Origin: Candidatus Latescibacterota bacterium
GTDB lineage: Bacteria; Latescibacterota; UBA2968; UBA8231
NCBI GenBank assembly: GCA_965223905.1
Contig: CBDCXV010000009.1
Coordinates: forward strand, 224,001 to 288,000
Length of the DNA stretch: 64,000 bases
Direction of reading: 5' to 3'
The notes beneath the pieces were generated by a model that searched no databases, was not told the origin of the DNA, and worked only from the letters and a program-made list of their open reading frames with translations. Below, one piece after another: positions 1-64,000 of this stretch. The translations under genes were made by a program, and so were the position numbers. How positions within the stretch are numbered: position 1 is the first letter of the stretch; each line of letters begins with the position of its first letter.

Positions 1-167
1 TCCCCTCCCTTCGGAGCCTGGGGGTTCACGTACTCGAAGTGGGTGAAACCGGGACCGTACTTGAGGTCGCCGTGCAGGGCGACGCCGTGGCCGGTGTAGT
101 TCTCAGCGGTCAGAGGGATAGCAGCGGCCAGCGTCCCGAGAACGGCTGTCAGTAATTTCATCTTCAT
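1..167 (-). CDS. Partial (5' end only) YejA-like ABC transporter extracellular solute-binding protein, runs off the window
   Basis: Manual reverse-strand translation MKMKLLTAVLGTLAAAIPLTAENYTGHGVALHGDLKYGPGFTHFEYVNPQAPKGG: signal peptide followed by the H-G-x-x-K-Y...F-x-H-F-x-Y-V-N-P-x-A-P-K-G-G N-terminus typical of YejA. Confidence 0.8.
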   Translation of the reverse strand, partial: MKMKLLTAVLGTLAAAIPLTAENYTGHGVALHGDLKYGPGFTHFEYVNPQAPKGG

Positions 168-198
168 CGTCGGTTTCTGTGCTGAGTGGGTGATGCGC

Positions 199-1065
199 CT
201 ACACCGGCATCTGGCGGCGCGTGTGTCTCCTGCCGATGGTGGCGGTCTCTTCGGAGGTGCTGATGATCCGCACCCCCTCGTCGATCGCCTCCCTGATGTT
301 TTCCTCGCCGGCGCCGTCGAGAAAGGCGAGGCCGTTGGCGTCGCAGGCCGCCTTCACCCGGTCGCGTATTTCCAGCATCTCGCCGGAAAACGGCTGGCTG
401 CGGATTATCTCACCGTGCGACCAGTGGTTGTCTCCCGGCCCCCATTCGGCAAATGCGATCCCCGGCACCTCGAGCGTCTCTTCGACGTTCTCCACCGCCC
501 TCCGGTTCTCGATCTTGAGGCCGAGCACCAGCTCCCCTTCCGGGTTGAGAGGCCAGAAATCGGCGAGGCGGAGGTACTCGTCCACCGGCACGCCCCAGAT
601 CGCCGCGGCCGAGCCCTGTCCGCCGTTGCCGCGCCGCCCCTGGCGGACCCGGTCCCGGGCCACCGTCTGGAAGGAGTAGCGGCACTCCTCGACGAGGGCG
701 GCGACCGCGCCGGGGGATTCGGCGTGGCAGAGCAGGATCCCGTGAACGCCGCGGTCGAGCACCTGCTCAAACACCCAGGCGTTGGCGCGCACCACCGCCT
801 CGCTCGATCCGTCCGGGGGAAGATCGGCGATCACCGCCGGCGTCGGATGGCCGCTACGCGCCGGGCCCGCCGCCTTCAGGCCTTTCATGAAACTGTCGAG
901 CCCGGGCAGGTCGAAGGTGCCGTGCTCCATGCTGACGTTGATGTAGTCGGCGTGGGTGCCGGCCATCTCCAGGCCGGCCTCGTAGCTGACGGCGCTGAAG
1001 CCGGTGTAGTAGACCGGCTGGTCCTGCTCCAGCAGCTCGATGACGCGGTTGATCCGCTTCGGCAT
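199..1065 (-). CDS. HpcH/HpaI aldolase/citrate lyase family protein
   Basis: MEHG, LKIEN and EWGPGD motifs; 288 aa. Confidence 0.8.
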   Translation of the reverse strand: MPKRINRVIELLEQDQPVYYTGFSAVSYEAGLEMAGTHADYINVSMEHGTFDLPGLDSFMKGLKAAGPARSGHPTPAVIADLPPDGSSEAVVRANAWVFEQVLDRGVHGILLCHAESPGAVAALVEECRYSFQTVARDRVRQGRRGNGGQGSAAAIWGVPVDEYLRLADFWPLNPEGELVLGLKIENRRAVENVEETLEVPGIAFAEWGPGDNHWSHGEIIRSQPFSGEMLEIRDRVKAACDANGLAFLDGAGEENIREAIDEGVRIISTSEETATIGRRHTRRQMPV

Positions 1066-1188
1066 GTTCAGCTCCTCGTATGGGACGGTGGTTGACGTAG
1101 GGCGGAAGCGGCCGCGGCGTCAACCTGGATGGCCCGCAGGGGCCGGCTTAGATTCCCGCCTCTTCCCAACGAAACCAGCGAGACATCC

Positions 1189-2145
1189 ATGAAAATCCTC
1201 GTGAATGCCGATCTCATCGACGTCGACTGCGCCCTCCTCGACAAGGTGCGCGCCGCAGCCGGCGACTTCGAAGTGATCGTGACCACGGACGCCGACCGCA
1301 TCGAGCAGGTGATCCCCGACGTCGAAGTCGTGCTTGGCGGAATCGGCCCCGGTCTCCTCCCCAAGGCCCCGAATCTGCGCTGGGTTCAGAGCCCGGCCGC
1401 CGGCGTCGACGCCGCTCTCTATCCCGAGTTCGCAGACAGCGAGGTGCTGCTGACCAGCGCCAAGGGGTTCGTCGGCGTGCACCTGGCCGAGCACGCCATG
1501 GGCCTGCTCCTCGCCGTGACCCGCGGCATCGGCTGGGCGGTGCGCGCCCTCGACTGGGAGGTGAAGTGGCCGATCCGCAACAGCTCCCTTGAGCTGTGGG
1601 GCCTGACCATGGGGATCGTCGGCCTCGGCGGAACCGGGCGCGAGCTGGCCAAAAGGGCGCGCGCCTTCGAAATGCGCGTGATCGCCGTCGACCCCGAAGC
1701 GGTCGACCTTCCCGGGGAGGTGGAGGCCTGCTGGAGAATGGACCGCTTCCACGACCTCCTCGAGCAGTCTGACGTCGTCGCCATCTGCGCCCCCCTGACG
1801 CCGGAGACCGCGGGCTTGTTCGACAGGGACGCCTTTCAACGGATGCGGCGCGGCGCCATCCTGGTGAACGTGACACGCGGCGGGATCATGGATGGTCCGG
1901 CGCTGATCGAGGCGTTGGAGCAGGGGTGGATCGGCGGCGCCGGGCTGGACGTCACCCCCGAAGAGCCATTGCCGCAGGACAACCCGCTGTGGCGGATGAA
2001 GAACGTCGTCATCACCCCGCATACCGCCGGGGCTTCCCCCAACCGCGACCGGCGTGCCGTAGAGCAGTTCTGCGAGAACCTGCGGCGCTACATCGCCGGG
2101 GAACGGCCGCTGATCGGCGAAATCGACAAGAGCAAGGGGTACTGA
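1189..2145 (+). CDS. D-2-hydroxyacid dehydrogenase
   Basis: GIVGLGGTG Rossmann motif, NVTRG, LDVTPEEP, ITPHTAG; start moved to ATG 1189. Confidence 0.9.
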   Translation: MKILVNADLIDVDCALLDKVRAAAGDFEVIVTTDADRIEQVIPDVEVVLGGIGPGLLPKAPNLRWVQSPAAGVDAALYPEFADSEVLLTSAKGFVGVHLAEHAMGLLLAVTRGIGWAVRALDWEVKWPIRNSSLELWGLTMGIVGLGGTGRELAKRARAFEMRVIAVDPEAVDLPGEVEACWRMDRFHDLLEQSDVVAICAPLTPETAGLFDRDAFQRMRRGAILVNVTRGGIMDGPALIEALEQGWIGGAGLDVTPEEPLPQDNPLWRMKNVVITPHTAGASPNRDRRAVEQFCENLRRYIAGERPLIGEIDKSKGY

Positions 2146-2153
2146 AGAGAACC

Positions 2154-2999
2154 ATGATCGGTACCGTCGCCATCTCGAGCCCTGGGGAGATGGGCCACGC
2201 CGTCGCCAAGGTCCTTGTCGACCGCGGCCTGCCGGTGATCGCCTGCTTGGAGGGCCGCAGCGAACGCTCGCGCGAGCGCGCCGCCGCGGCCGGCATCGAG
2301 GCGGTTCCCACCCTCGCCGAGGTCGCGCGGCGGGCCGGCATCTTCCTGTCCATCCTGCCGCCGGCGCACGCCCACGAGATGGCGCGGCAGGTCGCCGCCA
2401 CCGGCGAGCCGATCACCTACGTCGACTGCAACGCCGTCTCCCCGGAGACTGCGGTCGCCATCGGTGCCACCGCCGCGGCGGCCGGGCTCCCGTTCGTCGA
2501 CGCCGGTATCGTCGGCCCCCCTCCCCTGAAGGAAGGAGTCACCCGTTTCTACGCCTCCGGGGCGGTAGTCAACGAGTTCGCGGCGCTATCGCGGTACGGC
2601 CTCGACATCCGCGTGGTAGGGGACCGGATCGGCCAGGCCTCGGGCCTGAAGATGTGCTACGCCGCGCAGACGAAGGGACGCTACGCGATCTTCATCGAGT
2701 CCCTGGTGGCGGCCCATCGCCTCGGCTGTTTCGAGCTGCTCGTCGAAGAGCTCAAGTCGAGCCAGGCGGCGACCTGGGCCGACACCGGGAAGGCGGTCCC
2801 GAACATCCCTCCGAAAGCGGGCCGCTGGATCGCCGAGATGGAGGAGATCGCCGCCACCTTCTCAGGGGCCGGCATGACCGAACGGATCTTCCTCGGCGTC
2901 GCCGACATGTACCGCGCCGTCGACGGAGCCGGTCCGGACGACCTCGACGGACTCGAGATCGAGAAGCTGATCGCGCGCCTCGCCCGCGACATGCAATGA
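2154..2999 (+). CDS. NAD(P)-dependent oxidoreductase, 3-hydroxyisobutyrate/6PGD-like (DUF1932-type)
   Basis: SPGEMG, VDCNAVSP, VDAGIVGPPP, ASGLKMCYA and RWIAEMEEI motifs. Confidence 0.8.
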   Translation: MIGTVAISSPGEMGHAVAKVLVDRGLPVIACLEGRSERSRERAAAAGIEAVPTLAEVARRAGIFLSILPPAHAHEMARQVAATGEPITYVDCNAVSPETAVAIGATAAAAGLPFVDAGIVGPPPLKEGVTRFYASGAVVNEFAALSRYGLDIRVVGDRIGQASGLKMCYAAQTKGRYAIFIESLVAAHRLGCFELLVEELKSSQAATWADTGKAVPNIPPKAGRWIAEMEEIAATFSGAGMTERIFLGVADMYRAVDGAGPDDLDGLEIEKLIARLARDMQ

Positions 3000-3173
3000 G
3001 AGTGGGGGCAAGGGAGGGGCGGCTGGAGTGCAGGCGGACGAACCGCCGGCCACCGCATCTGCGAAGTCAGTGAAGAGCAAGTGCCTGAACGCTTCGAATC
3101 CAGCGTTGGATCGGCTGTCAGAAGGGAGAAACGGTGAAGGTGAGAACAGGGTTCCTTTACAAGAGACACCTTT

Positions 3174-3794
3174 TCAGCTCAAACCGGAGCATGCGCGGAT
3201 CAAGCTGTCGATCTCCCGATAGCACTTGTCGAAAGAATCGGCGTCCCGCGCCAGTTGCATATCGAACTGCTGTGCCATGGCCGGCTGGTCAGTAGTCTCC
3301 GCGTAAGGCTGGTGGGGAGGCATGTGCCGGCTGAGCCATTCCTTGGCGCCCCGGATCTCCTCGGGATCAGGTGGGGGTTCGAGATCGTCCGGTAGCCGGC
3401 AAACACCCCGCAATGACCTGGCTGCGGCGATGAACCAGGCCTCGAACTCCTTGCTTGCCAAAACGACAGAAACAATGAGGTCATTCCTCGCCATCTGACC
3501 TCGAAGCAGTAGGGCTGGTCCATCTTCCGCAGGGCAAGCATCGTCTGTGTCCGAGTCCAGCAGAATCAGAATGGCGCCATCGGGAGCAACGGAGCGTCCG
3601 GCGAATTCCACCTGACGCTCAAGCTCACCCGTTCGCACCAGACGCGACGCAGGCACTCGCAGTACTGGATTAATGCTGACATAGAGTGAGGGATCGACTT
3701 CTGCCGCAATTCGCCGCACAAGGATCGGAACAGCTTCTCTCTCCCCGTGACCGTCGACGATGAGAGCAATTTTAACGGGCGTCCGGCCTGTCAC
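3174..3794 (-). CDS. DUF4276-family / TOPRIM-like protein
   Basis: IVDGHGE...LLDSD...EFEAWFIA...DPEEIRGAK...SFDK pattern; overlaps the 3' end of the ATPase gene; start (GTG 3794) uncertain. Confidence 0.7.
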   Translation of the reverse strand: MTGRTPVKIALIVDGHGEREAVPILVRRIAAEVDPSLYVSINPVLRVPASRLVRTGELERQVEFAGRSVAPDGAILILLDSDTDDACPAEDGPALLLRGQMARNDLIVSVVLASKEFEAWFIAAARSLRGVCRLPDDLEPPPDPEEIRGAKEWLSRHMPPHQPYAETTDQPAMAQQFDMQLARDADSFDKCYREIDSLIRACSGLS

Positions 3795-4995
3795 CGAAGA
3801 GCCGTAGTTGCTGCGCGGGAGCGCGATCGATGCTTTCCAGATCGGGAACAAGCTGACCTTGACTGAGCAGTTCCCCGGCAGTGTAGAGGCGATCCCGCAA
3901 GGCTCCCCCTCCGATATCGTCGAGCGGACCGATTTTGGTCTCCCCGTTCACACTCGTGACGGCCAGAATGAATTCGGGGCCGATCGCCTTGTCGTCGAGG
4001 AGCTCCGGGCTGTGGCTGGTCACTGCTACCTGCGTACTGCTCGATGCCATCCTGAGTCCGTCGCGTAGAACGCTTGCCGCACCAGGGTGCACCGCGGCTT
4101 CAGGCTCTTCGAGCCCCACGAAGGGGACGCGAGACTTACCATGCGCAGAGGACTGGAAGAGGGCCGTCAGCACCCCCAGAGCCCGGAGGGTGCCGTCGGA
4201 CATGCTCTCGGCTGGAAAGCGCCAGCCAGCCTTGTTGCTCCCGACCTGCTGTCGAAATTCCAGGGTTTCCTTTTTGCCGACGCTTTTGGGGGTTACGTCG
4301 AAGACACCGTCGACGACTTTTTCGAGGAACTCCTTGACCTGCTCCCGCCCATCGCGGCTTTCTCGGGCCATGAGGCGCAGAACGCTGGCAAGGTTGCTTC
4401 CGTCCCGGCGCAATACCTCACCCGTGTCAGGTTGTTGAAGGTCCCGGATCGCCTCGGGATTCAGGTTGTAGAAGCCCATGTGTGAAAGGGAATCGTAGAG
4501 GGGCCAAAACGCGGGGAGTCCTGCGGCATTGACCAGGTAAAGGCGGTCCTTGCTCGCTGGCGGCATCGTGGAACCATCGGCCTCGACAACTGAACCCGAC
4601 TCAACCCGATAGCTGTTGGAAAAACCAGGACCGGGAGGGTGAATGCGGCACTCCTCTTCCTGGACCTCGAACGCACCTTCCTTGCGAGCTCCTACTCGAA
4701 ATGCAAAGAAGCCCGTGTTTCCCTGGGGTAACCGGAACTCCATTCGGATTCCGAAATGCGTAGGGTGGCCCGAAGAGCGACGGCGCACCTCGTTGATACC
4801 GCCTCGGTCGCGAAGGGCGTGGTCGAGGGAGGCGGTCAGGGATTCCGAGACGAGCCGGAGGGCGTCGAGGAAGTTGCTCTTTCCCGCTCCGTTCGGCCCG
4901 ACCAGGAAGGTCAATGGACCGAGGCGCACCTGGCAGGCGGCGATACTCTTGTAGTTGCGCAGGACAACGCGGCTGATGTAAACGGAATCAGGCAT
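3772..4995 (-). CDS. ABC-type (AAA_21/OLD-like) ATPase
   Basis: NYKS, Walker A GPNGAGKS, signature MSDGT, Walker B LEEPE, H-loop TSHS. Confidence 0.88.
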   Translation of the reverse strand: MPDSVYISRVVLRNYKSIAACQVRLGPLTFLVGPNGAGKSNFLDALRLVSESLTASLDHALRDRGGINEVRRRSSGHPTHFGIRMEFRLPQGNTGFFAFRVGARKEGAFEVQEEECRIHPPGPGFSNSYRVESGSVVEADGSTMPPASKDRLYLVNAAGLPAFWPLYDSLSHMGFYNLNPEAIRDLQQPDTGEVLRRDGSNLASVLRLMARESRDGREQVKEFLEKVVDGVFDVTPKSVGKKETLEFRQQVGSNKAGWRFPAESMSDGTLRALGVLTALFQSSAHGKSRVPFVGLEEPEAAVHPGAASVLRDGLRMASSSTQVAVTSHSPELLDDKAIGPEFILAVTSVNGETKIGPLDDIGGGALRDRLYTAGELLSQGQLVPDLESIDRAPAQQLRLFGDRPDAR

Positions 4996-5249
4996 CGTCG
5001 CCCCGCATGACCTTGTAGTACCGCTGGTCGAAGGCCAAGCTGCCGGGTGTCGGCCAGAATGGAAAATGTGGGGATCGCCCGAGATCATTCGGGGGTCCTC
5101 ATCTTCGGAAGGGGTATCGGCGTACTCCCGTCCCCGTCAAATTATAGGATGCGACCCAGTCCCCAACGGACGCAACCGACACGGCAAAACGGTGGAATGA
5201 GCAGCTGAGCAGCTGTTTTTTGCTGTTCACGTGGGGAACCGCCGCCCCC

Positions 5250-6245
5250 CTACCCCCGGATCACCACCTCCCTGCCACTGCGGGACGACTCCATGCAGGC
5301 CGTCATCACCGCCACCAGGTGGCGGGCGTAGTCGGCGGTAACCGGGGGCTCGGTTCCCGCATCGACCGCGGCGACGAACTCCTCGAGCTGCCGCGTCGTC
5401 ATGTCGTGGGTCCCGGGTACCTCGACCTTCTCCCAGCCCCCGCTCCCGTCCCTGCCGAGGTAGAGGTCGTCGTTGTTCGACTCGATTCCGTTGCGCAGCT
5501 GAATCATCCCCCCGGTGCACACGAACTCGGTGCTGAAGCGCCGTCCGCCGGTCTTCCACCACACGTGGATCAGCGTCGAGTACACGCCGTTCACGTACTG
5601 CAGCAGGGCCATGGCCACGTCGTCCGCGGAGAACTCGAAGAAGCGGCTGTCGACCAGCGCCTTGACCGAGACGACGCGGCTGCCCGTCCACCAGCAGGAG
5701 CGGTCGATCAGGTGGATGCCGTTCTGGTACCACAGTCCGCCGTGGGTCGCCTTGTCGAGGTACCAGGGCTGCCTGTTCGGGACGAACGGCCGGTAGCCCT
5801 CGTCGCAGAGACAGACGAGGTCGCCGAGGGCGCGCTCCTTCAGGAGTTCCTTCACGGCCATGTTCGCCGGATGGAAGCGGTGCATATGGCCGACGGAGAG
5901 CTGTTTCCCGGCCCTTTGCGCGGCGGAGATCATGGCGTCGCACTGCTCGACGCTGACCGCCATCGGCTTTTCGACGAGGACGTCCTTGCCGGCCTCCAAG
6001 GCGGCGACCGCGGCTTGGCAATGCAGGCCGTGCGGCAGGCAGACGATGGCGATGTCGACGTCGCCGCGGGCGAGCAGGTCTCCGTAGTCGGCATACCCCC
6101 GGCAACCGTGCGCATTGCAGGCCCCCGCCAGGCGTCCCGCGTCGGTGTCGGCGGCCGCCACCAACCGCGTCGATTCGAGCTCCGTCGCCGCCCGCATGTG
6201 GGCCTGGGCTATGCTGCCCGCCCCGATGATCCCGATTCCGTGCAT
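5250..6245 (-). CDS. Gfo/Idh/MocA family oxidoreductase
   Basis: GIIGAGSIA, VLVEKPMA, GIHLID. Confidence 0.9.
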   Translation of the reverse strand: MHGIGIIGAGSIAQAHMRAATELESTRLVAAADTDAGRLAGACNAHGCRGYADYGDLLARGDVDIAIVCLPHGLHCQAAVAALEAGKDVLVEKPMAVSVEQCDAMISAAQRAGKQLSVGHMHRFHPANMAVKELLKERALGDLVCLCDEGYRPFVPNRQPWYLDKATHGGLWYQNGIHLIDRSCWWTGSRVVSVKALVDSRFFEFSADDVAMALLQYVNGVYSTLIHVWWKTGGRRFSTEFVCTGGMIQLRNGIESNNDDLYLGRDGSGGWEKVEVPGTHDMTTRQLEEFVAAVDAGTEPPVTADYARHLVAVMTACMESSRSGREVVIRG

Positions 6246-6571
6246 TCCGATCCTCCCGTTGGAGTTGTCACCGGCCGGTTGCCAACGTAACCCCGCACGC
6301 TTCCGCCCTTCAAGCGTTCGGGCCGGGGCAAGTTCCTTTCCAGCTGCACCGTTCGGGTTGCCGGCCCTCGAGGGCGGTTGCCCCGCCCAGGCGGCAAGGC
6401 GACTTTCCCGGGCGCTCTTCAGGGACAACGTCGATGCCGGTGCATCCCGGCGCGACGGAACCTGCGGTGCGTCCGGTTCGGGGGCCGCCTCCCTGAATCC
6501 GGCCTGCGCCAACCTAATCCCCGCGCCGGGAGCGCGGCGACCTCGTTCACCCCCATGCAGGCAGGTCGAAC

Positions 6572-7402
6572 ATGAGCCAACCAACTTCGCAATCCCCACT
6601 CGGCGGCCAGGTCGCCGTCGTCACCGGTGCCGCCCAGGGCCTCGGCCTGGCAACCAGTCAACGCCTCGCCGCCGAAGGGGCTCACGTGATCCTCGCCGAC
6701 CTGCAGCTCGACAGGGCGGAAACCGAAGCGGCGCAGCTGCGCTCCTGCGGCCTCGCCGCCAGCGGCGCCGAGCTCGACGTCGGCGACAGCGCCGCGGTCG
6801 ACGCCTTCTTCTCCGAGGTGCGCTCGCGGCACGGCCGCGTCGACATCCTCGCCAACAGCGCCGGCGTCGGGCAGGACGTCTGCCCGGTCAGCGAGCTCGG
6901 CGACGAAGAGTGGGACCGCGTCCTCCGGGTCACCCTGACCGGCACCTTCCACTGCTGCCGCGCCGCCGCCCGCATCATGGAGGAGCAGGAGTCGGGCAGC
7001 ATCGTCAACTTCGCCTCGATCAACGGCCAGAACCCGGCCGCCCTGGTCAGCGCCTACAACGTCGCCAAGGCGGGGGTCATCAGCCTCACCCGGACCCTGG
7101 CGGTCGAGCTGGCCGCCTACGGGGTGCGCGTCAACGCGGTCGCTCCCGGGCCGGTGTACACCGCCTTCAACGAGCGCAACATGGCGATGCGCAGCGGCAG
7201 CCTGGGAATCTCCGAGGAGGAGATGATCGAGCGGGTGCGCCAGGCGATCCCGCTGGGGCGCTGGGGAGAGCCGGAGGACATCGCCCAGGCGGTGGCCTAC
7301 CTCTGCAGCCCCGACGCCGGCTGGATGACGGGTGAGGTCCTGCGCGTCAGCGGCGGTCTCGAAGGGGTGTCGGCGGCGCCCCCGAAAAGGGAGAAGGGGT
7401 GA
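6572..7402 (+). CDS. Short-chain dehydrogenase/reductase
   Basis: TGAAQGLG, NSAG, YNVAK, NAVAPG. Confidence 0.92.
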   Translation: MSQPTSQSPLGGQVAVVTGAAQGLGLATSQRLAAEGAHVILADLQLDRAETEAAQLRSCGLAASGAELDVGDSAAVDAFFSEVRSRHGRVDILANSAGVGQDVCPVSELGDEEWDRVLRVTLTGTFHCCRAAARIMEEQESGSIVNFASINGQNPAALVSAYNVAKAGVISLTRTLAVELAAYGVRVNAVAPGPVYTAFNERNMAMRSGSLGISEEEMIERVRQAIPLGRWGEPEDIAQAVAYLCSPDAGWMTGEVLRVSGGLEGVSAAPPKREKG

Positions 7403-7619
7403 GTGCCGAACCGTCCGGAGCCGGGGAATCTTCCGGATCGCGGGAACCGGCGCCGAGGTTCCATTCGCGGAGCCATCTCCGGTGTTCCGGGGGGAGAAAC
7501 CTGTCTCGCGGGGCTGCCTGGGCTCGCCGTGCATCCCCCGGGGAGCTGCGGCGACGCCATGACCCGGCAGCTCCGCAGCTGCGGGCCCGGGTGTCGCGAG
7601 AGCACCCGACGGGCCCTGA

Positions 7620-10055
7620 ATGTCACAGGGTGAACCTGCTCGCAGGCCCGTGAACGAACCTCCGCCGGCTTCCGCCCGCGGTTTTCTCCTGCACGTCTTT
7701 CACCGCACCCAGGGGCCGGCCACCGTCATCTTCGGAGTGGGCCGGCTCGAGTCCGGCGAGACCTTCGCCTTCGCCGACCACCGCGATCCGCCCGCCTTCT
7801 TCGTGCGCGCCGGGGATGCCGCGGCTGCCCGCGTCTGCGCCGGCAGCGACGATGCGGTCGAGCCCTGCGACTGGACGACGATGGACGGCGAGCCGGTGGT
7901 GCGCGTGCGCAGCCGCCGTCTCAACGGCCTGCGTCAGGTCGCCCGGCGTCTTCGCCGGGAGGAAGTCCGCACCTACGAGGCCGACGTAGGCCTGGGGCGC
8001 CGCTACCTCGCCGACCGCGGCATCGCCGGCCCGGTGGAGATCTCGGGGCCGTGGCGGCCCGGCACCGGGGTCGACCGCGTGTACGTAGACCCGGAGCTGC
8101 GGCCGGGGGACTGGGTGCCGGAGCTCTCCGTGCTCGCCCTCGACATCGAGACCACCCCGGACGCCTCCGAAGTCCTGGCCGCCTCGCTGGTCGGCAGCGG
8201 AACGGCCGGCGGCGTGGAAGAGGTCCATATCGCCGGCGCCCCGGCCGCGGGAGATCCCGGCTACCTTCGCTGCCACCACGGGGAGCGCGCCCTGCTGACT
8301 GCACTGGGCGACCGCATCCGCGAGCTCGACCCGGACGTGCTGACCGGGTGGAACCTCGTCGATTTCGACCTCACGGTGCTGCAGCGGCGCTTCCGCGCCC
8401 TGGCGCTCCCGTTCAACCTCGGGCGCAGCAGCGACTCCTCGTGGTACCAGGAGGGGGAGATCTGGGGCGGCAGCCGCATGGTCGTCCACGGCCGCCAGGT
8501 CCTCGACGCCCTGCACCTGGTGCGGGGGACGCTGCAGCGCTTCGACGACTACCGCCTCGAAACCGTGGCGCGCCAGGTCCTGGGGCGGGGCAAGCGGTTC
8601 GCGGGGGGCAGCGACGCCGGCGAGAGCATGCCGGAGGTCATCCTGCGGGCGTACCGCGAGGACCGGACCGCTTTCTGCGACTACTGCCTCGAGGACTCGC
8701 GGCTCGTGCGCGACATCCTCGAAGCGGAGGGGCTTATCGAGCTCACCCTGCGGCGCAGCGTCCTGACCGGGCTGCCGCTGGAGCGGGCCTGGGGCTCGGT
8801 GGCGGCGTTCGACTTCCTCTACATCAGCGAGCTGCACAGGCGCGGCAAGGTCGCCCCGACCAACGGCGTCGACCGCGCCGGTCTCGGGGGGGCTCCCGGC
8901 GGCCTGGTGATGCCGGCCTCCGCCGGCCTCTACCGCAACGTCTTCGTCTTCGATTTCAAGAGCCTGTACCCGACGATCATCCGCACCTTCAACATCGATC
9001 CGCTAGCCCACGTCGAGGCGCGCATCCGCGAAGGGGTCGCGGACGACGAGGTCATCACCGCTCCCAACGGGGCGCGCTTCGCGCGCGAGACGGGAATACT
9101 GCCGCGGTTGCTCGAGCGCTTCTTCGAGAGCCGCGACCGCGCCAAGGCCGCCGGAGACGAGCTGGCGTCGTTCGCCTACAAGATGGTGATGAACTCCTTC
9201 TACGGAGTGCTGGCGACCGAGTCCTGCCGGTTCGCCGAAGGGCAGCTCGCCGGCGCCATCACCGGGTTCGGGCATTACTTCCTGCGCTGGACCCGGGACC
9301 TGCTGCAGGAGAACGGCTGCCGCGTCCTCTACGGCGACACCGACTCCGTCTTCGTCGACGCGGGCCTACCGGAAGACATCGACCCTGCCGAGGGGATCGC
9401 GCGCGGCCGCGAGCTGTGCGCCTGGATCAACGGCCGTCTATCCGAGCATATCGAGGCGAAGCACGGGGTGCGGTCGGTCCTCGACCTGGAGTTCGAGAAG
9501 CTCTACCTGCGCTTCTTCCTGCCGCCGGTCCGCGACGGCGGCGACCGCGGCCGCGCCAAGGGGTACGCCGGGCTGCGGGCCGGGACCTCGGGGGCCGAAG
9601 AGGTCGAGATCGTCGGCATGGAAGCGGTGCGCCGCGACTGGACCGACCTGGCGCGCAACCTGCAGCGCCGGCTGCTGGCGCTGCTGTTCGGCGACGCCCC
9701 GGGGGAGCAGATCGAGGCGGAGGTAGGGGAGTGGATACGCTCCGCCCGGGCCGGGGAGCGGGACGGCGAGCTCGTCTACCCCAAGGCGCTGCGCAAACCG
9801 GTCGAGAGGTATACCAGCACGAGCCCGCCGCACGTGACCGCGGCCCGCATGCTGCCGAACCCTTCCGGGCTGATCGAGTACGTGATGACCGGTGACGGGC
9901 CGCAGCCGCTGGGGCGGGTCAGGGCGCCGCTGGACTACGAGCATTACGTCGAGAAGCAGATCGCCCCGATCGCGCGCACCATCGGACAGGTGTGCGACCT
10001 CGACGTCGAGGCCGCGGTCACCGGCACGCCGGACCTGTTCCGGTCGCTGAGGTAG
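7620..10055 (+). CDS. polB: DNA polymerase II (family B)
   Basis: Exonuclease motifs LDIET and GWNLVDFD; polymerase motifs DFKSLYPTII, KxxMNSFYG, YGDTDS; true start may be GTG 7650. Confidence 0.9.
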   Translation: MSQGEPARRPVNEPPPASARGFLLHVFHRTQGPATVIFGVGRLESGETFAFADHRDPPAFFVRAGDAAAARVCAGSDDAVEPCDWTTMDGEPVVRVRSRRLNGLRQVARRLRREEVRTYEADVGLGRRYLADRGIAGPVEISGPWRPGTGVDRVYVDPELRPGDWVPELSVLALDIETTPDASEVLAASLVGSGTAGGVEEVHIAGAPAAGDPGYLRCHHGERALLTALGDRIRELDPDVLTGWNLVDFDLTVLQRRFRALALPFNLGRSSDSSWYQEGEIWGGSRMVVHGRQVLDALHLVRGTLQRFDDYRLETVARQVLGRGKRFAGGSDAGESMPEVILRAYREDRTAFCDYCLEDSRLVRDILEAEGLIELTLRRSVLTGLPLERAWGSVAAFDFLYISELHRRGKVAPTNGVDRAGLGGAPGGLVMPASAGLYRNVFVFDFKSLYPTIIRTFNIDPLAHVEARIREGVADDEVITAPNGARFARETGILPRLLERFFESRDRAKAAGDELASFAYKMVMNSFYGVLATESCRFAEGQLAGAITGFGHYFLRWTRDLLQENGCRVLYGDTDSVFVDAGLPEDIDPAEGIARGRELCAWINGRLSEHIEAKHGVRSVLDLEFEKLYLRFFLPPVRDGGDRGRAKGYAGLRAGTSGAEEVEIVGMEAVRRDWTDLARNLQRRLLALLFGDAPGEQIEAEVGEWIRSARAGERDGELVYPKALRKPVERYTSTSPPHVTAARMLPNPSGLIEYVMTGDGPQPLGRVRAPLDYEHYVEKQIAPIARTIGQVCDLDVEAAVTGTPDLFRSLR

Positions 10056-10067
10056 CGGTTCCTGCCG

Positions 10068-10649
10068 CTAGGCGATCATCGTCTCGGCGAGGGCGAAGCA
10101 GACCGAGGAGTGCGGCCGGCCGAGGTTTTTCGTCCAGCCTTCGCGCAGATACGGCTCTCCGGGAATTTGCCTGCCGTCGAGCTCGACGCTCCCGGCCGAA
10201 GCGAAAACGAGGATTGTGAAGACGATCTTCGGATGCAGGGTGGGCGGGCCGACGTAAGGGGCGGCGAGCCCGCTCCAGACGGCGCGGATCTCCCGGTCTC
10301 CGGCGGAGATCCTCCAGGCGGGCCGGCCGCGGGCGTCTCCTTCCTAGCGGAACTCCGCGGCGACCACCGGCAAATCGGCGAAGGGGCCTTCGATGCGGTA
10401 CATCGTCGTGCGGATGAACTGCTCGAAAGCGGGGGAGTCGGTGCAGGCGGCCTGGAACCCGGCTTCCCCCTCGATGCGGACGTAGGCCGCGGTTCCCGGG
10501 CCCGCGGGACTGAAGCGGCCGCGGTAGATGCTGACCATGGCGCTGTCCCGGCGGCTGCCGGGAAGGCGCAGGTAGTTGAGCCAGTGCTCGCCGCTGAACA
10601 GAAGCTCGTCCCGGCCGATCTCCGGGTTTCCCGGGGATGCGCCGCTCAT
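10068..10649 (-). pseudogene. Hypothetical protein interrupted by an in-frame TAG at 10344-10346
   Basis: The frame continues after the TAG for 91 more sense codons (EGDARGRPAWRIS...FALAETMIA*) to TAG 10068-10070, with coding-like codon usage. Confidence 0.65.
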
Positions 10650-10660
10650 TGCGTCCCCGG

Positions 10661-11623
10661 TCAGAACTTCAGGACCACCTTGACCGCCTCTTCTTCCTCG
10701 GGGCGGAGGAAGGCGGTCTCGAACCCCTGCTGGATCTGCTCGAAGGGGAGCACGTGCGTCAGAATCGGGCTGACGTCGAGGCGCCCCTCGGTGATCCACT
10801 GGAGGGCGACGGTGTAGTCCATCTGTGGGTTGGGCCCCACCGAGGCGATGAGGCGAGTCTCGTTGACGAACCAGTTGCGGAACTCGAGCGGTATGATCCC
10901 CACGTGGTTGTCCTTGTCCGGGACCCCGAAGCTGACCAGGGTGCCGCCCCGCTTCAGCAGGCCGGCGGCGAGATTGAGGGTCTCGGCGGCCCCCACCGCT
11001 TCGACGGCGCAGTCCGCCATCTCTGCGCCGGTCAGCTCGGTGACCGCGGCGCGCACGTCCTCCGCCGCGGGGTCGATCACATGGGTCGCCCCCATCTTTC
11101 TGGCCACAGCCAGCCGGTGGCGGTTGGGGTCCACGGCGACGATGCGGCGGGCTCCGAGGTTGCGCAGGCAGGCGTTGAACAGCTGCCCCACCGGGCCCTG
11201 GCCGATGACGACGATGTCCTTGTTGATGAGATTGCCGAGCTTGTAGAAACAGTGGATGACGGTGCCGAGCAGCTGGCTCATCAGGATGACTTCCAGCCGG
11301 CCCTCGGCCGGCAGCCGCACCACCCCTTCATCCCGGGCGAGCACGTACTCCTGGAACAGGCCGCGGTCGAAATGGGAAAGCAGCACCCGCTCCCCCTCGG
11401 CGTAGCGCCCCGACGGGCAGGCCTCGACGATCCCCATGCCCTCGTGCCCGGTATCGCCCGGCTCCAGCGGGTAGGAGGGGTACCCGCCCCAGAAAGACGG
11501 CCTGTCGGTTCCGCAGATGGCGACCCGCTCCAGACGGACCAGCATGTTGCCGTTCGATACCTCGGGCTTGTCGACCTCGATCAGCTTCCAGGTGCGTGGT
11601 TGCACCAGTTGTGCCGCGCGCAA
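10661..11623 (-). CDS. Zinc-binding (MDR) alcohol dehydrogenase
   Basis: ICGTD, GHEGMG, GQGPVG, VKVVL C-terminus. Confidence 0.88.
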   Translation of the reverse strand: MRAAQLVQPRTWKLIEVDKPEVSNGNMLVRLERVAICGTDRPSFWGGYPSYPLEPGDTGHEGMGIVEACPSGRYAEGERVLLSHFDRGLFQEYVLARDEGVVRLPAEGRLEVILMSQLLGTVIHCFYKLGNLINKDIVVIGQGPVGQLFNACLRNLGARRIVAVDPNRHRLAVARKMGATHVIDPAAEDVRAAVTELTGAEMADCAVEAVGAAETLNLAAGLLKRGGTLVSFGVPDKDNHVGIIPLEFRNWFVNETRLIASVGPNPQMDYTVALQWITEGRLDVSPILTHVLPFEQIQQGFETAFLRPEEEEAVKVVLKF

Positions 11624-11689
11624 TGATGCTCTCCCATTCGACGGGTAGGTTACTGAAAAGACGAAATCTTGACTTCGGCTGCCGGTCTT

Positions 11690-11970
11690 CTACGCGGCCG
11701 GCCTTACTTGCCGGACTATTTCCCTGCCGCGTTCGCGTTTCAGAAGGGCGATGTCGTACTGGCTCTGAAGATCGAGCCAGAACGAGGGCTATTGCCGAAA
11801 TAGTGACCGAGTCGCAACGCCGTGTCGGCGGTTATCGAACGCCGGCCATTGATGATGTCCGTGATCCGCCCGGAAGGGACACCGAGGTTCAACGCGAGCC
11901 GGTTCGCGCTCAGATCGCGAGCCTTCAGCTCACGCAGCAGAAAACGGCCGGGATGTGCGATTGGTGACAT
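11690..11970 (-). pseudogene. higA: HigA-family antitoxin with a -1 nt frameshift near 11785
   Basis: HPGRFL...ITADTALRLGHYFGNSP; the canonical FWLDLQSQYD...* continuation lies in the shifted frame. Confidence 0.8.
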
Positions 11971-11972
11971 GG

Positions 11973-12264
11973 CTATCCCCTGTGGTGGTAGTCGACGATC
12001 TCCACCTCGTGCGCGTCACCACTTCGAAACTCGAAGCAGATCCGCCAACGGTCGTTGACGGTCATGGCCCATTGTCCTTTGCGGTCACCCTTTACCTTGG
12101 GCAGACCCACACTTGCCAAGGGGCTGATGTCCCTGAGGGAGGAGGCGACGTTCAGGGCGTAGCAGCAGGTCGACAGCTGCATCGAAGTCAAGGCCCCGAA
12201 ATCGGTTCGGTCTCTCACCTTCCCATACTTTTCGCGTAGCGGAAGTACGCCATGACCGTATCAC
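11973..12264 (-). pseudogene. higB: HigB/RelE-family toxin with a +1 nt frameshift near 12160
   Basis: N-terminus VIRSW...DLLL and C-terminus ...KGDRKGQWAMTVNDRWRICFEF...VEIVDYH lie in different frames; toxin precedes antitoxin. Confidence 0.8.
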
Positions 12265-12271
12265 GGCAAAA

Positions 12272-12299
12272 AACATACTACGCGTAACGGAAATTTCAA
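12272..12299 (-). promoter_or_regulatory. Putative sigma70 promoter of higBA with an operator palindrome
   Basis: Minus strand TTGAAA-16 nt-TATGTT, 7 nt before the GTG start; TACGCGTA palindrome (12279-12286) in the spacer. Confidence 0.5.
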
Positions 12300-12481
12300 T
12301 TGTTGATAGGACTTACCCCGCCGCCGTCCACAACTGCCCCGCTCCCATGGTCCGCCATACCGGTATCGGCGAGCCCGCCCGATTCTTGACGATTCCCCGT
12401 CCGGCGCTACATTCACCGCGGCGTCACCTCCGGCCGCTGCATCGCAATGCAGCACCATTCCCCCCACCCCTCGAGAACAGC

Positions 12482-13045
12482 ATGGTCACAATCTCGGAAA
12501 CCGCCCTGAAGAAGATCGTCGAGCTGATGGAGAAGAGCGAAAATCCGGTCAAGGGGCTGCGCATCGCCGCCAAGGCCGTGTCCCCCCTGAAGGTCGATTT
12601 CCGCATGGCCTTTCTCGGCGAGGAGTACGAGGGCGGCGACGAGGTGTTCGGCTTCGACGGCTTCGATCTCTACGTCGATGCCGAGAGCCTCCCGCACGTG
12701 CAGGAGGCGACGATAGATTACGTCGATGGCCTGATGGGCAGCGGCTTCAAGATCGACACGCCAACGAAAAAGCCCGAACTGTCCGGGGCCTTGGCCGACA
12801 AGGTCCAGACCGTGATCGAGCAGCAGATCAACCCCGCGGTGGCCTCGCACGGGGGCTTCGTCTCCCTGGTCGACGTCAAGGACAAGGTCGTCTACCTCGA
12901 GATGGGAGGCGGCTGCCAGGGCTGCGGCATGGCCAACGTCACCCTGCGGCAGGGGATCGATGTGATGATCAGGAAAGCGGTTCCCGAGGTGGAGGAGATC
13001 CGCGACGTCACCGAGCACGCCGGCGGCGAGAACCCCTATTATTGA
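12482..13045 (+). CDS. nfuA: NfuA-type Fe-S cluster biogenesis protein (degenerate A-type carrier + NifU domain)
   Basis: ITISETA...IDYVDGLMGSGF N-domain; INPAVASHGG and GGCQGC; DVTEH...ENPYY C-terminus. Confidence 0.85.
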   Translation: MVTISETALKKIVELMEKSENPVKGLRIAAKAVSPLKVDFRMAFLGEEYEGGDEVFGFDGFDLYVDAESLPHVQEATIDYVDGLMGSGFKIDTPTKKPELSGALADKVQTVIEQQINPAVASHGGFVSLVDVKDKVVYLEMGGGCQGCGMANVTLRQGIDVMIRKAVPEVEEIRDVTEHAGGENPYY

Positions 13046-13197
13046 TCCTGTCCAGTGCTCCCCGACTCGAGCCCGCTTGCGCCGGGAAGCACTCCTCGCG
13101 GCGTGATCCTGCGACTCTGAAATCATTTCAGGCAGTCCTCCTTTACCGAACCCCGGTAGCGAGCGGAGGCCGGCCTCCAACCCGAAGGAGATGCCTC

Positions 13198-13569
13198 ATG
13201 CGACAAGCAGTGCTGTTGGCGCTCGCGGTACTGGCGGTGGGATGCGGTGTAAGCGATCAGGACAAGAAGGCCCTCGCCCGCGAGGTTCGCGACCTGATCC
13301 GCAGCATCGATGCGGAGACGCGGGGATTCGGCTCGGAACAGCAAGTGGTAGAGGGATTCCTCGAGCGGCGCCAAAAGGAGTTCGACGAACTGAAGGCTTC
13401 CCTGGAGAAAACCCTGGGGGGCGACAAGGCGGAGAACTTCGACCGCTTCTATCTGCAGGGGCTGCTCGACGAGCTCGAGAAAAAGGGGGACGACCTCGGC
13501 TTCGAGCAGGCCAAGCGCCAGACGCTCAAACGCCTCGAGCAGCTCAAGAGCCGCATCGAGAAGCTGTGA
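13198..13569 (+). CDS. Hypothetical lipoprotein
   Basis: MRQAVLLALAVLAVGC lipobox; RBS aggag; charged helical mature region. Confidence 0.65.
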   Translation: MRQAVLLALAVLAVGCGVSDQDKKALAREVRDLIRSIDAETRGFGSEQQVVEGFLERRQKEFDELKASLEKTLGGDKAENFDRFYLQGLLDELEKKGDDLGFEQAKRQTLKRLEQLKSRIEKL

Positions 13570-13680
13570 GGCACCGGCTGCCGGGGTCTTGCGAATTGGC
13601 CCCGGCGCGATAGTGCCGCCGGTTCGCCGCGGCCAGTCCTTGTTGGATCCACCTCCCGTTCAGATCGACCTCCACGCGAC

Positions 13681-14901
13681 ATGCTGACTCCCGAAGAGGC
13701 GCAACAGATCGTCCTGGGGCACGTCCGCCCCCTCGGGGTCGAACGCGTCCCCCTGCTCGAGGCGCTCGGGCGCCTGCTCGCCGCGGACGTCCACGCGACC
13801 TACGACAGTCCCCCCCTCGACAACTCGGCCATGGACGGGTACGCGGTCCGCTACGAGGACGTGAAGAAAGCGTCCGCCGAGGCCCCGGCCGTCCTCGAGG
13901 TGATCGAGGACATACCGGCCGGCCGCATCGGCAGCAGGACAGTGGCTCCCGGCCAGGCGAGCCGCATCATGACCGGAGCCCCCATTCCCGCCGGCGCCGA
14001 CACCGTCATCCGGGTGGAGGACACGCGCGCCGCCGGCGACCGCGTCGAGATCTTGGAAGGGGACGAGCCGGCGGCCAATATCCGGCGCCGCGGCGAGGAC
14101 ATGAAGCTGGGGGAGAAGCTGATCGCGGCAGGGACCGAGCTGGGGCCGGGGGAGCTCGGGGTGCTCGCCACCGTGCAGCGGACCTTCGTGCCCGTTCACC
14201 GGCGCCCGAGGCTCGCCATCCTCTCGACAGGGGACGAGCTCGTCGAGATCGACGAGCCCCTCGAGCCGGGCAAGATCGTCAACAGCAACACCGCCACCCT
14301 GGCGGCCATGGCCCGCGCCCACGGGGCCGAACCGGTGATGCTGCCGGTCGCGCCCGACGACGAGGACCGCATCCGGGAAGCGGTCGAGACCGCCCTCGGC
14401 AGCGATTTCATTCTCTCCTCCGGGGGGGTGTCGGTCGGGGAGTACGACTTCGTCAAGAAGGTGCTCACGGATATGGGGGCCGAGGAGATCCTGTGGCGGG
14501 TGGCGATGAAGCCGGGCAAGCCGCTGTACTTCTGCCTGCTCAAAGGCAAACCGTATTTCGGCCTTCCCGGAAACCCGGTTTCAGGATGCATGTCCTTCCT
14601 GCAGTTCGTGCGCCCGGCCGTGCGCAAGGCTTCCGGGTACCCCCCGGAACAGCAGCTGCTGCCGACGGCGACGGCGCGCATGGAGAACGGCGAGGAGAAC
14701 GACGGCGACCGCCGCCAGTACCTGCGCGCGCAGCTGCGCTGGGAGAACGGCCGGCTCGGGGCGCGCACCGGCCACCGCGGCCAGGGCTCGCACATCCTCA
14801 CCAGCATGCTAGGGGCCAACGGCGTCGTCGTCCTCGAGCCGGGCCAGAGGGTCGGCGCCGGCGACGAAGTGACGGTCCAGGTCATCGGCAAGCTGTTGTA
14901 G
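13681..14901 (+). CDS. moeA: Molybdopterin molybdotransferase MoeA
   Basis: [41 protein letters not shown]. Confidence 0.95.
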
Positions 14902-15001
14902 CGGCTCCGCCCGCCGCTGTCCCCAAGGGACACCGCCACTTTTTGCCAACCTGCCCTGTCTGCGGATATTATGCCCGCACCCAGCAGACAGGAGAGTCTC
15001 G

Positions 15002-16969
<1,968 letters not shown>

Positions 16970-16997
16970 CGCATCCCCGATGGCGTTTTTTCCCGAG

Positions 16998-17026
16998 AGG
17001 CCCCCTGGCAGGGGGCCTTTCTGTTT
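16998..17026 (+). terminator. Probable intrinsic terminator after acs
   Basis: aggccccc-tggca-gggggcct hairpin followed by ttctgttt. Confidence 0.6.
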
Positions 17027-17118
17027 GCGACCCGGATGATCTCCTTCGGCAGCGATATCACTGCGGACTTGGACGCCGAGCTGCTTCGCGCCGCAGCCGA
17101 AGACCTGGAGATGACCTG

Positions 17119-18147
17119 ATGCTGCCGCTGTCCCAGGGACCGCTGGCGATCGCCGCGCTCCGGGAGGAAGAGACGCACCAGGCCTGCACCTGGGACCGCG
17201 GGGTGCGCAAGAAGCTGCCGGTCGACCGCGGCAGCACGGTCACCCTGGCCGAGGTGGCCGGCTGCGGGTACATCGCCCAGCTCTGGCTGACCTTCCCCGG
17301 CTGGTTCTGGCGCAACTGGGAGCCGCAGGCCCCGATCAGCGCGACCATCCTGAAAACCCTGCTGCTGCGCATTTACTGGGACGGGAGCGACCGTCCCGCG
17401 GTCGAGGTTCCGGTCGGCGACTTCTTCGGCTCCGGCCTGTGCGAGGTCGCCAACTTCACCTCCCGCTACATCGGCATGTCGAGCGGGGGATTCTACAGCC
17501 GCTTTCCCATGCCGTTCCGCAGCGGCTTCCGCATCGAGGTGGAGAACCGGGACGAGCATGTCGATACGCAGGTGTACGCCAACATCCTCTATCAGCTTAC
17601 CGACCGGCTGCCCGGGGACCTCGCCTGGTTTCACGGCCACTTCCGAACCGGGGAGAACGAGGGGGCCGCCCCGCTGGTAGTTGCAGACGTCAGCGGGCGC
17701 GGCCATTTCGCCGGCTGCAGCCTGTCGATGCAGGCCCGGGACCGCAACTATCTCGGCTTTCTCGAGGCTCCCGAGCAGGTCTTCATCGACGACGACTGGG
17801 CGCGGCCGCGCATCGCCGGCACCGGGCTGGAGGATTACTTCATGGGGGGATGGTACTTCCGCGAAGGGGTGTTCGCCGGGGACCTGCACGGCCTGCCCGT
17901 GAAGGACGCCCTCAACTCGATGACGGCGATGTACCGCGTCCACGAGAGCGACGCCATCCACTTCCGGCGCCGTTTCCGCATCCAGTTCACCAATCCGTTT
18001 CCCGGCGAGGCCAAGCCGTTCCGCCATTCGTCGGCCGCCTTCCTGTACCTGGCGGACCCCCGCGGCCAGGGCCCGCCGGTGCCGGATGCCGAGCGGCTGC
18101 TGTGCTGGTACCGGGTGCGCGACCGCGACCACCAGAGCATCCCCTGA
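17119..18147 (+). CDS. DUF2961 / GH172-like glycoside hydrolase
   Basis: LRIYWDG...PAVEVPVGDFF, FPMPF, GTGLEDYFMGGWYF, YRVHESDAIHF. Confidence 0.8.
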   Translation: MLPLSQGPLAIAALREEETHQACTWDRGVRKKLPVDRGSTVTLAEVAGCGYIAQLWLTFPGWFWRNWEPQAPISATILKTLLLRIYWDGSDRPAVEVPVGDFFGSGLCEVANFTSRYIGMSSGGFYSRFPMPFRSGFRIEVENRDEHVDTQVYANILYQLTDRLPGDLAWFHGHFRTGENEGAAPLVVADVSGRGHFAGCSLSMQARDRNYLGFLEAPEQVFIDDDWARPRIAGTGLEDYFMGGWYFREGVFAGDLHGLPVKDALNSMTAMYRVHESDAIHFRRRFRIQFTNPFPGEAKPFRHSSAAFLYLADPRGQGPPVPDAERLLCWYRVRDRDHQSIP

Positions 18148-18240
18148 TGCGGGATGGGGGCCAGACGGACTGCGCGGTTGCCTTGTCGCGGGGGGCGTTC
18201 TTCAGGAGTTCGGCGGCCGGGCGGAAGGGCGCAAGCTGCT

Positions 18241-18603
18241 CTACACCTCGACGAAGACGCGGCCGTCCCGGACGAACGCCGGGTAGGAGCGCACGCGCGC
18301 TCTGCCGGGATCGGTGAGGGAGCGGCCGCTGGCGAGCTCGAATTCCCAGCCGTGCCAGGGGCAGCGGACGATCTCTCCCTGGCGGCCGTAGCGGATCTCC
18401 TCGCCGGGCTTGCAGGGCAACGCCGTGCCGGTCAGCACCCCGTCCGACAGGCGGGCGCCGCGGTGGGAGCAGATGTCGCGCAGGGCGAAGACGCGCTCGC
18501 CGTCGCGCACGACCACGAGGGCGCGGCCGCCGACCTCGACCCGCTTCAGCGCCCCTGGCTGGAAGTCGCCGGCGGCGCCGACGTCAACCGCGGTGGAGGT
18601 CAT
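18241..18603 (-). CDS. Rieske [2Fe-2S] ferredoxin
   Basis: CSH...CPWHGW. Confidence 0.9.
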   Translation of the reverse strand: MTSTAVDVGAAGDFQPGALKRVEVGGRALVVVRDGERVFALRDICSHRGARLSDGVLTGTALPCKPGEEIRYGRQGEIVRCPWHGWEFELASGRSLTDPGRARVRSYPAFVRDGRVFVEV

Positions 18604-19690
18604 AGAACCGCGAGGCGTTGGCGGCCATGATCCGCTTCCTCAGGGGGCCGGGGACGACCGCGGGAATGGCGCGGTCGGGGGGGTCGAAATCCCAGTGGGG
18701 GTAATCGGTGGCGAACATCAGGAAGTCGTCGCTGCCGATCATGTCCATCAGCTGCAGGAGGTGCTTCGGGTTCGCCGGCTCCTCCATCGGCTGCGTCGTC
18801 GCCCCGAAGTGCTCGACGATGTACTCGCTGGGCAGCTTCGTCAGCCAGGGGACCTCGTCGCGCAGGCCGCGGTAGTTCTTGTCGAGCCGCCACATCAGCC
18901 CCGGCAGCCAGGCGAATCCGCCCTCGACCAGGGCTATCCGCAGCGACGGGAACCTTTCGAAGGTCCCCTCGCAGACCAGGCTCAGCACCTGGGCCTCGAA
19001 CGCCTGCGACATGGCGGTGTGGTCCTCGATGTAGTAGGAAGGCCAGCCGCAGGCGGTTATCGGATTTTCGCCGCCGCGGCCGCCGAAGTGGATACCCACC
19101 GGCAGGCCGGCGTCGCAGGCGGCCTCGAAGATCGGCAGGAACTCGCGCCGGCCGTAGGGGGCGTGGGAGCGCACCAGCAGCAGCACCTGCACGAAGCGCG
19201 GGTCCTCGGCGGCGCGGCGGATCTCCGCGGCCGCGGCCGGAGGGTCGCTGGTGTTGGCGACGATGGAGCCGCGCCAGCGCTCGTCCGCCTCGAGCCAGAC
19301 CGCCGCGGTCCACTCGTTCACCGCCCGCGCCAGGGCGTTGGCGAAGTCGAGGTTGTGCACCGCGGCCATTCCGTAGAGCGGGTTGAGGATGGCGGCCTCG
19401 ATCCCCCAGCAGTCGAGCAGCTGCTCGCGGGCGAAGGCCGGGTCGCTGCCGGGGGTGCCGCCGTCCGGCGGCCAGGCGTCCCGGCGCGAGGCGTGCTCGA
19501 ACCCCTTCGGATAGGTGGGGCCCGGGGGAGCCTTGAATCCCGACTGCTCGATGTAGGCTTTCCAGCGCGCCGACAGGTACGGGAAAAGTTCGGCGATCGA
19601 TCCGGGGTAGTTGTGAACGTCGCAGTCGACCAGCGACAGCGAGGCTCCGTTGCCGCCTATCGCGGCTGCGGCGGGGGCGGTTTCAGTCAT
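18584..19690 (-). CDS. Amidohydrolase_2 family protein (possibly an amidohydrolase-related dinuclear oxygenase)
   Basis: DCDVH, IHFGG, EDH, VEGG, TTQPMEEP, FATDYPHWD; overlaps the Rieske gene. Confidence 0.85.
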   Translation of the reverse strand: MTETAPAAAAIGGNGASLSLVDCDVHNYPGSIAELFPYLSARWKAYIEQSGFKAPPGPTYPKGFEHASRRDAWPPDGGTPGSDPAFAREQLLDCWGIEAAILNPLYGMAAVHNLDFANALARAVNEWTAAVWLEADERWRGSIVANTSDPPAAAAEIRRAAEDPRFVQVLLLVRSHAPYGRREFLPIFEAACDAGLPVGIHFGGRGGENPITACGWPSYYIEDHTAMSQAFEAQVLSLVCEGTFERFPSLRIALVEGGFAWLPGLMWRLDKNYRGLRDEVPWLTKLPSEYIVEHFGATTQPMEEPANPKHLLQLMDMIGSDDFLMFATDYPHWDFDPPDRAIPAVVPGPLRKRIMAANASRFYDLHRG

Positions 19691-20177
19691 TTCCGGTACC
19701 GTTTCCGTGAAGGCGCTCGTAGTTGCCGCCGTAAAAAATCAGGGGTTCGCCGCGGCGCGATGCCGCGGCCAGCAGCTCGCCGACGAACATGTCGTGATCG
19801 CCGCCGGACAGCACCTCGACGACCCTGCAATCGGCGAAGGCGAGGGCGTCGTCGAGGATCGGGGAGCCGGTCTCTTTCACCGTGCAGCTGAGGTCGGAAA
19901 AATTCTTGGGGCCCTTCTTCGCGAACCGCCGCGACAGGGACTCGTGCTCCTGCTTGAGCACGTTGACGGCGAAGCACCCGCTCTCGAGCAGGGCGCCGTG
20001 CATGTGGGCGGTCCTGTCCACCGAGACGACGAGGAGGGGCGGGTCGAGGGAGAGCGACATCACGGCGTTGGCGGTCATGCCGCACATCTCGTCCCCGCTC
20101 CGGGTGGTCACCACGGTCACCCCGGTGGCGAAACGGCCCATCACCTGCCGCTGCAGCTCTGAGTCGACAGCCATCAT
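19683..20177 (-). CDS. Flavin reductase family protein
   Basis: RFATGVTVVT, SLSLDPPL, GGDH, PLIFYGG. Confidence 0.9.
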   Translation of the reverse strand: MMAVDSELQRQVMGRFATGVTVVTTRSGDEMCGMTANAVMSLSLDPPLLVVSVDRTAHMHGALLESGCFAVNVLKQEHESLSRRFAKKGPKNFSDLSCTVKETGSPILDDALAFADCRVVEVLSGGDHDMFVGELLAAASRRGEPLIFYGGNYERLHGNGTGND

Positions 20178-20258
20178 CTGCTCCCGTTACGGAGTCGTCT
20201 GTGCGAACAGGGGCCGAAACATCGATGGTTCGCCGCGTCCGTCAAGCATCCAACCGGC

Positions 20259-21200
20259 TCAGTTCCCCGAGCGCATCTGCCGGCTCTGCTTCGAAACCGT
20301 CTCGAGCTGCTCCTCGTTCCACTCCTCCTGCTGCTGCATCGCGTAGAGCGAGGTGTAGCCACCCGACCAGTCGGGCGGAACCAGGCAGGGGCGTCCGTCG
20401 TGGTGCGCCCACAACGCCGGCCTGCCGCGCACGATCTGTCCTTCGTAGCGGCTCGGCAGCGGGTTGGCGGTATAGGTGAAGGCATCGGCGGAGGAGTAGA
20501 CGTTGAGCAGCAGCGGCCGGCCCTGGTCGGACAGGTTCGGCCTAGAGCCGTGGATGACGCGGCAGTTGTGGATGGTGACCGACCCGGCCTGCCCGGTGAG
20601 GTACTCGACCCCCTCCGTGTCGATGCCGGCGGCGTCCTCCTCGCTCAGGCAGCCGACCCAGTTGCCGTTGGAGTACTGGTTGTAGAGCCGGCCGTTGTGG
20701 CTGCCCCCAATCGCCCCGAGCGGCCCCTGGTCGTCGCCGACGTCGTGCAGGTAGGTGCCGATCGTCAGGGGGCTGTAGTTGGTGTGCGGCCAGTAGGTGA
20801 TGTCCTGGTGCCACTTCACCTCCTCGCCGCCGCGCGCCCATTTGAAGTTGAGCTTCGAGTGGTGAAACTTGACGTCGGGGCCGACGAGGTCGGCGGCGAT
20901 GTCGGCGATGATCGACTGCGAGGCGAACTCCCAGTAGGCCGGGTGGTGCTCGACCGGGCTGGTCAGGCGCCGCAGGCGCGGGTCCCCGGCGGTGTGCCCC
21001 GGCTCCAGGTCGAAGATGGCGTCGGACTGTTCGAGGGAGCGGCTGCGGTCGACCATCTCGCCGGTAACGGCGATGAGCCGCTCGACCCATTCGTCCGGGA
21101 CGACGCGCTCGACGAGCAGGTAGCCTTTGTCGAAGTAGAAGCGGCGCTGCTGGTCGCTGAGTACAACAGGCGGGTGCGAGAGGATCTCTTCAGGAGTCAT
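20259..21200 (-). CDS. Phytanoyl-CoA dioxygenase (PhyH) family Fe(II)/2OG enzyme
   Basis: WHQD...IH...HGSRPN...R motifs. Confidence 0.88.
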   Translation of the reverse strand: MTPEEILSHPPVVLSDQQRRFYFDKGYLLVERVVPDEWVERLIAVTGEMVDRSRSLEQSDAIFDLEPGHTAGDPRLRRLTSPVEHHPAYWEFASQSIIADIAADLVGPDVKFHHSKLNFKWARGGEEVKWHQDITYWPHTNYSPLTIGTYLHDVGDDQGPLGAIGGSHNGRLYNQYSNGNWVGCLSEEDAAGIDTEGVEYLTGQAGSVTIHNCRVIHGSRPNLSDQGRPLLLNVYSSADAFTYTANPLPSRYEGQIVRGRPALWAHHDGRPCLVPPDWSGGYTSLYAMQQQEEWNEEQLETVSKQSRQMRSGN

Positions 21201-21330
21201 GGTCGTTCTCCGGTTGTGGGGTGCCCGGCAGGGTGACCGAGGTGCGGCTACCAGGGCGGCCGGGGGATCTTCAACTGGCTTTCATGGGGCCGGATCCGCA
21301 AGGCATCAAAGGGACCTCGTCCGGTCCGGC

Positions 21331-22254
21331 TCAGGGGACGTACTCGTGCAGATCGTGGATCCACTTGTGCCCCCCGCCCGGAAGCGCGTAGGCCCCTCCC
21401 ATGGCGAACAGCCTGTCGCCGGCGGTGCAGGCGTCGAGCCAGGCCTTGCCGGCCGGCATCGGCTCGGCGACGGTCCAGGAATCGCGGGCGAAGTCGTAGA
21501 TCTCGTTGGACGACGTGTACCTGGGATCGCGGCCCCCGAAGGTGTACATGCTGCCGTCGAGGAGGGCGACCCCCTGGGACTCGCGCCCGGTCGGCTGCGG
21601 GGCGAGCGGCTCCCACTTCCCCACCGCGGGGTCGAGAACGTACAGCTCGTCGCGAAACTGATTGTCCGGGTCCTTGTCGGTGCAGCCCCCGAAGACAAAG
21701 ATCCTGCCCTCATGAGCCGCCACCCCCGGACCCTGCAGCGGCCGCGGCAGGGAGGGGCCGTCCGACCATTCGGCCGCCTGCGGGTCGTAGACCTCGACGC
21801 GGTCGACGATGCGCTGGTCCCGGGGGTCCATGGTGTTGCCCCCGATCACCCAGATCTTCCCTTCGCAGGCGACGACAGCGACGCCGGCGCGGTGCCCCCT
21901 CGGCATCGGCTCGAGGATCTGCCACTGCTGGGTGCGGACGTCGAGAACTTCGAGGCAGTCGCGCGAGATGAAGTGGTAGTCGAGGCCGGTGCGGATGCGC
22001 ATTTCCGACGTCTGTATCGTCTTGCCCCCGGCGACGTAGATCCTGCCGTCGAGCAGGTCGGCGCCGAGCCAGCCGCGGGCGGTGGGAATCGGCGGCCCCT
22101 GTATCCAGACGTCGTTTCCGACGTCGTACACCTCGACCACGTGCAGGGTGAGGTCGTCGGCGCCGGAGATCGCGTAGATCGATCCGTTTACGGCGACGGA
22201 CTGCAGGTCGTGCCGCGGCGTCGGCATCGACCGTCGTTCAAGCCACTGTCCCAT
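21331..22254 (-). CDS. Kelch-repeat beta-propeller protein
   Basis: About six IYxxGG...E-x-YD...W...P-x-P-x-x-R repeats; start MGQWLE. Confidence 0.85.
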   Translation of the reverse strand: MGQWLERRSMPTPRHDLQSVAVNGSIYAISGADDLTLHVVEVYDVGNDVWIQGPPIPTARGWLGADLLDGRIYVAGGKTIQTSEMRIRTGLDYHFISRDCLEVLDVRTQQWQILEPMPRGHRAGVAVVACEGKIWVIGGNTMDPRDQRIVDRVEVYDPQAAEWSDGPSLPRPLQGPGVAAHEGRIFVFGGCTDKDPDNQFRDELYVLDPAVGKWEPLAPQPTGRESQGVALLDGSMYTFGGRDPRYTSSNEIYDFARDSWTVAEPMPAGKAWLDACTAGDRLFAMGGAYALPGGGHKWIHDLHEYVP

Positions 22255-22551
22255 TGGTTCGTCCTCGGTAGGTGATTGTTTGCCGGCCCTGTTGCCATGA
22301 CCGCCAGGCGGCGATGCTGCGAGCCTGGGTTGCGGGAAGCTTCTGCAGACACGGCCTGCCGATAGTCTGAGACGGTAGGCGGTCGGCAGCAATAAACTGT
22401 TCCGCCGACAGGGCCTCTGGCAAGTTGGATTTTCCGGGGACGGACGGCTTTGAGCGGGGTCCTCAAACGAACTGTTGCCTGCCATGCCGGGAACAACCAA
22501 GCTCCGGCGAAGCAGGCGAAAGCCTTCGGGTGCCCGTCCCGTCAACTACCC

Positions 22552-24478
22552 TTACATGTGCGACAGCACCCTGCCGTTCTCCACCGTCAGCGCGTAGATG
22601 ACCCCCCACCCTCCTCCGGTCAGCACCTCTCCGAGAATCAGCCCGAGGAAGAACGGCTTGAGCGTCCGGAACAGCTTGCCGCCGCCGACGTGGAGGATGA
22701 TCGCCTTGAGGATCCAGGCGATCAGCGCCGAAAACCAGATGGAGCTGGTCAGCCAGCCGAAGGCGATGGTGAAGCCGATCGGGTGCAGGGGCCACCAGTG
22801 CCAGCGGTGCTGTCCCCACATCAGCAGGAACTCGAAGGCCCCGCCGATCCCCCTGAACAGCCAGCCGCGCATGTTGGCCTCCGGCATGGCGGTCGAGGTC
22901 GGGCCGATGTAGGGCCAGCCGTGGCCCCCGGCCCATTTCAGGGGGTTGAGGTTGATGGCGCCGTAGCTGTAAGAGAGCTCGAGGGTCGTGTAGAGGGACG
23001 CCAACAGGCTGGCGACCAGGGCGATGATCAGGCCCCAGAAGAGGCGGGTTTTCGAGCCCTTCACCGACTCGGCGAGCTTGAGGCCGTTGGAGGCGGCGAC
23101 CATCGGCGAGGTGCGCGATTCCCCCTGCCAGATGAAGGTGTAGGTGAGCGCCACCAGGCCCTTGGTTCCGAGCATCGAGGTGCCGAAACCGGAGATGATG
23201 AAGTAGGCCGGCACGATCGGGCTGCGCGCCGTGGGAACCCCCGCGGTGGCGACGACGCGCGCCACCAGGGCGAAGAAGATCACGCTGACGATGAGAAGCA
23301 CCGGGACATACACCGCCGGCACCCCGGAGCGCCACAGCCAGATGCCTACCGCGGTGAAGCTGACGAGAAAGCCGATGACCGCGGTGCGGTAGCGCAGCAG
23401 CTCCTCGCTGTCGTCGATCCCCTTGCGCGGGCTCCAGGCGGAGCGCATCACGTCCCTGAGGTGGACGCGGGCGCTCCCACAAGCCGAAGAGGATGAAGAC
23501 GATCACCGCCCCGGTCTGCTGGTGCACCAGGTCGGCGGCGGGAGGGTACGACTCGTAGGCGCTCAGGCGCTCGGTGCTGGCGATGCCGAGGACGTTGAAA
23601 ATCCCCTCCTGGATCTTGTAGAAGACGAAGAAGAACCAGACGCTGAAGGTGAGGTCGAGACTGGCGAGGTAGAAGAAGCCGACATAGGCGAAGACGACCC
23701 TCATCGGCAGGTGCACGGTGCCCCGGAACATCGGGAAGCCGATGCTCAGGTTCGGGTCGGGCAGGAAGGGGAAGTAGAAGTTGAGCCCCTTCATGCTCAG
23801 GTACAGGAAGGGAAGGGAGAACCCCACCCACATGATCGGGTTGCGGAACAGGGGAGCCACCTTCGACACGCCCCCCTCTTCGCCGGCGAGCATCCCCTGC
23901 GGCAGCTGCATCATCGGGTAGGCGAGGCGCTCGTGGGTCGACCACTGGCGGTGCAGGATGCCGCTGAGGCAGATCAGCATGAACCCCATCGCCACCACCA
24001 GCCCGAGCCACCAGGCCATCGGCTCGACCCACGCCTCCCACGGGATCGGAGTGCCCCTGGGCAGGCCCTCGTAGTACCCCTTGATGGCCTCGAGGTCCTG
24101 GGGCACGATCCACTGCGGGATGTAGTCGTAGAACAGCTCTTCGAAGCGGTTTTCGGGGGTGGCGTAGTAGAACGGGTAGACGATGGTCCCGATCAGGAAG
24201 AACATCAGCCCCCAGGTCGGCACCGTGACCGCCATCAACAGCATGCAGTAGATGAGAATGAGGTCGGGTTTGGACAGCGCCAGCCGGCGACCGAGAAAGG
24301 CGACGACGATGTTGGCGAAGACGGCACAGGCGAAGAAGAGCAGGGCCCCGGGCGAGGAGGGGTTGAAGCCGATCCAGTGGTACTGGAAGACGGTGACGTA
24401 CGGGGCGACGACCCCGATCGCCAGGCACAAGAGAGTGCCGATACCGAGTCCCTTCAGACTGAAGGCGGATTTGCTCAC
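22552..24478 (-). CDS. DUF6785/DUF6784-type polytopic membrane protein, frameshifted near 23478
   Basis: YYATPEN, QWxxxERLAYP and WWPLHPIG...PFFLGLILG motifs; two ORF halves join if one G is removed from TGGG. Confidence 0.7.
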
Positions 24479-24650
24479 GTCGTCGATTTTCGCCGGTGAA
24501 TGCGGATGGGATGGCGGGGGGTTCGGGCATCCGATAGTGGACCGTTCCGCTCAATCGTGCAATTTCGCTGCCTTGCTTGCTTGCGCGCGCAGGCACCGGG
24601 CCGAAGCGGCCTGATGCACCGGCGGCGGCACACTCCCTGGAGCTTCCGAA

Positions 24651-26291
24651 ATGCCCGGAATTCTGTTCAACAGCGACGGCGGCAGCGGCGCCCTGTTCGC
24701 CTTCGAGCCGCCGATCACCCACGGCCAGCTCTGCCGCGTCGTCGACTCGCTGCAAGGCACCCAGGTCGGCGTCTTCATCCAGTGCGTTTCCTACGGCTCC
24801 TTCGTCGTTCACGGCACCCGGGTCGGCGAGGTCTACGGCCTGGACATGGGCGACGACGAGTTCGAGAACGAGAACTTCCGGCGCTGGGCCGCAAACATGA
24901 AGGGGTTGCTGGACTCCGGGGAAGATCCGCTGGCGATCTGGGCAGGCCGCACCCACGAGCTGGGCATGCGCTTCTTCGCCGGCCTGCGCATGAACGACAT
25001 CCACAAGGACTGGGTCGAGCGCTGGCCGTCGCTGCGCAGCCGCTGGGAGCGGGAGCGTCCCCACGTCGCCATCGGCCGCGACGTCCCGCCCGGGTACAGG
25101 AGCCGGAACGCGCGCCCGGGGCAGCCTTCGGACGGCTTCACCTGTGTTTTCGACTTCGCCGTCGACGAGGTGCGCGAGCACAAGCTGGCGCTGGTCGGGG
25201 AGTTGTGCGCCGGCTACGACATCGACGGCCTGGAGATGGATTTCCTCAGCCACCCGATCTACTTCAAGGCGGGGCGCGAGCGGGAGGGAGCCCCCCTGCT
25301 GACCAACTTCATGCGCCGGGCGCGGGCCCTGGCGGACAAGGCGGCCGCGGACAAGGGGGCTGAACGCCCGACGGGCGGTCCGGGAGAATCGGGCGAATCC
25401 CGGGACAGCCTGACTTCGCCAGGCAACCGCAAGCTGACCCTGGTGGCGCGGGTGCCCGCGAGCGTCGAGGCCTGCGAGGCGATCGGCATCGACGTGGTCA
25501 CCTGGATCGAGGAGGGGCTCGTGGACGCCGTCGTGCCGGCGATCCGGGGCTACCTCGACATGAGCCGCGACATCCGCGGCCTCGTGGAGATCGCGGCCGC
25601 CGGTCCCTGCGAGATCTACGGAGGGCTGTCGGATCTGTATGTGCGCCACTACCGGGGGCCCAACGCCCCGCGGGCATCCGTCGAGATGCTGCGGGCGGCG
25701 GCGCAGCTGCACTGGCGCGCCGAGGCATCGGGGAATCCACCTGTTCAACTACGACTGCCACGCCACCGGTTTTCAGCACCACAACACCGAGGAGGAGGTC
25801 GGCCTCGAGGAGGTGCCGCTGTTCAGTCCGCCGGAGTTCCAGGCGCTGACCGAGATCGGCGACAGCGGCCTGGTCGAGTTCCGCGATAAGCAGTACCTCG
25901 TCACCCACGACATGGAGCACCGCACCCCGGACGAAGGGAGGGGAGGGCGCCGCTTCCGGTGGCGCTGGAAGCGGCAGGCGATGCGGTCGAGATCGGGCTG
26001 AGGATCGCCGACGACGTCAGCGGCGCACGGCAGCGAGGAAGGGAGGTGGAGGTGACGCTGCGCATCGGGCTGGCCGGGTTCCGCGCCGGGGGGGACCGGC
26101 TGCGGGTGGAGTTGAACGGCGTCCCCCTGGAGACGCGGGCCGTCGATTCGCAGGTCGTCTGCGAAGATCCGCCGGTGAGGGAGGGGGCCAACCGGCTGCG
26201 CATCCTGCTTGAGGAACGGTACCCCGGGGCGGATGGGGCGCTGCGTGTCGAAGGGGTGGAGGTGCTGGTCTCCTATCGCGGGGCCGACTGA
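24651..26291 (+). CDS. Hypothetical glycoside-hydrolase-like TIM-barrel protein, two frameshifts (~25730, ~25945)
   Basis: FNSDG, LRMNDIH, YDIDGLEMDF, DVVTWIEEGLVD and GIHLFN continue across three ORFs; both shifts lie in G runs. Confidence 0.6.
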
Positions 26292-26367
26292 AGGAGGAAG
26301 TGCATATCTGTCGGGGTTATTGTCGCTTGAAGGAAAAGCCCGGGGGTCTTCCCGCCTGCGGCCGGCC

Positions 26368-27213
26368 CTATGGGTGCAGCTCCAGCTCGCGGGCGGTTGC
26401 GTATGTGAGCTGTGCCAGCTCGGCCGCCGATTCCCCCTGTCGGGGGGTGATCACCTCGAAGGTCCACAGGCCCCGGTAGCAGACGTCCCGCAGCGCCTGG
26501 CGAATCGCCGGCCAGTCGAGATCCCCCTGTTGCGGGGCCCAGTGGTTGTCCTGCGGGTCCTCACCGTCGACGTCCTGCAGATGGGTGCCCCACAGGCGCT
26601 CGCCCGCAGCCCTGATTTCGCCGGCCGGGTCGTTGCCCACAGTCCAGGCGTGGCCGGTGTCGACGACCAGTCCCACCGCCTCCTCCGGGTAGTCGCCGAC
26701 GAGGCCGCGCAGCCCGGCCATGTTCAGGAAGGGGTAGTGGCAGTGGTAGGGCAGGTTCTCCAGCAGCATCCGCACCCCCGACTCGAGCGCCACCGGCACC
26801 AGGTCGTCGAGGGAGCGCCGCGCCGCGTCCGACATGATCCCGGTCAGCTCCGGCCGTTCGGGATCCTCGACGAATCTCGGATTCGGCACCGGGTGGATGA
26901 CCATGCCGGCGGCGCCGATGGCCCCCGACAGGCGCAGGAACTCGCCTAGCAGCGCCGCCTTCTCCCGCCGCCAGTCCTCCTCGGGGGCGGCGAGCACGTT
27001 GCGCATCATCGGCGCGTGCACGGTGCCGGCGCGCAGGCCGGACCCCTCGATCCGCGCTTGCAGCTGCTCGAGTTCCCTGCCGGTGAGAACCCGTTCGGGG
27101 TCTCCCTCCAGCGAGGAGATCTCGACGTGGGAATACCCTGCCGCGGCGATCTCTTCGAGAGCCTTCGCGAGCGGCTGGTCCTTGAATCCTGCGGTAGCGT
27201 AGCTGATCTGCAT
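26368..27213 (-). CDS. Sugar phosphate isomerase/epimerase (AP endonuclease 2 TIM barrel)
   Basis: LLENL, DTGHA, HLQD, H..P..G.LDW, TFE. Confidence 0.85.
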   Translation of the reverse strand: MQISYATAGFKDQPLAKALEEIAAAGYSHVEISSLEGDPERVLTGRELEQLQARIEGSGLRAGTVHAPMMRNVLAAPEEDWRREKAALLGEFLRLSGAIGAAGMVIHPVPNPRFVEDPERPELTGIMSDAARRSLDDLVPVALESGVRMLLENLPYHCHYPFLNMAGLRGLVGDYPEEAVGLVVDTGHAWTVGNDPAGEIRAAGERLWGTHLQDVDGEDPQDNHWAPQQGDLDWPAIRQALRDVCYRGLWTFEVITPRQGESAAELAQLTYATARELELHP

Positions 27214-27238
27214 CGGTCCGGTCCTCCATTGGAATAGG

Positions 27239-27871
27239 TTACATGACGAGAACAGGTGCTCGATCTCGGCGAGGGCGACGTCCAGCTCCCGCCGGTCCGC
27301 GTCGTCGAGCGCCGCGGCGCCGGGCTGGCGCATCAGCCCGGTCTGCAACAGCCCCCGCCTGACCAGCACCTCTTTTGACGAAGGGGAGCCCGAGGTTGAA
27401 GGTGAGGTGGATGAAGGGGGCGACCTGGTTGTAGATCGCCCGCGCCCCGGTCCTGTCCCCTGCCTGGAAGGCGTTCCAGATTTTCACGTGGACGTCGACG
27501 ATCTCCACGGAGGGCATGAAGCCGTGCGCGCCGCGCTCGAGCTCGGAGGGCATCCAGCGGCACCAGCCGCCCCCGATCACGCCCCAGCAGCCGGGCAGGT
27601 CGGCCTCGAGAAGGCCGCTGATGTGGTGGGCGCTCGGCTCCATCTCCTCCTTGATGTAGCGCACGTGCTCGACCTCGGTGAGCAGACGCTGTCTCTCCCC
27701 GTCGGACAGGAACTGGAACTCGCTGCCCAGCACCGGGTAGACGAGGCCGTGGGCGCCCGCCTCGATGCAGAAGGCGACCTGCCGCGCCATGCTCTCCATG
27801 TCCGGCTCGCCGTCTGCAGCCAACGCCGTCTGCACCACCGGTAGAATCCCGCGAATTCGCTCCTCGCCCAT
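27239..27871 (-). pseudogene. Dihydrodipicolinate synthase family gene with an internal deletion and a frameshift
   Basis: GILPVVQT...GAHGL...SEFQFLSDGER is joined directly to YIKEE, so the central barrel is missing; extra A at FVK shifts the VLVRRG tail. Confidence 0.7.
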
Positions 27872-28115
27872 GTTCGGCCCTCCGGCCGGCACCGCTGCGC
27901 CGGCTCCTGTCTGTCAATGGAAATGCGCCTGCCGCAGGCGCGGGATCGCCCGCCCTGCCATCGTCCGTCGCGGACCCGGGCGCGGTTCCACAACAAAGCA
28001 CCCCTGGATCGCGGCCACAAGCCGCGGCCATTCCCTTGCCGCCGGCCCCCCCGGGCCCGTTTATCCTTCGCCTCGCGTCCAAGTTCACCGCTTGCCCAAC
28101 TATTCAGACTCCGAG

Positions 28116-28880
28116 ATGAAACCTGCACGCCGAATCCTCGGCCGCATCGCCGCCGGCCGGCTGACCACCGGGGTGCTCGTCACCGAGCAGCTGTTCCCGC
28201 AGATGGTCGACTACTTCAAGACCGTCGGCCTCGACTACATGATCGTCGACTGCGAGCACGGCGCTTTCGACGACGGACTCGTGGCCGACGTATGCAGCCT
28301 GGGACGCATGGCGGACTTCGCCGTGCTCCTGCGGCCGATCGACTGCGACTACTCGACCATCCGCCGCGCCATCGACCGGGGGCCGTGCGGTTTTCTGCTT
28401 CCCTCGGTGGATTCGGCCGCCGACCTCGACCGCGTGCGCGAGGCCATCTACATGCCGCCGCGCGGTCTGCGCAGGCCGGGGGGCCTGGGCAACTACTGGG
28501 TGTCCGACTACTCGGCCGAAACCTGGAGGGCCGAGGTGGAGGAGGACTTCATCGTGCTGCCGCAGATCGAAACGGTGAAGGGCCTGGAGAACGCCGGGGA
28601 AATCGCCGCCCACGAGCTCACCACGGCGATCGCCATCGGGCCCTACGACCTGTCCCATTCCATCGGCGTCAACGCGCAGATGGACCACCCGGAGTTCCTG
28701 CGGGCGGTGGCGCGCATCCGCGAGGCGGGCGAGAAGGCCGGCAAGACCATGTGGGAGATCGGCGATGCCAGCCTCGTCGCCCGCGGCTGCCGCTTCATCT
28801 GCCTCGGCGAGGCGATGGCCCATCTCAGGGGATCGCTGTCGCAGGGAATCGAGAAAGCGAGAGAGGAGGCCGGAGGATGA
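28116..28880 (+). CDS. HpcH/HpaI aldolase family protein
   Basis: VDCEHG, PQIET, IGPYDLS. Confidence 0.88.
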   Translation: MKPARRILGRIAAGRLTTGVLVTEQLFPQMVDYFKTVGLDYMIVDCEHGAFDDGLVADVCSLGRMADFAVLLRPIDCDYSTIRRAIDRGPCGFLLPSVDSAADLDRVREAIYMPPRGLRRPGGLGNYWVSDYSAETWRAEVEEDFIVLPQIETVKGLENAGEIAAHELTTAIAIGPYDLSHSIGVNAQMDHPEFLRAVARIREAGEKAGKTMWEIGDASLVARGCRFICLGEAMAHLRGSLSQGIEKAREEAGG

Positions 28881-29860
28881 GCAGGTTCGCCGACTACGAG
28901 AGGGAATTCTTCGCCAGCCAGCTCGACTCCTTCCTTCCGGACCGCGTCTTCGACGCGCACACCCACCTGTGGCGCAAGGAGTTCGTCGAGTGGTCGGTCC
29001 CCGGCGGGCCCGACGACGTCGGCTACCCCGAGCACTGCGAGTTGATGCAGGACCTGCACCCCGGCCGCCATACCGCGGGCCTGTTCCTGCCCTCGGTAGC
29101 CCTCGGCGGCGACGGCAGCTTCCGGCGGCAGAACGGGTGGGTCGCCCAAGCCGTCGCCGCGGCCCCGGACTGCCGCGGCATGTTCTTCGTCAGACCGGAG
29201 GACGACCCGGAGTGGGTGCGCCAGGAGGTGAAACGGCTTGGATTGCACGGCCTCAAGTGCTACCACACGATGGCCTCGGTGAAGCCGACCTGGGAGGCGG
29301 AGATCCCCGACTACCTGCCGGAGCGGCTGGTGAAGGTCGCCGGCGAGGAGGGCTGGGCGATCACCCTGCACATGGTGAAGTCGCGGGCCGCGGCCGATCC
29401 CGGCAACATTCACTGGATCCGCCGTTACTGCGAGACCTACCCGAACATGCGGCTGATCCTCGCCCACTCGGCGCGCGGGTTCCAGCCGGCGCACAACCTC
29501 GAGGGCCTGCCGCAGCTGGCCGGCCTCGACAACCTCTACTGCGACACCAGCGTCAACTGCGAGCCGATGGCCCACCAGGCGATCATCCGCTTCCTCGGGC
29601 ACGACAAGCTGATGTACGGGACCGACCTGCCGGTCTGCCACGGACGCGGCCGGTCGGTGGGGGTCGCCGACACCTTCCTCTGGCTCGGAGAGGAGCAGCC
29701 GGTCTGGGAGGAGAAGCACCAGACCATCCAGCCGCTGGCCATCGGCCTGGAGCACCTGCGCTCGATCAAGTGGGCCTGCTGGGGGGAGCGCCTCGGGGAC
29801 GCCGCGGTCGAGGACATCTTCTGGAACAACGCGGCGCGGCTGTTCGGCATCGAGGACTGA
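28877..29860 (+). CDS. Amidohydrolase_2 family protein
   Basis: DAHTH, GLKCYH, TLH, ILAHSARG, YGTD, NAARL. Confidence 0.85.
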   Translation: MSRFADYEREFFASQLDSFLPDRVFDAHTHLWRKEFVEWSVPGGPDDVGYPEHCELMQDLHPGRHTAGLFLPSVALGGDGSFRRQNGWVAQAVAAAPDCRGMFFVRPEDDPEWVRQEVKRLGLHGLKCYHTMASVKPTWEAEIPDYLPERLVKVAGEEGWAITLHMVKSRAAADPGNIHWIRRYCETYPNMRLILAHSARGFQPAHNLEGLPQLAGLDNLYCDTSVNCEPMAHQAIIRFLGHDKLMYGTDLPVCHGRGRSVGVADTFLWLGEEQPVWEEKHQTIQPLAIGLEHLRSIKWACWGERLGDAAVEDIFWNNAARLFGIED

Positions 29861-29888
29861 CGGGGAGGCCGCAGGAGGTGAGGACCCA

Positions 29889-32327
29889 ATGGCCCTGAAG
29901 AAATCCCAGCTCTACTCGTCGCTCTGGCAGAGCTGCGACGAGCTGCGCGGCGGCATGGACGCCTCGCAGTACAAGGACTACGTCCTGACGCTGCTGTTCA
30001 TGAAGTACGTCTCGGACAAGTACGCCGGCAGCCCCGACGCGCTTATCGAAGTTCCCGAAGGCGGCGGCTTCGCCGACATGGTAAGGCTCAAGGGCGACAA
30101 GGAGATCGGCGACAAGATCAACACGATCATCGGTGAGCTCGCCGAGGCCAACGACCTCAAGGGAGTCATCGACCAGGCCGACTTCAACGACGAGAGCAAG
30201 CTCGGCGCCGGCAAGGAGATGCAGGACCGGCTCTCCAAGCTGGTCGCCATATTCGAGGGCCTCGACTTCCGCGCCAACCGCGCCGAGGGGGACGACCTGC
30301 TCGGCGACGCCTACGAGTACCTGATGCGGCACTTCGCCACCGAGTCGGGCAAGAGCAAGGGGCAGTTCTACACCCCGGCCGAAGTCTCGCGCATCATGGC
30401 CAAGGTGGTCGGCATCGGCCCGGATACCCGGCAGGACCAGACCATTTACGACCCGACCTGCGGCTCGGGCTCGCTTCTGCTCAAGGCTGCGGACGAGTCG
30501 CCGAGGGGCATCACCGTGTACGGCCAGGAGATGGACAACGCAACCTGGGCCCTGGCCATGATGAACATGATCCTGCACGGCCATGAAACCGCCGAACTCT
30601 GGCGCGGCAACACCCTGGCCTCCCCGTACTTCAAGCACCCGAAGGGAAGCCTCAAGACCTTCGACTTTGCCGTCGCCAATCCGCCCTTTTCGGCCAAGGC
30701 CTGGTCCAGCGGCATCGATCCGGTCAACGACGAGTTCAGGCGTTTCGAGTACGGAATTCCTCCGGCGAAGAACGGGGACTACGCCTTCCTTTTGCATCTG
30801 ATCACTTCGCTCAATAGCAGGGGAAAGGGCGCGATCATCCTGCCGCACGGCGTGCTGTTCCGCGGCAACAAGGAGGCAGCCATCCGCAGGAATCTCATCC
30901 TCCGGGGCCTCATCAAGGGGATCATCGGCCTGCCCGCCAACCTCTTCTACGGCACCGGCATCCCCGCCTGCATCCTGATCCTCGACAAGGAGAACGCCCA
31001 CGCCCGCAGCGGCATCTTCATGATCGACGCGAGCAGGGGCTTTCTCAAGGACGGCAACAAGAACCGCCTGCGCGCGCAGGACATTCACCTCATCGTCGAC
31101 GTGTTCAACCGGCAGACCGAGGTGCCGCGTTATTCCCGCATGGTGCCGGTGGCCGAGATCGCCGATCCCGCCAACGACTACAACCTCAACCTTCCGCGCT
31201 ACATCGATTCCAGCGAGCCCGAAGACCTCCACGACCTCGAGGCGCATCTGCAAGGCGGCATACCCGACCGCGACCTGGACGCGCTCGATACCTACTGGAA
31301 CGTCTTCCCCTCGCTGCGCCAGGCGTTGTTTGCCGGCAACGGCAGGGCGGGCTACAGCGAGGCGCGGGTCGAGACGCCGCAACAGAAGGCGGCCATCCTC
31401 GGAAACCGGGAGTTCAAGTCGTACGAGGCGCGTGTCGCTGGTATCTTTGAGGCATGGCGTGAGGCGCACGAGCCGGTTCTCAAGGGACTGGAGGCGGGGG
31501 CCGATCCAAAGGAGGTCGTCGGCGGTTTGTCGGAAGATCTGCTGAAGAGATTTGCCGACTTGCCGCTGCTCGATCCATACGACGTGTACCAGCGGCTGAT
31601 GGACTATTGGGAAGAGGAAATGCAGGACGACGTATATCTCATTGCCGCTGACGGCTGGACCGAGGCCGCCAGGCCGCGCGGCATCATCGAGGACAGGGAA
31701 AGGAAGATCAAGGAGACGGCGGATCTCACGATCAAGCGCAGGAAGTACAAGATGGACCTGATCCCTCCGGAGCTGATCGTCGCGCGCTACTTCGCCGATA
31801 AACAGGCCGCCATCGATGCGCTACAGGCAAGACAGGAAGCTGCCGCCCGCGAGCTGGAGGAGTTCGTTGAAGAGCACACTGGCGACGGCTTGCTGGAGGA
31901 TGCGGTCAACGACAAGGGCAAGGTCACCAAGGGCGGCGTGACAGAGCGGCTCAAGGCTATCCGATACGAGCTGGAGAGCGACGAGGAACGCGATGCCCTC
32001 AAGCACTGTCGGACCTTGATTGAGGCTGACGCCGAGGCGGGCAAGGCTGTCAAAGAGGCCCAAGCCCGTTTGGATGAGCAGGTGCTGGCCCGCTATGGCG
32101 TGCTCACTGAAGTAGAGATCAAGACGCTGGCGGTCGAGGACAAGTGGTTTGCGAGCATCCGGGGCGCAATCGAGGGTGAGGTGCAGCGGCTGACCCAGCA
32201 GCTCGCCGGGCGCGTGAAGGAACTGGAAGAGCGCTACGCCCGTCCGCTGCCGGAGTTGGAGCGGGAGGTGGAGGTGTTCGGCGCGAGGGTCGAGGGGCAC
32301 TTGAAGCGGATGGGGATTTCGTCGTGA
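29889..32327 (+). CDS. hsdM: Type I R-M methyltransferase subunit
   Basis: LRGGMDASQYKDY, GQFYTP, DPTCGSG, ANPPF, LPHGVLFRG. Confidence 0.97.
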   Translation: MALKKSQLYSSLWQSCDELRGGMDASQYKDYVLTLLFMKYVSDKYAGSPDALIEVPEGGGFADMVRLKGDKEIGDKINTIIGELAEANDLKGVIDQADFNDESKLGAGKEMQDRLSKLVAIFEGLDFRANRAEGDDLLGDAYEYLMRHFATESGKSKGQFYTPAEVSRIMAKVVGIGPDTRQDQTIYDPTCGSGSLLLKAADESPRGITVYGQEMDNATWALAMMNMILHGHETAELWRGNTLASPYFKHPKGSLKTFDFAVANPPFSAKAWSSGIDPVNDEFRRFEYGIPPAKNGDYAFLLHLITSLNSRGKGAIILPHGVLFRGNKEAAIRRNLILRGLIKGIIGLPANLFYGTGIPACILILDKENAHARSGIFMIDASRGFLKDGNKNRLRAQDIHLIVDVFNRQTEVPRYSRMVPVAEIADPANDYNLNLPRYIDSSEPEDLHDLEAHLQGGIPDRDLDALDTYWNVFPSLRQALFAGNGRAGYSEARVETPQQKAAILGNREFKSYEARVAGIFEAWREAHEPVLKGLEAGADPKEVVGGLSEDLLKRFADLPLLDPYDVYQRLMDYWEEEMQDDVYLIAADGWTEAARPRGIIEDRERKIKETADLTIKRRKYKMDLIPPELIVARYFADKQAAIDALQARQEAAARELEEFVEEHTGDGLLEDAVNDKGKVTKGGVTERLKAIRYELESDEERDALKHCRTLIEADAEAGKAVKEAQARLDEQVLARYGVLTEVEIKTLAVEDKWFASIRGAIEGEVQRLTQQLAGRVKELEERYARPLPELEREVEVFGARVEGHLKRMGISS

Positions 32328-32371
32328 GGGAGAGATTCGTCCCGTTGAGTTCCGTACCTTTAGAAGAAGTG
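32278..32371 (+). repeat. hsdM 3' end and downstream junction; source of degenerate copies at 34160-34202 and 42697-42756
   Basis: 32278-32320 vs 34160-34202: 35/43 identical by eye; 32313-32371 aligns with 42697-42756 starting from an identical gggatttcgtcgt. Confidence 0.75.
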
Positions 32372-32430
32372 TGGTATGATGACCGGTCGTTGGCTGGCAA
32401 CCTGAAGTCGTTCACTTTGGAGGAACAGTA

Positions 32431-32655
32431 ATGGTAGAGCAAATAACCGTGTCAGTTGATTCCGATGTAGCCAAACTCTACCGTTCGGCTTCTGACAATG
32501 AGCGTCGCAAACTGGATTTGCTTGTCAATTTGTGTTTGCGTGATGCGACAGAATCCGGGAAATCACTTGGGGACACGATGCTGGAAATCAGCCGCAACGC
32601 GCAACGGCGCGGTCTGACTCCGGAGATTTTGCAGTCCATCTTGGCCGACGAATGA
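32431..32655 (+). CDS. Small putative antitoxin
   Basis: 74 aa, RBS ggagg, ends AQRRGLTPEILQSIL; overlaps the PIN gene start (ATGA). Confidence 0.65.
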   Translation: MVEQITVSVDSDVAKLYRSASDNERRKLDLLVNLCLRDATESGKSLGDTMLEISRNAQRRGLTPEILQSILADE

Positions 32656-32824
32656 CCTGCTTCGTCTTCGATACAAACGTCATCATCAGTGCTTTACTCT
32701 TCAACGATTCCGTACCAGGGCGGGCGTTCCTCCAGGCTTTGAATCATGGAATGATTCTGGTTTCCGGGGCATTGTTGGCGTAGAGATTATAACGCCTGCC
32801 GAGTTCCTGAAATTGACCGCTTGA
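32652..32824 (+). pseudogene. PIN-domain toxin remnant with a large internal deletion
   Basis: MTCFVFDTNVIISALL... N-terminus joined out of frame to the typical C-terminus GVEIITPAEFL. Confidence 0.75.
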
Positions 32825-32830
32825 CCCGCG

Positions 32831-32911
32831 CAAGGTGCCATCGCCGAGGCGTTATCGGATGTGGATGGATTGCTCTCGGCGTTGGAGGAGCTGATCGCCA
32901 AGAAGCGGGCC
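32831..32911 (+). repeat. Orphan hsdS central conserved-region fragment
   Basis: 72/81 nt identical to 34793-34873; QGAIAEALSDVDGLLSALEELIAKKRA vs QRAITEALSDVDKLLAALEALIAKKRA. Confidence 0.9.
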
Positions 32912-32932
32912 TGTAGATTGCGGAGCGGTGCG

Positions 32933-34186
32933 ATGAAACGCGCGGAACTTCTCGAACTGATAGCAGGGGGCGAGAACTCCGGAGTGGAGTTCAAGCGGGA
33001 TGATTTGCGTCCGGAGCAACTGGCGCGGGAGGTGGTGGCGCTCGCCAACTTGCAGGGGGGGCGCGTCCTGCTCGGCGTGGAGGACGACGGCACCGTCACC
33101 GGCATCCAGAGAGACGATCTCGAACAGTGGGTGATGGATTCCGTGTTCGGGCGGGTGGTGCATCCGATGATACTGCCGTTCTACGAGGAAGTTCCGGTAG
33201 ACGATGTACGCCGCGTCGCGGTGGTCACGGTTACGCAAGGTGCCACCAAACCGTACGTCGTCCGGTATCGCGGCAGGGAAGACATCTACATACGGATCGG
33301 CAGCACCTCGCGACTGGCCTCGCGCGAGCAGCAGGCGCGGCTTTTCGCTGCCGGTGGGTTGATTCACACGGAGCTGTTGCCCGTTTCCGGCAGCGGCCTG
33401 TGCGATTTGAGCCGGGAACGGCTGGCGGACTACCTCACCGCAATCGTCGGTGACCGGGAAGTGCCCGAGATCGAGGAGGCGTGGAACGAGCGGCTTTGCG
33501 CGCTGGGTTTCATGGTTGAGCGGGAGGACGGCCCGCCCGCCTGTACGATCGCCGGGTTGATCCTGTTCGGCTATCGGCCGCGTCGCCTGTTGCGCCATGC
33601 CGGTATCCGTTGGATGTGCTTTGAGGGCCGGGAGAAGACCTACGATGCCCTTGACGATCAAGTGATTGAAGGGCCGCTTGTCGATCTTTGGCAGGCGCTG
33701 TCGGGAGGCCGCGAACTGGTGGAAAAAGGGCTGATTGAACGCCTTGCCGATGCAATGCGGCCGTTCGTATCCGAGGAGGCTGGCCAGGTAGGGGAGTCCA
33801 TGCGCCGGGAACGACGCTGGCACTATCCGCTGGAAGCGCTGCGCGAAGGGGTTGTCAACGCCCTGACGCATCGGGACTGGACGCGGTATGAGGAGATTGA
33901 GGTGGTCCGTTATGCGGACCGGATAGAGATACTCAGCCCCGGTGCGCTGCAAAACGGCATGACGGTGGAAAAAATGGTCGCCGGCCAACGGGTTCCCCGC
34001 AATCTGCTCATCTCCGAGACGTTGCGGGACTACAGCTATTCCGATGCACGCGGCATGGGGGTGCGGAACAAGATCATTCCGCTGATGCGGGCGCACAACG
34101 GCGTTGACCCGGAGTTCGAGGCGACGGAGGATTTCTTGCGGTTGACGCTGCGACGAGGCTCGGGGCGAAGGTTGAGTGGGGCCTGA
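32933..34186 (+). CDS. AlbA_2 (Schlafen-like) + HATPase_c_4 protein
   Basis: ENSGVEFK, ALANLQGG.VLLGVEDDG, REGVVNALTHRD, EILSPG, RGMG. Confidence 0.85.
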   Translation: MKRAELLELIAGGENSGVEFKRDDLRPEQLAREVVALANLQGGRVLLGVEDDGTVTGIQRDDLEQWVMDSVFGRVVHPMILPFYEEVPVDDVRRVAVVTVTQGATKPYVVRYRGREDIYIRIGSTSRLASREQQARLFAAGGLIHTELLPVSGSGLCDLSRERLADYLTAIVGDREVPEIEEAWNERLCALGFMVEREDGPPACTIAGLILFGYRPRRLLRHAGIRWMCFEGREKTYDALDDQVIEGPLVDLWQALSGGRELVEKGLIERLADAMRPFVSEEAGQVGESMRRERRWHYPLEALREGVVNALTHRDWTRYEEIEVVRYADRIEILSPGALQNGMTVEKMVAGQRVPRNLLISETLRDYSYSDARGMGVRNKIIPLMRAHNGVDPEFEATEDFLRLTLRRGSGRRLSGA

Positions 34187-34202
34187 AGTGGATGGGGATT
34201 TC
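34160..34202 (+). repeat. Degenerate copy of the hsdM 3' end just upstream of hsdS
   Basis: Translates AKVEWGLKWMGIS vs hsdM ARVEGHLKRMGIS. Confidence 0.75.
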
Positions 34203-34303
34203 CTATGAGTCCAACGTTCGATTTGGGGAGTCGCCCTGCTGGTCCGGAGACGGAGAAATCTGCAACAGGGTCGCGGATTTCCAGCAGCTTTGAGATTCAA
34301 CAA

Positions 34304-35521
34304 ATGAACAACGATCTTGGCGACGGACGCCGTGCGCAATCGGAAGAGGTGCCTGTGGGTTACAAGCGGACAGAAGTGGGGGTGATTCCGGTAAAGTGGA
34401 ACGTAAATAGAATCGACCAAAATACATCCATCAAGACTGGCTCGAAAAATACACAAGACAAGCAGGAGGACGGTGACTACCCGTTCTTTGTACGATCTCA
34501 GGAAGTCGAGCGCATCAGCTCCTATTCGTACGATGGCGAAGCCGTGTTGACAGCGGGTGATGGAGTCGGGACTGGAAAGGTGTTCCACTACATCCACGGT
34601 CGGTTCGACGTACACCAACGTGTTTACCGGATTACCGACTTCTCTGATCGGCTCAATGGCCGCTACTTCTTCTACCAGTTCAGCGCGGGATTCTACAATC
34701 GCATCATGTCCATGACAGCAAAGTCCTCTGTCGACTCCGTTCGGCTGGAGATGATCGCCGGCATGAAGATTCCAATGCCTCCCCTAGGCGAACAACGCGC
34801 CATCACCGAGGCGTTGTCGGATGTGGATAAGTTGCTCGCGGCGTTGGAGGCGCTGATCGCCAAGAAGCGGGCCGTCAAGCAGGCCGCCATGCAGCAACTC
34901 CTCACCGGCAAAACTCGCCTGCCGGGGTTCAGCGGGGCGTGGGAGACGAAGCGGCTTGAGCACATTGTCGATTGTCTCGATCATGTTCGCATACCTTTAA
35001 ATGAAACTCAGCGAGCAGACATGCCGGGTCCCTATCCATATTGCGGTGCCAACGGGGTCCTTGATTACGTGAACGACTTCATTCTTGATGATGACGTGAT
35101 TCTGATTGCTGAGGATGGTGGATACTTTGACGAATATGCCCATCGGCCAATAGCGTATCGTATGTCGGGAAAGATATGGGTGAACAACCATGCACATATC
35201 CTCAAAGCCAAGCGTGGTTATGGTCAGGGGTTCCTGTATTTCTCTCTGGTGCATAAGAATATACTCCCTTACTTGGCTAGCGGAACTCGTGCAAAACTCA
35301 ACAAGTCTGAGATGTATAAAATTGAGATATACCTTCCACTCCATTATGCTGAACAAAAGGCAATCGCCGCCGTTCTCTCCGACATAGATGCCGAGATCGC
35401 CGCGCTGGAACGACGCCGAGACAAAGCTCGCGCCGTCAAACAGGGCATGATGCAGCAGCTTCTTACCGGCCGGGTACGACTGGTCAAAATAACTCGCACC
35501 ACGGAAACCTCGGTATGCTGA
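34304..35521 (+). CDS. hsdS: Type I R-M specificity subunit
   Basis: GYKRTEVGVIP N-terminus, two TRDs, two conserved EQxAI...QQLLTG regions. Confidence 0.95.
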   Translation: MNNDLGDGRRAQSEEVPVGYKRTEVGVIPVKWNVNRIDQNTSIKTGSKNTQDKQEDGDYPFFVRSQEVERISSYSYDGEAVLTAGDGVGTGKVFHYIHGRFDVHQRVYRITDFSDRLNGRYFFYQFSAGFYNRIMSMTAKSSVDSVRLEMIAGMKIPMPPLGEQRAITEALSDVDKLLAALEALIAKKRAVKQAAMQQLLTGKTRLPGFSGAWETKRLEHIVDCLDHVRIPLNETQRADMPGPYPYCGANGVLDYVNDFILDDDVILIAEDGGYFDEYAHRPIAYRMSGKIWVNNHAHILKAKRGYGQGFLYFSLVHKNILPYLASGTRAKLNKSEMYKIEIYLPLHYAEQKAIAAVLSDIDAEIAALERRRDKARAVKQGMMQQLLTGRVRLVKITRTTETSVC

Positions 35522-36054
35522 ACATCTTTGCCAAGTGTCTTCTGGTATCGACATCCTTGTCACCTGTGTTAGGTGCCGTGGCCATAAATCAGTTGGAGTG
35601 TGGTGAGCCATGGACTAACTGGATTTGGTGGATAGTAGTGGCGTTTTTTCTGGTGGCTCTATGTTGGGGACTGTTGAAATATGCTAAAAAAAATGCCCAG
35701 AAGCACTTACTTTATATCAAGGAATTTCAACGCAGGGATCATGAAATGCTCACGTTCCTGTTTATCTATCTGTTGCCCTTTGTCAGATCAAAGCACTCGA
35801 CGTTTGCTAACGAGTGGATCATGAGTGTGTACATTCTGTCAATCATTATCCTAGCCATTGCTCATGCAGGTGCCTTTCATTTCAATCCAGTCATGCGTCT
35901 TCTATTTGGCTATCGATTTTATGCTGTAAAGGATTGTCATGGGGTATCCAATCTTCTCATTAGCAAGACGGACTTGCGGCGATCTGGAAAAGAAGTCCAA
36001 GTGGTGGGACTCGATTGGAACGTTTATCTATACATAGGAGAGTCAGATGCTTGA
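35515..36054 (+). CDS. kwaA: KwaA-like 4-TM protein (Kiwa anti-phage system)
   Basis: Four hydrophobic segments, FLFIYLLP, FHFNP...FGYRFY; AT-rich relative to flanks; coupled to the KwaB-like gene. Confidence 0.7.
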   Translation: MLNIFAKCLLVSTSLSPVLGAVAINQLECGEPWTNWIWWIVVAFFLVALCWGLLKYAKKNAQKHLLYIKEFQRRDHEMLTFLFIYLLPFVRSKHSTFANEWIMSVYILSIIILAIAHAGAFHFNPVMRLLFGYRFYAVKDCHGVSNLLISKTDLRRSGKEVQVVGLDWNVYLYIGESDA

Positions 36055-36982
36055 GAACTTCCATCTTGCGGCGATCATTACACAAGGTACCCAAATGCGC
36101 CTGCTACAGATTCCTCTGCATCAGGCGCTACAGGAGTATCTCGCGGAGAGCTGGCAAACTCAGCTACAGGAGTATCTCGCGGAGAGCCGGAAAACTCAGT
36201 ATGACACATTTGTCGAAGATATACGTGAGGAAGATATACGTGAGATTGATTTCAACATCGGTTACAAATTGGATGAGGGCGAGTGCTTTCGCTTGTCTGA
36301 CTACGAACTGCCTGCCTGGATAGCGGAGGAAAACAGCGAGACCATTCGGAATTTTGATGCGATCGGTACCAATGAGACGTTGATTGATTCCATTAAGGGC
36401 ATGGTGGCATTCGCGCTAAACGACCAAGGAGAGGAGTTGATGCTGTTCCAGAACTTCACCCATTCTCAGGTGATCCGACCGGGCCTATCTCTGTTACTGC
36501 AACACCAGACTTACAAGACCATAGAACACCCAGGGCTGACGCTTGACAGGAAGCTGAGCGCCGTGTATTTGCCTACTGAAGGTAAGTTGCTGTTTCGTAG
36601 CTTCCGCACCGTCAATACCTTCCTACCGCTCGCGGACTTCTATAAAGAAGCATCGGAACAAGAGATTCGAGAAGTGCTGGGGCACGAACTGCTGGCACCA
36701 CAAGACGCGGACGCCCTGGCGGTGGGAGCCAATCAATGGTTCCGTAAGCGGTTCGCTATGCTCAGGGATTCACGTGTGCTCGATCAGTATTCTGCGAGAC
36801 AAATTCAGGAGCGTTCCAACGGATACGACGTTGAGATTCACATCTCACAAGACAAGATTGTCTTCCCAGCTGATAAGCCTACGGCGAAAAAAGTCCTGCA
36901 ATTTCTCAACGAAGAGATATTTCGAGGCGCTATCACGGAAACGCTCTATGAGACCAATTCTAAACGCGAAGCCGATAAATGA
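36047..36982 (+). CDS. kwaB: KwaB-like (DUF4868) protein (Kiwa anti-phage system)
   Basis: FQNF..SQVI, LTLDRKL...LLFRSF, C-terminal FLNEEIFRGAITETLYETNSK. Confidence 0.72.
   Translation: MLENFHLAAIITQGTQMRLLQIPLHQALQEYLAESWQTQLQEYLAESRKTQYDTFVEDIREEDIREIDFNIGYKLDEGECFRLSDYELPAWIAEENSETIRNFDAIGTNETLIDSIKGMVAFALNDQGEELMLFQNFTHSQVIRPGLSLLLQHQTYKTIEHPGLTLDRKLSAVYLPTEGKLLFRSFRTVNTFLPLADFYKEASEQEIREVLGHELLAPQDADALAVGANQWFRKRFAMLRDSRVLDQYSARQIQERSNGYDVEIHISQDKIVFPADKPTAKKVLQFLNEEIFRGAITETLYETNSKREADK
36128..36244 (+). repeat. In-frame tandem duplications in the kwaB-like gene (36 bp x2; 15 bp x2)
   Basis: 36128-36163/36164-36199 (LQEYLAESWQTQ/LQEYLAESRKTQ); gaagatatacgtgag x2 at 36215-36244. Confidence 0.92.
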
Positions 36983-36986
36983 ACCG

Positions 36987-37118
36987 ATGTGGGACCAGCG
37001 GTGGGGCAAGCTGTTTGCGCAACCCGAGTCGGAGGATTTGCTAAAGTGGCTGACCGATGAGACCTTGGCAGCCCACCGGGCAGGGAGAACTCAGCCCGTC
37101 AATATGGAAGAGTTGTAG
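36987..37118 (+). pseudogene. C-terminal fragment of an antitoxin paralogous to 42835-43059
   Basis: DQRWGKLFAQPESEDLLKWLTDETLAAHRAGRTQPV vs DQRWAALFARPESEDLLERLADETLAAHRAGQTRPV. Confidence 0.85.
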
Positions 37119-37158
37119 ATGTGGGCTCCTCCGCACAATCCCCGACTGGGGTGGTGTC

Positions 37159-37241
37159 CGGGACAAAACCGCCACCCTCAGCAGGGCATGATGCCGCAGC
37201 TTCTCACCGGCTGGATGGGGCTGCTCGAACCGGGGCTCTGA
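37159..37241 (+). repeat. Degenerate hsdS 3' end copy
   Basis: cagggcatgatgccgcagcttctcaccggc vs hsdS cagggcatgatgcagcagcttcttaccggc (35441-35470). Confidence 0.85.
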
Positions 37242-37254
37242 CAGAGACGACGAC

Positions 37255-38753
37255 ATGAGTGAGAACCAGAACGTCGAATGGAAAGAGACGTGGCGGGACG
37301 AATACCTGAAGTGGATCTGCGGCTTCGCCAACGCGCAGGGCGGCGTCTTGGAAATCGGCAAGAACAACCGGGGTGAGGTGGTCGGCGTGAGGAACGTTCT
37401 CCGACTGCTCGAAGAGATTCCCAACAAGGCGCAGGCATTGCTCGGCGTCGTGGTGGACGTGAACCTGAGTCGGAAGACGGCGGGGAATACCTGGAAATCG
37501 CCGTTGATCCCTACCCGAATCCGATCAGCTACAAGGGCGAATTCCACTATCGAAGCGGCAGCACCAGGCAGGTTCTCAGGGGCGCGGCACTCAGCCGCTT
37601 CCTGTTGCAGAAATACGGCCGAACGTGGGACGATGTGCCCCTGCCGGGGGTCGGCCTCAAGGATCTGGACGGTCGCGTCTTCGATGGGTTTCGCCAGCGG
37701 GGTGCCGGCAGCGAACGCTTGCCGCAGGACATTCTGGACGAATCCGATGAAGAGGTGATCGAAAGGCTTCAGTTGCGAGAAGCCGGTTTCCTGAAACGCG
37801 CCGCGGTACTGCTCTTTCATCCGGCACCGGACCGGTTCGTGATGGAAGCCTATGTGAAGATCGGCTATTTCCGCGGTTCGGAGCTGCTGTATCAGGATGT
37901 TGTCGAAGGCGATCTGTTCACCCAGGTCGATCGGACGATGGACTTGCTGTACACGAAGTACACGAAAGCATTGATCTCCTACGACGGCGTTTACCGCGTG
38001 GAGACCTTCCCCGTGCCGCGCGAAGCCATGCGCGAAGCGGTGATCAACGCCATCATCCACCGCGACTACGCCAGCCCCACCACGATTCAGATTCGCGTGT
38101 ACGACGACCGGATCGCGATCTGGAATGCGGTGCAGTTGCCGCCTGAATGGACCGCCGATCAGCTTGCCGGGGAACTTTCGTCGAAGCCGTACAACCCGCG
38201 AATCGCCTATGCCTTCTTCCGAGCTGGAATGATCGAAGCCTGGGGACGGGGCATCCGGCGGATCGTGGACATGTGCCGGGAGGCTGGCAACCCCACACCA
38301 GAGTGGAAGCTGGAATCGAGTGGCGATGGTTTGTGGTTGAGGTTCCCGTTCTCCGCCGCGTACCGGGCAGCCGATTCCCCAGCAAGCAGCGCCCCTGCCC
38401 CGAAAACTACCCGGAAAGCCGGGGTCTCTGGAGTTGAAGCCGGGGACCAGTCAGAGTCGCAGCCAGACTGGGGTCGGGTCGGCGGGGTGCAAGTCGAAGT
38501 GCAGGCCCAAGATAAAACTAGGGAGAAAACTAGGGAGAAAACGGAGGAAACCAGGGAGAAAACCAGGGAGAAAATCTTGAACCTGATTGCCGTTGACCCC
38601 TCAATCACCACGACGGAACTGGCGAACCGACTTGGGATCACGCGAAAGGGAATCCAGTGGCAGATCGGCAAGCTGAAGAAAATGGGCGTCTTGGAACGGA
38701 TCGGGCCCGCCAAGGGCGGCCATTGGAAAATAGTGGAAACGGTGGATGAGTAA
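37255..38753 (+). CDS. Second AlbA_2 + HATPase_c_4 + wHTH protein, frameshift near 37468
   Basis: ENQNVEWK, GFANAQGG; REAVINAIIHRDY, IEAWGRG; C-terminal HTH ...ERIGPAKGGHW; one missing A splits the ORF. Confidence 0.8.
38514..38573 (+). repeat. 12-bp VNTR encoding KTRE linker repeats
   Basis: aaaactagggag x2, one variant unit, then (aaa)accagggag x2. Confidence 0.85.
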
Positions 38754-41700
38754 CGTCGGCCAGAGGGAATTCCACGCGCAACAGCGGGTGGTCGAGTTCT
38801 TCCGGGACTCCCTTCGCTACGCCTATCTCGGCCGCTGGCAGGACCGAGATATCAACCGCAACGTCGAAAAAGGCCACCTCACCCGCTGGCTGAAACGCCA
38901 GGGTCACGGCGACGAGATCATCGAAAAGGCGCTGTACGAGCTGGACAAGGCCGCGGCCCTCGGAGGCAGCAAGACGCTCTACGAGGCCAACCGCGAAGTC
39001 TACGGCCTTCTGCGCTACGGTGTGAAGGTGCAGCCCGGCGTCGGCGAGCAGTTCGTCACGGTGTCGCTTATCGACTGGACGGATCCCCGCAATAACGACT
39101 TCGGCATTGCCCAGGAGGTGACCGTCTTCGGGGAGAACAACCGCCGCCCCGACCTCGTGCTCTACGTCAACGGCATCGCTTTGGGAGTGCTGGAGCTGAA
39201 GCGCTCCACGGTATCGGTTGCCGAGGGCATCCGCCAGAACCTCGACAGCCAGAAGAAGGAGTTCATCCAGCCGTTTTTCGCCACGGTGCAGTTCCTGATG
39301 GCGGGCAATGAAACCGAGGGGTTGCGCTACGCCGTCATCGGGACCCCGGAGAAGCACTGGCTGCGCTGGAAGGAAACCGAAGTCGACCCGGACGCCGGGG
39401 ACAGCCCGCTGCTCCGGGAGCTGGGGCAGCTCTGCAAGAAAGAGCGGCTGCTGGAGATCATCCACGATTTTCTGGTCTTCGACTCCGGCGACAAGAAGAT
39501 CTGCCGCCACAACCAGTACTTCGGCGTGAAGGCGGCGCAGGAGCGCGTGAAGCGGCGGGAGGGCGGTATCATCTGGCACACCCAGGGGAGCGGAAAGAGC
39601 CTGACCATGGTCTGGCTGGCCAAATGGATTCGCGAGCATGTCACCGACCCCCGGGTTCTTCTCATCACCGACCGCACCGAGCTGGACGAGCAGATCGAGG
39701 CGGTTTTCAAGGGGGTCAGCGAGGACATCCACCGCACAAGCAGCGGTGCCGATCTGGTGCGTGTGCTCAACAGCCCGGACGAGTGGCTGATCGGCTCGCT
39801 GATCCACAAGTTCGGCGCCTCCGAGGAGATCAGCGAAAAGGACATCGAGGCCTACGTCGACGAGATCGGGAAGAATCTGCCCAGGGGTTTCCACCCGAAG
39901 GGCGAGATCTTCGTCTTCGTGGACGAGTGCCACCGCACCCAGTCCGGCAAGCTCCACGAGGCCATGAAGGCGCTGCTGCCGGGGGCCATGCTGATCGGCT
40001 TCACCGGGACGCCGCTGCTCAAGGAGGACAAGAAGCGGAGCATCGAGACCTTCGGGACCTACATCCACACCTACAAGTACGACGAGGCGGTGAGCGACGG
40101 CGTGGTGCTGGACCTGCGCTACGAGGCGCGCGACATCGACCAGAGCATCGCCTCGCAGGACAGGATCGATCAGTGGTTCGACCTCAAGACCCGTGGGCTG
40201 ACCGACGTGGCAAAGGCCCAGCTCAAGCAGCGTTGGGGCACGATGCGAAGAGTCCTGAGTTCGCGTGAACGGCTGGAGAAGATCGTGGCCGACATCCTGT
40301 TCGACATGGAGACTCGGGACCGCCTCGAGAGCGGCCGCGGCAACGCCTTGCTCGTATCCGACAGCATTTACTCGGCCTGCCGTTTTTTCGAGAGGTTTCA
40401 GGAGCACGGTCTGGCCGGCAGATGCGCCATCGTCACCTCGTACAGGCCGGCCACGAGGGACACCAAGGGAGAGGAGACCGGCGAGGGGCTCACCGAAAAG
40501 CTGCTGCAGTACGAAGCCTACCGGAAGATGCTCGCGGCGCACTTCAACGAGCCGGAAGAAAAGGCGATGCGCAAGGTCGAGACCTTCGAAAAGGAGGTGA
40601 AGAGGCGCTTCATCGACGAGCCGGGGCAGATGAAGCTCCTGATCGTCGTCGACAAGCTGCTGACCGGTTTCGACGCGCCTTCGGCGACCTATCTCTACAT
40701 CGACAAGCACATGCAGGACCACGGCCTGTTTCAGGCCATCTGCCGTGTCAACCGCCTCGACGGGGAAGACAAGGAATACGGCTACATCATCGACTACAAG
40801 GACCTGTTCCGGTCGCTCGAGAAGTCAATCGAGGATTACACCGGCGAGGCATTCGAAGGCTATGACAAGGAGGACGTGGAGGGCCTGCTGAAGGACCGGC
40901 TGAAGCAGGGCCGGGAACGGTTGGAGGAGGCGCGGGAGGCGGTCAAGGGGCTGTGCGAGCCCGTCGAGCCCCCGCGCGACACCGCAGCCTATCTGCGCTT
41001 CTTCTGCGCGGCCGAAAGCGGTAACACCGAACAACTCAAGGAGAACGAACCCAAGAGAGTGGCGTTGTACAAGCTGGCCGCAGCTTTCCTGCGAGCCTAT
41101 GCCAACCTGGCCAACGAGATGTGCGAGGCCGGCTATTCGGACGCCGAGGCGCGGGAGATCAAGGCCGAGGTGGACCACTACGAGAAGGTGCGCCAGGAGG
41201 TCAAGCTGGCCAGCGGCGACTACATCGACCTCAAGCTGTACGAGCCGGCCATGCGGCACCTGCTCGACACCTACATCCGGGCGGAGGAGAGCGAGAAGGT
41301 CTCCGCTTTCGACGACCTGACGCTGGTGCAGCTGATCGTCGAGCGTGGAGAAAAGGCGGTGGACGAGCTGCCCGAGGGTATCCGCAGGCACCCCGAGGCG
41401 GTTGCCGAGACGATCGAGAACAACGTCAGGCGGCTGATCATAGACGAGATGGAGGTCAATCCCAGGTACTACGAAAAGATGTCGGAACTGCTCGACGACC
41501 TGATCCGGCAGCGCCGGCAGGAGGCGATGGACTACAAGGCTTACCTGAAGAGGATCATCGAGCTGACCAGGAATGTCGGCAGGCCGGAGGCTGAGCAGTC
41601 CTATCCTGCGGCCATCAACACCGCCGCCCTGAGGTCGCTCTTCGACAACCTGGAGGAAGCGCATGCCTGGGCGTGGCGAGAAAAGGCATCGAAGGACTAC

Positions 41701-41901
41701 GGCACCGGGACGGATGTTGATGCCAGGGAGGCGCTGGCGCTGGCCCTTGATAGCGCTATTCGCTTGGTGAAGAAGGCGGACTGGCGTGGAAACCGATTCA
41801 AGGAGCGGGAGGTCCGCATCGCCATCAGGTCGGAAGTCGACGGCGACGAGGCCTTTACGGAGAAGATATTCGAGCTCGTAAAGAACCAACGGGAGTACTG
41901 A
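38746..41901 (+). CDS. hsdR: Type I R-M restriction subunit
   Basis: RPDLVLYVNG...ELK nuclease motif, HTQGSGKS, DECHR, GFTGTP, LLTGFDAP, QAICRVNR. Confidence 0.97.
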   Translation: MSNVGQREFHAQQRVVEFFRDSLRYAYLGRWQDRDINRNVEKGHLTRWLKRQGHGDEIIEKALYELDKAAALGGSKTLYEANREVYGLLRYGVKVQPGVGEQFVTVSLIDWTDPRNNDFGIAQEVTVFGENNRRPDLVLYVNGIALGVLELKRSTVSVAEGIRQNLDSQKKEFIQPFFATVQFLMAGNETEGLRYAVIGTPEKHWLRWKETEVDPDAGDSPLLRELGQLCKKERLLEIIHDFLVFDSGDKKICRHNQYFGVKAAQERVKRREGGIIWHTQGSGKSLTMVWLAKWIREHVTDPRVLLITDRTELDEQIEAVFKGVSEDIHRTSSGADLVRVLNSPDEWLIGSLIHKFGASEEISEKDIEAYVDEIGKNLPRGFHPKGEIFVFVDECHRTQSGKLHEAMKALLPGAMLIGFTGTPLLKEDKKRSIETFGTYIHTYKYDEAVSDGVVLDLRYEARDIDQSIASQDRIDQWFDLKTRGLTDVAKAQLKQRWGTMRRVLSSRERLEKIVADILFDMETRDRLESGRGNALLVSDSIYSACRFFERFQEHGLAGRCAIVTSYRPATRDTKGEETGEGLTEKLLQYEAYRKMLAAHFNEPEEKAMRKVETFEKEVKRRFIDEPGQMKLLIVVDKLLTGFDAPSATYLYIDKHMQDHGLFQAICRVNRLDGEDKEYGYIIDYKDLFRSLEKSIEDYTGEAFEGYDKEDVEGLLKDRLKQGRERLEEAREAVKGLCEPVEPPRDTAAYLRFFCAAESGNTEQLKENEPKRVALYKLAAAFLRAYANLANEMCEAGYSDAEAREIKAEVDHYEKVRQEVKLASGDYIDLKLYEPAMRHLLDTYIRAEESEKVSAFDDLTLVQLIVERGEKAVDELPEGIRRHPEAVAETIENNVRRLIIDEMEVNPRYYEKMSELLDDLIRQRRQEAMDYKAYLKRIIELTRNVGRPEAEQSYPAAINTAALRSLFDNLEEAHAWAWREKASKDYGTGTDVDAREALALALDSAIRLVKKADWRGNRFKEREVRIAIRSEVDGDEAFTEKIFELVKNQREY

Positions 41902-41902
41902 C

Positions 41903-42625
41903 GTGGAACGTCAGCAAATCGAAGTGCGCGGCATCTCCGTGGAGGTCGTCCGCAAGGATATCAAGAACCTCCATGTGGGGGTTTACCCCCCGGCGGGCCG
42001 GGTGCGGGTGGCTGCGCCGTTGCGTCTTGACGACGGCACCCTGCGGCTGGCGGTCATCTCACGCCTGGGATGGATTCGTCGGAGGCGGGCGGAGTTCGCG
42101 CAACAGGACCGCCAGTCCCAGCGGGAGATGGTGACCGGCGAGAGCCATTACTTCAGGGGCAGGCGCTACCGGCTCGACGTGATCGACCACGACGGCATGC
42201 CTCGCATTCGCCTGGTCAACAACACCAGAATGGAACTGCGCACACGTCCGGGCGATGACCGGGACGCCCGGGAGGCCGTGCTTCACCGGTGGTACCGCCG
42301 CCAGCTGCGAGGCGAATTGCCGCGGCTTCTGGACAAGTGGGAAAGGACGGTCGGCGTGACCGTGGACGAGGTGCGGATCAAGAGGATGAAAACCCGCTGG
42401 GGCTCCTGCAATGCCGATGCCCGGCGCATCTGGCTGAACCTCGAGCTGGCCAAGAAGCCGGCATCCTGCCTGGCGTACATCCTCGTGCATGAAATGGTCC
42501 ACCTGATCGAGCGCAGTCACAACGACCGGTTCCGGGACCTGATGGATCAATTCATGCCTCAGTGGCATCTGCACAGGGACGAGCTCAATCGCGCCCCGCT
42601 CGCTCACGAAGACTGGTTATACTGA
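41903..42625 (+). CDS. M48/YgjP-family zinc metallohydrolase
   Basis: MKTRWGSC, YILVHEMVHL (HExxH); typical hsdR neighbour. Confidence 0.88.
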   Translation: MERQQIEVRGISVEVVRKDIKNLHVGVYPPAGRVRVAAPLRLDDGTLRLAVISRLGWIRRRRAEFAQQDRQSQREMVTGESHYFRGRRYRLDVIDHDGMPRIRLVNNTRMELRTRPGDDRDAREAVLHRWYRRQLRGELPRLLDKWERTVGVTVDEVRIKRMKTRWGSCNADARRIWLNLELAKKPASCLAYILVHEMVHLIERSHNDRFRDLMDQFMPQWHLHRDELNRAPLAHEDWLY

Positions 42626-42696
42626 AAAAGAAGGCTCATCGGGGTTGGTATGGGCCCGGGCAGCCTGTGTGAGAACCCGGTAGGATTTTTCCCGTC

Positions 42697-42756
42697 GGGA
42701 TTTCGTCGTATGGGAGGGGGTTCGTACCCCTGGGTTCAGTATCTTTTGGAAGAGTG
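42697..42756 (+). repeat. Degenerate copy of the hsdM 3' junction preceding the TA module
   Basis: gggatttcgtcgtatgggagggggttcgtacccctgggttcagtatcttttggaagagtg vs 32313 gggatttcgtcgtgagggagagattcgtcccgttgagttccgtacctttagaagaagtg. Confidence 0.75.
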
Positions 42757-42834
42757 GAAATAGCGGGTAAGGGACGAGAGGCAGCGCATACGTCAACAGC
42801 GTTTGCCCATCAGGACTTGGCAAGGAGGAAACCG

Positions 42835-43059
42835 ATGACCCGACTTCTTCAGGAAGCTTTCGAGCGAGTCTCCAAACTTTCGCAGGAAGAACAGAACAGG
42901 TTTGCGCGGTTCATGCTGGTGGCGCTGGAGTCGGACCAGCGATGGGCCGCGTTGTTTGCGCGACCCGAATCGGAGGATTTACTGGAGCGACTTGCCGATG
43001 AGACCCTGGCAGCCCACCGAGCTGGACAGACCCGGCCCGTCAAAATAGAAGATTTGTAG
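42835..43059 (+). CDS. Putative antitoxin
   Basis: MTRLLQEAFERVSKLSQEEQ...W..LF...L..LADE; RBS aggagg; upstream of a RelE-like gene. Confidence 0.7.
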   Translation: MTRLLQEAFERVSKLSQEEQNRFARFMLVALESDQRWAALFARPESEDLLERLADETLAAHRAGQTRPVKIEDL

Positions 43060-43061
43060 GT

Positions 43062-43331
43062 GTGCGTTCGTTCGCACAGACCAGCTTCTGGGTTTCATAC
43101 AGACGCCTCCCGGAACACGTTCGCCGGCAAGCTCGTGCATCCTGTCAGTTCTTCATATCAGATCCCCATCACCCGAGCCTGGATTTCAAGCGCGTGAGTC
43201 GACGGAGTCCAGTCTACTCCGTGAGGGTGAGCATTGACTATCGTGCCCCCGGCGTACTGGACGACGGCGATATTGTGTGGTTCTGGATTGGTCACCACCA
43301 GGAATACGACCGGCTACTCAAGCGGATGTAG
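43062..43331 (+). CDS. RelE/ParE-like toxin
   Basis: FW..YRRLP...DPHHPSLDFK...YSVRVSIDYRA...WFWIGHHQEYD. Confidence 0.78.
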   Translation: MRSFAQTSFWVSYRRLPEHVRRQARASCQFFISDPHHPSLDFKRVSRRSPVYSVRVSIDYRAPGVLDDGDIVWFWIGHHQEYDRLLKRM

Positions 43332-43355
43332 GATGCTGTACGGGGCAATTGTGCC

Positions 43356-43438
43356 GCCACGCTGGAGCTCCCGCTGAAAAGACTCACGCCATCAAGCTGG
43401 GCATGATGCAGTAGCTTTCACCGGCTCGATGAGGCTGG
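43356..43438 (+). repeat. Degenerate hsdS 3' end copy at the right island edge
   Basis: gccacgctggag...cgccatcaagctgggcatgatgcagtagctttcaccggc vs hsdS gccgcgctggaa...cgccgtcaaacagggcatgatgcagcagcttcttaccggc. Confidence 0.8.
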
Positions 43439-43576
43439 CCCCACGGATTGCTTGCGCATTCCTCGGAGCCGGGATGAGCGAAGCTCGGGGACGGGATTTC
43501 GTGGAGAACCGGTAGATTTCCTCCTCCCCAGTTCTACCCCTGAACAAACCCACAAATCCCGCAAGAAAGGATCCAA

Positions 43577-44777
43577 ATGGCCCTGGAGAAATTCACCATC
43601 TCGCGGGACGACGGCGTGTACGAGTGCTTCCCGCACCTGTGCCTGACCCGGAGCGGCCGCATCCTCCTGGCGTACCGGGAGAGCAACGGCCACGTCGCCA
43701 GCGAGTTCTGCCGCCTCGTGCTTCGCCACAGCGACGACGCCGGGCGCACCTGGTCCGAACGCTTCGTGCTCCGCGACGAGGCTTACGAGAACGGCGTCCT
43801 GACCAAGTGGAACTGCCCGAAGATCCAGCAGCTGCGCGACGGCCGCGTCCTGCTTCTGTGCGACGCCATCGACTTCCCCCCCGGAGAGTGGAACGCCACC
43901 GCGGGCAACGCCCGCATCGTGCTCTGGTTCAGCAACGACGACGGGGCGTCCTGGTCGGAGGGGTTCGCAACCAGCGTCAACGGCATCTGCCCCGACGTCG
44001 TCACCGAGCTGGCGGACGGCACCTGGCTGCTGGCGGCCAACACCTACGCCGACGGCATGCGGCGCGTCGTTCAGAACATCTCGGCGAGCGCCGACCAGGG
44101 GCGGACCTGGGGACCTCCGCGCGACATCTGCCCCGACCCGGACTACCGCCTCGCCGAGGCCAGCGTCATCGCCTGCCCGGACGGCGAGCTGGTCGTCTAC
44201 CTGAGGGAGGAGTCGGGTAAGGGCCGGCCGCTGCAGAAGATGATTTCGAGGGACGGCGGCCGTTCCTGGGAAGGCCCGTTCGACACCCTCAACCCGGCCG
44301 CCCACGGCATGCCGGTCGCGGGTGTTACCCGGGACCGGCTGGTGCTGACCCTGGGCCGTTTCAGCCTGCGCTCGAGCTGGCGCGTCGACATGAGCGCGGA
44401 GACCGTGCGCCGGCGCCTGGAGACACGCACCATCGTCGTCCCCAACGTGCCCGAGAACGCCGCTTTCCGCAGCCGCCTGAAACCGGGGCCGGGCACCCGC
44501 ATCGACGACGACGAGATCGTCATCGCGGGGGGGCGGGACTCCTCCTCACACCTTCGCCTTCCTCGAACCATTGGCCAGCGCCCTCGAAGCGGACCTCGAC
44601 AGGCAGGACGGCCTGCTGCTCCCCCTGGACCACGACCGCAACAACATCAGCTGCGACAGCGGCTATACCGGCTGGGTCGAGTACGAGCGCGGCCGCTTCC
44701 TCGCCGCCAATTACATCAACGACGACGCCCCCATGGCCCAGATCCGGGGCTACCGCTTCGGAGTCGAGGATTTCTAA
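43577..44777 (+). CDS. Sialidase/BNR (Asp-box) family protein, frameshift in a G run near 44530
   Basis: Asp boxes SDDAGRTW, SNDDGASW, SADQGRTW, SRDGGRSW; C-terminal DSGYTGW in the shifted frame. Confidence 0.8.
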
Positions 44778-44823
44778 GGTGCCTTCGCGCCCAGGGTGGG
44801 GCGGGAAACCGCGTCAGGAGGGG

Positions 44824-47376
44824 ATGCAGCCGCAGCCCGCGGGCAAGGCCCGGCAGGAACCGGCACCTTCCAGCCCGACAGGGAACCTGAAGCTCTACGC
44901 GACGGCCGCCGCACTGGGTCTGCTGGCCCTGCTGCTGTTCGTCCACCAGTACACGACCATGGCCCGGTTCGGCGTCTTTCCGCCGGGAATAACCTTTGGA
45001 ACACCTTCCAATTTCCTGTCGGAGAGTTTTAAACACATAGGATTCAGCTCCCTGGACTACTCGCTTCTCGCCGCGATAGCCTGCCTGTTTCTGGCGCTGG
45101 TGATCGCGGAATTCCGCGGCGGCTGCTTTTCCGCCCTTCTCCGGGCGGCCTTCACCAGCGAATTCCGGACGATCACACTCCTGACAATCTGCGGTATCGT
45201 GGCCGTTCGATTTTACCTCGGCTCAGGTGAGTTCCCCTGGGGGGGGGATCAGCAGCAGCACATTTGTTTCGCGCACATGGCCTCGCGCTCGATATCCGAG
45301 GGGGAGCTGCCGATCTGGACCAACTACCTCGGCGCGGGCACTCCATACCTGCAGTTTTACGGCTTCCTGTTCTTCTATTTCGTAGCGCTGATTGACCAGC
45401 TCTGGAACGACGTGTTCACGTCGCTGAAAGTCGCGATGGGGGTTCTGCACGCTGCTTCCGGTGTGGCTATGTACCTGCTGGCGCGAACCCTGACGCGCTC
45501 GCGGAAGGCGGGCTTCATCGCCGGCCTGGCCTACGTGCTGAGCTTCTGGCATACCCAGCAGATCATCATCATGGGCCGCTTCCCGCTGTCGCTGTTCTAC
45601 GCCCTGCTTCCCCTGCCCTTCTACTTCTTCGAGCGCATGTGGAGTCCTGGAATTACGAAGAATCGGGAAAGACTGGCGGACAGTCTGGCTGGCGGGATCT
45701 GCCTGGGAGCCCTGGTCCTGACCCATCCCGGTTACGGCTTCTGGGCGACCGTTCTGCTGGGGGTGTTCGTGGGCTTGCGGTTGTTGCTGAAGATTCCGTT
45801 CAGCGAGCGCCCTGGTCTGGTCGGATGGTCCGCGGTCCTCTTTGCTGGCGGCTTGATCTTCGGGGGGTACCTGACCCTGCCGATGTGGCTCGAGCGGGAG
45901 CATACCGCACTCTACCGGGGTATGCTGGATCTCTCGGGGATCCCCCTCCCGACGTGGCAGCAGGTGCTGTCCTGGTCGAACTACCGTTTCTGGGTGCTGC
46001 CGCCACCCGATCTGCACCTCAACTGGTACGGCGGATATCTCGGACTGTCGCTCGCAGGTGTCGTCGCCTCCGGCATGGCCACCGCTCTCGGCAGCCGCTC
46101 TCGAGAGCTGATCCTCCGGTCTTTGCCCGCCCTCTGCTGTCTGGCGTTGACGGTCCTCCTCGTATTCGGATACCGATGGTCGCCGTTTCAGTCCCTTCCC
46201 ATCGTGAAGATGATGGGAGCCGGCCGCTACCTGCTGTTCACCGTCTTCTTTCTCGCCCTTGCCGCGGGCCCGGCGGTTCAAGCGCTGATGATCCTTCTGC
46301 GGCCCAGGCGCTGGAGGGTTCCGGCTTCGACGCTGATTTTGTTCGTCATTGTAATTGATTTGGGCCCGGCGACGTTTCAGCAGTCGTACTCGAGACATCC
46401 ATCATACATCGATCCCGAAGTCGACGTTTGGGGGATCCCGTTGGAACTGTACAAGCCTCTGCGCGCTCGCGCAGACTCCATGGACCATATTGGAGAGCTG
46501 CCGGGTTACCGGGTGTTCTGGAGCAGCCCGGAGCACAGCTTTTTTCAAAAAGGTCAACTTTATTTCCATTCGAGGACGCCGATCCCAGAGGCGTTTCATC
46601 CGGGAAAGGTGAAAGCGGTCGCTACTTTCGTTGACCCGGTTGCTCGATACTTGTCGATAATGTTGGACCGGACTATAAGGGAGAAAATAGATCAGGAGGG
46701 CTATCCTGAAAGGTTTTTAAGTACCGATCGCCAAGTTGTCCGTTCTTCGCTCGCTATGCTGAATGTTAAATATCTCATCTTGTCTGATCCAGATGGACAA
46801 AGGACCCTAACTAACTTGGGAACTATAGGTCCGGTGCTAGTATCTCCCACAATTGTTCCCTTTCCCACACACGTCGAGACTGACTCGTTGGCTGTACGAA
46901 TAGGCGAGTTCGTGAGATCTAAGGAAATTGACGTCGATATCAAGGAGTTGACGGAACTTTACCGGACCCGATTTCTGGTTTTGAGCATGGGAATGGACCC
47001 GCAGTCCCGGGTGCGTGAGCGGATCTACGTTCTCGATGGAGGTGGCCGGTGGCTGGGCACGAATCCGGAGGTCGAGGTCTTCGAGCACATGGTGCGCACA
47101 CAGCGGGTCGACCTGAAGCTGCGGGTCAGCGAGGCCTGCTTCGCGCGCTTGGCCTACTCCTACTTCCCTTATCTGCGGGTCACCGTCGATGGCAGGGAGG
47201 TCGCCCCCATGCCCACCGCGGGGGGGTTCATGGCGGTGCATCTCGAGGCCGGCGAGCACGACCTGACCCTGGAGGCGGAGCTGTCGCCGCTGCGCCGGGG
47301 CCTTCTCGCGGTCAACCTGTTCTACCTGGGGGCAACGGCGTACATGTTCGCGAGCAACCGTCGGAGGAAGCGATGA
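44824..47376 (+). CDS. YfhO/PTPS-related GT-C-like membrane glycosyltransferase, copy 1
   Basis: Polytopic N-terminal region with GGDQQQH...LPIWTNYLGAGTPYLQFY; YfhO-like C-terminus YFPYLRVTVDGREV...GFMAVHLEAGEH; final TM and basic tail. Confidence 0.7.
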   Translation: MQPQPAGKARQEPAPSSPTGNLKLYATAAALGLLALLLFVHQYTTMARFGVFPPGITFGTPSNFLSESFKHIGFSSLDYSLLAAIACLFLALVIAEFRGGCFSALLRAAFTSEFRTITLLTICGIVAVRFYLGSGEFPWGGDQQQHICFAHMASRSISEGELPIWTNYLGAGTPYLQFYGFLFFYFVALIDQLWNDVFTSLKVAMGVLHAASGVAMYLLARTLTRSRKAGFIAGLAYVLSFWHTQQIIIMGRFPLSLFYALLPLPFYFFERMWSPGITKNRERLADSLAGGICLGALVLTHPGYGFWATVLLGVFVGLRLLLKIPFSERPGLVGWSAVLFAGGLIFGGYLTLPMWLEREHTALYRGMLDLSGIPLPTWQQVLSWSNYRFWVLPPPDLHLNWYGGYLGLSLAGVVASGMATALGSRSRELILRSLPALCCLALTVLLVFGYRWSPFQSLPIVKMMGAGRYLLFTVFFLALAAGPAVQALMILLRPRRWRVPASTLILFVIVIDLGPATFQQSYSRHPSYIDPEVDVWGIPLELYKPLRARADSMDHIGELPGYRVFWSSPEHSFFQKGQLYFHSRTPIPEAFHPGKVKAVATFVDPVARYLSIMLDRTIREKIDQEGYPERFLSTDRQVVRSSLAMLNVKYLILSDPDGQRTLTNLGTIGPVLVSPTIVPFPTHVETDSLAVRIGEFVRSKEIDVDIKELTELYRTRFLVLSMGMDPQSRVRERIYVLDGGGRWLGTNPEVEVFEHMVRTQRVDLKLRVSEACFARLAYSYFPYLRVTVDGREVAPMPTAGGFMAVHLEAGEHDLTLEAELSPLRRGLLAVNLFYLGATAYMFASNRRRKR

Positions 47377-47420
47377 CCTTCATGCCTGTCCCGAGGCAGA
47401 AGTGCGTTTGATCCGGACCT

Positions 47421-47468
47421 GATCGGCAAACGCTTCTCAGTCGAGGATTTCAAAGTGCCTTCGCGCGC
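47421..47468 (+). repeat. Degenerate copy of the sialidase 3' end plus downstream leader, ahead of GT-C copy 2
   Basis: cgcttctcagtcgaggatttcaaagtgccttcgcgc vs 44754 cgcttcggagtcgaggatttctaaggtgccttcgcgc. Confidence 0.8.
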
Positions 47469-47499
47469 CAGGCGGAAGAAGAAACCGCCCAGGGAGGGG

Positions 47500-50064
47500 A
47501 TGCAGCCCCGCCCGGATTCAGGGCAGGCGCGGCAGGAGCCGGTACCTGCCGTCCCGACGGAAACCCGGAAGCTCTACGCCGCAGCCGCCGCACTGGGGCT
47601 GCTGGCCCTGCTGCTGTTCGTCCACCAGTACACGACCATGGCGCGGTTCGGGGTCCTCCCGCCGGGCCAGCGGTTCCTGAGCTATTCAGATTTCCTGGTA
47701 ATTGCCTTCGGGAAAATCCAGTTCGGTCCGCTGGACTACCTGCTGCTCGCCGCGATTGCCGGCCTCTTCCTTTCGCTGGTGATCGCCGAATATCGAGGCG
47801 GCCTCCTGAGCGCACTGCTGCGCAGGGTGTTCACCAGCGAAGGCTGGACGATCGGTCTGCTCGCAGCGGGTGGTCTCGTCGCGGTCCGGTTTTACCTCGG
47901 CGTCGGTGACTTCCCGTGGGGGGGAGATCAGCCGCAACACATCTGCTTCGCGCAGATGGCCTCCCGCTCGCTATCCGAGGGTGAGCTGCCGATCTGGACG
48001 AACTACCTCGGCGCGGGCACGCCGCACCTGCAGTTCTACGGCTTCCTGTTCTTCTATTTCGCAGGGCTGATCGACCAGCTCTGGAACGACGTGTTCACGT
48101 CGCTGAAGGTCGCGATGGCGGTTCTGCATGTCGCTTCCGGAGTGGCGATGTACCTGCTGGCCCGCACCCTGACGCGCTCGCGGAGAGCCGGCTTCATCGC
48201 CGCCCTGGCTTACGTGCTGAGCTTCTGGCATACCCAGCAGATCATCATCATGGGCCGCTTTCCCCTGTCCCTTTTCTACGCCCTGCTCCCCCTGCCGTTC
48301 TACTTCTTCGAGCGGCTGTCGAGTCCCCGCCTCGCGGAAAATCGGGTCAGGCTGGCGAGCAGTCTGGCGGGGGGGATCTGCCTCGGCGCCTTGGCCCTGA
48401 CCCACCCGGGCTACGCTTTCTGGGCAACCGTCCTGCTGGGGGTGTACGTGGGATTGCGGCTGATGATCCTGCTGCGCGCGGATCGCAGCCGGACCGACCT
48501 GGTCTGGTGGTCCGCGCTCCTCTTCGCCGGAGGCTTGGTCTTCGGGGCGTACCTGATCCTGCCGATGTCGCTCGAGCGCGACTATACCGGGCTCTACCTC
48601 GGCATGATGGATTTCGCGAAGGTGCCGATCCCGACATGGCAGCACGTGCTGGCCTGGTCCAACTACCGCTTCTGGGTGCTTCCGCCGCCCGACCTCAAAG
48701 TCAACTGGTACGGCGGATATCTCGGACTGTCGCTGGTAATCGTCGTGGCCGGCGGAGTCGCGGCGGCCCTGCGCAGCCGCTCCCGCGAGCTGATCCTCCG
48801 GTCCCTTCCGGCGCTGTGCTGTCTGGGGTTGACGGCCCTCCTCGTCTTCGGGTACCTGTTGCCCCCGCTCCAGGCTCTTCCGGTGGTAAAGATGCTGGCC
48901 GCGGGCCGCTACCTGTTGTTCACCGTCTTCTTTCTGGCCCTTGCCGTCGGCCCGGCGTCGCAGGCGCTGATGATCCTTCTTCGGCGCAGGCGCCGGCGAG
49001 TCCCGGTGCCGACGCTGATACTGCTCGCCATGGCAATCGACCTCGGGCCGGCTACGTTCCAGCAGATGTACAATACACGGGATCCGGCACCCAACATGTT
49101 CCCGCAACTCCGCGCGCAGGCCGACTCCCTGAATGCGCAAGGGAAGCTGCCGAATCACCGGGTCCTCTGGAGCGGCTCCAGCCACAGCAAGTACTGGCTG
49201 AAAGGCAAGCTGTATTTCGAATCGCGGACCTCGAGCCCGGGTTCGTTTCATCCCGGGAGAGCGAGGGCGGTCGTCGACTTCGTGGAACCGATCGACCTCT
49301 ACGTGTCGAAGCTGGTCGAGACGGGGTATTTCGCGATCGACAACAGCGGCAATACCGGCCTGCAGGAGGGGGTACCCGAAACGATTTTCGGCCGCAGCCA
49401 CGGGGAGATCATCCTCGCCGGCCTGAGCATGATGGATGTCAGGTATCTCATTCTGTCAAATCTCGATGAACAGATGAGGATCAGCGACATGAGCGACTTC
49501 GGTACCCATGGCCCAGTGCTCGTATCTCCGAGGGTCGTGCCGTTTCCCGCCGAACAGCTCGACCAACTCATCGCCAGCGGCGAACCATTCGAGACCATGG
49601 ACTCCAAGGGGGTCGACGCCGGTTTCACCCAGATGCTCATCGATTCCTACCACTCCCTTTTTCTGGCTGTTAACACCGGGGTCGATCTGAACAGCCGTGT
49701 GTGCGAGCGGATCTTCGTGCTCGACGCCGAGGGGCAAGAGCTGGGCACGAACCCGTCCCTCGAGGTTCTCGAGCACACGGTGCGCATGCAGCGAGTGGAC
49801 CTGAAGCTGCGGGTCAGCGAGGCCTGCTTCGCGCGCCTGGCGTACTCCTGTTTCCCGCATCTGCGGGTAACCGTCGACGACCGCGAGGTCGTCCCCCTGC
49901 GCACCGCGGGCGGGTTCATGGCGGTGCATTTCGTGGCGGGGGAGCACGAGCTGACCCTGGAGGCGGAGCTGTCGCCGCTGCGGCGGGGCCTGCTCGCCGT
50001 CAACCTGCTCTACCTTGCGGCAACGGCGTACCTGTTCGCAAGCAGCCGTAGAAGGAAGCGATGA
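47500..50064 (+). CDS. YfhO/GT-C-like membrane glycosyltransferase, copy 2
   Basis: Full-length paralog of copy 1 with the same motifs. Confidence 0.7.
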   Translation: MQPRPDSGQARQEPVPAVPTETRKLYAAAAALGLLALLLFVHQYTTMARFGVLPPGQRFLSYSDFLVIAFGKIQFGPLDYLLLAAIAGLFLSLVIAEYRGGLLSALLRRVFTSEGWTIGLLAAGGLVAVRFYLGVGDFPWGGDQPQHICFAQMASRSLSEGELPIWTNYLGAGTPHLQFYGFLFFYFAGLIDQLWNDVFTSLKVAMAVLHVASGVAMYLLARTLTRSRRAGFIAALAYVLSFWHTQQIIIMGRFPLSLFYALLPLPFYFFERLSSPRLAENRVRLASSLAGGICLGALALTHPGYAFWATVLLGVYVGLRLMILLRADRSRTDLVWWSALLFAGGLVFGAYLILPMSLERDYTGLYLGMMDFAKVPIPTWQHVLAWSNYRFWVLPPPDLKVNWYGGYLGLSLVIVVAGGVAAALRSRSRELILRSLPALCCLGLTALLVFGYLLPPLQALPVVKMLAAGRYLLFTVFFLALAVGPASQALMILLRRRRRRVPVPTLILLAMAIDLGPATFQQMYNTRDPAPNMFPQLRAQADSLNAQGKLPNHRVLWSGSSHSKYWLKGKLYFESRTSSPGSFHPGRARAVVDFVEPIDLYVSKLVETGYFAIDNSGNTGLQEGVPETIFGRSHGEIILAGLSMMDVRYLILSNLDEQMRISDMSDFGTHGPVLVSPRVVPFPAEQLDQLIASGEPFETMDSKGVDAGFTQMLIDSYHSLFLAVNTGVDLNSRVCERIFVLDAEGQELGTNPSLEVLEHTVRMQRVDLKLRVSEACFARLAYSCFPHLRVTVDDREVVPLRTAGGFMAVHFVAGEHELTLEAELSPLRRGLLAVNLLYLAATAYLFASSRRRKR

Positions 50065-50166
50065 CTTGGGTCAAGACACCAAGGGCAGAACAAACTCCCT
50101 CCTTTTCGGCAAAACGGTTCGGGGTCGATGGCTTTTCAATTGTGTGATGGAACACGGACCGGTTTG

Positions 50167-52641
50167 ATGCTCAATCGAAAATCGCTTTTTGCAACCGCAG
50201 CCTTGGGGATGCTGGCAGTTCTGCTGTACGTCCATCAGTACACGACCATGGCGCGGTTCGGCGTCTTTCCACCTGCCCGACGCTACAGAACCGTTTCGAG
50301 TTTCCTGTTGCAGGTTTTCGAGCACATCGAATTCACACTGCTCGACTACGCCTTGCTCACGGGGATAGCCGGCCTCTTCCTGGCGTTGCTGATCTCCGAA
50401 TTCCGGTACGGCTGCCTCACCGCCCTGCTGCGCGCTTTTTTCACCGGCGAACGCTTGACGATCGCCCTTCTCGCCATTGCCAGTCTCGTTGCGGTGAGGC
50501 ATTACCTCGGCCTCGGCAACTTCTCCTGGGGAGGCGACCAGCCGCAGCACATATGCTTCGCGCACATGGCCTCCCGTTCGATTGCCGAGGGAGAGCTGCC
50601 GATCTGGACGAACTACCTCGGCGCGGGCACGCCGTACCTCCAGTTCTATGGCTTCCTGTTTTTCTACCTGACCGGGCTCGTCGATCAGCTCCTGAACGAC
50701 ATTTTCTCCTCGTTGAAAGCTGTGATGGCTGTTCTGCACGTAGCCTCGGGGTTGGCTATGTACCTGCTCGCGCGCACCGTGACCGGCTCGCGGAAGGCGG
50801 GTTTCATCGCCGGCCTGGCCTACGTGCTGAGCTTCTGGCATACCCAGCAGATCATTATCATGGGCCGCTTCCCGTTGTCGCTCTTCTGGGCCCTGCTGCC
50901 CCTGCCATTCTACTTCTTCGAGCGCCTGTCGAGCCCTTGTCTCGCCGGGAATCAGGCAAGACTGGCCAGCAGTCTGGCGGGGGGGATCTGTCTGGGGGCC
51001 TTGGCCCTGACTCACCCCGGCTACGGCTTCTGGGTGACCGTCCTGTTCGGGCTGTATGCCGGCTTGCGGTTGTGGCTGAATATCCCGGCCAGCGAACGCC
51101 CCGGTCTGGCGGGATGGTCTGCGGTCCTCTTTTCCGGCGGCCTGGTCTTCGGGGGGTTCCTGACTCTGCCGATGTGGCTGGAGCGCGAGTATACGGGGCT
51201 GCACAGCAGCCTGGTGAACCTCTCTTCGATTCCCGTCCCTACGTGGCGGCACGTGCTGGCGTGGTCGAACTACCGCTTCTGGGCCCTTCCGCTGCCCGAC
51301 CTCGACTTCAATTGGTACGGCGGGTACCTCGGCCTGTCGCTGGTAATTGTCGTGGCGGGCGCAGCGGTTGTCGTACTGGGCAGCCGCTCCCGTGTGCTGA
51401 TCCTCAGGTCTTTGCCCGCCGTCTGTTGTCTTGCGTTGACGGTCCTCCTCGTTTTCGGATACCGGTGGTCGCCGTTGCAGTCCCTTCCCATCGTGAAGAT
51501 GATGGGAGCCGGCCGTTACCTGCTGTTCACGGTCTTCTTTCTCGCCCTTGCCGCGGGCCCGGCGGCCCAGGCGCTGATGGTCCTTCTCCGGCGCCGGCGC
51601 TGGAGGGTTCCCGTTTCGACCCTGATTCTGTGCGTCATCGCAGTCGACCTCGGGCCGACGACATTCCAACAGATGTACGTGACGCGAGATCAGCAAGCCA
51701 TGTTTCCGCAACTCCGCGAGTACTCCAGCTCCTTCGATGCGCAAGGAAAGCTGCCGAATCACCGGTTCCTCTGGACCGGAACCGGGCACAGTGGCTGGCG
51801 GAAAGGGAAGCTGTATTTCGAATCGCGAACTCCGAGCCCGGACACCTTTCATCCGGGAAGGGTCAGAGCCGCATCCGATTTTTTATCGCCGTTCGCCGAT
51901 TACTTTTCCGCGGTGTTGCACGAAATGCTCGGAGGGGGAACAAATGAGGAAGCTGACTTTCCTGGTACAGTCAGCGGCATCGACCATACGGAACTCGTCC
52001 GATCCGCGCTCTGCATGCTCGATATTAAATACCTCATGGTATCCGATTCTGATGGACAAACGGCCCTGAGTGACCTTGGGAATGAAGGTCCGGTACTCGT
52101 GTCTCCAACGATAATGGCCTTTCCCACTGAACGCCTCAATCGAATCGTCGCCTCAGGCGAACCAGCCGATTTCCTGAAAGCAGAGGGAGTAGACTCGACC
52201 TTTGCGGGAGTTCTCGTCGATTCGTACCCCACCCTGTTCCTTGTTGCGAACACCGGGGTAAACCCCATAACCCGGGTTTGCGAGCGGATCTTCGTGGTCG
52301 ACGCCGAGGGCCGGGAGCTGGGCACGAACCCGGAGGTCGAAGTCCTCGAGCACACGGTGCGCATGCAGCGGGTCGACATGAAGCTGCGGGTCACCGAGGC
52401 CTGCTTCGCCCGCCTGGCATACTCCTTCTTCCCCCATCTGCGCGTCGCCGTCGACGGCCGCGAGGTCGCCCCTCTGCGCACCGCCGGCGGGTTCATGGCG
52501 GTGCATCTCGAGGCGGGTGAGCACGACGTGACCCTTGAGGCGGAGCTGTCGCCGCTGCGGCGCGTCCTGCTCGCCGTCAACCTGCTCTACCTGACGGCAA
52601 CGGCGTACCTGTTCGTCGGCAACAGGCGAAGGAAGCGATGA
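50167..52641 (+). CDS. YfhO/GT-C-like membrane glycosyltransferase, copy 3
   Basis: Full-length paralog; start set at MLNRKS by analogy with copy 4 (MFNRKA). Confidence 0.7.
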   Translation: MLNRKSLFATAALGMLAVLLYVHQYTTMARFGVFPPARRYRTVSSFLLQVFEHIEFTLLDYALLTGIAGLFLALLISEFRYGCLTALLRAFFTGERLTIALLAIASLVAVRHYLGLGNFSWGGDQPQHICFAHMASRSIAEGELPIWTNYLGAGTPYLQFYGFLFFYLTGLVDQLLNDIFSSLKAVMAVLHVASGLAMYLLARTVTGSRKAGFIAGLAYVLSFWHTQQIIIMGRFPLSLFWALLPLPFYFFERLSSPCLAGNQARLASSLAGGICLGALALTHPGYGFWVTVLFGLYAGLRLWLNIPASERPGLAGWSAVLFSGGLVFGGFLTLPMWLEREYTGLHSSLVNLSSIPVPTWRHVLAWSNYRFWALPLPDLDFNWYGGYLGLSLVIVVAGAAVVVLGSRSRVLILRSLPAVCCLALTVLLVFGYRWSPLQSLPIVKMMGAGRYLLFTVFFLALAAGPAAQALMVLLRRRRWRVPVSTLILCVIAVDLGPTTFQQMYVTRDQQAMFPQLREYSSSFDAQGKLPNHRFLWTGTGHSGWRKGKLYFESRTPSPDTFHPGRVRAASDFLSPFADYFSAVLHEMLGGGTNEEADFPGTVSGIDHTELVRSALCMLDIKYLMVSDSDGQTALSDLGNEGPVLVSPTIMAFPTERLNRIVASGEPADFLKAEGVDSTFAGVLVDSYPTLFLVANTGVNPITRVCERIFVVDAEGRELGTNPEVEVLEHTVRMQRVDMKLRVTEACFARLAYSFFPHLRVAVDGREVAPLRTAGGFMAVHLEAGEHDVTLEAELSPLRRVLLAVNLLYLTATAYLFVGNRRRKR

Positions 52642-52756
52642 CCCTTCGGCACTGTCCAGGGGCACGGGGGAAAGTTGAATTCCGGTCAAGATCAGTGGCT
52701 GCTGATTTCGGGCCCCGGGATTCCCAGACTCGCGCTATCCACGGTAGTCCCGTCTG

Positions 52757-55264
52757 ATGTTCAATCGCAAAGCGCTTCCGGCAACCGCCGCACTCGGGCT
52801 GCTGGCCCTTCTGCTGTCCATTCACCAGTACACCACCATGGCGCGGTTCGGGGTATTTCCACCCGGCTCAAGGGCAAAAAACTTCTCGGATTTTCTGACG
52901 AGGACCTTCGAAGGCATCGAGTTCGGTCCGCTGGACTACACGCTGCTCGCCGCCATAGCCAGCCTCTTCCTTGCTCTGCTGATCGCGGAACTTCGTGGCG
53001 GCTGCCTGAGCGCCATGCTGCGTGCGGTTTTTTCTGGTGAACGCGGGACGGTCATCCTGCTCGCTGCCGCCGGTTTTGTCGCCGTCCGTGCCTATCTCGG
53101 TCTGGGTGAATTTTCCTGGGGGGCGGATCAACCGCAGCACATAAGCTTCGCTCACATGGCCTCGCGCTCGATATCCGAGGGAGAGCTGCCCATCTGGACC
53201 AACTACCTGGGCACGGGCACGCCGTACCTGCAGTTCTACGGCTTCCTGTTCTTCTATCTTGTGGGGCTCGTCGATCAGCTTTGGCAGGACGTTTTCCTGT
53301 CGCTGAAAGTAGTGATGGCGGTCCTGCACGTTGCCTCGGGTGTGGCGATGTACTTGCTGGCGAGGACCGTGACGCGCTCGCGGAGCGCCGGCTTCCTCGC
53401 CGGACTGGCTTACGTGCTGAGCTTCTGGCATTACCAGCAGATCAGCATTATGGGCCGCTTCCCGCTGTCGCTTTTCTACGCCTTGCTGCCCCTGCCTTTC
53501 TACTTCTTCGAGCGCCTGTCGAGTCTCCGTCCCGCCGCGAATCGGGAGAGACTGGCGAGCGCTCTGGCGGGTGGCATCTGCTTAGGCGCCCTGGCCCTGA
53601 CACATCCCGGCTACGGCTTCTGGGCTACCGTTCTGCTGGCAGTGTACATGGGCTTGCGCCTGTTGGCTATCCCTGGGCACCAACGCCGCGGCCTGATTTC
53701 GTGGTCCGTGTTCCTGTTCGCCGGAGGCCTGGTTTTCGGGGGGTACCTGACCCTGCCGATGTGGCTGGAACGCGAGCATACGGGGCTGCACAGCAGCTTG
53801 GTGAACCTCTCTTCGATTCCGGTCCCTACGTGGCGGCACGTACTGGCCTGGTCGAACTACCGTTTCTGGGTGCTACCCCCGCCCGACCTCGATGTCAACT
53901 GGTACGGCGGGTACGTCGGACTTTCCATCGCAACCGTGGTCGCCGCCGGGGCTGTCGCCACATTTCGCAGCCGCTCCCGGGCCCTGATCCTCCGGTCTTT
54001 GCCGGCCCTCTGCTGCCTCGGGATGACGGTCGTCCTCGTCTTCGGGTACCGGTGGGAGCCCCTTCAATCCCTGCCGGTTGTGAAGATGCTGAGCGCCGGA
54101 CGCTACCTGCTGTTCACGATCTTTTTTCTCACCCTTGCCGTGGGCCCGGCGTCGCAGGGGCTGATGGTCCTTCTCCGGCGCCGGCATTGGCGGGTTCCCG
54201 CGTCGACGGTGATTCTGCTGGCGATAGCCATCGACCTCGGCCCCACGACGTTTCAGCAGCCGTACTGGATACCGCCTCCGGGCATCGATACCGAACGCGA
54301 CATGTTCGGTCAATCCCTGGAGCTGTACAAGCCGCTGCGCGCCCAGGCCGACTCCCTGGACTTGCACGGGCAGTTGCCGGGTCATCGTTCGTTCTGGAGC
54401 AGCCAGGAGTATGGCTATTCCGTGAAAGGTCAACTGTACTTCCATTCGAGGACACCAATCCCCCAATCCTTTCATCCGGGAAAGGTCAGGGCTGCTGCCG
54501 ATTTCGTATCGCCGTTCGCCCAATACTATTCCGCTGTGTTGGGCCGAATGCTCGAAGGGAGAACGGGTGAGACTCTGACTTTCCCGGAGACGGTCTTTGG
54601 CATCGACCATCACGAGGTCGCCCGGTCCGCGTTCAGCATGCTCGGAGTCAAATTCCTCATGGTTTCCAATTCCGACGGACAAACGGCTCTGAGTGACTTG
54701 GGGACTGAAGGTCCAGTGCTCGTGTCTCGGACGATTCTGCCGTTTCCTGGTGAAAAGCTTGCCCAAATCACTGCCAGCGGGGAGCCAAACGATTTCCTGA
54801 AAGCAGAAGGAGCAGATTCGGCCTTTGCAAAGGTCCTTGTCGATTCGTATTACACCCTGTTCCTGATAGCGAACACCAGGGTCAATCCGCAAACCCGGAC
54901 GTGCGAGCGGATCTTCGTGCTCGACGCCGAGGGGCAGGAGCTCTGTACGAATCCGGCCGTCAAGCTCCTCGAGCACACCGTCCGCATGCAGCGGGTCGAC
55001 CTGAAGCTGCGGGTCAGCGAGGCCTGCTTCGCGCGCCTGGCGTACTCCTGGTTCCCGCATCTGCGGGTAACCGTCGACGACCGCGAGGTCGTCCCCCTGC
55101 GCACCGCGGGCGGATTCATGGCGGTGCAACTCGAGGCCGGCGAGCACGACCTGGTCCTGGAGGCGGAGCTCTCGCCGCTGCGGCGGGGTCTGCTTGCCGT
55201 CAACCTGGCCTGCCTGGCGGCGACGGCGTACCTGTTCGCGAGCAACCGGCGCAGGAAGCAGTGA
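52757..55264 (+). CDS. YfhO/GT-C-like membrane glycosyltransferase, copy 4
   Basis: Full-length paralog. Confidence 0.7.
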   Translation: MFNRKALPATAALGLLALLLSIHQYTTMARFGVFPPGSRAKNFSDFLTRTFEGIEFGPLDYTLLAAIASLFLALLIAELRGGCLSAMLRAVFSGERGTVILLAAAGFVAVRAYLGLGEFSWGADQPQHISFAHMASRSISEGELPIWTNYLGTGTPYLQFYGFLFFYLVGLVDQLWQDVFLSLKVVMAVLHVASGVAMYLLARTVTRSRSAGFLAGLAYVLSFWHYQQISIMGRFPLSLFYALLPLPFYFFERLSSLRPAANRERLASALAGGICLGALALTHPGYGFWATVLLAVYMGLRLLAIPGHQRRGLISWSVFLFAGGLVFGGYLTLPMWLEREHTGLHSSLVNLSSIPVPTWRHVLAWSNYRFWVLPPPDLDVNWYGGYVGLSIATVVAAGAVATFRSRSRALILRSLPALCCLGMTVVLVFGYRWEPLQSLPVVKMLSAGRYLLFTIFFLTLAVGPASQGLMVLLRRRHWRVPASTVILLAIAIDLGPTTFQQPYWIPPPGIDTERDMFGQSLELYKPLRAQADSLDLHGQLPGHRSFWSSQEYGYSVKGQLYFHSRTPIPQSFHPGKVRAAADFVSPFAQYYSAVLGRMLEGRTGETLTFPETVFGIDHHEVARSAFSMLGVKFLMVSNSDGQTALSDLGTEGPVLVSRTILPFPGEKLAQITASGEPNDFLKAEGADSAFAKVLVDSYYTLFLIANTRVNPQTRTCERIFVLDAEGQELCTNPAVKLLEHTVRMQRVDLKLRVSEACFARLAYSWFPHLRVTVDDREVVPLRTAGGFMAVQLEAGEHDLVLEAELSPLRRGLLAVNLACLAATAYLFASNRRRKQ

Positions 55265-55353
55265 CCCGGATAGCCGACAGAATGGCAGGTGAACCCGAAG
55301 CTCCAAAAGAGCCTCGAGTATCTCCACCGCCGCGGCTTCTGTAGCGTGCCGCC

Positions 55354-57321
55354 CTACCAGTCGTGGACCCGGTGGCCCTCCACCGGAAACCAGATGACGT
55401 CGACCACTCCCGAAAGCACCACCGCCGCCACGTAGCCGATCCCCATGCCGTAGAAGAACGGCTTGCCGGCGCGGTAGGCGCGCGCGCCGCCGTAGCGGAG
55501 CAGGAGGAGCTTGGCGACCCAGACGAGGAAGAGGCTGAACCAGTAGATGCTGGTTCCCGCGGTGTGCTGGAACGCCAGCCCCATCGGGTGCAGCGGAAAC
55601 CAGTAGTAGCGGCCGCGCAGGAAAGCGAGCGCCGCGGCCTCGAAGAAGCCGGTGAGCCAGACGCCCCACTTGCCGGGATCGAACACGCGCGGGTTCTGGA
55701 TCAGGTGGGTGGTCTGGTCGTAGATCATTCTGAAGGCCCCCATCAGGTGGGTCGTGCCGCCGTGCTCGTAGGCGGTTTCGAGGCTGGCCCAGACTGCGAC
55801 CAGGAAGCCGGTGGGAAAGGCGACGAGCACCGCGGCGATCACGCGGCCCGGCTGCTCCCGCAGCGAGAAGATGCGGAAGTGGTGGGGCAGCGCCGGCCAC
55901 GCCGGCAGCCGGATGTTTCCGAAGAAGGCGTTGCCGGTGAACATCTTGAAGGCCACCACCTGCTGCGTCGAGAGCCGCGACGACCCGATCAGGTCGGTGA
56001 TCAGCGACTCCCCCTTGGCGTGGGCCCAGTTCGGCATCAGGTAGGGGAACCCGGTGGCCGCAATCAGCTTGACGACCACGAAGAAGGAGATCGCCATGGC
56101 GCCGAAGGCGATGACGGCCACCGGCAGGCTGGCCCCGAGGTGGATCCCCCAGGCGACGACGGCGGCTCCGGAAAGCACCAGGCCGGCCGAGGCCAGGCGG
56201 TAGCGCCGCACGTCCGCCCGGTCCCCCTCGCCAAAGCGCACCTGGCGCCACACCTCCTTCAGGTGCCGGCGCGCCAGCCAGACCGACCAGGCGGCGACGA
56301 AGACCATGGCGCCGTAGCTCTCCATCGACAGGATCTCCGCCCCCCGCATCTGCTGGCCCGACTCACCGACCTCGAAGCCGACGGCGTCGAGGCCCCCGAG
56401 CTTGACGACCGACAGCAGGTAGAACAGCACCAGGCTGCCGAGGATGTCCAAGGGGCACAGGTAGGTCACCGCGAGAACGAACGGCAGGACGCGGAAGCTC
56501 AGTCCCGGGAACGGCTGCGGCAGGGTTATGCCCATATGCCGCGTGTAGAGGATGAACTCCGGCAGGCCGAGGAAGAAGAAGGTGGCGACGTTGTAGAGCA
56601 GCGGCAGGAAGACGACGCCGAATCCGCCCCAGAAGAGCCGCGAGCGGAACAGGTCCGGCATGCGGCCGGCGCCGTCGAAGCCCCGGGTCATGTCGAGCGG
56701 CATCTGCGCCAGGGGAAAGCTCAGCTTCTCGGCCTCGACCCACTGGCGCTGGAAGAGGATCACGAGGCAGATGCCGAACAGGAGCATGGCCGCCGACGCC
56801 GCCAGCCACTGCAGGGTCACTCCGATCCAGCCGTCCCAGGGCAGCGGGGCCCCTTTGGGCAACCCCATCCAGAAGTTGCCGATCACCCGGGGAGTCGCTT
56901 CCGGCAGGGCGTGCCAGGGCAGGTAGGGCAGCAGCAGGTCGGCCCACTGGTTCTCGGGGGTGGCCATGTACCCGGGGGCGGCGACGATGGCGATCCAGTA
57001 GTCGCTCCAGCCCCACTGCGGCAGCGCCCCGACGATCCAGAGCATGCTGAAAACGGTCAGCAGCTCCCCCCGGGTCAGGGCCAGGCGCGGCCACAGGCGC
57101 TTGAGGAGGACGTTGGCGAACAGCCACATCACGAACGGCATCAGCGCCACCATCGGGAACTGCGAGCGCACGTAGCTGCCCGAGCCCGAGGTGTGCCCCA
57201 CCATCAGGATGAGATAGGTGAACTGGCCGGCGATGGTCAGGGCGCCGGCGAGGATGCCGCGCAGGGTGATGCGCAGGCTGGCGCCCTCGTCCGCGGCGCG
57301 CGTGCGGGGCTCTTCAGTCAC
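55354..57321 (-). CDS. DUF6785/DUF6784-type polytopic membrane protein (second paralog)
   Basis: YMATPENQW, RQWVEAEKLSFP, WFPLHPMG...PFFYG; GTG start. Confidence 0.72.
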   Translation of the reverse strand: MTEEPRTRAADEGASLRITLRGILAGALTIAGQFTYLILMVGHTSGSGSYVRSQFPMVALMPFVMWLFANVLLKRLWPRLALTRGELLTVFSMLWIVGALPQWGWSDYWIAIVAAPGYMATPENQWADLLLPYLPWHALPEATPRVIGNFWMGLPKGAPLPWDGWIGVTLQWLAASAAMLLFGICLVILFQRQWVEAEKLSFPLAQMPLDMTRGFDGAGRMPDLFRSRLFWGGFGVVFLPLLYNVATFFFLGLPEFILYTRHMGITLPQPFPGLSFRVLPFVLAVTYLCPLDILGSLVLFYLLSVVKLGGLDAVGFEVGESGQQMRGAEILSMESYGAMVFVAAWSVWLARRHLKEVWRQVRFGEGDRADVRRYRLASAGLVLSGAAVVAWGIHLGASLPVAVIAFGAMAISFFVVVKLIAATGFPYLMPNWAHAKGESLITDLIGSSRLSTQQVVAFKMFTGNAFFGNIRLPAWPALPHHFRIFSLREQPGRVIAAVLVAFPTGFLVAVWASLETAYEHGGTTHLMGAFRMIYDQTTHLIQNPRVFDPGKWGVWLTGFFEAAALAFLRGRYYWFPLHPMGLAFQHTAGTSIYWFSLFLVWVAKLLLLRYGGARAYRAGKPFFYGMGIGYVAAVVLSGVVDVIWFPVEGHRVHDW

Positions 57322-57451
57322 GGAACGGGTGTCGCAATCGAAGGTCCGGTTGCATAGATTGGCCAGCCTTCGCCGGGGCAGGGGTCGCAGGAGCGAGGAG
57401 TTCCGTTCCAATTCCGGCGGTCCCGAACGAGGATACTCAACCGGAGGATAC

Positions 57452-58561
57452 ATGCCGAAGAATACAGTACTCGAACCGGGGGTTCCCGCTGAGACCGGGC
57501 TTTCGGCCGAGCGCCTGGAGCGGGCCGCCGGCCTGCTGCAGGCGGCCCTGGAGGAAAGGGCGATTTCGGCTGCGTCGATCGCGGTCGCCAGGAGGGGAAG
57601 GCTGGTCCTTTCCCGGGGGTTCGGCCACCTGCAGCCGCGCGACGGCTCCCAGGAGGTGCAGCCGGATTCGATTTTCCTCCTCGCCTCGATCAGCAAGCCG
57701 GTGGCCGCCTGCAGCGTCATGCAGCTCGTCGACTGCGGCCTCGTCTCCCTCGACGACCCCGTCAACCTCCACATCCCCGAGTTCATCGGCTGGGAGCGGG
57801 CCAAGATACGCGTCTCCCACCTGCTGTCCCACGTCTCGGGGATGCCGGACATGCTCCCGGAGAACGTCCCCCTGCGGCGGGCGCACGCGCCGCTCAGCGC
57901 CTTCGTCGAAGGGGCGATCCGGACGCGGCTGCTCTACGAGCCCGGGACCTCGTTCCGCTACCAGAGCAAGGGGATCCTGCTGGCGGCCGAGATCGTCGAG
58001 CGCGTCACCGGCGAGCGCCTGCGCGACTTCCAGGAGCGCGAGCTGTTCGCGCCGCTGGGGATGAATCGGAGCGCCCTCGGGCTCGGCGGCTTCGCCATCC
58101 CCGACACCGTCTGGTGCGGCACCACAATGGATGAGGGCGACGAGGCGAAGAGCTGGGGGCAGAACAGCCCCTACTGGCGCGACCAGGGCCACCCCTGGGG
58201 CGGCATGCACAGCTCGGCGACCGACCTCGCGGCGCTGCTGCAGACCGTCCTCAACCGCGGCTCCTACGGCGATGCCGAGGTCTTCAGCGCGGCCGCCTGC
58301 GCGGCGATGACGGCGAACCGGAACCGCCACCTCGACGCCCCCTGGGGCCTCGGCTGGGCGCTGCGCGACTCCAAGGTCTGGAGCTTCTTCGGCGAGCTGG
58401 TGTCGGAGGGAACCTTCGGGCACGTCGGCGCCACCGGGACCGTGGCCTGGGCCGACCCCGAACGCGACCTGGTCTGCGTCGTGCTCACCAACCAGATGGT
58501 GGCCGGCGGCAGCCTGTTGAGGCGGGTGTCGAACGCCGTCGCCGCGGCGGTGGCCGACTGA
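57452..58561 (+). CDS. Serine hydrolase, beta-lactamase family
   Basis: ASISK (SxxK), LLSHVSG, PGTSFRYQS, FGHVGATG. Confidence 0.9.
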   Translation: MPKNTVLEPGVPAETGLSAERLERAAGLLQAALEERAISAASIAVARRGRLVLSRGFGHLQPRDGSQEVQPDSIFLLASISKPVAACSVMQLVDCGLVSLDDPVNLHIPEFIGWERAKIRVSHLLSHVSGMPDMLPENVPLRRAHAPLSAFVEGAIRTRLLYEPGTSFRYQSKGILLAAEIVERVTGERLRDFQERELFAPLGMNRSALGLGGFAIPDTVWCGTTMDEGDEAKSWGQNSPYWRDQGHPWGGMHSSATDLAALLQTVLNRGSYGDAEVFSAAACAAMTANRNRHLDAPWGLGWALRDSKVWSFFGELVSEGTFGHVGATGTVAWADPERDLVCVVLTNQMVAGGSLLRRVSNAVAAAVAD

Positions 58562-59517
58562 TGCCGGCGGCCATCCCCGAGTGCACCCTCGGGTCGACCG
58601 GAATAACCACCACGGCCCTGGGGATCGGCGGCTACATCGGCGGCCTGGAGCATCCCGGCGCCACCGCGGCCGAGCGCCGGGACGCCGGCGTCGCCGCGGT
58701 GCAGCGCGCCGCCGGGCTCGGCATCCGCTACTTCGACACCTCCCCGGCGTACGGGGCCGAAGGCGAGGCCCAGGAGCTGCTCGGCCTCGGGCTGCGCAGC
58801 CTGACCGAAGAGCAGCGGGCCGGGATCACCCTGTCGACGAAGGCCGGCACCCATCCCGAGCGCCACCACCGCTACGACCGCGACTCCATCCTGTGGTCGG
58901 TCGACGAGAGCTTGCGGCTGCTGTTCCGCGACCACATCGACGTTCTGCTGGTGCACGACCCGGCCGGCGACGAGCACATGGACCAGGCGCTCGCACCCGG
59001 GGGCGCGGTCGAAGCCCTCGAGGAGCTCAAGGAGCAGGGCGCCATCGGCGCCATCGGGTTGGGGGTGCAGAGCCACGCCCTGCAGCGGCGCGCCATCGAC
59101 AGCAGCCGTTTCGACGTCATCCTGCCTTCCTACGACTACCACCTGACCCGCACCAGCGCCGCTCCCCTCCTGCGGGCCGCGGCCGCCAGGGGGATCGGCG
59201 TCATCAACGCCTCCCCCTACAACGGCGGCATTCTCGCCGGGCTGCCCCCGTCGGAATCGGCGAGGCGCCGCGGCGGCTCCCCCACCGACCTCGAGGCGGC
59301 GACCAGGGTTTGGGACTGGTGCCGCGAGCGCGAGGTCGATATCGGGGCCCTGGCGGTGCAGTTCAGTTTCCGCTGCCCCGATATCGACGCCACCCTCGTC
59401 GGTCCGCGCACCGCCGCCGAGGTGGAGGAGAACGTGCGTCACGCGACCGCGGAGATCTCCCCGGAAGTCTGGGAGGAGTTCGGGCGCTTTCAGCCGAGCC
59501 TTCCCGGCATGCAGTAG
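58561..59517 (+). CDS. Aldo/keto reductase
   Basis: FDTSPAYG, LSTKAG, SLRLL..DHID...VHD. Confidence 0.9.
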   Translation: MPAAIPECTLGSTGITTTALGIGGYIGGLEHPGATAAERRDAGVAAVQRAAGLGIRYFDTSPAYGAEGEAQELLGLGLRSLTEEQRAGITLSTKAGTHPERHHRYDRDSILWSVDESLRLLFRDHIDVLLVHDPAGDEHMDQALAPGGAVEALEELKEQGAIGAIGLGVQSHALQRRAIDSSRFDVILPSYDYHLTRTSAAPLLRAAAARGIGVINASPYNGGILAGLPPSESARRRGGSPTDLEAATRVWDWCREREVDIGALAVQFSFRCPDIDATLVGPRTAAEVEENVRHATAEISPEVWEEFGRFQPSLPGMQ

Positions 59518-59529
59518 GCCCCCCGAACC

Positions 59530-60624
59530 ATGAGAATCACCGGCCTCGACATCCACGAGGTCGCCGTCGACGAGCGCCAGAGCTGGGTCTTCGTGCAGGT
59601 GCACGCCGCCGGCGGTATCAGCGGCCTCGGGGAGCTGAACCCGTCGGCGCCGCGGCGGGCCTGCCTCGACGCGGTGCGGGGAATCGGGGAAGCGCTGCAG
59701 GGCCGCGACCCGCGGCAGATCGGCGAGATCTCAGCCAGCCTCGAGCCTGAGAAGCTCGACCGCCCCGGGGTGCACGCCTTCAGCGCCGTCGAGCAGGCCC
59801 TGTGGGACATTCTGGGCAAGAGCCTGGGGAAACCGGTTCACGCCCTCTTCGGGGAGCGCCTTCACCGGGAGATCCCGTTGTACGCCAACATCACCCGGGG
59901 CACCCGCGAGCTGACCCCGCAGGCGTTCGCGCGCAGCGCCGCCGGGGCCGCGGCCGACGGCTTCGCAGCGATGAAGCTGGCCCCGTTCGGAGGGGAGCTG
60001 ATGAAGCGCGACCGGGCCGCGGCCCTCGCTAACGGCATCGAGTGCGCCCGCGCAGCGCGCGAAGCCATCGGCCCGGAGGCAGATCTGATGCTCGACTGCT
60101 ACGGGATCTTCAGCGCCGGCGAGGCCCTGGAGATCGCCCGCAGGGTGGCCGACCTCGGCCTCTTCTGGCTCGAGGAGCCGGTGGCCGAGGACGATGTCGA
60201 GGGGTACCGCCGGGTAAAGGGGGAGACCGGCCTGCGGCTGGCCGGAGGGGAGCGCTTCATGTTCCGCCGGGGATTCCGCCCGGCCCTGGATGCGGCGCTT
60301 TTCGACGTGGCGATGCCGGACGCGACCGTAGTCGGCGGCGCCGGCGAGCTGTGGAAGGTGGCCGGCATGGCCGCGGACCGGGGAATCGCCACGGCTCCGC
60401 ACGGACCGTTCGGGCCGGTGTTGACCGCGGTGCAGGCCCAGGTGATGGCGGCGCAGCCGTCGTTCCTGATCCTCGAGCACGCCTGGGGCCAGGTGCCGTG
60501 GCGGGAAGACCTGGTGCGGCCGCGCGAAAAGGTGTGGGATGGCCGGCTGCTGCTGCCCGGGGGGGCCGGTTACGGCATCGAGCTGGACCTCGAGGAGGTG
60601 TCGGCGCGCGCTCTGCGCGCCTAG
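59530..60624 (+). CDS. Mandelate racemase/muconate lactonizing (enolase superfamily) enzyme
   Basis: SAVEQALWDILGK, MLDC, WLEEP, GER, APHG. Confidence 0.88.
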   Translation: MRITGLDIHEVAVDERQSWVFVQVHAAGGISGLGELNPSAPRRACLDAVRGIGEALQGRDPRQIGEISASLEPEKLDRPGVHAFSAVEQALWDILGKSLGKPVHALFGERLHREIPLYANITRGTRELTPQAFARSAAGAAADGFAAMKLAPFGGELMKRDRAAALANGIECARAAREAIGPEADLMLDCYGIFSAGEALEIARRVADLGLFWLEEPVAEDDVEGYRRVKGETGLRLAGGERFMFRRGFRPALDAALFDVAMPDATVVGGAGELWKVAGMAADRGIATAPHGPFGPVLTAVQAQVMAAQPSFLILEHAWGQVPWREDLVRPREKVWDGRLLLPGGAGYGIELDLEEVSARALRA

Positions 60625-60940
60625 CCGCGGCAGAGCTCGGTTCGGGCCGCGGGCACGGCATGGGTCGCACGGCGCGCCCGGGAGGCCTGAATGTCGCAGC
60701 GGATTTCCTGCCTGGTCTCTTCCGCCGCACGTCGAGGCCGGCATTGGTCGACTGGCGCGCCTGGTTGCGGCAGCAGATTGCCAGCTTCGTCGTTCAAGCC
60801 CAAGGGGCCCGCACCGGTCCCGCTTGTTGCCTCGCCCGGTCCCGGGCAAATTGCCCGGCCTTCCCGCCGGAGCGAGCTTCATCCCCGCTGCCGGCGAGTG
60901 CAGCGAATTTCGACTAGCAACCAGCAACAAGGGAGACGAC

Positions 60941-61564
60941 ATGAGAGTAGTAGCAGTCGGTTGCGAGTACTCCGGGGTGAGCACGCTGATAAACCGGATC
61001 TACGCCTGGGGCCGGGAGCGGGGGATCAATCACCATCTCGATGACCACTTCACCATCCCCGACGCCTCCCACCTCGACGAGGAGGAGCAGCGGGCCATGC
61101 TCGACATGCTGCCGGCGATCAAGGAGCGCTTCCAACGCTTCCAGATCGTCTATCACATCCGCCTGCTGTACCGCTACGAACACATCCTGATGGGGGGCTT
61201 CCACATCGAGGAGGCGGTCTACGGACCGCGCTACTACTACCCCGGGAAAAACGTCCACGTCCGCGAGTACGAGCCGGACATGCCGGATGACGTGATCCTC
61301 GTGCACCTGCACGCCCGCCCCGAGGTGATCCGCCGCCGCGGCGAGAGCGATCCCCACCCGCACCAGATGGTGCCGGCCTCCGACGTCGAGGAGGTGCTGG
61401 AGCAGTTCCGCAGCGAGGTCGCCCAGTCCTGGATTCGCCGCCGGTTCGACATCGACACCTCCGACCTGACCTCCGATGAGCTGCTCGAGCAGTTCCTCGA
61501 GCGCTCGATTCCCCAACTGAACCCCACCGACGCCCTCACCCGCCTCCAGACCCGGGAGAGCTGA
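60941..61564 (+). CDS. Hypothetical P-loop (NMP-kinase-like) protein with a degenerate Walker A
   Basis: MRVVAVGCEYSGVSTL; LVHLHARPEVIRRR; IDTS; RBS gggag. Confidence 0.6.
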   Translation: MRVVAVGCEYSGVSTLINRIYAWGRERGINHHLDDHFTIPDASHLDEEEQRAMLDMLPAIKERFQRFQIVYHIRLLYRYEHILMGGFHIEEAVYGPRYYYPGKNVHVREYEPDMPDDVILVHLHARPEVIRRRGESDPHPHQMVPASDVEEVLEQFRSEVAQSWIRRRFDIDTSDLTSDELLEQFLERSIPQLNPTDALTRLQTRES

Positions 61565-61566
61565 AA

Positions 61567-62715
61567 ATGAAGATCGTCGACATCGGAGCCGTCCTGCTTC
61601 AACCGACCCCGTGGGTGCTGGTGAAGGTGCGCACCGACGAGGGGATCACCGGCATCGGCGAGGCCTACCACGGAGCCGGCGTCCACCACATCGCCGTCGA
61701 CGAGCGCCTCACCCGGCGCGCCCTCATCGGCCAGGACCCGCGCAACGTCGACAGGCTCTTCCGGGACATGAAGAGCTCGATGTCGGCATCGGGGTATTAC
61801 CAGGGAGCGGTGATGAGCGCCATCAGCGGCATCGAGATGGCCCTGTGGGAAATCACCGGGCAGGCGCTCGGGGTGCCGATCTGGCAACTGCTCGGAGGGG
61901 CCTGGCGCGACTCCATCCGCATCTACAACGACTGCCACGCCGGGGAAGACGAGGAGGACCCCGCCTCCTGGGCGGCCAAGGCGAAAGCGGTGGAAGCGCG
62001 CGGCTTCGACGCCGTCAAGTTCGACATCGACCCGCGCCCCGACCGACGCGAACGCTACAACCGCACCATGAGCAACCGCGACATCGCCTTCCACGTCGAG
62101 GTGGTCACGGCGATCCGCGAGGCCCTTGATCCGAACACCGACCTGCTCATCGACGCCCACTGGGCCTACGCCCCTCACGACATCCTCAAGGTCGCCTACG
62201 CGTTCGAGGAGCTGGACCTGATGTGGCTGGAAGACCCGATTCCCGCGGAGAACGTCGCCGCCCTCAAGGAGGTGAAGGCGGCGACGCGCGTCCCGATCTG
62301 CACCGGCGAGAACCTGTACACCCGGCACGGGTTCCGCGAGCTAGTCGAGACCCAGGCGACCGACATCATCTCCCCCGACCTCGCCAAGGCGGGCGGCCTG
62401 TCCGAAGGTCGGCGCATCGCCGACCTGGCCGACATCTACTACATGCCGATCTCACCCCACAACATCTGCAGTCCGATCGGCACGATGGCGATGGCCCACG
62501 TCTGCGCCGCTTCCCCCAACTTCCAGCTTCTCGAGTTCCACCACCTCGACAACGAGGTCTGGAACAGCCTGACGGTGGAGCGCGACCTGATCGTCGACGG
62601 ACACATCCCCCTGCCGCGCGCTCCCGGTCTCGGCGTCACCCTCGACGAGGAGACGGCGCGCCGCGCCGCGCGCGAGGACCTGGGGTTCTTCGATGAGGAG
62701 GGCGACGGGGGGTAG
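61567..62715 (+). CDS. Mandelate racemase/galactonate dehydratase-like enolase
   Basis: VRTDEGITGIGE, SGIEMALW, KFD, IDAH, WLEDP, TGEN, SPHN, PGLG. Confidence 0.9.
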   Translation: MKIVDIGAVLLQPTPWVLVKVRTDEGITGIGEAYHGAGVHHIAVDERLTRRALIGQDPRNVDRLFRDMKSSMSASGYYQGAVMSAISGIEMALWEITGQALGVPIWQLLGGAWRDSIRIYNDCHAGEDEEDPASWAAKAKAVEARGFDAVKFDIDPRPDRRERYNRTMSNRDIAFHVEVVTAIREALDPNTDLLIDAHWAYAPHDILKVAYAFEELDLMWLEDPIPAENVAALKEVKAATRVPICTGENLYTRHGFRELVETQATDIISPDLAKAGGLSEGRRIADLADIYYMPISPHNICSPIGTMAMAHVCAASPNFQLLEFHHLDNEVWNSLTVERDLIVDGHIPLPRAPGLGVTLDEETARRAAREDLGFFDEEGDGG

Positions 62716-63010
62716 AGGGAGAGGCTGATGCCTTCGGATAAGTCCGGGCACGAAACGGGGGCAACGCCGCGAGACCAGAGCGCGGCCGGAAATGCGCGGG
62801 AAGTTCCCGGGCTGGCGGAGCCGCTGGGCCCGCACAGACCACGGCTCCGAACGGCGCGCCCATACAAGTGGCGTCGCCGGGCTAGTGGTTCACCGACGTA
62901 GTAATGCTGGATAGAGGAGGTGCAGCTTGATGCGCGCATCCTCGGTGGTGAATTGCCTTGTGCGCGCAGGTGTGAAAATCTTTACTCCGCAACGCTACAT
63001 TGACGGACCA

Positions 63011-63104
63011 CTAGCGGACCAGAAGGTGCCGGCGTGAGCTGCTGGTCCCGTCTTCACGTTAGAAGAGGTATACGCCGCTGGCGCGGTCCGGCCCCGGTCG
63101 CTGG
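63011..63104 (-). repeat. Degenerate copy of the 3' end of the adjacent S8 protease gene
   Basis: Minus strand gccagcggcgtatacctc...aagacggg-accagcagctc...gtccgctag vs gene gccagcggggtctatctc...aagacggggaaccagcagctc...gtccgctaa. Confidence 0.75.
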
Positions 63105-63147
63105 CTAGTCCAAGGCGATTTTTTTTGAGATCCGGCCAGGGCGGCGG

Positions 63148-64000
63148 TTAGCGGACGAAAACGAGTCGCCGTGAGAGCTGCTGGTTCCCCGTCTTAAGCC
63201 GGTAGAGATAGACCCCGCTGGCGACCGCCCGCCCGCGGTCGTCGGCCCCGTCCCATGTGATTTCGTGCGATCCGGCTTCCTGGTATTCCGACACAAGGCG
63301 CCGCACCGGCCTGCCCAGCAGATCATAGAGGGTGAGCTTAACGGTGCCGGGATGTGGCAAGCGGTAGGCAATCACCGTGCGCCCGTTGAACGGGTTGGGG
63401 TAGTTCTGCTGCAGTGATACGCCTGCGGGGCGAACCTCTCCGGCTATCTCGGCAACCACGGTGGGAGGTTCCTGCAGGAGGGCGGCGACGTCGAGCTTGC
63501 CGTACCCCCAGTCGAGGTTGGGGGTCTGTCCGGTGAACTCGTCGGAAGCGGCGGTCCCGGTGAGGGCGCGCCAGACCTCGCGGTTGGTGGCCTGCGGAAA
63601 GCGCTCGAAGTAGAGGGCGACGGCGCCGGCAACCACCGGCGCGGAAGCGCTGGTTCCCGCTGCGGTCCGGTAGTTCGTAGAATCGCCGCTCCAGGCCGAG
63701 GTCAGCACCCCGGGAGCCACAAGGTCGGGCTTGAGCAGCCCATCCAGGGTAGGCCCGCGCGACGAAAACGGCAGCAGATCGCCGACCGCCAGATCCTCGT
63801 AGGTATCCGGGCGAAAATCCAGGTCGCGGTTGGCGAAGGCGCCGACCGAGATGACTTCCGAAGAGGTGCCGGGGGGTACAATCCCATAGCGGTTGTCGAA
63901 AGGCCTGAACTGCGGATCCTCGGGCGCTTGGCGAACACCTTGCGGCTGAGGGGTATGTGCCCAGACATGAAGCACGCCCCTTCCTCTTGCCGCCACGATC
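63148..64000 (-). CDS. Partial S8 (subtilisin-like) serine protease with a FlgD-Ig/secretion-type C-terminal domain
   Basis: FSSRGPT...KPDLVAPG, GTSASAPVVAG, WGYGKLD, QNYPNPFN...WDG...ASGVYLYRL; 5' end lies outside the window. Confidence 0.88.
   Translation of the reverse strand, partial: IVAARGRGVLHVWAHTPQPQGVRQAPEDPQFRPFDNRYGIVPPGTSSEVISVGAFANRDLDFRPDTYEDLAVGDLLPFSSRGPTLDGLLKPDLVAPGVLTSAWSGDSTNYRTAAGTSASAPVVAGAVALYFERFPQATNREVWRALTGTAASDEFTGQTPNLDWGYGKLDVAALLQEPPTVVAEIAGEVRPAGVSLQQNYPNPFNGRTVIAYRLPHPGTVKLTLYDLLGRPVRRLVSEYQEAGSHEITWDGADDRGRAVASGVYLYRLKTGNQQLSRRLVFVR

Follow-up and report, generated by a model that had tools for sequence, protein, structure and literature searches.

Apparent relics of hsd genes at module borders in a type I restriction-modification defence island

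The conserved regions of hsdS in type I restriction-modification (R-M) loci are sites where diverged alleles recombine, through exchange of target-recognition domains (TRDs) or as half-gene forms. 'Embedded' defence genes have been catalogued in type I R-M, BREX, DISARM and Hma systems, including PrrC in EcoprrI (Payne et al. 2024, 10.1101/2024.01.29.577857), and TgvAB lies in the type I system of V. cholerae VPI-2 (PMC11411939). In an island of enteropathogenic E. coli that unites RptR, a type I R-M system, DarTG2 and an M48 peptidase, the hsdS-hsdR site is described as a potential recombination hotspot (PMC12255303). That type I loci host other genes in this way has been published before; what the scars reported here add is a modest new clue to how this comes about: relic hsd pieces at module borders make the order of acquisitions readable.

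The window analysed is a stretch of 64,000 nt from a Candidatus Latescibacterota bacterium (GCA_965223905.1 CBDCXV010000009.1:224001-288000, one strand), in which we studied positions 29,889-43,576. Region 29001-44500 was compared with itself by BLASTN at word size 7. We also compared 76 related loci from many phyla (named L001 and so on) and two E. coli loci, L077 and L078. Modules were mapped across loci with a crude ORF caller favouring the + strand, and module identity means membership of a BLASTP cluster.

Judged by its genes, the region appears to be a defence island on one working type I R-M operon of hsdM, hsdS, hsdR and a YgjP/M48-like peptidase, an operon family that is widely mobile across phyla. 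The E. coli island shares this family and order: a long hsdM, hsdS, a cargo slot, hsdR and an M48/YgjP-like peptidase (PMC12255303; L077, L078). E. coli hsdR DNA matches that of L016, whose hsdR is related to the one in the window, at 67-69% identity, and RefSeq annotates the E. coli YgjP homologue as an M48 family metallopeptidase. The slot cargo varies by strain there too, being DarTG or two DUF262 genes. Unlike the E. coli island, the window has no RptR-like gene upstream of hsdM; it carries a Kiwa-like pair, AlbA_2 genes and toxin-antitoxin modules rather than DarTG, and additionally has hsdM-hsdS cargo and relic gene pieces. The slot of the two E. coli loci examined contains no orphan piece. 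The window resembles the embedded-gene catalogue in having foreign defence genes between hsd genes, in the same orientation, with known systems mixed with unknown genes; the portion of the catalogue drawn on here makes no mention of relic hsd pieces where modules meet (10.1101/2024.01.29.577857).

All four operon genes are intact, and every gene and piece described below lies on the + strand. hsdM (29889..32327, 812 aa), 28 nt from an amidohydrolase gene, matches Pfam N6_Mtase (3.4e-99) and HsdM_N and positions 1-809 of 810 of the PADLOC MTase_I profile. hsdS (34205..35521, 438 aa) has two TRDs and two conserved regions; Pfam Methylase_S matches in two stretches, PADLOC Specificity_I over positions 7-439 of 443, and the full conserved-region profile at 34790-34929 and 35351-35484. 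hsdR (38746..41901, 1051 aa) matches Pfam HSDR_N, SWI2_SNF2 and a T1R_D3-like model and PADLOC REase_I over positions 1-1031 of 1034. The YgjP-like (M48-type) metallopeptidase gene (41903..42625; Pfam YgjP-like, 1.8e-61) follows hsdR, as in 75 of the 76 loci; the contig of L055 ends before that point.

Nested among these genes are the Kiwa-like pair, two AlbA_2/HATPase_c_4 genes, one of them frameshifted, and two toxin-antitoxin modules, one decayed and one apparently intact. Behind hsdM comes a putative antitoxin, AT1 (32431..32655, 74 aa), which has no family match; its gene also lies between hsdM and hsdS in L001, L006, L034, L038, L053 and L057. Its stop overlaps the start of a PIN_3 toxin gene (32652..32783; PF13470, E 6.6e-4, under the curated cut-off). 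What the original prediction labelled PIN is just an N-terminal stub of 43 codons, 71% identical over 38 aa to the N-terminus of the L038 PIN protein; L001 has the same stub. AlbA_2 (Schlafen-type) and HATPase_c_4 gene no. 1 (32933..34186, 417 aa; Pfam SLFN_AlbA_2, 6e-20; HATPase_c_4, 1.8e-16) has homologues in L001 and L007 that are placed likewise; others lie 3' of YgjP in L004, L005, L007 and L013. The Kiwa-like pair consists of a KwaA-like membrane protein (35515..36054, GC 46-50%; PADLOC KwaA 1.6e-37; NCBIfam KwaA 54.9 bits, under the cut-off of 100) and a KwaB-like protein (36047..36982; PADLOC KwaB 2.8e-55; NCBIfam KwaB 32.1 bits, under the cut-off of 200). KwaA overlaps the hsdS stop by 7 nt, exactly as in L010 and L024, and the hsdS tail, KwaA and KwaB are colinear with L010, L024 and L050. 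AlbA_2 gene no. 2 (37255..38753; Pfam AlbA_2, HATPase_c_4 and HTH_24) is frameshifted near codon 71 and occupies two frames, where in relatives one ORF of 514-547 aa is found; it is a mosaic of L002/L007-like and L001-like parts. Last comes a putative antitoxin, AT2 (42835..43059, 74 aa from ATG, with an ORF start possible at 42754), which has no family match and no homologue among the 76 loci at E 1e-3. It lies directly 5' of a toxin gene (43062..43331, 89 aa) that had been labelled RelE and instead matches the ParE-like model (PF24732, 37.1 bits against a cut-off of 24.4). The Kiwa-like pair (35515-36982), the two AlbA_2/HATPase_c_4 genes, the YgjP-like gene and an AlbA_2 relic at 43440-43495 were all absent from the prediction.

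Between these genes lie what appear to be dead relics, short stretches that copy hsdM ends, conserved regions of hsdS, an antitoxin and an AlbA_2 gene. Self-comparison recovered every piece listed in the prediction, all in direct orientation. The 3' end of hsdM (32278-32320) recurs directly 5' of the hsdS start codon at 34160..34202 (81%, 43 nt, E 3e-5; targeted search, E 5e-8), and analogous copies occur in L013, L034 and L038. The hsdM stop and downstream junction (32313-32374) recur at 42697..42757 (76%, 63 nt, E 1e-4). The 5' half of an hsdS conserved region, profile positions 4-84, lies at 32831..32911 (nhmmer E 1e-14); it is 89% identical over 81 nt to the resident central region at 34793-34873 (E 3e-24) and is present in L001 at 5254-5334. 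Two orphan hsdS tails follow farther on, one at 37157..37227 (positions 65-136, E 4e-9), 28 nt 5' of AlbA_2 no. 2, and one at 43356..43439 (positions 49-134, E 8e-12), whose translation has an in-frame stop. Resident 35416-35473 matches 37158-37214 (79%), 35398-35470 matches 43355-43425 (77%), and the orphans match each other at 37180-37223 and 43395-43437 (86%). The internal AlbA_2/HATPase_c_4 relic (43440..43495) is 75% identical to 38195-38250 and 87% to L002 9372-9425. An antitoxin relic at 36989..37137 runs from about codon 32 into what was the start (19 nt) of a ParE-like gene, now deleted, and matches 42930-43078 (78.5%, 149 nt, E 3e-30). It begins 7 nt past the KwaB stop, which thus adjoins antitoxin codon 32. 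Identity of the relics to the resident copies, 75-89%, is much like that of tails from other phyla, and the relics are probably old or foreign.

Ten direct pairs reach 36 bits or more; 100 block-wise dinucleotide shuffles yield no such pair (top score 33.7 bits). Two of the ten are ordinary biology, namely the central against the terminal hsdS conserved region and the two AlbA_2 paralogues. The regular order is likewise real: the genes and pieces together read as four operon cycles, the minimum possible, and 0 of 200,000 permutations equal the observed operon order. Cycle 1 is hsdM, AT1-PIN stub, hsdS relic and AlbA_2 no. 1; cycle 2 is the hsdM-tail relic, hsdS and Kiwa; cycle 3 is the antitoxin relic, hsdS-tail relic, AlbA_2 no. 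2, hsdR and YgjP; cycle 4 is the hsdM-junction relic, AT2-ParE, hsdS-tail relic and AlbA_2 relic. The relics probably derive from no fewer than three additional, diverged copies of an operon comprising hsdM, toxin-antitoxin, hsdS, module, hsdR and peptidase. Orphan hsdS pieces fall nearly all within the last 55-115 nt of the gene and retain its most conserved 30-nt core. Their right ends lie at the natural hsdS end (positions 118-137); their left ends scatter over profile positions 19-81 and thus mark no fixed crossover site.

Cargo turns over even between close relatives. The orthologous locus L001 is 95% identical and nonetheless has different cargo, so relatives do not share one fixed arrangement. 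The differing block begins with TRD1 (34389), ends within AlbA_2 (38055) and lies between flanks 95% identical, a pattern that fits a double crossover in conserved island genes. As in hsdS domain shuffling, both TRDs differ between the two loci and the conserved regions align (at 84%); unlike it, the window exchanges whole defence modules outside hsdS, not recognition domains, and the leftover pieces are non-coding.

Across the 76 loci, the hsdS-hsdR interval holds anything from 0 to ~7.8 kb of cargo, and the same modules stand behind different hsdS alleles in different phyla. An orphan hsdS tail lies at a module boundary in 7 of the 39 loci with at least 1 kb of such cargo. Orphan hsdS tails and hsdM-tail copies like those in the window do stand at cargo borders in other phyla, but the borders carry no piece in the other 32 loci, nor in 10 of 16 loci with hsdM-hsdS cargo. 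In 10 of 12 cases, the type of module that comes after the orphan is found at a different locus immediately behind an intact hsdS. In the window, orphan tail and AlbA_2 (37180-38378) align colinearly with L060 6313-7522, in which an intact hsdS leads into AlbA_2, and also with the orphan and AlbA_2 of L008. The orphan and DUF6978-DUF1828 module of L002 are colinear with an intact hsdS tail and the module in L001 (85%), L013, L009, L038 and L016. Pieces of other genes occur too: L002 and L025 have 5' fragments of hsdR, L025, L060 and L066 have additional copies or pieces of YgjP, and L066 has an hsdM fragment. Neither the window nor any of the 76 loci showed an intermediate such as a complete tandem operon pair.

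How did these pieces arise? We consider it probable that they were left passively, as scars, by operon copies that were added one after another and partly deleted, and that they are footprints rather than an integron-like device. An incoming related operon would pair with the resident through any conserved stretch (hsdM body, hsdS ends, HATPase_c_4 gene, hsdR or flanks), the conserved hsd genes acting as homology anchors; the other side would be joined imprecisely, or integration would occur in tandem. Later deletions would strip the redundant M, S and R genes and spare useful cargo, so that each relic would be the left-over end of a gene once in front of the next module. Cargo could thereby accumulate without a recombinase of its own. 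What we see are end states, from which we infer the route and direction of recombination. Debris beyond the supposed arms (antitoxin and AlbA_2 in the window; hsdR, YgjP and hsdM pieces in relatives) argues for scars. Against them, random deletion end-points do not predict the concentration of orphans near the hsdS end unless one assumes selection keeping the next gene's upstream signals, or recombination directed mainly at the best-conserved 30 nt. And since only 7 of 39 cargo-bearing loci have orphans, most stacking leaves no trace and the generality of the scar model rests on a minority.

On the model that follows from the original prediction, the 3' end of hsdM and the conserved regions of hsdS would serve again and again as landing pads for cassettes of hsdM tail, cargo and hsdS conserved region, with capture, circle excision and RecA-dependent re-insertion making an integrase-free, integron-like platform. 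A preferred landing site would also produce the concentration near the hsdS end. Direct repeats of hsdS tails bracket cargo in the window, L007, L008, L022, L023, L026 and L052, and those of hsdM tails in the window/L001, L013, L034 and L038; all 129 conserved-region matches are on the operon strand, the 30-nt core is retained, identical modules follow different hsdS alleles across phyla, and the hotspot proposed for the E. coli site (PMC12255303) agrees. We nevertheless find this reading doubtful. Repeats around one cargo are merely 77-89% identical over 43-100 nt, a poor RecA substrate; relic ends vary, most cargo has no flanking piece, and the hsdR, YgjP, antitoxin and AlbA_2 relics are left without explanation. 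Pieces go with the module behind, not the cargo in front, as the L060 colinearity illustrates, so they are not paired arms bounding each cargo. Nor do toxin-antitoxin modules occupy a TRD slot: in L006, L038 and L053 they sit in the hsdM-hsdS intergenic slot with intact hsdS next. Several borders fall within non-arm genes, as at antitoxin codon 32 and at the L001 breakpoint inside AlbA_2. Integron cassette arrays share the one-directional stacking of unrelated small modules, toxin-antitoxin pairs included, by a conserved platform; beyond stacking nothing integron-like was found, with no integrase match among the window's ORFs scanned and no common cassette-end element, the ends being neighbour-gene pieces of variable extent. 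The prediction is thus partly supported: in significance, order and turnover, but not in the paired arms, TRD slot and platform.

Could a site-specific mobile element, with its recombinase supplied in trans from elsewhere in the genome, have targeted the hsdS (or hsdM) 3' end, bringing a replacement end as islands do in tRNA or gene 3' ends and leaving att-like direct repeats? Cargo does begin right past an intact gene end with a displaced copy of that end behind it, and L008 cargo between hsdS and the orphan tail has a weak IS200-like Y1 transposase match (E 1e-4). An 815-bp segment at 42672..43521, without counterpart in L001, is bracketed by a direct repeat of ~17 nt (42672-42689 and 43505-43521); this toxin-antitoxin segment also tells against the scar reading, since it could equally be an insertion made in some other way. 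Such an element is very unlikely, however. As predicted, no recombinase gene is evident: neither the 18 island ORFs nor the 97 ORFs of at least 110 aa in the rest of the window match a recombinase or transposase family. Relic starts show no common crossover point, repeat copies are diverged rather than identical, and cargo modules are mutually unrelated, with no common end sequences. That the pieces are silent donors for hsdS specificity switching, by phase variation or gene conversion as in invertible type I loci, is more improbable still. Extra hsdS-derived sequence beside an expressed hsdS is the hallmark of such loci (PMC7672463), but here no relic has a TRD, all are direct rather than inverted, no recombinase match lies nearby and one relic has an in-frame stop; the missing TRDs and inverted repeats contradict this reading. 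Least credible is chance similarity or assembly artefact. At 43-63 nt (E 1e-4 to 3e-5), both copies of the hsdM tail are short, and the window probably comes from a metagenome-assembled genome. Yet the shuffles exclude chance for the pieces as a set, the same relic kinds occur in other phyla, and the left half with two relics recurs at 95.6% identity in the independent assembly L001; the right half has no L001 counterpart.

Base composition also bears on the scar reading. GC is 46-53% in the hsdS 3' part and Kiwa-like pair, 60-63% in hsdM and hsdR and 68-70% in the flanks. The low values are a foreign composition, which we count in favour of scars.

The locus is, judged from its predicted protein domains, a type I restriction-modification (R-M) operon with embedded defence cargo, of the Escherichia coli RptR/M48 family minus rptR. 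The genes hsdM (29889-32327), hsdS (34205-35521) and hsdR (38746-41901), all on the + strand, are intact, cover the PADLOC type I profiles from end to end and, by domain content, encode predicted type I R-M proteins. HsdM matches N6_Mtase (3.4e-99) and HsdM_N (3.9e-17) in Pfam and MTase_I over its full length in PADLOC. HsdS has two Methylase_S stretches and spans positions 7-439 of the 443 in PADLOC Specificity_I, with two target-recognition domains (TRDs) and two full conserved-region matches by nhmmer. HsdR carries HSDR_N (1.4e-35), SWI2_SNF2 (5.3e-69) and a T1R_D3-like domain. A gene for a YgjP-like (M48-type) metallopeptidase (41903-42625, +) starts 2 nt past the hsdR stop.

Eight cargo ORFs lie between hsdM and hsdR, all on the + strand. 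Behind hsdM come AT1, a putative antitoxin of 74 aa (32431-32655, +), a PIN_3 stub of 43 codons (32652-32783, +) and AlbA_2/HATPase_c_4 gene no. 1 (32933-34186, +). Behind hsdS lies a low-GC, Kiwa-like pair, KwaA-like (35515-36054, +) and KwaB-like (36047-36982, +). Both match PADLOC profiles over nearly their full length (1.6e-37 and 2.8e-55), but in NCBIfam they score 54.9 bits against a cut-off of 100 and 32.1 bits against 200, and the KwaB-like protein has no DUF4868 match in Pfam at E 0.01. The AlbA_2/HATPase_c_4/HTH gene no. 2 (37255-38753, +) has a frameshift near codon 71; its counterparts in five relatives are single ORFs of 514-547 aa. Tandem 12-nt repeats at 38503-38574, between its HATPase_c_4 and HTH_24 domains, encode a charged low-complexity linker; the closest relative has no counterpart of them, its gene ending in a Fic-like_C domain instead. 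A second putative antitoxin, AT2 (a 74-aa ORF), and a ParE-like toxin occupy 42835-43331 (+). The toxin matches PF24732 (37.1 bits, cut-off 24.4), and AT2, which ends 2 nt upstream of it, matches no family among the Pfam, PADLOC and NCBIfam profiles; a ParE/RelE-fold toxin with a small upstream gene is the arrangement of a ParE-type type II toxin-antitoxin. GC content is 46-63% in the island and 68-70% in the flanks, which hold ordinary metabolic genes. Amid metabolic genes also lies a family B DNA polymerase gene (DNA_pol_B plus exonuclease domain, 7620-10055). At 3174-5088 (-), an AAA_15/AAA_21 ATPase with a DUF4276 protein after it makes up a separate pair of defence-like character; the top NCBIfam match of the ATPase is MAD3, far under the cut-off.

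The embedding of defence genes in type I systems has already been published (Payne et al., preprint, 10.1101/2024.01.29.577857), as has that of TgvAB (PMC11411939), and the window likewise nests non-R-M genes between its hsd genes in the same orientation. Why and how embedding occurs is, according to the preprint, yet to be explored. The E. coli island, whose regulator is RptR, shares with the window an M48/YgjP-like gene directly after hsdR, but it has the small HTH repressor gene rptR directly 5' of hsdM and the window does not: with an amidohydrolase ORF ending at 29860 and hsdM beginning at 29889, the space between them is too small for a gene. In E. coli, the hsdR of one related locus, L016, was matched in 276 of 5426 complete genomes. 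Of two such loci that we inspected, one reads hsdM-hsdS-DarT-DarG-hsdR-M48 and is the published RptR/DarTG2 island (PMC12255303), whose authors suggest that the hsdS-hsdR site may be a recombination hotspot. The other reads hsdM-hsdS-DUF262-DUF262-hsdR-M48.

Self-BLASTN (word size 7, 29001-44500) recovered every fragment of the core genes listed in the original prediction, all of them direct. The hsdM end (32278-32320) recurs at 34160-34202 (81%), and the hsdM stop with its downstream junction (32313-32374) at 42697-42757 (76%). The hsdS central conserved region (34793-34873) recurs at 32831-32911 (89%), and the hsdS tail (35398-35473) at 37158-37214 and 43355-43425 (77-79%); these two orphan tails match each other at 37180-37223 and 43395-43437 (86%). 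The antitoxin sequence at 42930-43078 is repeated at 36989-37137 (78.5%). One relic had been overlooked, at 43440-43495, which is similar to the interior of the AlbA_2 gene (38195-38250). Ten direct pairs scored at least 36 bits, a level reached by none in 100 dinucleotide shuffles in 1-kb blocks (top score 33.7 bits), although two of the ten are expected biology, namely the hsdS central against the terminal conserved region and the two AlbA_2 paralogues. A resemblance between the YgjP downstream flank and the hsdM junction, compared by eye, was unconvincing.

The order of these pieces is as regular as had been proposed. We scored 16 items of the window against a canonical operon of hsdM, toxin-antitoxin, hsdS, module, hsdR and peptidase. 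Four cycles are the minimum for the 16 items, and none of 200,000 permutations equalled it. The first holds hsdM, AT1 with the PIN stub, an hsdS relic and AlbA_2 no. 1; the second an hsdM relic, hsdS and the Kiwa-like pair; the third an antitoxin relic, an hsdS relic, AlbA_2 no. 2, hsdR and the peptidase; the fourth an hsdM relic, AT2 with ParE, an hsdS relic and the AlbA relic. One intact hsdM, one hsdS and one hsdR are left, each in a different cycle. Cycles 3 and 4 are paralogous as units (antitoxin 78.5%, tail 86%, AlbA 75%), cycle 3 lacking only the toxin gene.

How did these pieces come to lie where they do? The original prediction saw the hsdM-tail and hsdS arms as landing pads that gather toxin-antitoxin and defence cassettes, an integron-like platform without an integrase. 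Its statement that the window holds no recombinase gene was borne out: no recombinase family was matched among the 18 island ORFs or, elsewhere in the window, the 97 ORFs of 110 aa or more. By the same count the IntI-type tyrosine recombinase that stands beside an integron array is absent. Integron cassettes each end in an attC site; the window's inverted repeats include no recurrent short hairpin at module ends. Phase-variable (inverton or shufflon) loci differ as well: they have a site-specific recombinase and silent, inverted hsdS copies that bear TRDs, whereas the window has no recombinase match and its relics are conserved-region pieces, all direct.

Comparison with the closest relative, the Latescibacterota chromosome L001, which has the same flanking genes, indicates where cargo has changed. 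The stretch 27816-34389 (antitoxin, PIN stub, conserved-region relic, AlbA_2 no. 1 and hsdM-tail relic) is colinear at 95.6%, as are 38055-38467 at 93% and 38746-42689 at 95%. The block between, 34389-38055, is different. In the window it holds hsdS from the start of TRD1, the Kiwa-like pair, the antitoxin relic, the orphan tail and the 5' 800 nt of AlbA_2 no. 2; in L001 its place is taken by a different hsdS allele (84% in the conserved regions), together with a DUF6978-DUF1828 remnant and a HATPase_c_4/Fic_C gene. An 815-bp segment (42689-43504: hsdM-junction relic, AT2, ParE, orphan tail and AlbA relic) is missing from L001; a direct repeat of about 17 nt flanks it in the window (42672 and 43505) and is single in L001. 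The right-hand copy, at 43505, was ruled out as part of the AlbA_2 relic, AlbA_2 no. 2 diverging after 38250. These two differences show cargo turnover between close relatives, as the landing-pad model expected. Its borders are another matter: they are the hsdS 5' end, the AlbA_2 interior and a short-repeat pair, not a matched pair of hsd arms. In L001 itself hsdM (2311-4747) changes frame at residue 207, through either a frameshift or an error of sequencing. Outside the island, adjacent PTPS_related membrane-protein genes (44779-47376 and 47455-50064) both match L001 15196-17787 (about 86-87% nt), a tandem duplication relative to the single L001 gene.

An HsdR protein search of genome contigs extended the comparison to 76 loci, drawn from the best 80 of 148 confirmed stretches; these come from Latescibacterota, Poribacteria, Gammaproteobacteria, Planctomycetota, Gemmatimonadota, Acidobacteriota, Chloroflexota-type lineages and two archaea. 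A YgjP-like gene directly follows hsdR in 75 of them, and the last contig stops inside hsdR. With the window counted, 71 loci include the hsdR 5' end and 51 of these also an intact upstream hsdS. In the 51, the hsdS-hsdR gap is below 150 nt in 7, 150-1000 nt in 5, 1-3 kb in 11 and at least 3 kb in 28, reaching 7837 nt. Extra DNA separates hsdM from hsdS in 17 of 48 loci, often as a window-type antitoxin followed by intact hsdS (L006, L038, L053). An AlbA_2 no. 1-like gene lies directly 3' of the YgjP-like gene in four Latescibacterota loci (L004, L005, L007, L013; 13.9-15.2 kb), a position at which the window has only a 56-nt AlbA relic.

Relics recur in these loci. The window's hsdS conserved regions and hsdM tail were made into nhmmer profiles, with which we searched the full window and the 76 loci; all 129 conserved-region matches fell on the operon strand. 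Seven of the 51 loci carry orphan hsdS 3' pieces between hsdS and hsdR, and all seven are among the 39 whose gap reaches 1 kb (the window, L007, L008, L022, L023, L026 and L052). Further orphans occur in L002, L004 and L021, none of which shows an intact hsdS, and at the contig edge in L050 and L040. All are intergenic, with the next + strand ORF 15-245 nt downstream; their left ends scatter over positions 19-81 of the conserved-region profile and their right ends are the natural hsdS end. Since the hsdM-tail profile missed both short window copies, hsdM-tail copies were sought by targeted BLASTN in 18 loci, L020 being left out for want of an hsdS ORF; L014 and L060 have no hsdM-hsdS interval. 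Among the 16 with an interval of at least 245 nt, tail or junction copies stand behind hsdM-hsdS cargo in L013, L034 (100 nt, 85%), L038 (31 nt) and, as a single event common to both, the window and L001; 10 have none. Other debris comprises hsdR 5' fragments (L002, L025), additional YgjP copies or pieces (L025, L060, L066), an hsdM fragment (L066), AlbA_2 fragments in several loci and hsdS genes with a single full conserved region (L005, L057, L065, L069). The claim that hsd pieces bound the cargo thus holds in part: they do recur at cargo borders elsewhere, but they are absent in 32 of 39 and 10 of 16 loci. The cargo slots of the two E. coli loci inspected contain no orphan pieces. In one of these, L078 (E. 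coli O157:H7), the hsdS profile matches 46 nt inside hsdR (10260-10305, E 4e-5 in a 40-kb search), a match seen in none of the other 76 loci. L048 has an intergenic repeat of a different kind, three tandem 64-nt copies (90-95% identical) just 3' of hsdM, ahead of hsdS (2921-3240).

The modules behind the relics point to their source. In the window, the orphan tail and AlbA_2 (37180-38378) are colinear with L060 6313-7522, in which AlbA_2 comes directly after an intact hsdS, and also with the orphan and AlbA_2 of L008. The L002 orphan with DUF6978-DUF1828 is colinear with an intact hsdS tail and the same module in L001, L013, L009, L038 and L016, and the L050 piece with its Kiwa-like pair has colinear counterparts in the window, L010 and L024. 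In all, 10 of 12 orphans precede a module type that directly follows intact hsdS in another locus; those without a comparator are in L007 (DUF2806) and L004 (TIR_2). The position of the hsdM-tail relic (34160-34202), immediately 5' of the hsdS start, is precisely that of the hsdM end in compact loci. This position, and the colinearity with intact junctions, indicate that every relic is the residual end of a gene that once stood ahead of the block behind it. We rejected the idea that 32831-32911 (profile 4-84) and 37157-37227 (profile 65-136) were one hsdS split by one insertion. The orphan tail forms, with the antitoxin relic that precedes it, a single unit paralogous to 42930-43437, which implies that the truncated tail predates the Kiwa-side junction.

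In the simplest account, partial copies of related operons would have been added one after another. Each would be anchored on one side by homology in any conserved gene of the island and joined imprecisely on the other, a process known as homology-facilitated illegitimate recombination; alternatively, whole operon copies might have integrated in tandem. Redundant R-M genes would later have been lost by deletion. Serial addition fits the canonical cyclic order, the debris drawn from all operon genes and the variable relic ends. It fits as well the 75-89% identity between relics and resident genes, the junction of the KwaB stop with antitoxin codon 32 and the absence of a recombinase. Taken alone, it leaves unexplained why orphan pieces of hsdS correspond so regularly to its last 55-115 nt. 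Selection could keep expression signals for the next gene, or crossovers could be concentrated on the most conserved 30 nt of hsdS. The latter shades into the landing pad of the original prediction, whose observation is confirmed and whose interpretation is supported in part; pieces that are scars and pieces that are landing pads differ in whether they are reused. In a bolder form, which we put forward tentatively and think rather unlikely, hsdR, the HATPase_c_4 gene and the conserved 3' ends of both hsdM and hsdS would serve as universal homology handles. Blocks of gene tail plus module would move between type I loci of unrelated phyla and stack without a dedicated recombinase, the relics recording the order of acquisition; the tail would be retained for the expression signals that it lends to the module behind it. 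If this is true, the embedding already known for defence systems would gain a mechanism that is concrete and can be tested.

Defence genes nested in R-M operons are a recognised source of new antiviral systems, and the window and its relatives carry physical footprints of the embedding: dead gene ends at module borders, on the operon strand only. In the literature searched, that outside subscription journals, we found no description of hsd relics at embedded-cargo borders. Within that literature, the finding that module borders in several phyla are marked by relic gene ends, with intact junctions elsewhere to match them, appears to be unpublished. We consider the pattern a useful yet modest clue to the origin of embedding. 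Should it hold in a wide census, it would show that embedding comes about through recombination between related operons rather than mobile-element insertion, and relics would be a means to delimit and date cargo modules.

Cargo modules were named by Pfam and PADLOC on cluster representatives, with an ORF caller that favours the + strand. They include the Kiwa-like pair, DUF6978-DUF1828, a SLATT-TGT-Ogg-QueC-ThsB_TIR block, AAA_13 and AAA_15/21 ATPases, a type IIG methyltransferase-nuclease, Shedu, GmrSD, YhcG, FitA-PIN, Fic, several HATPase_c_4 proteins and many unknowns. The map thereby places many uncharacterised genes in a defence context (for example the clusters unk4, unk25, unk26 and unk27, and DUF6978-DUF1828), for the most part from sponge-associated and other uncultured lineages. 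The block of SLATT, TGT-like, Ogg-like glycosylase, QueC and ThsB-type TIR genes recurs in the cargo slot of L014, L021, L025, L052 and L004, and pairs 7-deazaguanine-pathway-like genes with TIR and membrane effector domains. In L054 (10001-14296) about 1.16 kb interrupts hsdR between alignment residues 541 and 539 and may be an inserted element or intron.

Follow-up and report, generated by a model that had tools for sequence, protein, structure and literature searches.

What kind of locus is formed by four adjacent paralogous genes whose closest partner changes along their length? In an uncultured member of the Latescibacterota, such genes share a membrane core and a C-terminus and differ in the segment in between, and the sequence-only reading of this DNA had proposed a gene-conversion and shuffling array that diversifies acceptor-recognition modules of surface glycosyltransferases in response to phages or hosts. 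In this study, which was based on a window of 64,000 nt (the whole stretch of DNA that was analysed), comparative genomics and structure modelling, we found that the mosaic is real and that its significant tracts make the copies more alike. The locus is probably an old tandem array of GT-C paralogs of the PF10131 family, in which the core and the C-terminus have been homogenised by short-tract gene conversion.

Organisation of the array

The array consists of four intact open reading frames on the same strand (+) that encode paralogs of 835-869 aa. The copies and their immediate surroundings are as follows:

43577..44777, + strand: BNR/Asp-box (BNR_2) beta-propeller gene directly upstream (Pfam BNR_2, 4.1e-13)
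44779..47376, + strand: copy 1 (g1), GT-C-fold membrane protein, 865 aa from the GTG at 44779
47377..47454, + strand: g1-g2 spacer, with a relic of the final ~40-60 nt of the BNR gene
47455..50064, + strand: copy 2 (g2), 869 aa, the type common to the single-copy genes of two congeneric genomes
50065-50127: g2-g3 spacer, with a more degenerate BNR relic
50128..52641, + strand: copy 3 (g3), 837 aa, the copy used for the structure model
52642-52756: g3-g4 spacer, with a more degenerate BNR relic
52757..55264, + strand: copy 4 (g4), 835 aa
55354..57852, - strand: DUF6785+DUF6784 membrane protein gene downstream, the right-hand boundary of the array, syntenic in the congeneric genomes G001 and G002

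The ATG at 44824, which had been taken as the start of the first gene, is the first ATG within the g1 frame. The proteins of g2-g4 are 67-68% identical to copy 1, the pairwise DNA identity among the four copies is 73-77%, and in the 7.9-Mb genome the family is represented by these four copies only. The source genome is metagenome-assembled (11 contigs, 5% contamination), and the linkage of all four copies is known from one assembly.

The true stop codon of the BNR gene (TAA, 44775-44777) lies two bases ahead of the first GT-C frame. In the assembly, this gene has a 1-nt frameshift near 44527-44531, its tblastn match breaks at residue 318/319, and one nucleotide is left out at 44527-44531 in the contigs from all four runs; the frameshift is probably a 1-nt indel error of the assembly. 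The orthologue in G002 has 399 aa and ends in GVEDF and a stop codon, and the BNR gene was seen as the neighbour of a GT-C gene in the same genus only. Aligning the four junctions with the upstream region of G002 revealed relics of the 3' end of the BNR gene in all three spacers, which thus mark the repeat unit of a tandem duplication.

A defence island had been placed just upstream of the array, and a type I restriction-modification cluster was indeed found there. However, because the same cluster is present beside the only copy in the congeneric G002, its nearness to the array is uninformative. PADLOC assigned no family to any of the four copies or to either direct neighbour, and NCBIfam assigned none to any of the five proteins searched. 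The scan for promoters and terminators produced fewer sites than were present in shuffled sequences, and it is therefore uninformative on transcription units.

Fold, family and predicted function

The AF2 model of g3 was confident (pLDDT 93, pTM 0.93), and its comparison with the PDB using Foldseek yielded 28 matches at E <= 0.001, of which those listed were all GT-C enzymes or complexes that include one, i.e., AglB (1.2e-7), AftD, PglB, STT3/OST, AftA, ArnT, Pmt4 and DPY19. The N-terminal multi-helix membrane domain has the GT-C fold, which bears out the fold that was initially assigned. The variable modules, which had been described as extracytoplasmic, form the periplasmic domain of the model, and the architecture continues with a beta-sandwich and a final C-terminal membrane helix. 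The periplasmic domain came closest to the soluble portion of AftD (Z 8.6, with 217 aligned and an rmsd of 4.6; the row after it, 4.6), and its first half was weakly like the periplasmic domains of DPY19, AglB, STT3, PglB and AftA (Z 2.6-4.1).

PF10131 (PTPS_related, clan GT-C) was the best Pfam match of all four copies, covering the first half of the model only. With a cut-off of 26.4 bits, g1 (28.7) and g2 (30.1) scored above it and g3 (24.0) and g4 (23.4) below it, and we assign the four copies to this family at or just under the cut-off. The same family is precomputed on most of the relatives and is carried by the nearest Atlas cluster; it comprises 781 cluster representatives at E <= 0.001, and NCBI names distant relatives "6-pyruvoyl-tetrahydropterin synthase-related protein". 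In the part of the literature cited here, PF10131 is listed in clan GT-C as a family of unknown function (PMC7801869). The label "YfhO-like" did not hold at the level of Pfam: YfhO (PF09586) scored 12.1 bits in g1 and g3 against a cut-off of 28.5, the match was confined to the C-terminal ~30 residues (within residues ~770-830), and none was listed for g2 and g4. Comparing a 58-member family profile with PDB sequences gave no match to a solved chain, the best hit (E 0.54) being an unrelated chain that is attributable to chance.

One acidic residue of the membrane domain stands out:

50536..50538, + strand: invariant Asp codon of WG[GA]DQ.QH in g3 (D137); the corresponding codons begin at 45247 in g1, 47926 in g2 and 53126 in g4

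This aspartate, located in an early loop, is invariant across the aligned family members (58 of 58) and retained by each of the four copies, and it is a candidate catalytic acid. Each copy would act on the outer side of the inner membrane and transfer a sugar taken from a polyprenyl-phosphate carrier. Most likely, each uses a different envelope acceptor or forms a different linkage, with the periplasmic domain setting this choice.

Mosaic structure and conversion tracts

The alignments and reading frames agree with the initial description of four intact paralogs with a changing closest partner, and every partner change that it listed is present. Copies 1 and 2 pair at the N-terminus and at LWNDVFTSLK, and copies 3 and 4 at GLHSSLVNLSSIPVPTWRH. 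Copies 1 and 3 pair at 46141-46275 vs 51430-51564 (6 mismatches in 135 nt), and copies 2 and 4 at 49798-49913 vs 54998-55113, where a single mismatch in 116 nt compares with 14-18 in the other five pairs. After TFQQ, the grouping is 1+4 vs 2+3, and after FHPG it is 3+4. The proposed anchors, DLGP.TFQQ, FHPG, GPVLVS and ERI.V.D, show no or almost no variation. The segments that vary most are:

46363..46983 (g1), 49045-49671 (g2), 51652-52248 (g3) and 54239-54871 (g4), + strand: variable periplasmic segment
46393-46569 (g1), + strand: variable sub-module 1, grouping 1+4 vs 2+3
46570-46983 (g1), + strand: variable sub-module 2, in which 3 and 4 group and 1 and 2 each stand apart

The 194 quartet-informative sites were split 79/64/51 over the three possible groupings. 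Neighbouring informative sites agreed in 109 pairs vs 65.8 +/- 6.5 after shuffling, and 109 was reached in none of 10,000 shuffles. Six near-identical fragments were found at a global permutation p <= 0.05 using a mismatch-tolerant score, which was preferred to a strict test of runs without mismatches (three runs at global p <= 0.05):

46145..46276 / 51434-51565, + strand: conversion tract g1/g3, 132 nt, 96.2%, score reached in 0/2000 shuffles
49801..49911 / 55001-55111, + strand: conversion tract g2/g4, 111 nt, 99.1%, p 0.0005
49701-49736 / 54901-54936, + strand: second g2/g4 tract, 36 nt, 100%, p 0.04
51195..51252 / 53782-53839, + strand: conversion tract g3/g4, 58 nt, 96.6%, p 0.001
44889..44955 / 47568-47634, + strand: conversion or young-duplication tract g1/g2, 67 nt, 94%, p 0.004
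45360-45434 / 48039-48113, + strand: second g1/g2 tract, 75 nt, 94.7%, p 0.004

In AU tests on eight blocks, which were picked after viewing sliding windows, the other two trees were rejected in six and the result was not significant in two, and each of the three topologies won somewhere; a single tree for all segments was thus rejected. Inside the variable domain, the tree switches at FHPG from 14|23 (AU p 7.6e-5 for the others) to 3+4 (p 0.026). These results support a recombinational mosaic, although four sequences cannot separate conversion within the array from recombination with alleles that came in from related strains. Inside the variable domain, at least one old exchange appears to have occurred, and one such exchange explains why the tree changes at FHPG; homologous recombination would in any case place breakpoints at conserved anchors. 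The idea of an array that shuffles its modules was supported as to recombination but not as to its effect, since the six significant tracts are all found in conserved parts and increase the likeness between copies, and the variable domain shows one tree change.

We saw no sign of a dedicated shuffling machine. Pfam searches of 20 chosen neighbouring frames (22-61 kb) detected neither a recombinase nor a reverse transcriptase, no silent cassettes were present (all four copies are complete), and the best inverted repeat, 33 nt at 76%, was not convincing. Programmed diversification typically relies on a dedicated recombinase or reverse transcriptase along with repeats, or on partial cassettes that lack a promoter, and such an equipment was not found.

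Divergence, selection and base composition

Further analysis showed that the parts of the paralogs differ in coalescence depth, with dS of 0.06-0.7 in the conserved segments vs 1-2.6 in the periplasmic part, a comparison in which high GC3 may compress the core values. For the orthologous pair of g2 and the G002 gene, dS was 0.40 in the core, 0.35 in the periplasmic part and 0.27 in the C-terminus. Because dS is uneven along the paralogs and near-even along the orthologues, the pattern points to homogenisation and not to protein-level constraint alone. The segment with the 2+4 tract had a dS of 0.06, which is lower than that of the flanking orthologues (0.14-0.20), and the tract is therefore younger than the split from G002; g2 and the G002 gene differ by a dS of 0.37, twice that of the flanks. 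Clustered incompatible sites, long tracts and a lowered dS in the converted parts, the features by which concerted evolution of paralogs is recognised, occur here together. Selection for diversification was not detected: dN/dS was below 1 in every segment and 0.2-0.6 in the variable part, where replacement changes were not in excess at this coarse level.

The variable modules had also been described as richer in A+T. This is true for copies 1, 3 and 4, whose variable segments have a GC3 of 0.55, 0.60 and 0.66 vs 0.79-0.82 in the cores, but it is weak in copy 2 (0.78 vs 0.86). For comparison, GC3 was ~0.76 in the variable domain of the G002 gene and 0.82-0.93 in neighbouring genes, and 15.7% of the long high-GC3 frames in the source genome carry a comparably low-GC3 window. 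The low GC3 of the g1, g3 and g4 variable domains fits a foreign or recent origin better than long residence. As a cause of the G+C dip, gBGC was rejected because it leaves the high GC3 of the g2 variable domain unexplained.

Relatives, copy number and sequencing runs

The comparison of copy number across strains, which had been suggested as a check, showed that it differs: G001 and G002 each have one copy of the g2 type at the syntenic locus. In the periplasmic part, g2 is 80-94% identical to the G002 gene at the nucleotide level, compared with 43-84% for the other copies. In the core and periplasmic trees (quick IQ-TREE, LG+G4, 35 rows), g1-g4, the G002 gene and P0006, a protein of another organism that is 79% identical to g4, formed one clade (SH-aLRT 99 and 100), in which g2 was the partner of the G002 gene and P0006 that of g4. 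A distant horizontal transfer of the extra copies was rejected on the grounds of this single clade in both trees. Among 17 close relatives covering the domain, 14 were nearest to g2, one was nearest to g4 and two were equidistant; as none was nearest to g1 or g3, new combinations were unseen elsewhere. P0016 and P0156 were rejected as new variants, being frameshifted readings of g1 and g4 in another assembly. Two pairs of related proteins, P0159 with P0165 (78,780) and P0172 with P0014 (73,505), come from contigs of equal length and may represent additional arrays.

In a phylum-wide search, 58 of 168 genomes had a match at 1e-100 or better, and adjacent copies were found in the source genome (G000) and in G119 only. 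The G119 pair is 59% identical and has no near-identical tracts; conversion is thus not a general habit of the family. A metagenome scan returned 10 loci, all at <= 44% identity and without a second array, and a scan of a genome collection by peptide patterns found one relative only.

The sequencing runs were informative in several ways. In three runs, from three studies, contigs extend across the g3-g4 junction, and the array is therefore not only an assembly product. Run X3 had zero-mismatch contigs in 30 of 30 bins, and X5, from another study, had them across sections of g3 and of g4; the run that matched best may have come from the source sample. The public contigs are short and in no run does one span the whole array, and uncovered parts in X8 and X1 prove nothing. 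In X5 and X8, both from other studies, the flanks and g2 have a depth of ~20-70 and g1, g3 and g4 of 0-12, and in this comparison one contig links a gene end straight to the downstream flank (52639->55353, depth 20), which suggests that single-copy forms outnumber the array in these runs. In a run labelled as a sponge metagenome, contigs were 5-8% off g3 and g4, and almost none were found for g1 and g2; the habitat is that of the run label only, and the share of sampled words was small in X1 and X2 (0.09 and 0.07). The count of RNA runs was 0.

Origin of the array

According to the explanation that we favour, a unit composed of one gene and the final few dozen nucleotides of the BNR gene ahead of it would have been duplicated in tandem and in place. 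General homologous recombination between the copies would then act as short-tract ectopic gene conversion (tracts of ~40-130 nt), repeatedly overwriting segments in the membrane core, in the conserved C-terminal beta-sandwich and in the anchor helix, and as a result these parts would stay alike and a mosaic of changing partners would arise. The periplasmic alpha/beta domain may be too diverged for frequent conversion, so four old types would be kept, and two sub-modules would have been recombined at the FHPG anchor in one or more older exchanges. Unequal recombination would alter the copy number, related genomes having a single g2-type gene.

It is unlikely that g1, g3 and g4 are divergent alleles that circulated among related strains, were stacked by unequal recombination through the core and underwent conversion later. 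Such an import would suit the single copy in both congeneric genomes, the high dS between g2 and the G002 gene, the sponge-labelled contigs that approach g3 and g4 but hardly g1 and g2, and a variable-domain GC3 that is lower in these three copies than in g2, the G002 gene and the neighbours. The GC3 dip, however, is not rare in the source genome, the BNR relics suit duplication in place equally well, and decay in the g2-g3 and g3-g4 spacers has gone far beyond what recent stacking would predict; moreover, as contigs of X1 and X5 bridge the g3-g4 junction, g3 and g4 were already adjacent in other populations. We regard as quite unlikely a natural domain-swapping set, serving envelope glycosylation in a lineage with near relatives in the sponge-labelled run and driven by phages or hosts, in which strains gain, lose and recombine copies and swap periplasmic sub-modules at TFQQ, FHPG and GPVLVS. 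If it existed, each strain would display different glycan decorations, and the low GC3 of three variable domains would mark modules travelling between strains.

Selected combinatorial diversification, in which sub-modules exchanged at the anchors create new acceptor specificities under phage or host pressure, is very unlikely. The significant tracts are all in conserved segments, one old exchange suffices for the pattern of the variable domain, its dN/dS shows no excess of replacements, and the surroundings of the array yielded no recombinase or reverse transcriptase, no cassettes and no convincing inverted repeats; 14 of the 17 relatives are nearest to g2 and none to g1 or g3. These points outweigh the tree switch at FHPG, the periplasmic position of the variable part, the differing copy number of close relatives and the invariant residues kept by all four copies. 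The nearby restriction-modification cluster, which would also favour diversification, is present beside the single-copy G002 gene as well, and PADLOC gave no matches. That chimeric assembly or paralogous mis-polishing produced the array or its near-identical tracts is extremely unlikely, even though the genome is an 11-contig metagenome assembly (5% contamination) with a probable indel error just upstream, another assembly contains g1 and g4 in frameshifted form and no public contig spans the array. The overall difference of ~25% between copies is too large for assembly confusion, tracts with 2-5 mismatches and modules shared at 70-85% are unlike polishing products, and the exact contigs of X3 and X5 together with the junction bridged in three runs argue in the same direction.

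Significance and comparison with known systems

The array offers four natural variants, with a near-identical membrane core and four different periplasmic domains, of which g3 looks like a hybrid of two other copies; it is a ready set for asking which part of such an enzyme picks the acceptor. From an uncultured phylum, it also provides a clear example of a protein in which conversion homogenises one part and spares another, at a locus whose copy number differs among close relatives. No mechanism of a new kind emerges from it.

With the GT-C enzymes that have a C-terminal periplasmic domain (AglB/PglB/STT3, AftD, AftA, ArnT), the array proteins have in common the membrane fold (Foldseek E 1e-7 to 1e-4) and a periplasmic domain, which is most like that of soluble AftD; their invariant acidic residue in an early loop is a candidate for the catalytic one. 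They differ in that the identity in structural alignments is 7-15% and that they end in a membrane helix after the beta-sandwich. YfhO combines a core of many helices with a large outer domain and a terminal membrane helix, and the overall plan of the array proteins appears alike; Atlas neighbours include YfhO clusters. In the cited parts of the literature, YfhO is described as the GT-C enzyme of the CsbB/GtcA/YfhO route of teichoic-acid glycosylation in Firmicutes (PMC5836110, PMC8035078). No GT2 or GtrA-type partner gene was detected among the frames scanned in 22-61 kb. The source organism belongs to the diderm-type Latescibacterota, which are not known to have teichoic acids.

Pilin- or opa-type silent cassettes, shufflons and diversity-generating retroelements likewise combine related sequences at one locus with variation in an exposed domain. 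In contrast to these programmed systems, the copies of the array are full-length and intact, and a recombinase, reverse transcriptase or template repeat was not found. The array also has parallels in bacterial paralogs that undergo gene conversion, of which the tuf genes are an example. Concerted evolution was also described, in the portions of the reports cited, for PE_PGRS and other families of Mycobacterium tuberculosis (PMC6053082, PMC13061034, PMC12046097). The array resembles such paralogs in its short near-identical tracts, its changing partner and the lowered dS of its converted parts, and differs from them in that four GT-C enzymes are involved, one domain escapes conversion and the copy number varies between congeneric genomes.

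The array and its surroundings

The four tandem GT-C-type paralogs, g1-g4, are separated by spacers of 78, 63 and 115 nt, and are the only loci in the 7.9-Mb assembly that were matched by g3 (tblastn, E <= 1e-5). The g2-g4 proteins are 67-68% identical to that of g1 in end-to-end alignments with several hundred invariant columns, while the pairwise DNA identity is 73-77% for all pairs. Beyond the downstream flanking gene lie beta-lactamase family, aldo-keto reductase and enolase superfamily genes.

Genes of the array and its neighbourhood
29889-32327: HsdM, type I restriction-modification cluster, further upstream of the array
32861-34186: Schlafen/AlbA_2 + HATPase_c_4 protein (ATPase), within the cluster
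34205-35521: HsdS, same cluster
37605-38753: HATPase_c_4 + winged-helix protein, extra gene within the cluster
38746-41901: HsdR, same cluster
41903-42625: YgjP-like peptidase, after hsdR
Directly upstream of g1: BNR/Asp-box gene, true stop TAA 44775-44777, two bases before g1 (orthologue comparison)
44779-47376, +: g1, 865 aa from GTG (first ATG 44824)
47455-50064, +: g2, 869 aa
50128-52641, +: g3, 837 aa
52757-55264, +: g4, 835 aa
55354-57852, -: DUF6785+DUF6784 membrane protein, downstream flank of the array

In the restriction-modification cluster (29889-42625), extra genes are placed between hsdM, hsdS and hsdR; compared with G002, one of two congeneric genomes with a single copy of the GT-C gene, hsdR is 94.8% identical and the hsdS region is poorly conserved. 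The BNR gene has a 1-nt frameshift in the assembly near 44527-44531, where the contigs of 4/4 public sequencing runs have one base fewer (in X3 for part of the depth only); the cause is probably an indel error of the assembly, or else a polymorphism.

Short contigs from public runs were compared over 43.5-56.5 kb; none spans the array, and their depth is a rough measure. In X3, which may be the source sample, 30 of 30 bins were covered, and the eight pieces listed had 0-3 mismatches, seven of them none. In X5, from another study, parts of g3 and g4 were covered by contigs free of mismatches (depth 4-5). The g3-g4 junction was bridged with 0 differences in X3, 21 in X5 and 34 in X1, a run labelled as a sponge metagenome. 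In X5 and X8, the depth was ~20-70 over the flanks and g2 and 0-12 over g1, g3 and g4, and an X8 contig (depth 20) ran from the end of a gene straight into the downstream flank; we read this pattern as an excess of single-copy g2-type populations over array carriers in these samples. Another assembly contained frameshifted versions of g1 and g4. At 47240 and 47246, in the 3' part of g1, an X3 contig had other letters at full depth (11.4/11.4); it may come from a paralogous place, or the window may hold two base errors.

Mosaic relationships among the copies

The sequence-only reading had described closest partners that change along the genes, and all of these changes were recovered both in the aligned proteins and in windows moved along the codon alignment. 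Between 49798-49913 (g2) and 54998-55113 (g4), 1 of 116 bases differed, compared with 14-18 in the other five pairs, and between 46141-46275 (g1) and 51430-51564 (g3) 6 of 135 did. The 194 ungapped sites that divide the copies two against two were distributed among the groupings 12|34 (79), 13|24 (64) and 14|23 (51), which is close to a star, and were strongly clustered. Neighbouring informative sites agreed in 109 pairs against 65.8 +/- 6.5 after shuffling, a value that was reached by 0 of 10,000 shuffles; the PHI-like index was 0.619 against 0.660 +/- 0.007, reached by 0 of 2000. When 1024 polymorphic sites were scanned in a GENECONV-like manner, with a score that tolerates mismatches and with 2000 permutations, six fragments had a global p <= 0.05; the strict no-mismatch form of the scan gave a weaker result.

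Significant tracts of the GENECONV-like scan
44889-44955: g1/g2, 67 nt, 94%
45360-45434: g1/g2, 75 nt, 94.7%
51195-51252: g3/g4, 58 nt, 96.6%
46145-46276: g1/g3, 132 nt, 96.2%
49701-49736: g2/g4, 36 nt, 100%
49801-49911: g2/g4, 111 nt, 99.1%

The three quartet trees were compared by AU tests on eight blocks that had been picked after viewing the sliding windows, which makes the p-values optimistic. The other two trees were rejected in six blocks, of which three were won by 12|34, two by 13|24 and one by 14|23 (alignment columns 1620-1800, p 7.6e-5); the remaining two blocks were non-significant. Because the alternatives are rejected block by block and all three topologies win, a single tree for all of the segments fails. 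The clustering, the tracts and the AU tests together show that the partner mosaic exceeds chance.

Evidence for conversion in the conserved segments

The paralog dS (Nei-Gojobori) was 0.06-0.7 in the conserved segments and 1-2.6, i.e., saturated, in the periplasmic part, with dN/dS below 1 everywhere (0.2-0.6 in the variable part). The low dS of the core is not the result of protein-level constraint alone, because such constraint would not lower dS. In the orthologous pair of g2 and the G002 gene, dS was nearly uniform (core 0.40, periplasmic part 0.35, C-terminus 0.27), which implies that the ancestor of the paralog core and C-terminus is much younger than that of the periplasmic domains. This silent-site divergence points to concerted evolution of the core and C-terminus by conversion. 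Moreover, the segment of the g2/g4 tract had a dS of 0.06 against 0.14-0.20 for the flanking genes since the split from G002; the tract is thus younger than that split, and conversion is recent or ongoing. The six significant tracts all fall in conserved segments, where their effect is to make the copies more alike, and the shuffling of variable modules that had been proposed is not what they accomplish.

Origin of the four types

The gene family was matched in 30 of 61 related genomes and, at 1e-100 or better, in 58 of 168 genomes of the phylum; a pattern scan of genome collections returned one relative, a Candidatus Latescibacterota bacterium. Copies are dispersed across the phylum except in the array genome and in G119, another genome compared, whose two adjacent copies are 59% identical and share no near-identical tract. 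Both same-genus genomes, G001 and G002, have a single gene at this locus, with the same BNR and DUF6785 genes on either side and with flanks 91-95% identical to the window. The DNA of its periplasmic part is 73-94% identical to g2 and 43-84% to g1, g3 and g4; the gene is closest to g1 at its 5' end and to g3 in a stretch towards its 3' end. The G001 orthologue (L022:10568-13182) is read in two frames that are split near L022:12340, by a frameshift or a sequencing error; two more DUF6785+DUF6784 paralogs, ~29% identical, lie a few kb upstream of it (L022:1392-5400).

Quick IQ-TREE trees (LG+G4; 35 rows comprising the array copies, the G002 gene and 30 hand-picked full-length best-hit representatives) placed g1-g4, the G002 gene and P0006, a g4 relative from another organism, in one clade (SH-aLRT 99 for the core and 100 for the periplasmic part), within which g2 was joined to the G002 gene and P0006 to g4. 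It follows that the four types predate the species of the genus and belong to one lineage. Distant transfer of copies is excluded by the one clade in both trees. The periplasmic part was covered in 17 close relatives, of which 14 were nearest to g2 and one (P0006) to g4, two were equidistant and none was nearest to g1 or g3. Relics of the BNR-gene end occur in all three spacers, well kept in g1-g2 and decayed in g2-g3 and g3-g4, which fits repeated tandem duplication of one unit. A homologue in a further genome (G167:C5:331995-334391) lies in a 1740-aa open frame and may be fused to a further domain. The related proteins P0159 and P0165 each come from a 78,780-base contig, and P0172 and P0014 each from a 73,505-base contig; these may be further multi-copy loci.

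The lower G+C content that had been noted for the variable part is real, with GC3 below that of the core in all copies: 0.55 in g1, 0.60 in g3 and 0.66 in g4 against cores of 0.79-0.82, and 0.78 against 0.86 in g2. For comparison, GC3 is ~0.76 in the G002 gene and 0.82-0.93 in the neighbouring genes. For g1, g3 and g4, import from lower-G+C relatives fits these values better than long residence, and an origin of the array by import of alleles is the main rival to duplication in place, although equally low windows occur in 15.7% of the long high-GC3 frames of this genome. The mosaic reading is unaffected by this choice. The sole recombination signal in the variable domain is the tree change at the FHPG anchor, before which g1 groups with g4 and g2 with g3, and after which g3 groups with g4. 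Since only this change was seen and P0006 has the same combination of sub-modules as g4, one old exchange would be enough for the pattern; in its simplest form, g3 would have combined a g2-like first sub-module with a g4-like second one.

No recombinase or reverse transcriptase was found among the 20 neighbouring ORFs scanned in 22-61 kb, the best inverted repeat was 33 nt at 76%, and no partial or silent copies were found. A promoter/terminator scan gave fewer sites than shuffled sequences. We conclude that the mosaic was left by ordinary homologous recombination between the old tandem copies of an uncharacterised GT-C family; this recombination homogenises the core, while the four periplasmic types persist and copy number differs between relatives. 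No result showed a device that diversifies the recognition of acceptors in response to phages or for a host, as had been suggested, and the evidence mostly favours a passive process.

Protein family and fold

PF10131 (PTPS_related) was the only Pfam match (28.7, 30.1, 24.0 and 23.4 bits for g1-g4), with g1 and g2 above its cut-off of 26.4 bits and g3 and g4 below. The label 'YfhO-like' is justified for the overall layout but not for family membership, as the YfhO model scored 12 bits, far below its Pfam cut-off, over the final ~30 residues. NCBIfam and PADLOC gave no matches for the array proteins, and an Atlas look-up returned clusters with PF10131, YfhO, DUF6541 and GT-C_AftD. In the literature searched for PF10131 or such arrays, the family was named only in PMC7801869, which places it in the Pfam clan GT-C and lists it as 'function unknown'. 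For such a family, the value of the array lies in its naturally occurring series of domain variants.

For g3, an AlphaFold2 model based on 58 family members reached a pLDDT of 93 and a pTM of 0.93.

Domains of the g3 model (residues)
To ~512: many-helix membrane domain
To ~720: alpha/beta domain
721-805: beta-sandwich
809-836: final membrane helix

A sequence profile found no solved relative. Foldseek against the PDB gave 28 matches at E <= 0.001, and among those listed all were GT-C enzymes or complexes with one (AglB, AftD, PglB, STT3/OST, AftA, ArnT, Pmt4 and DPY19), which bears out the GT-C fold that had been assumed. The Asp of WG[GA]DQ.QH, which is kept in every one of the 58 aligned sequences and in g1-g4, is a candidate catalytic acid. 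Modelled alone, the periplasmic part had a pLDDT of 84.6, and it was closest to the soluble part of the mycobacterial AftD (Z 8.6 over 217 residues, rmsd 4.6; the next row had a Z of 4.6). The periplasmic domains of DPY19, AglB, STT3, PglB and AftA were weakly like its first half (Z 2.6-4.1), and its beta-sandwich was similar to C-terminal domains found in glycoside hydrolases (Z 3-4.6).
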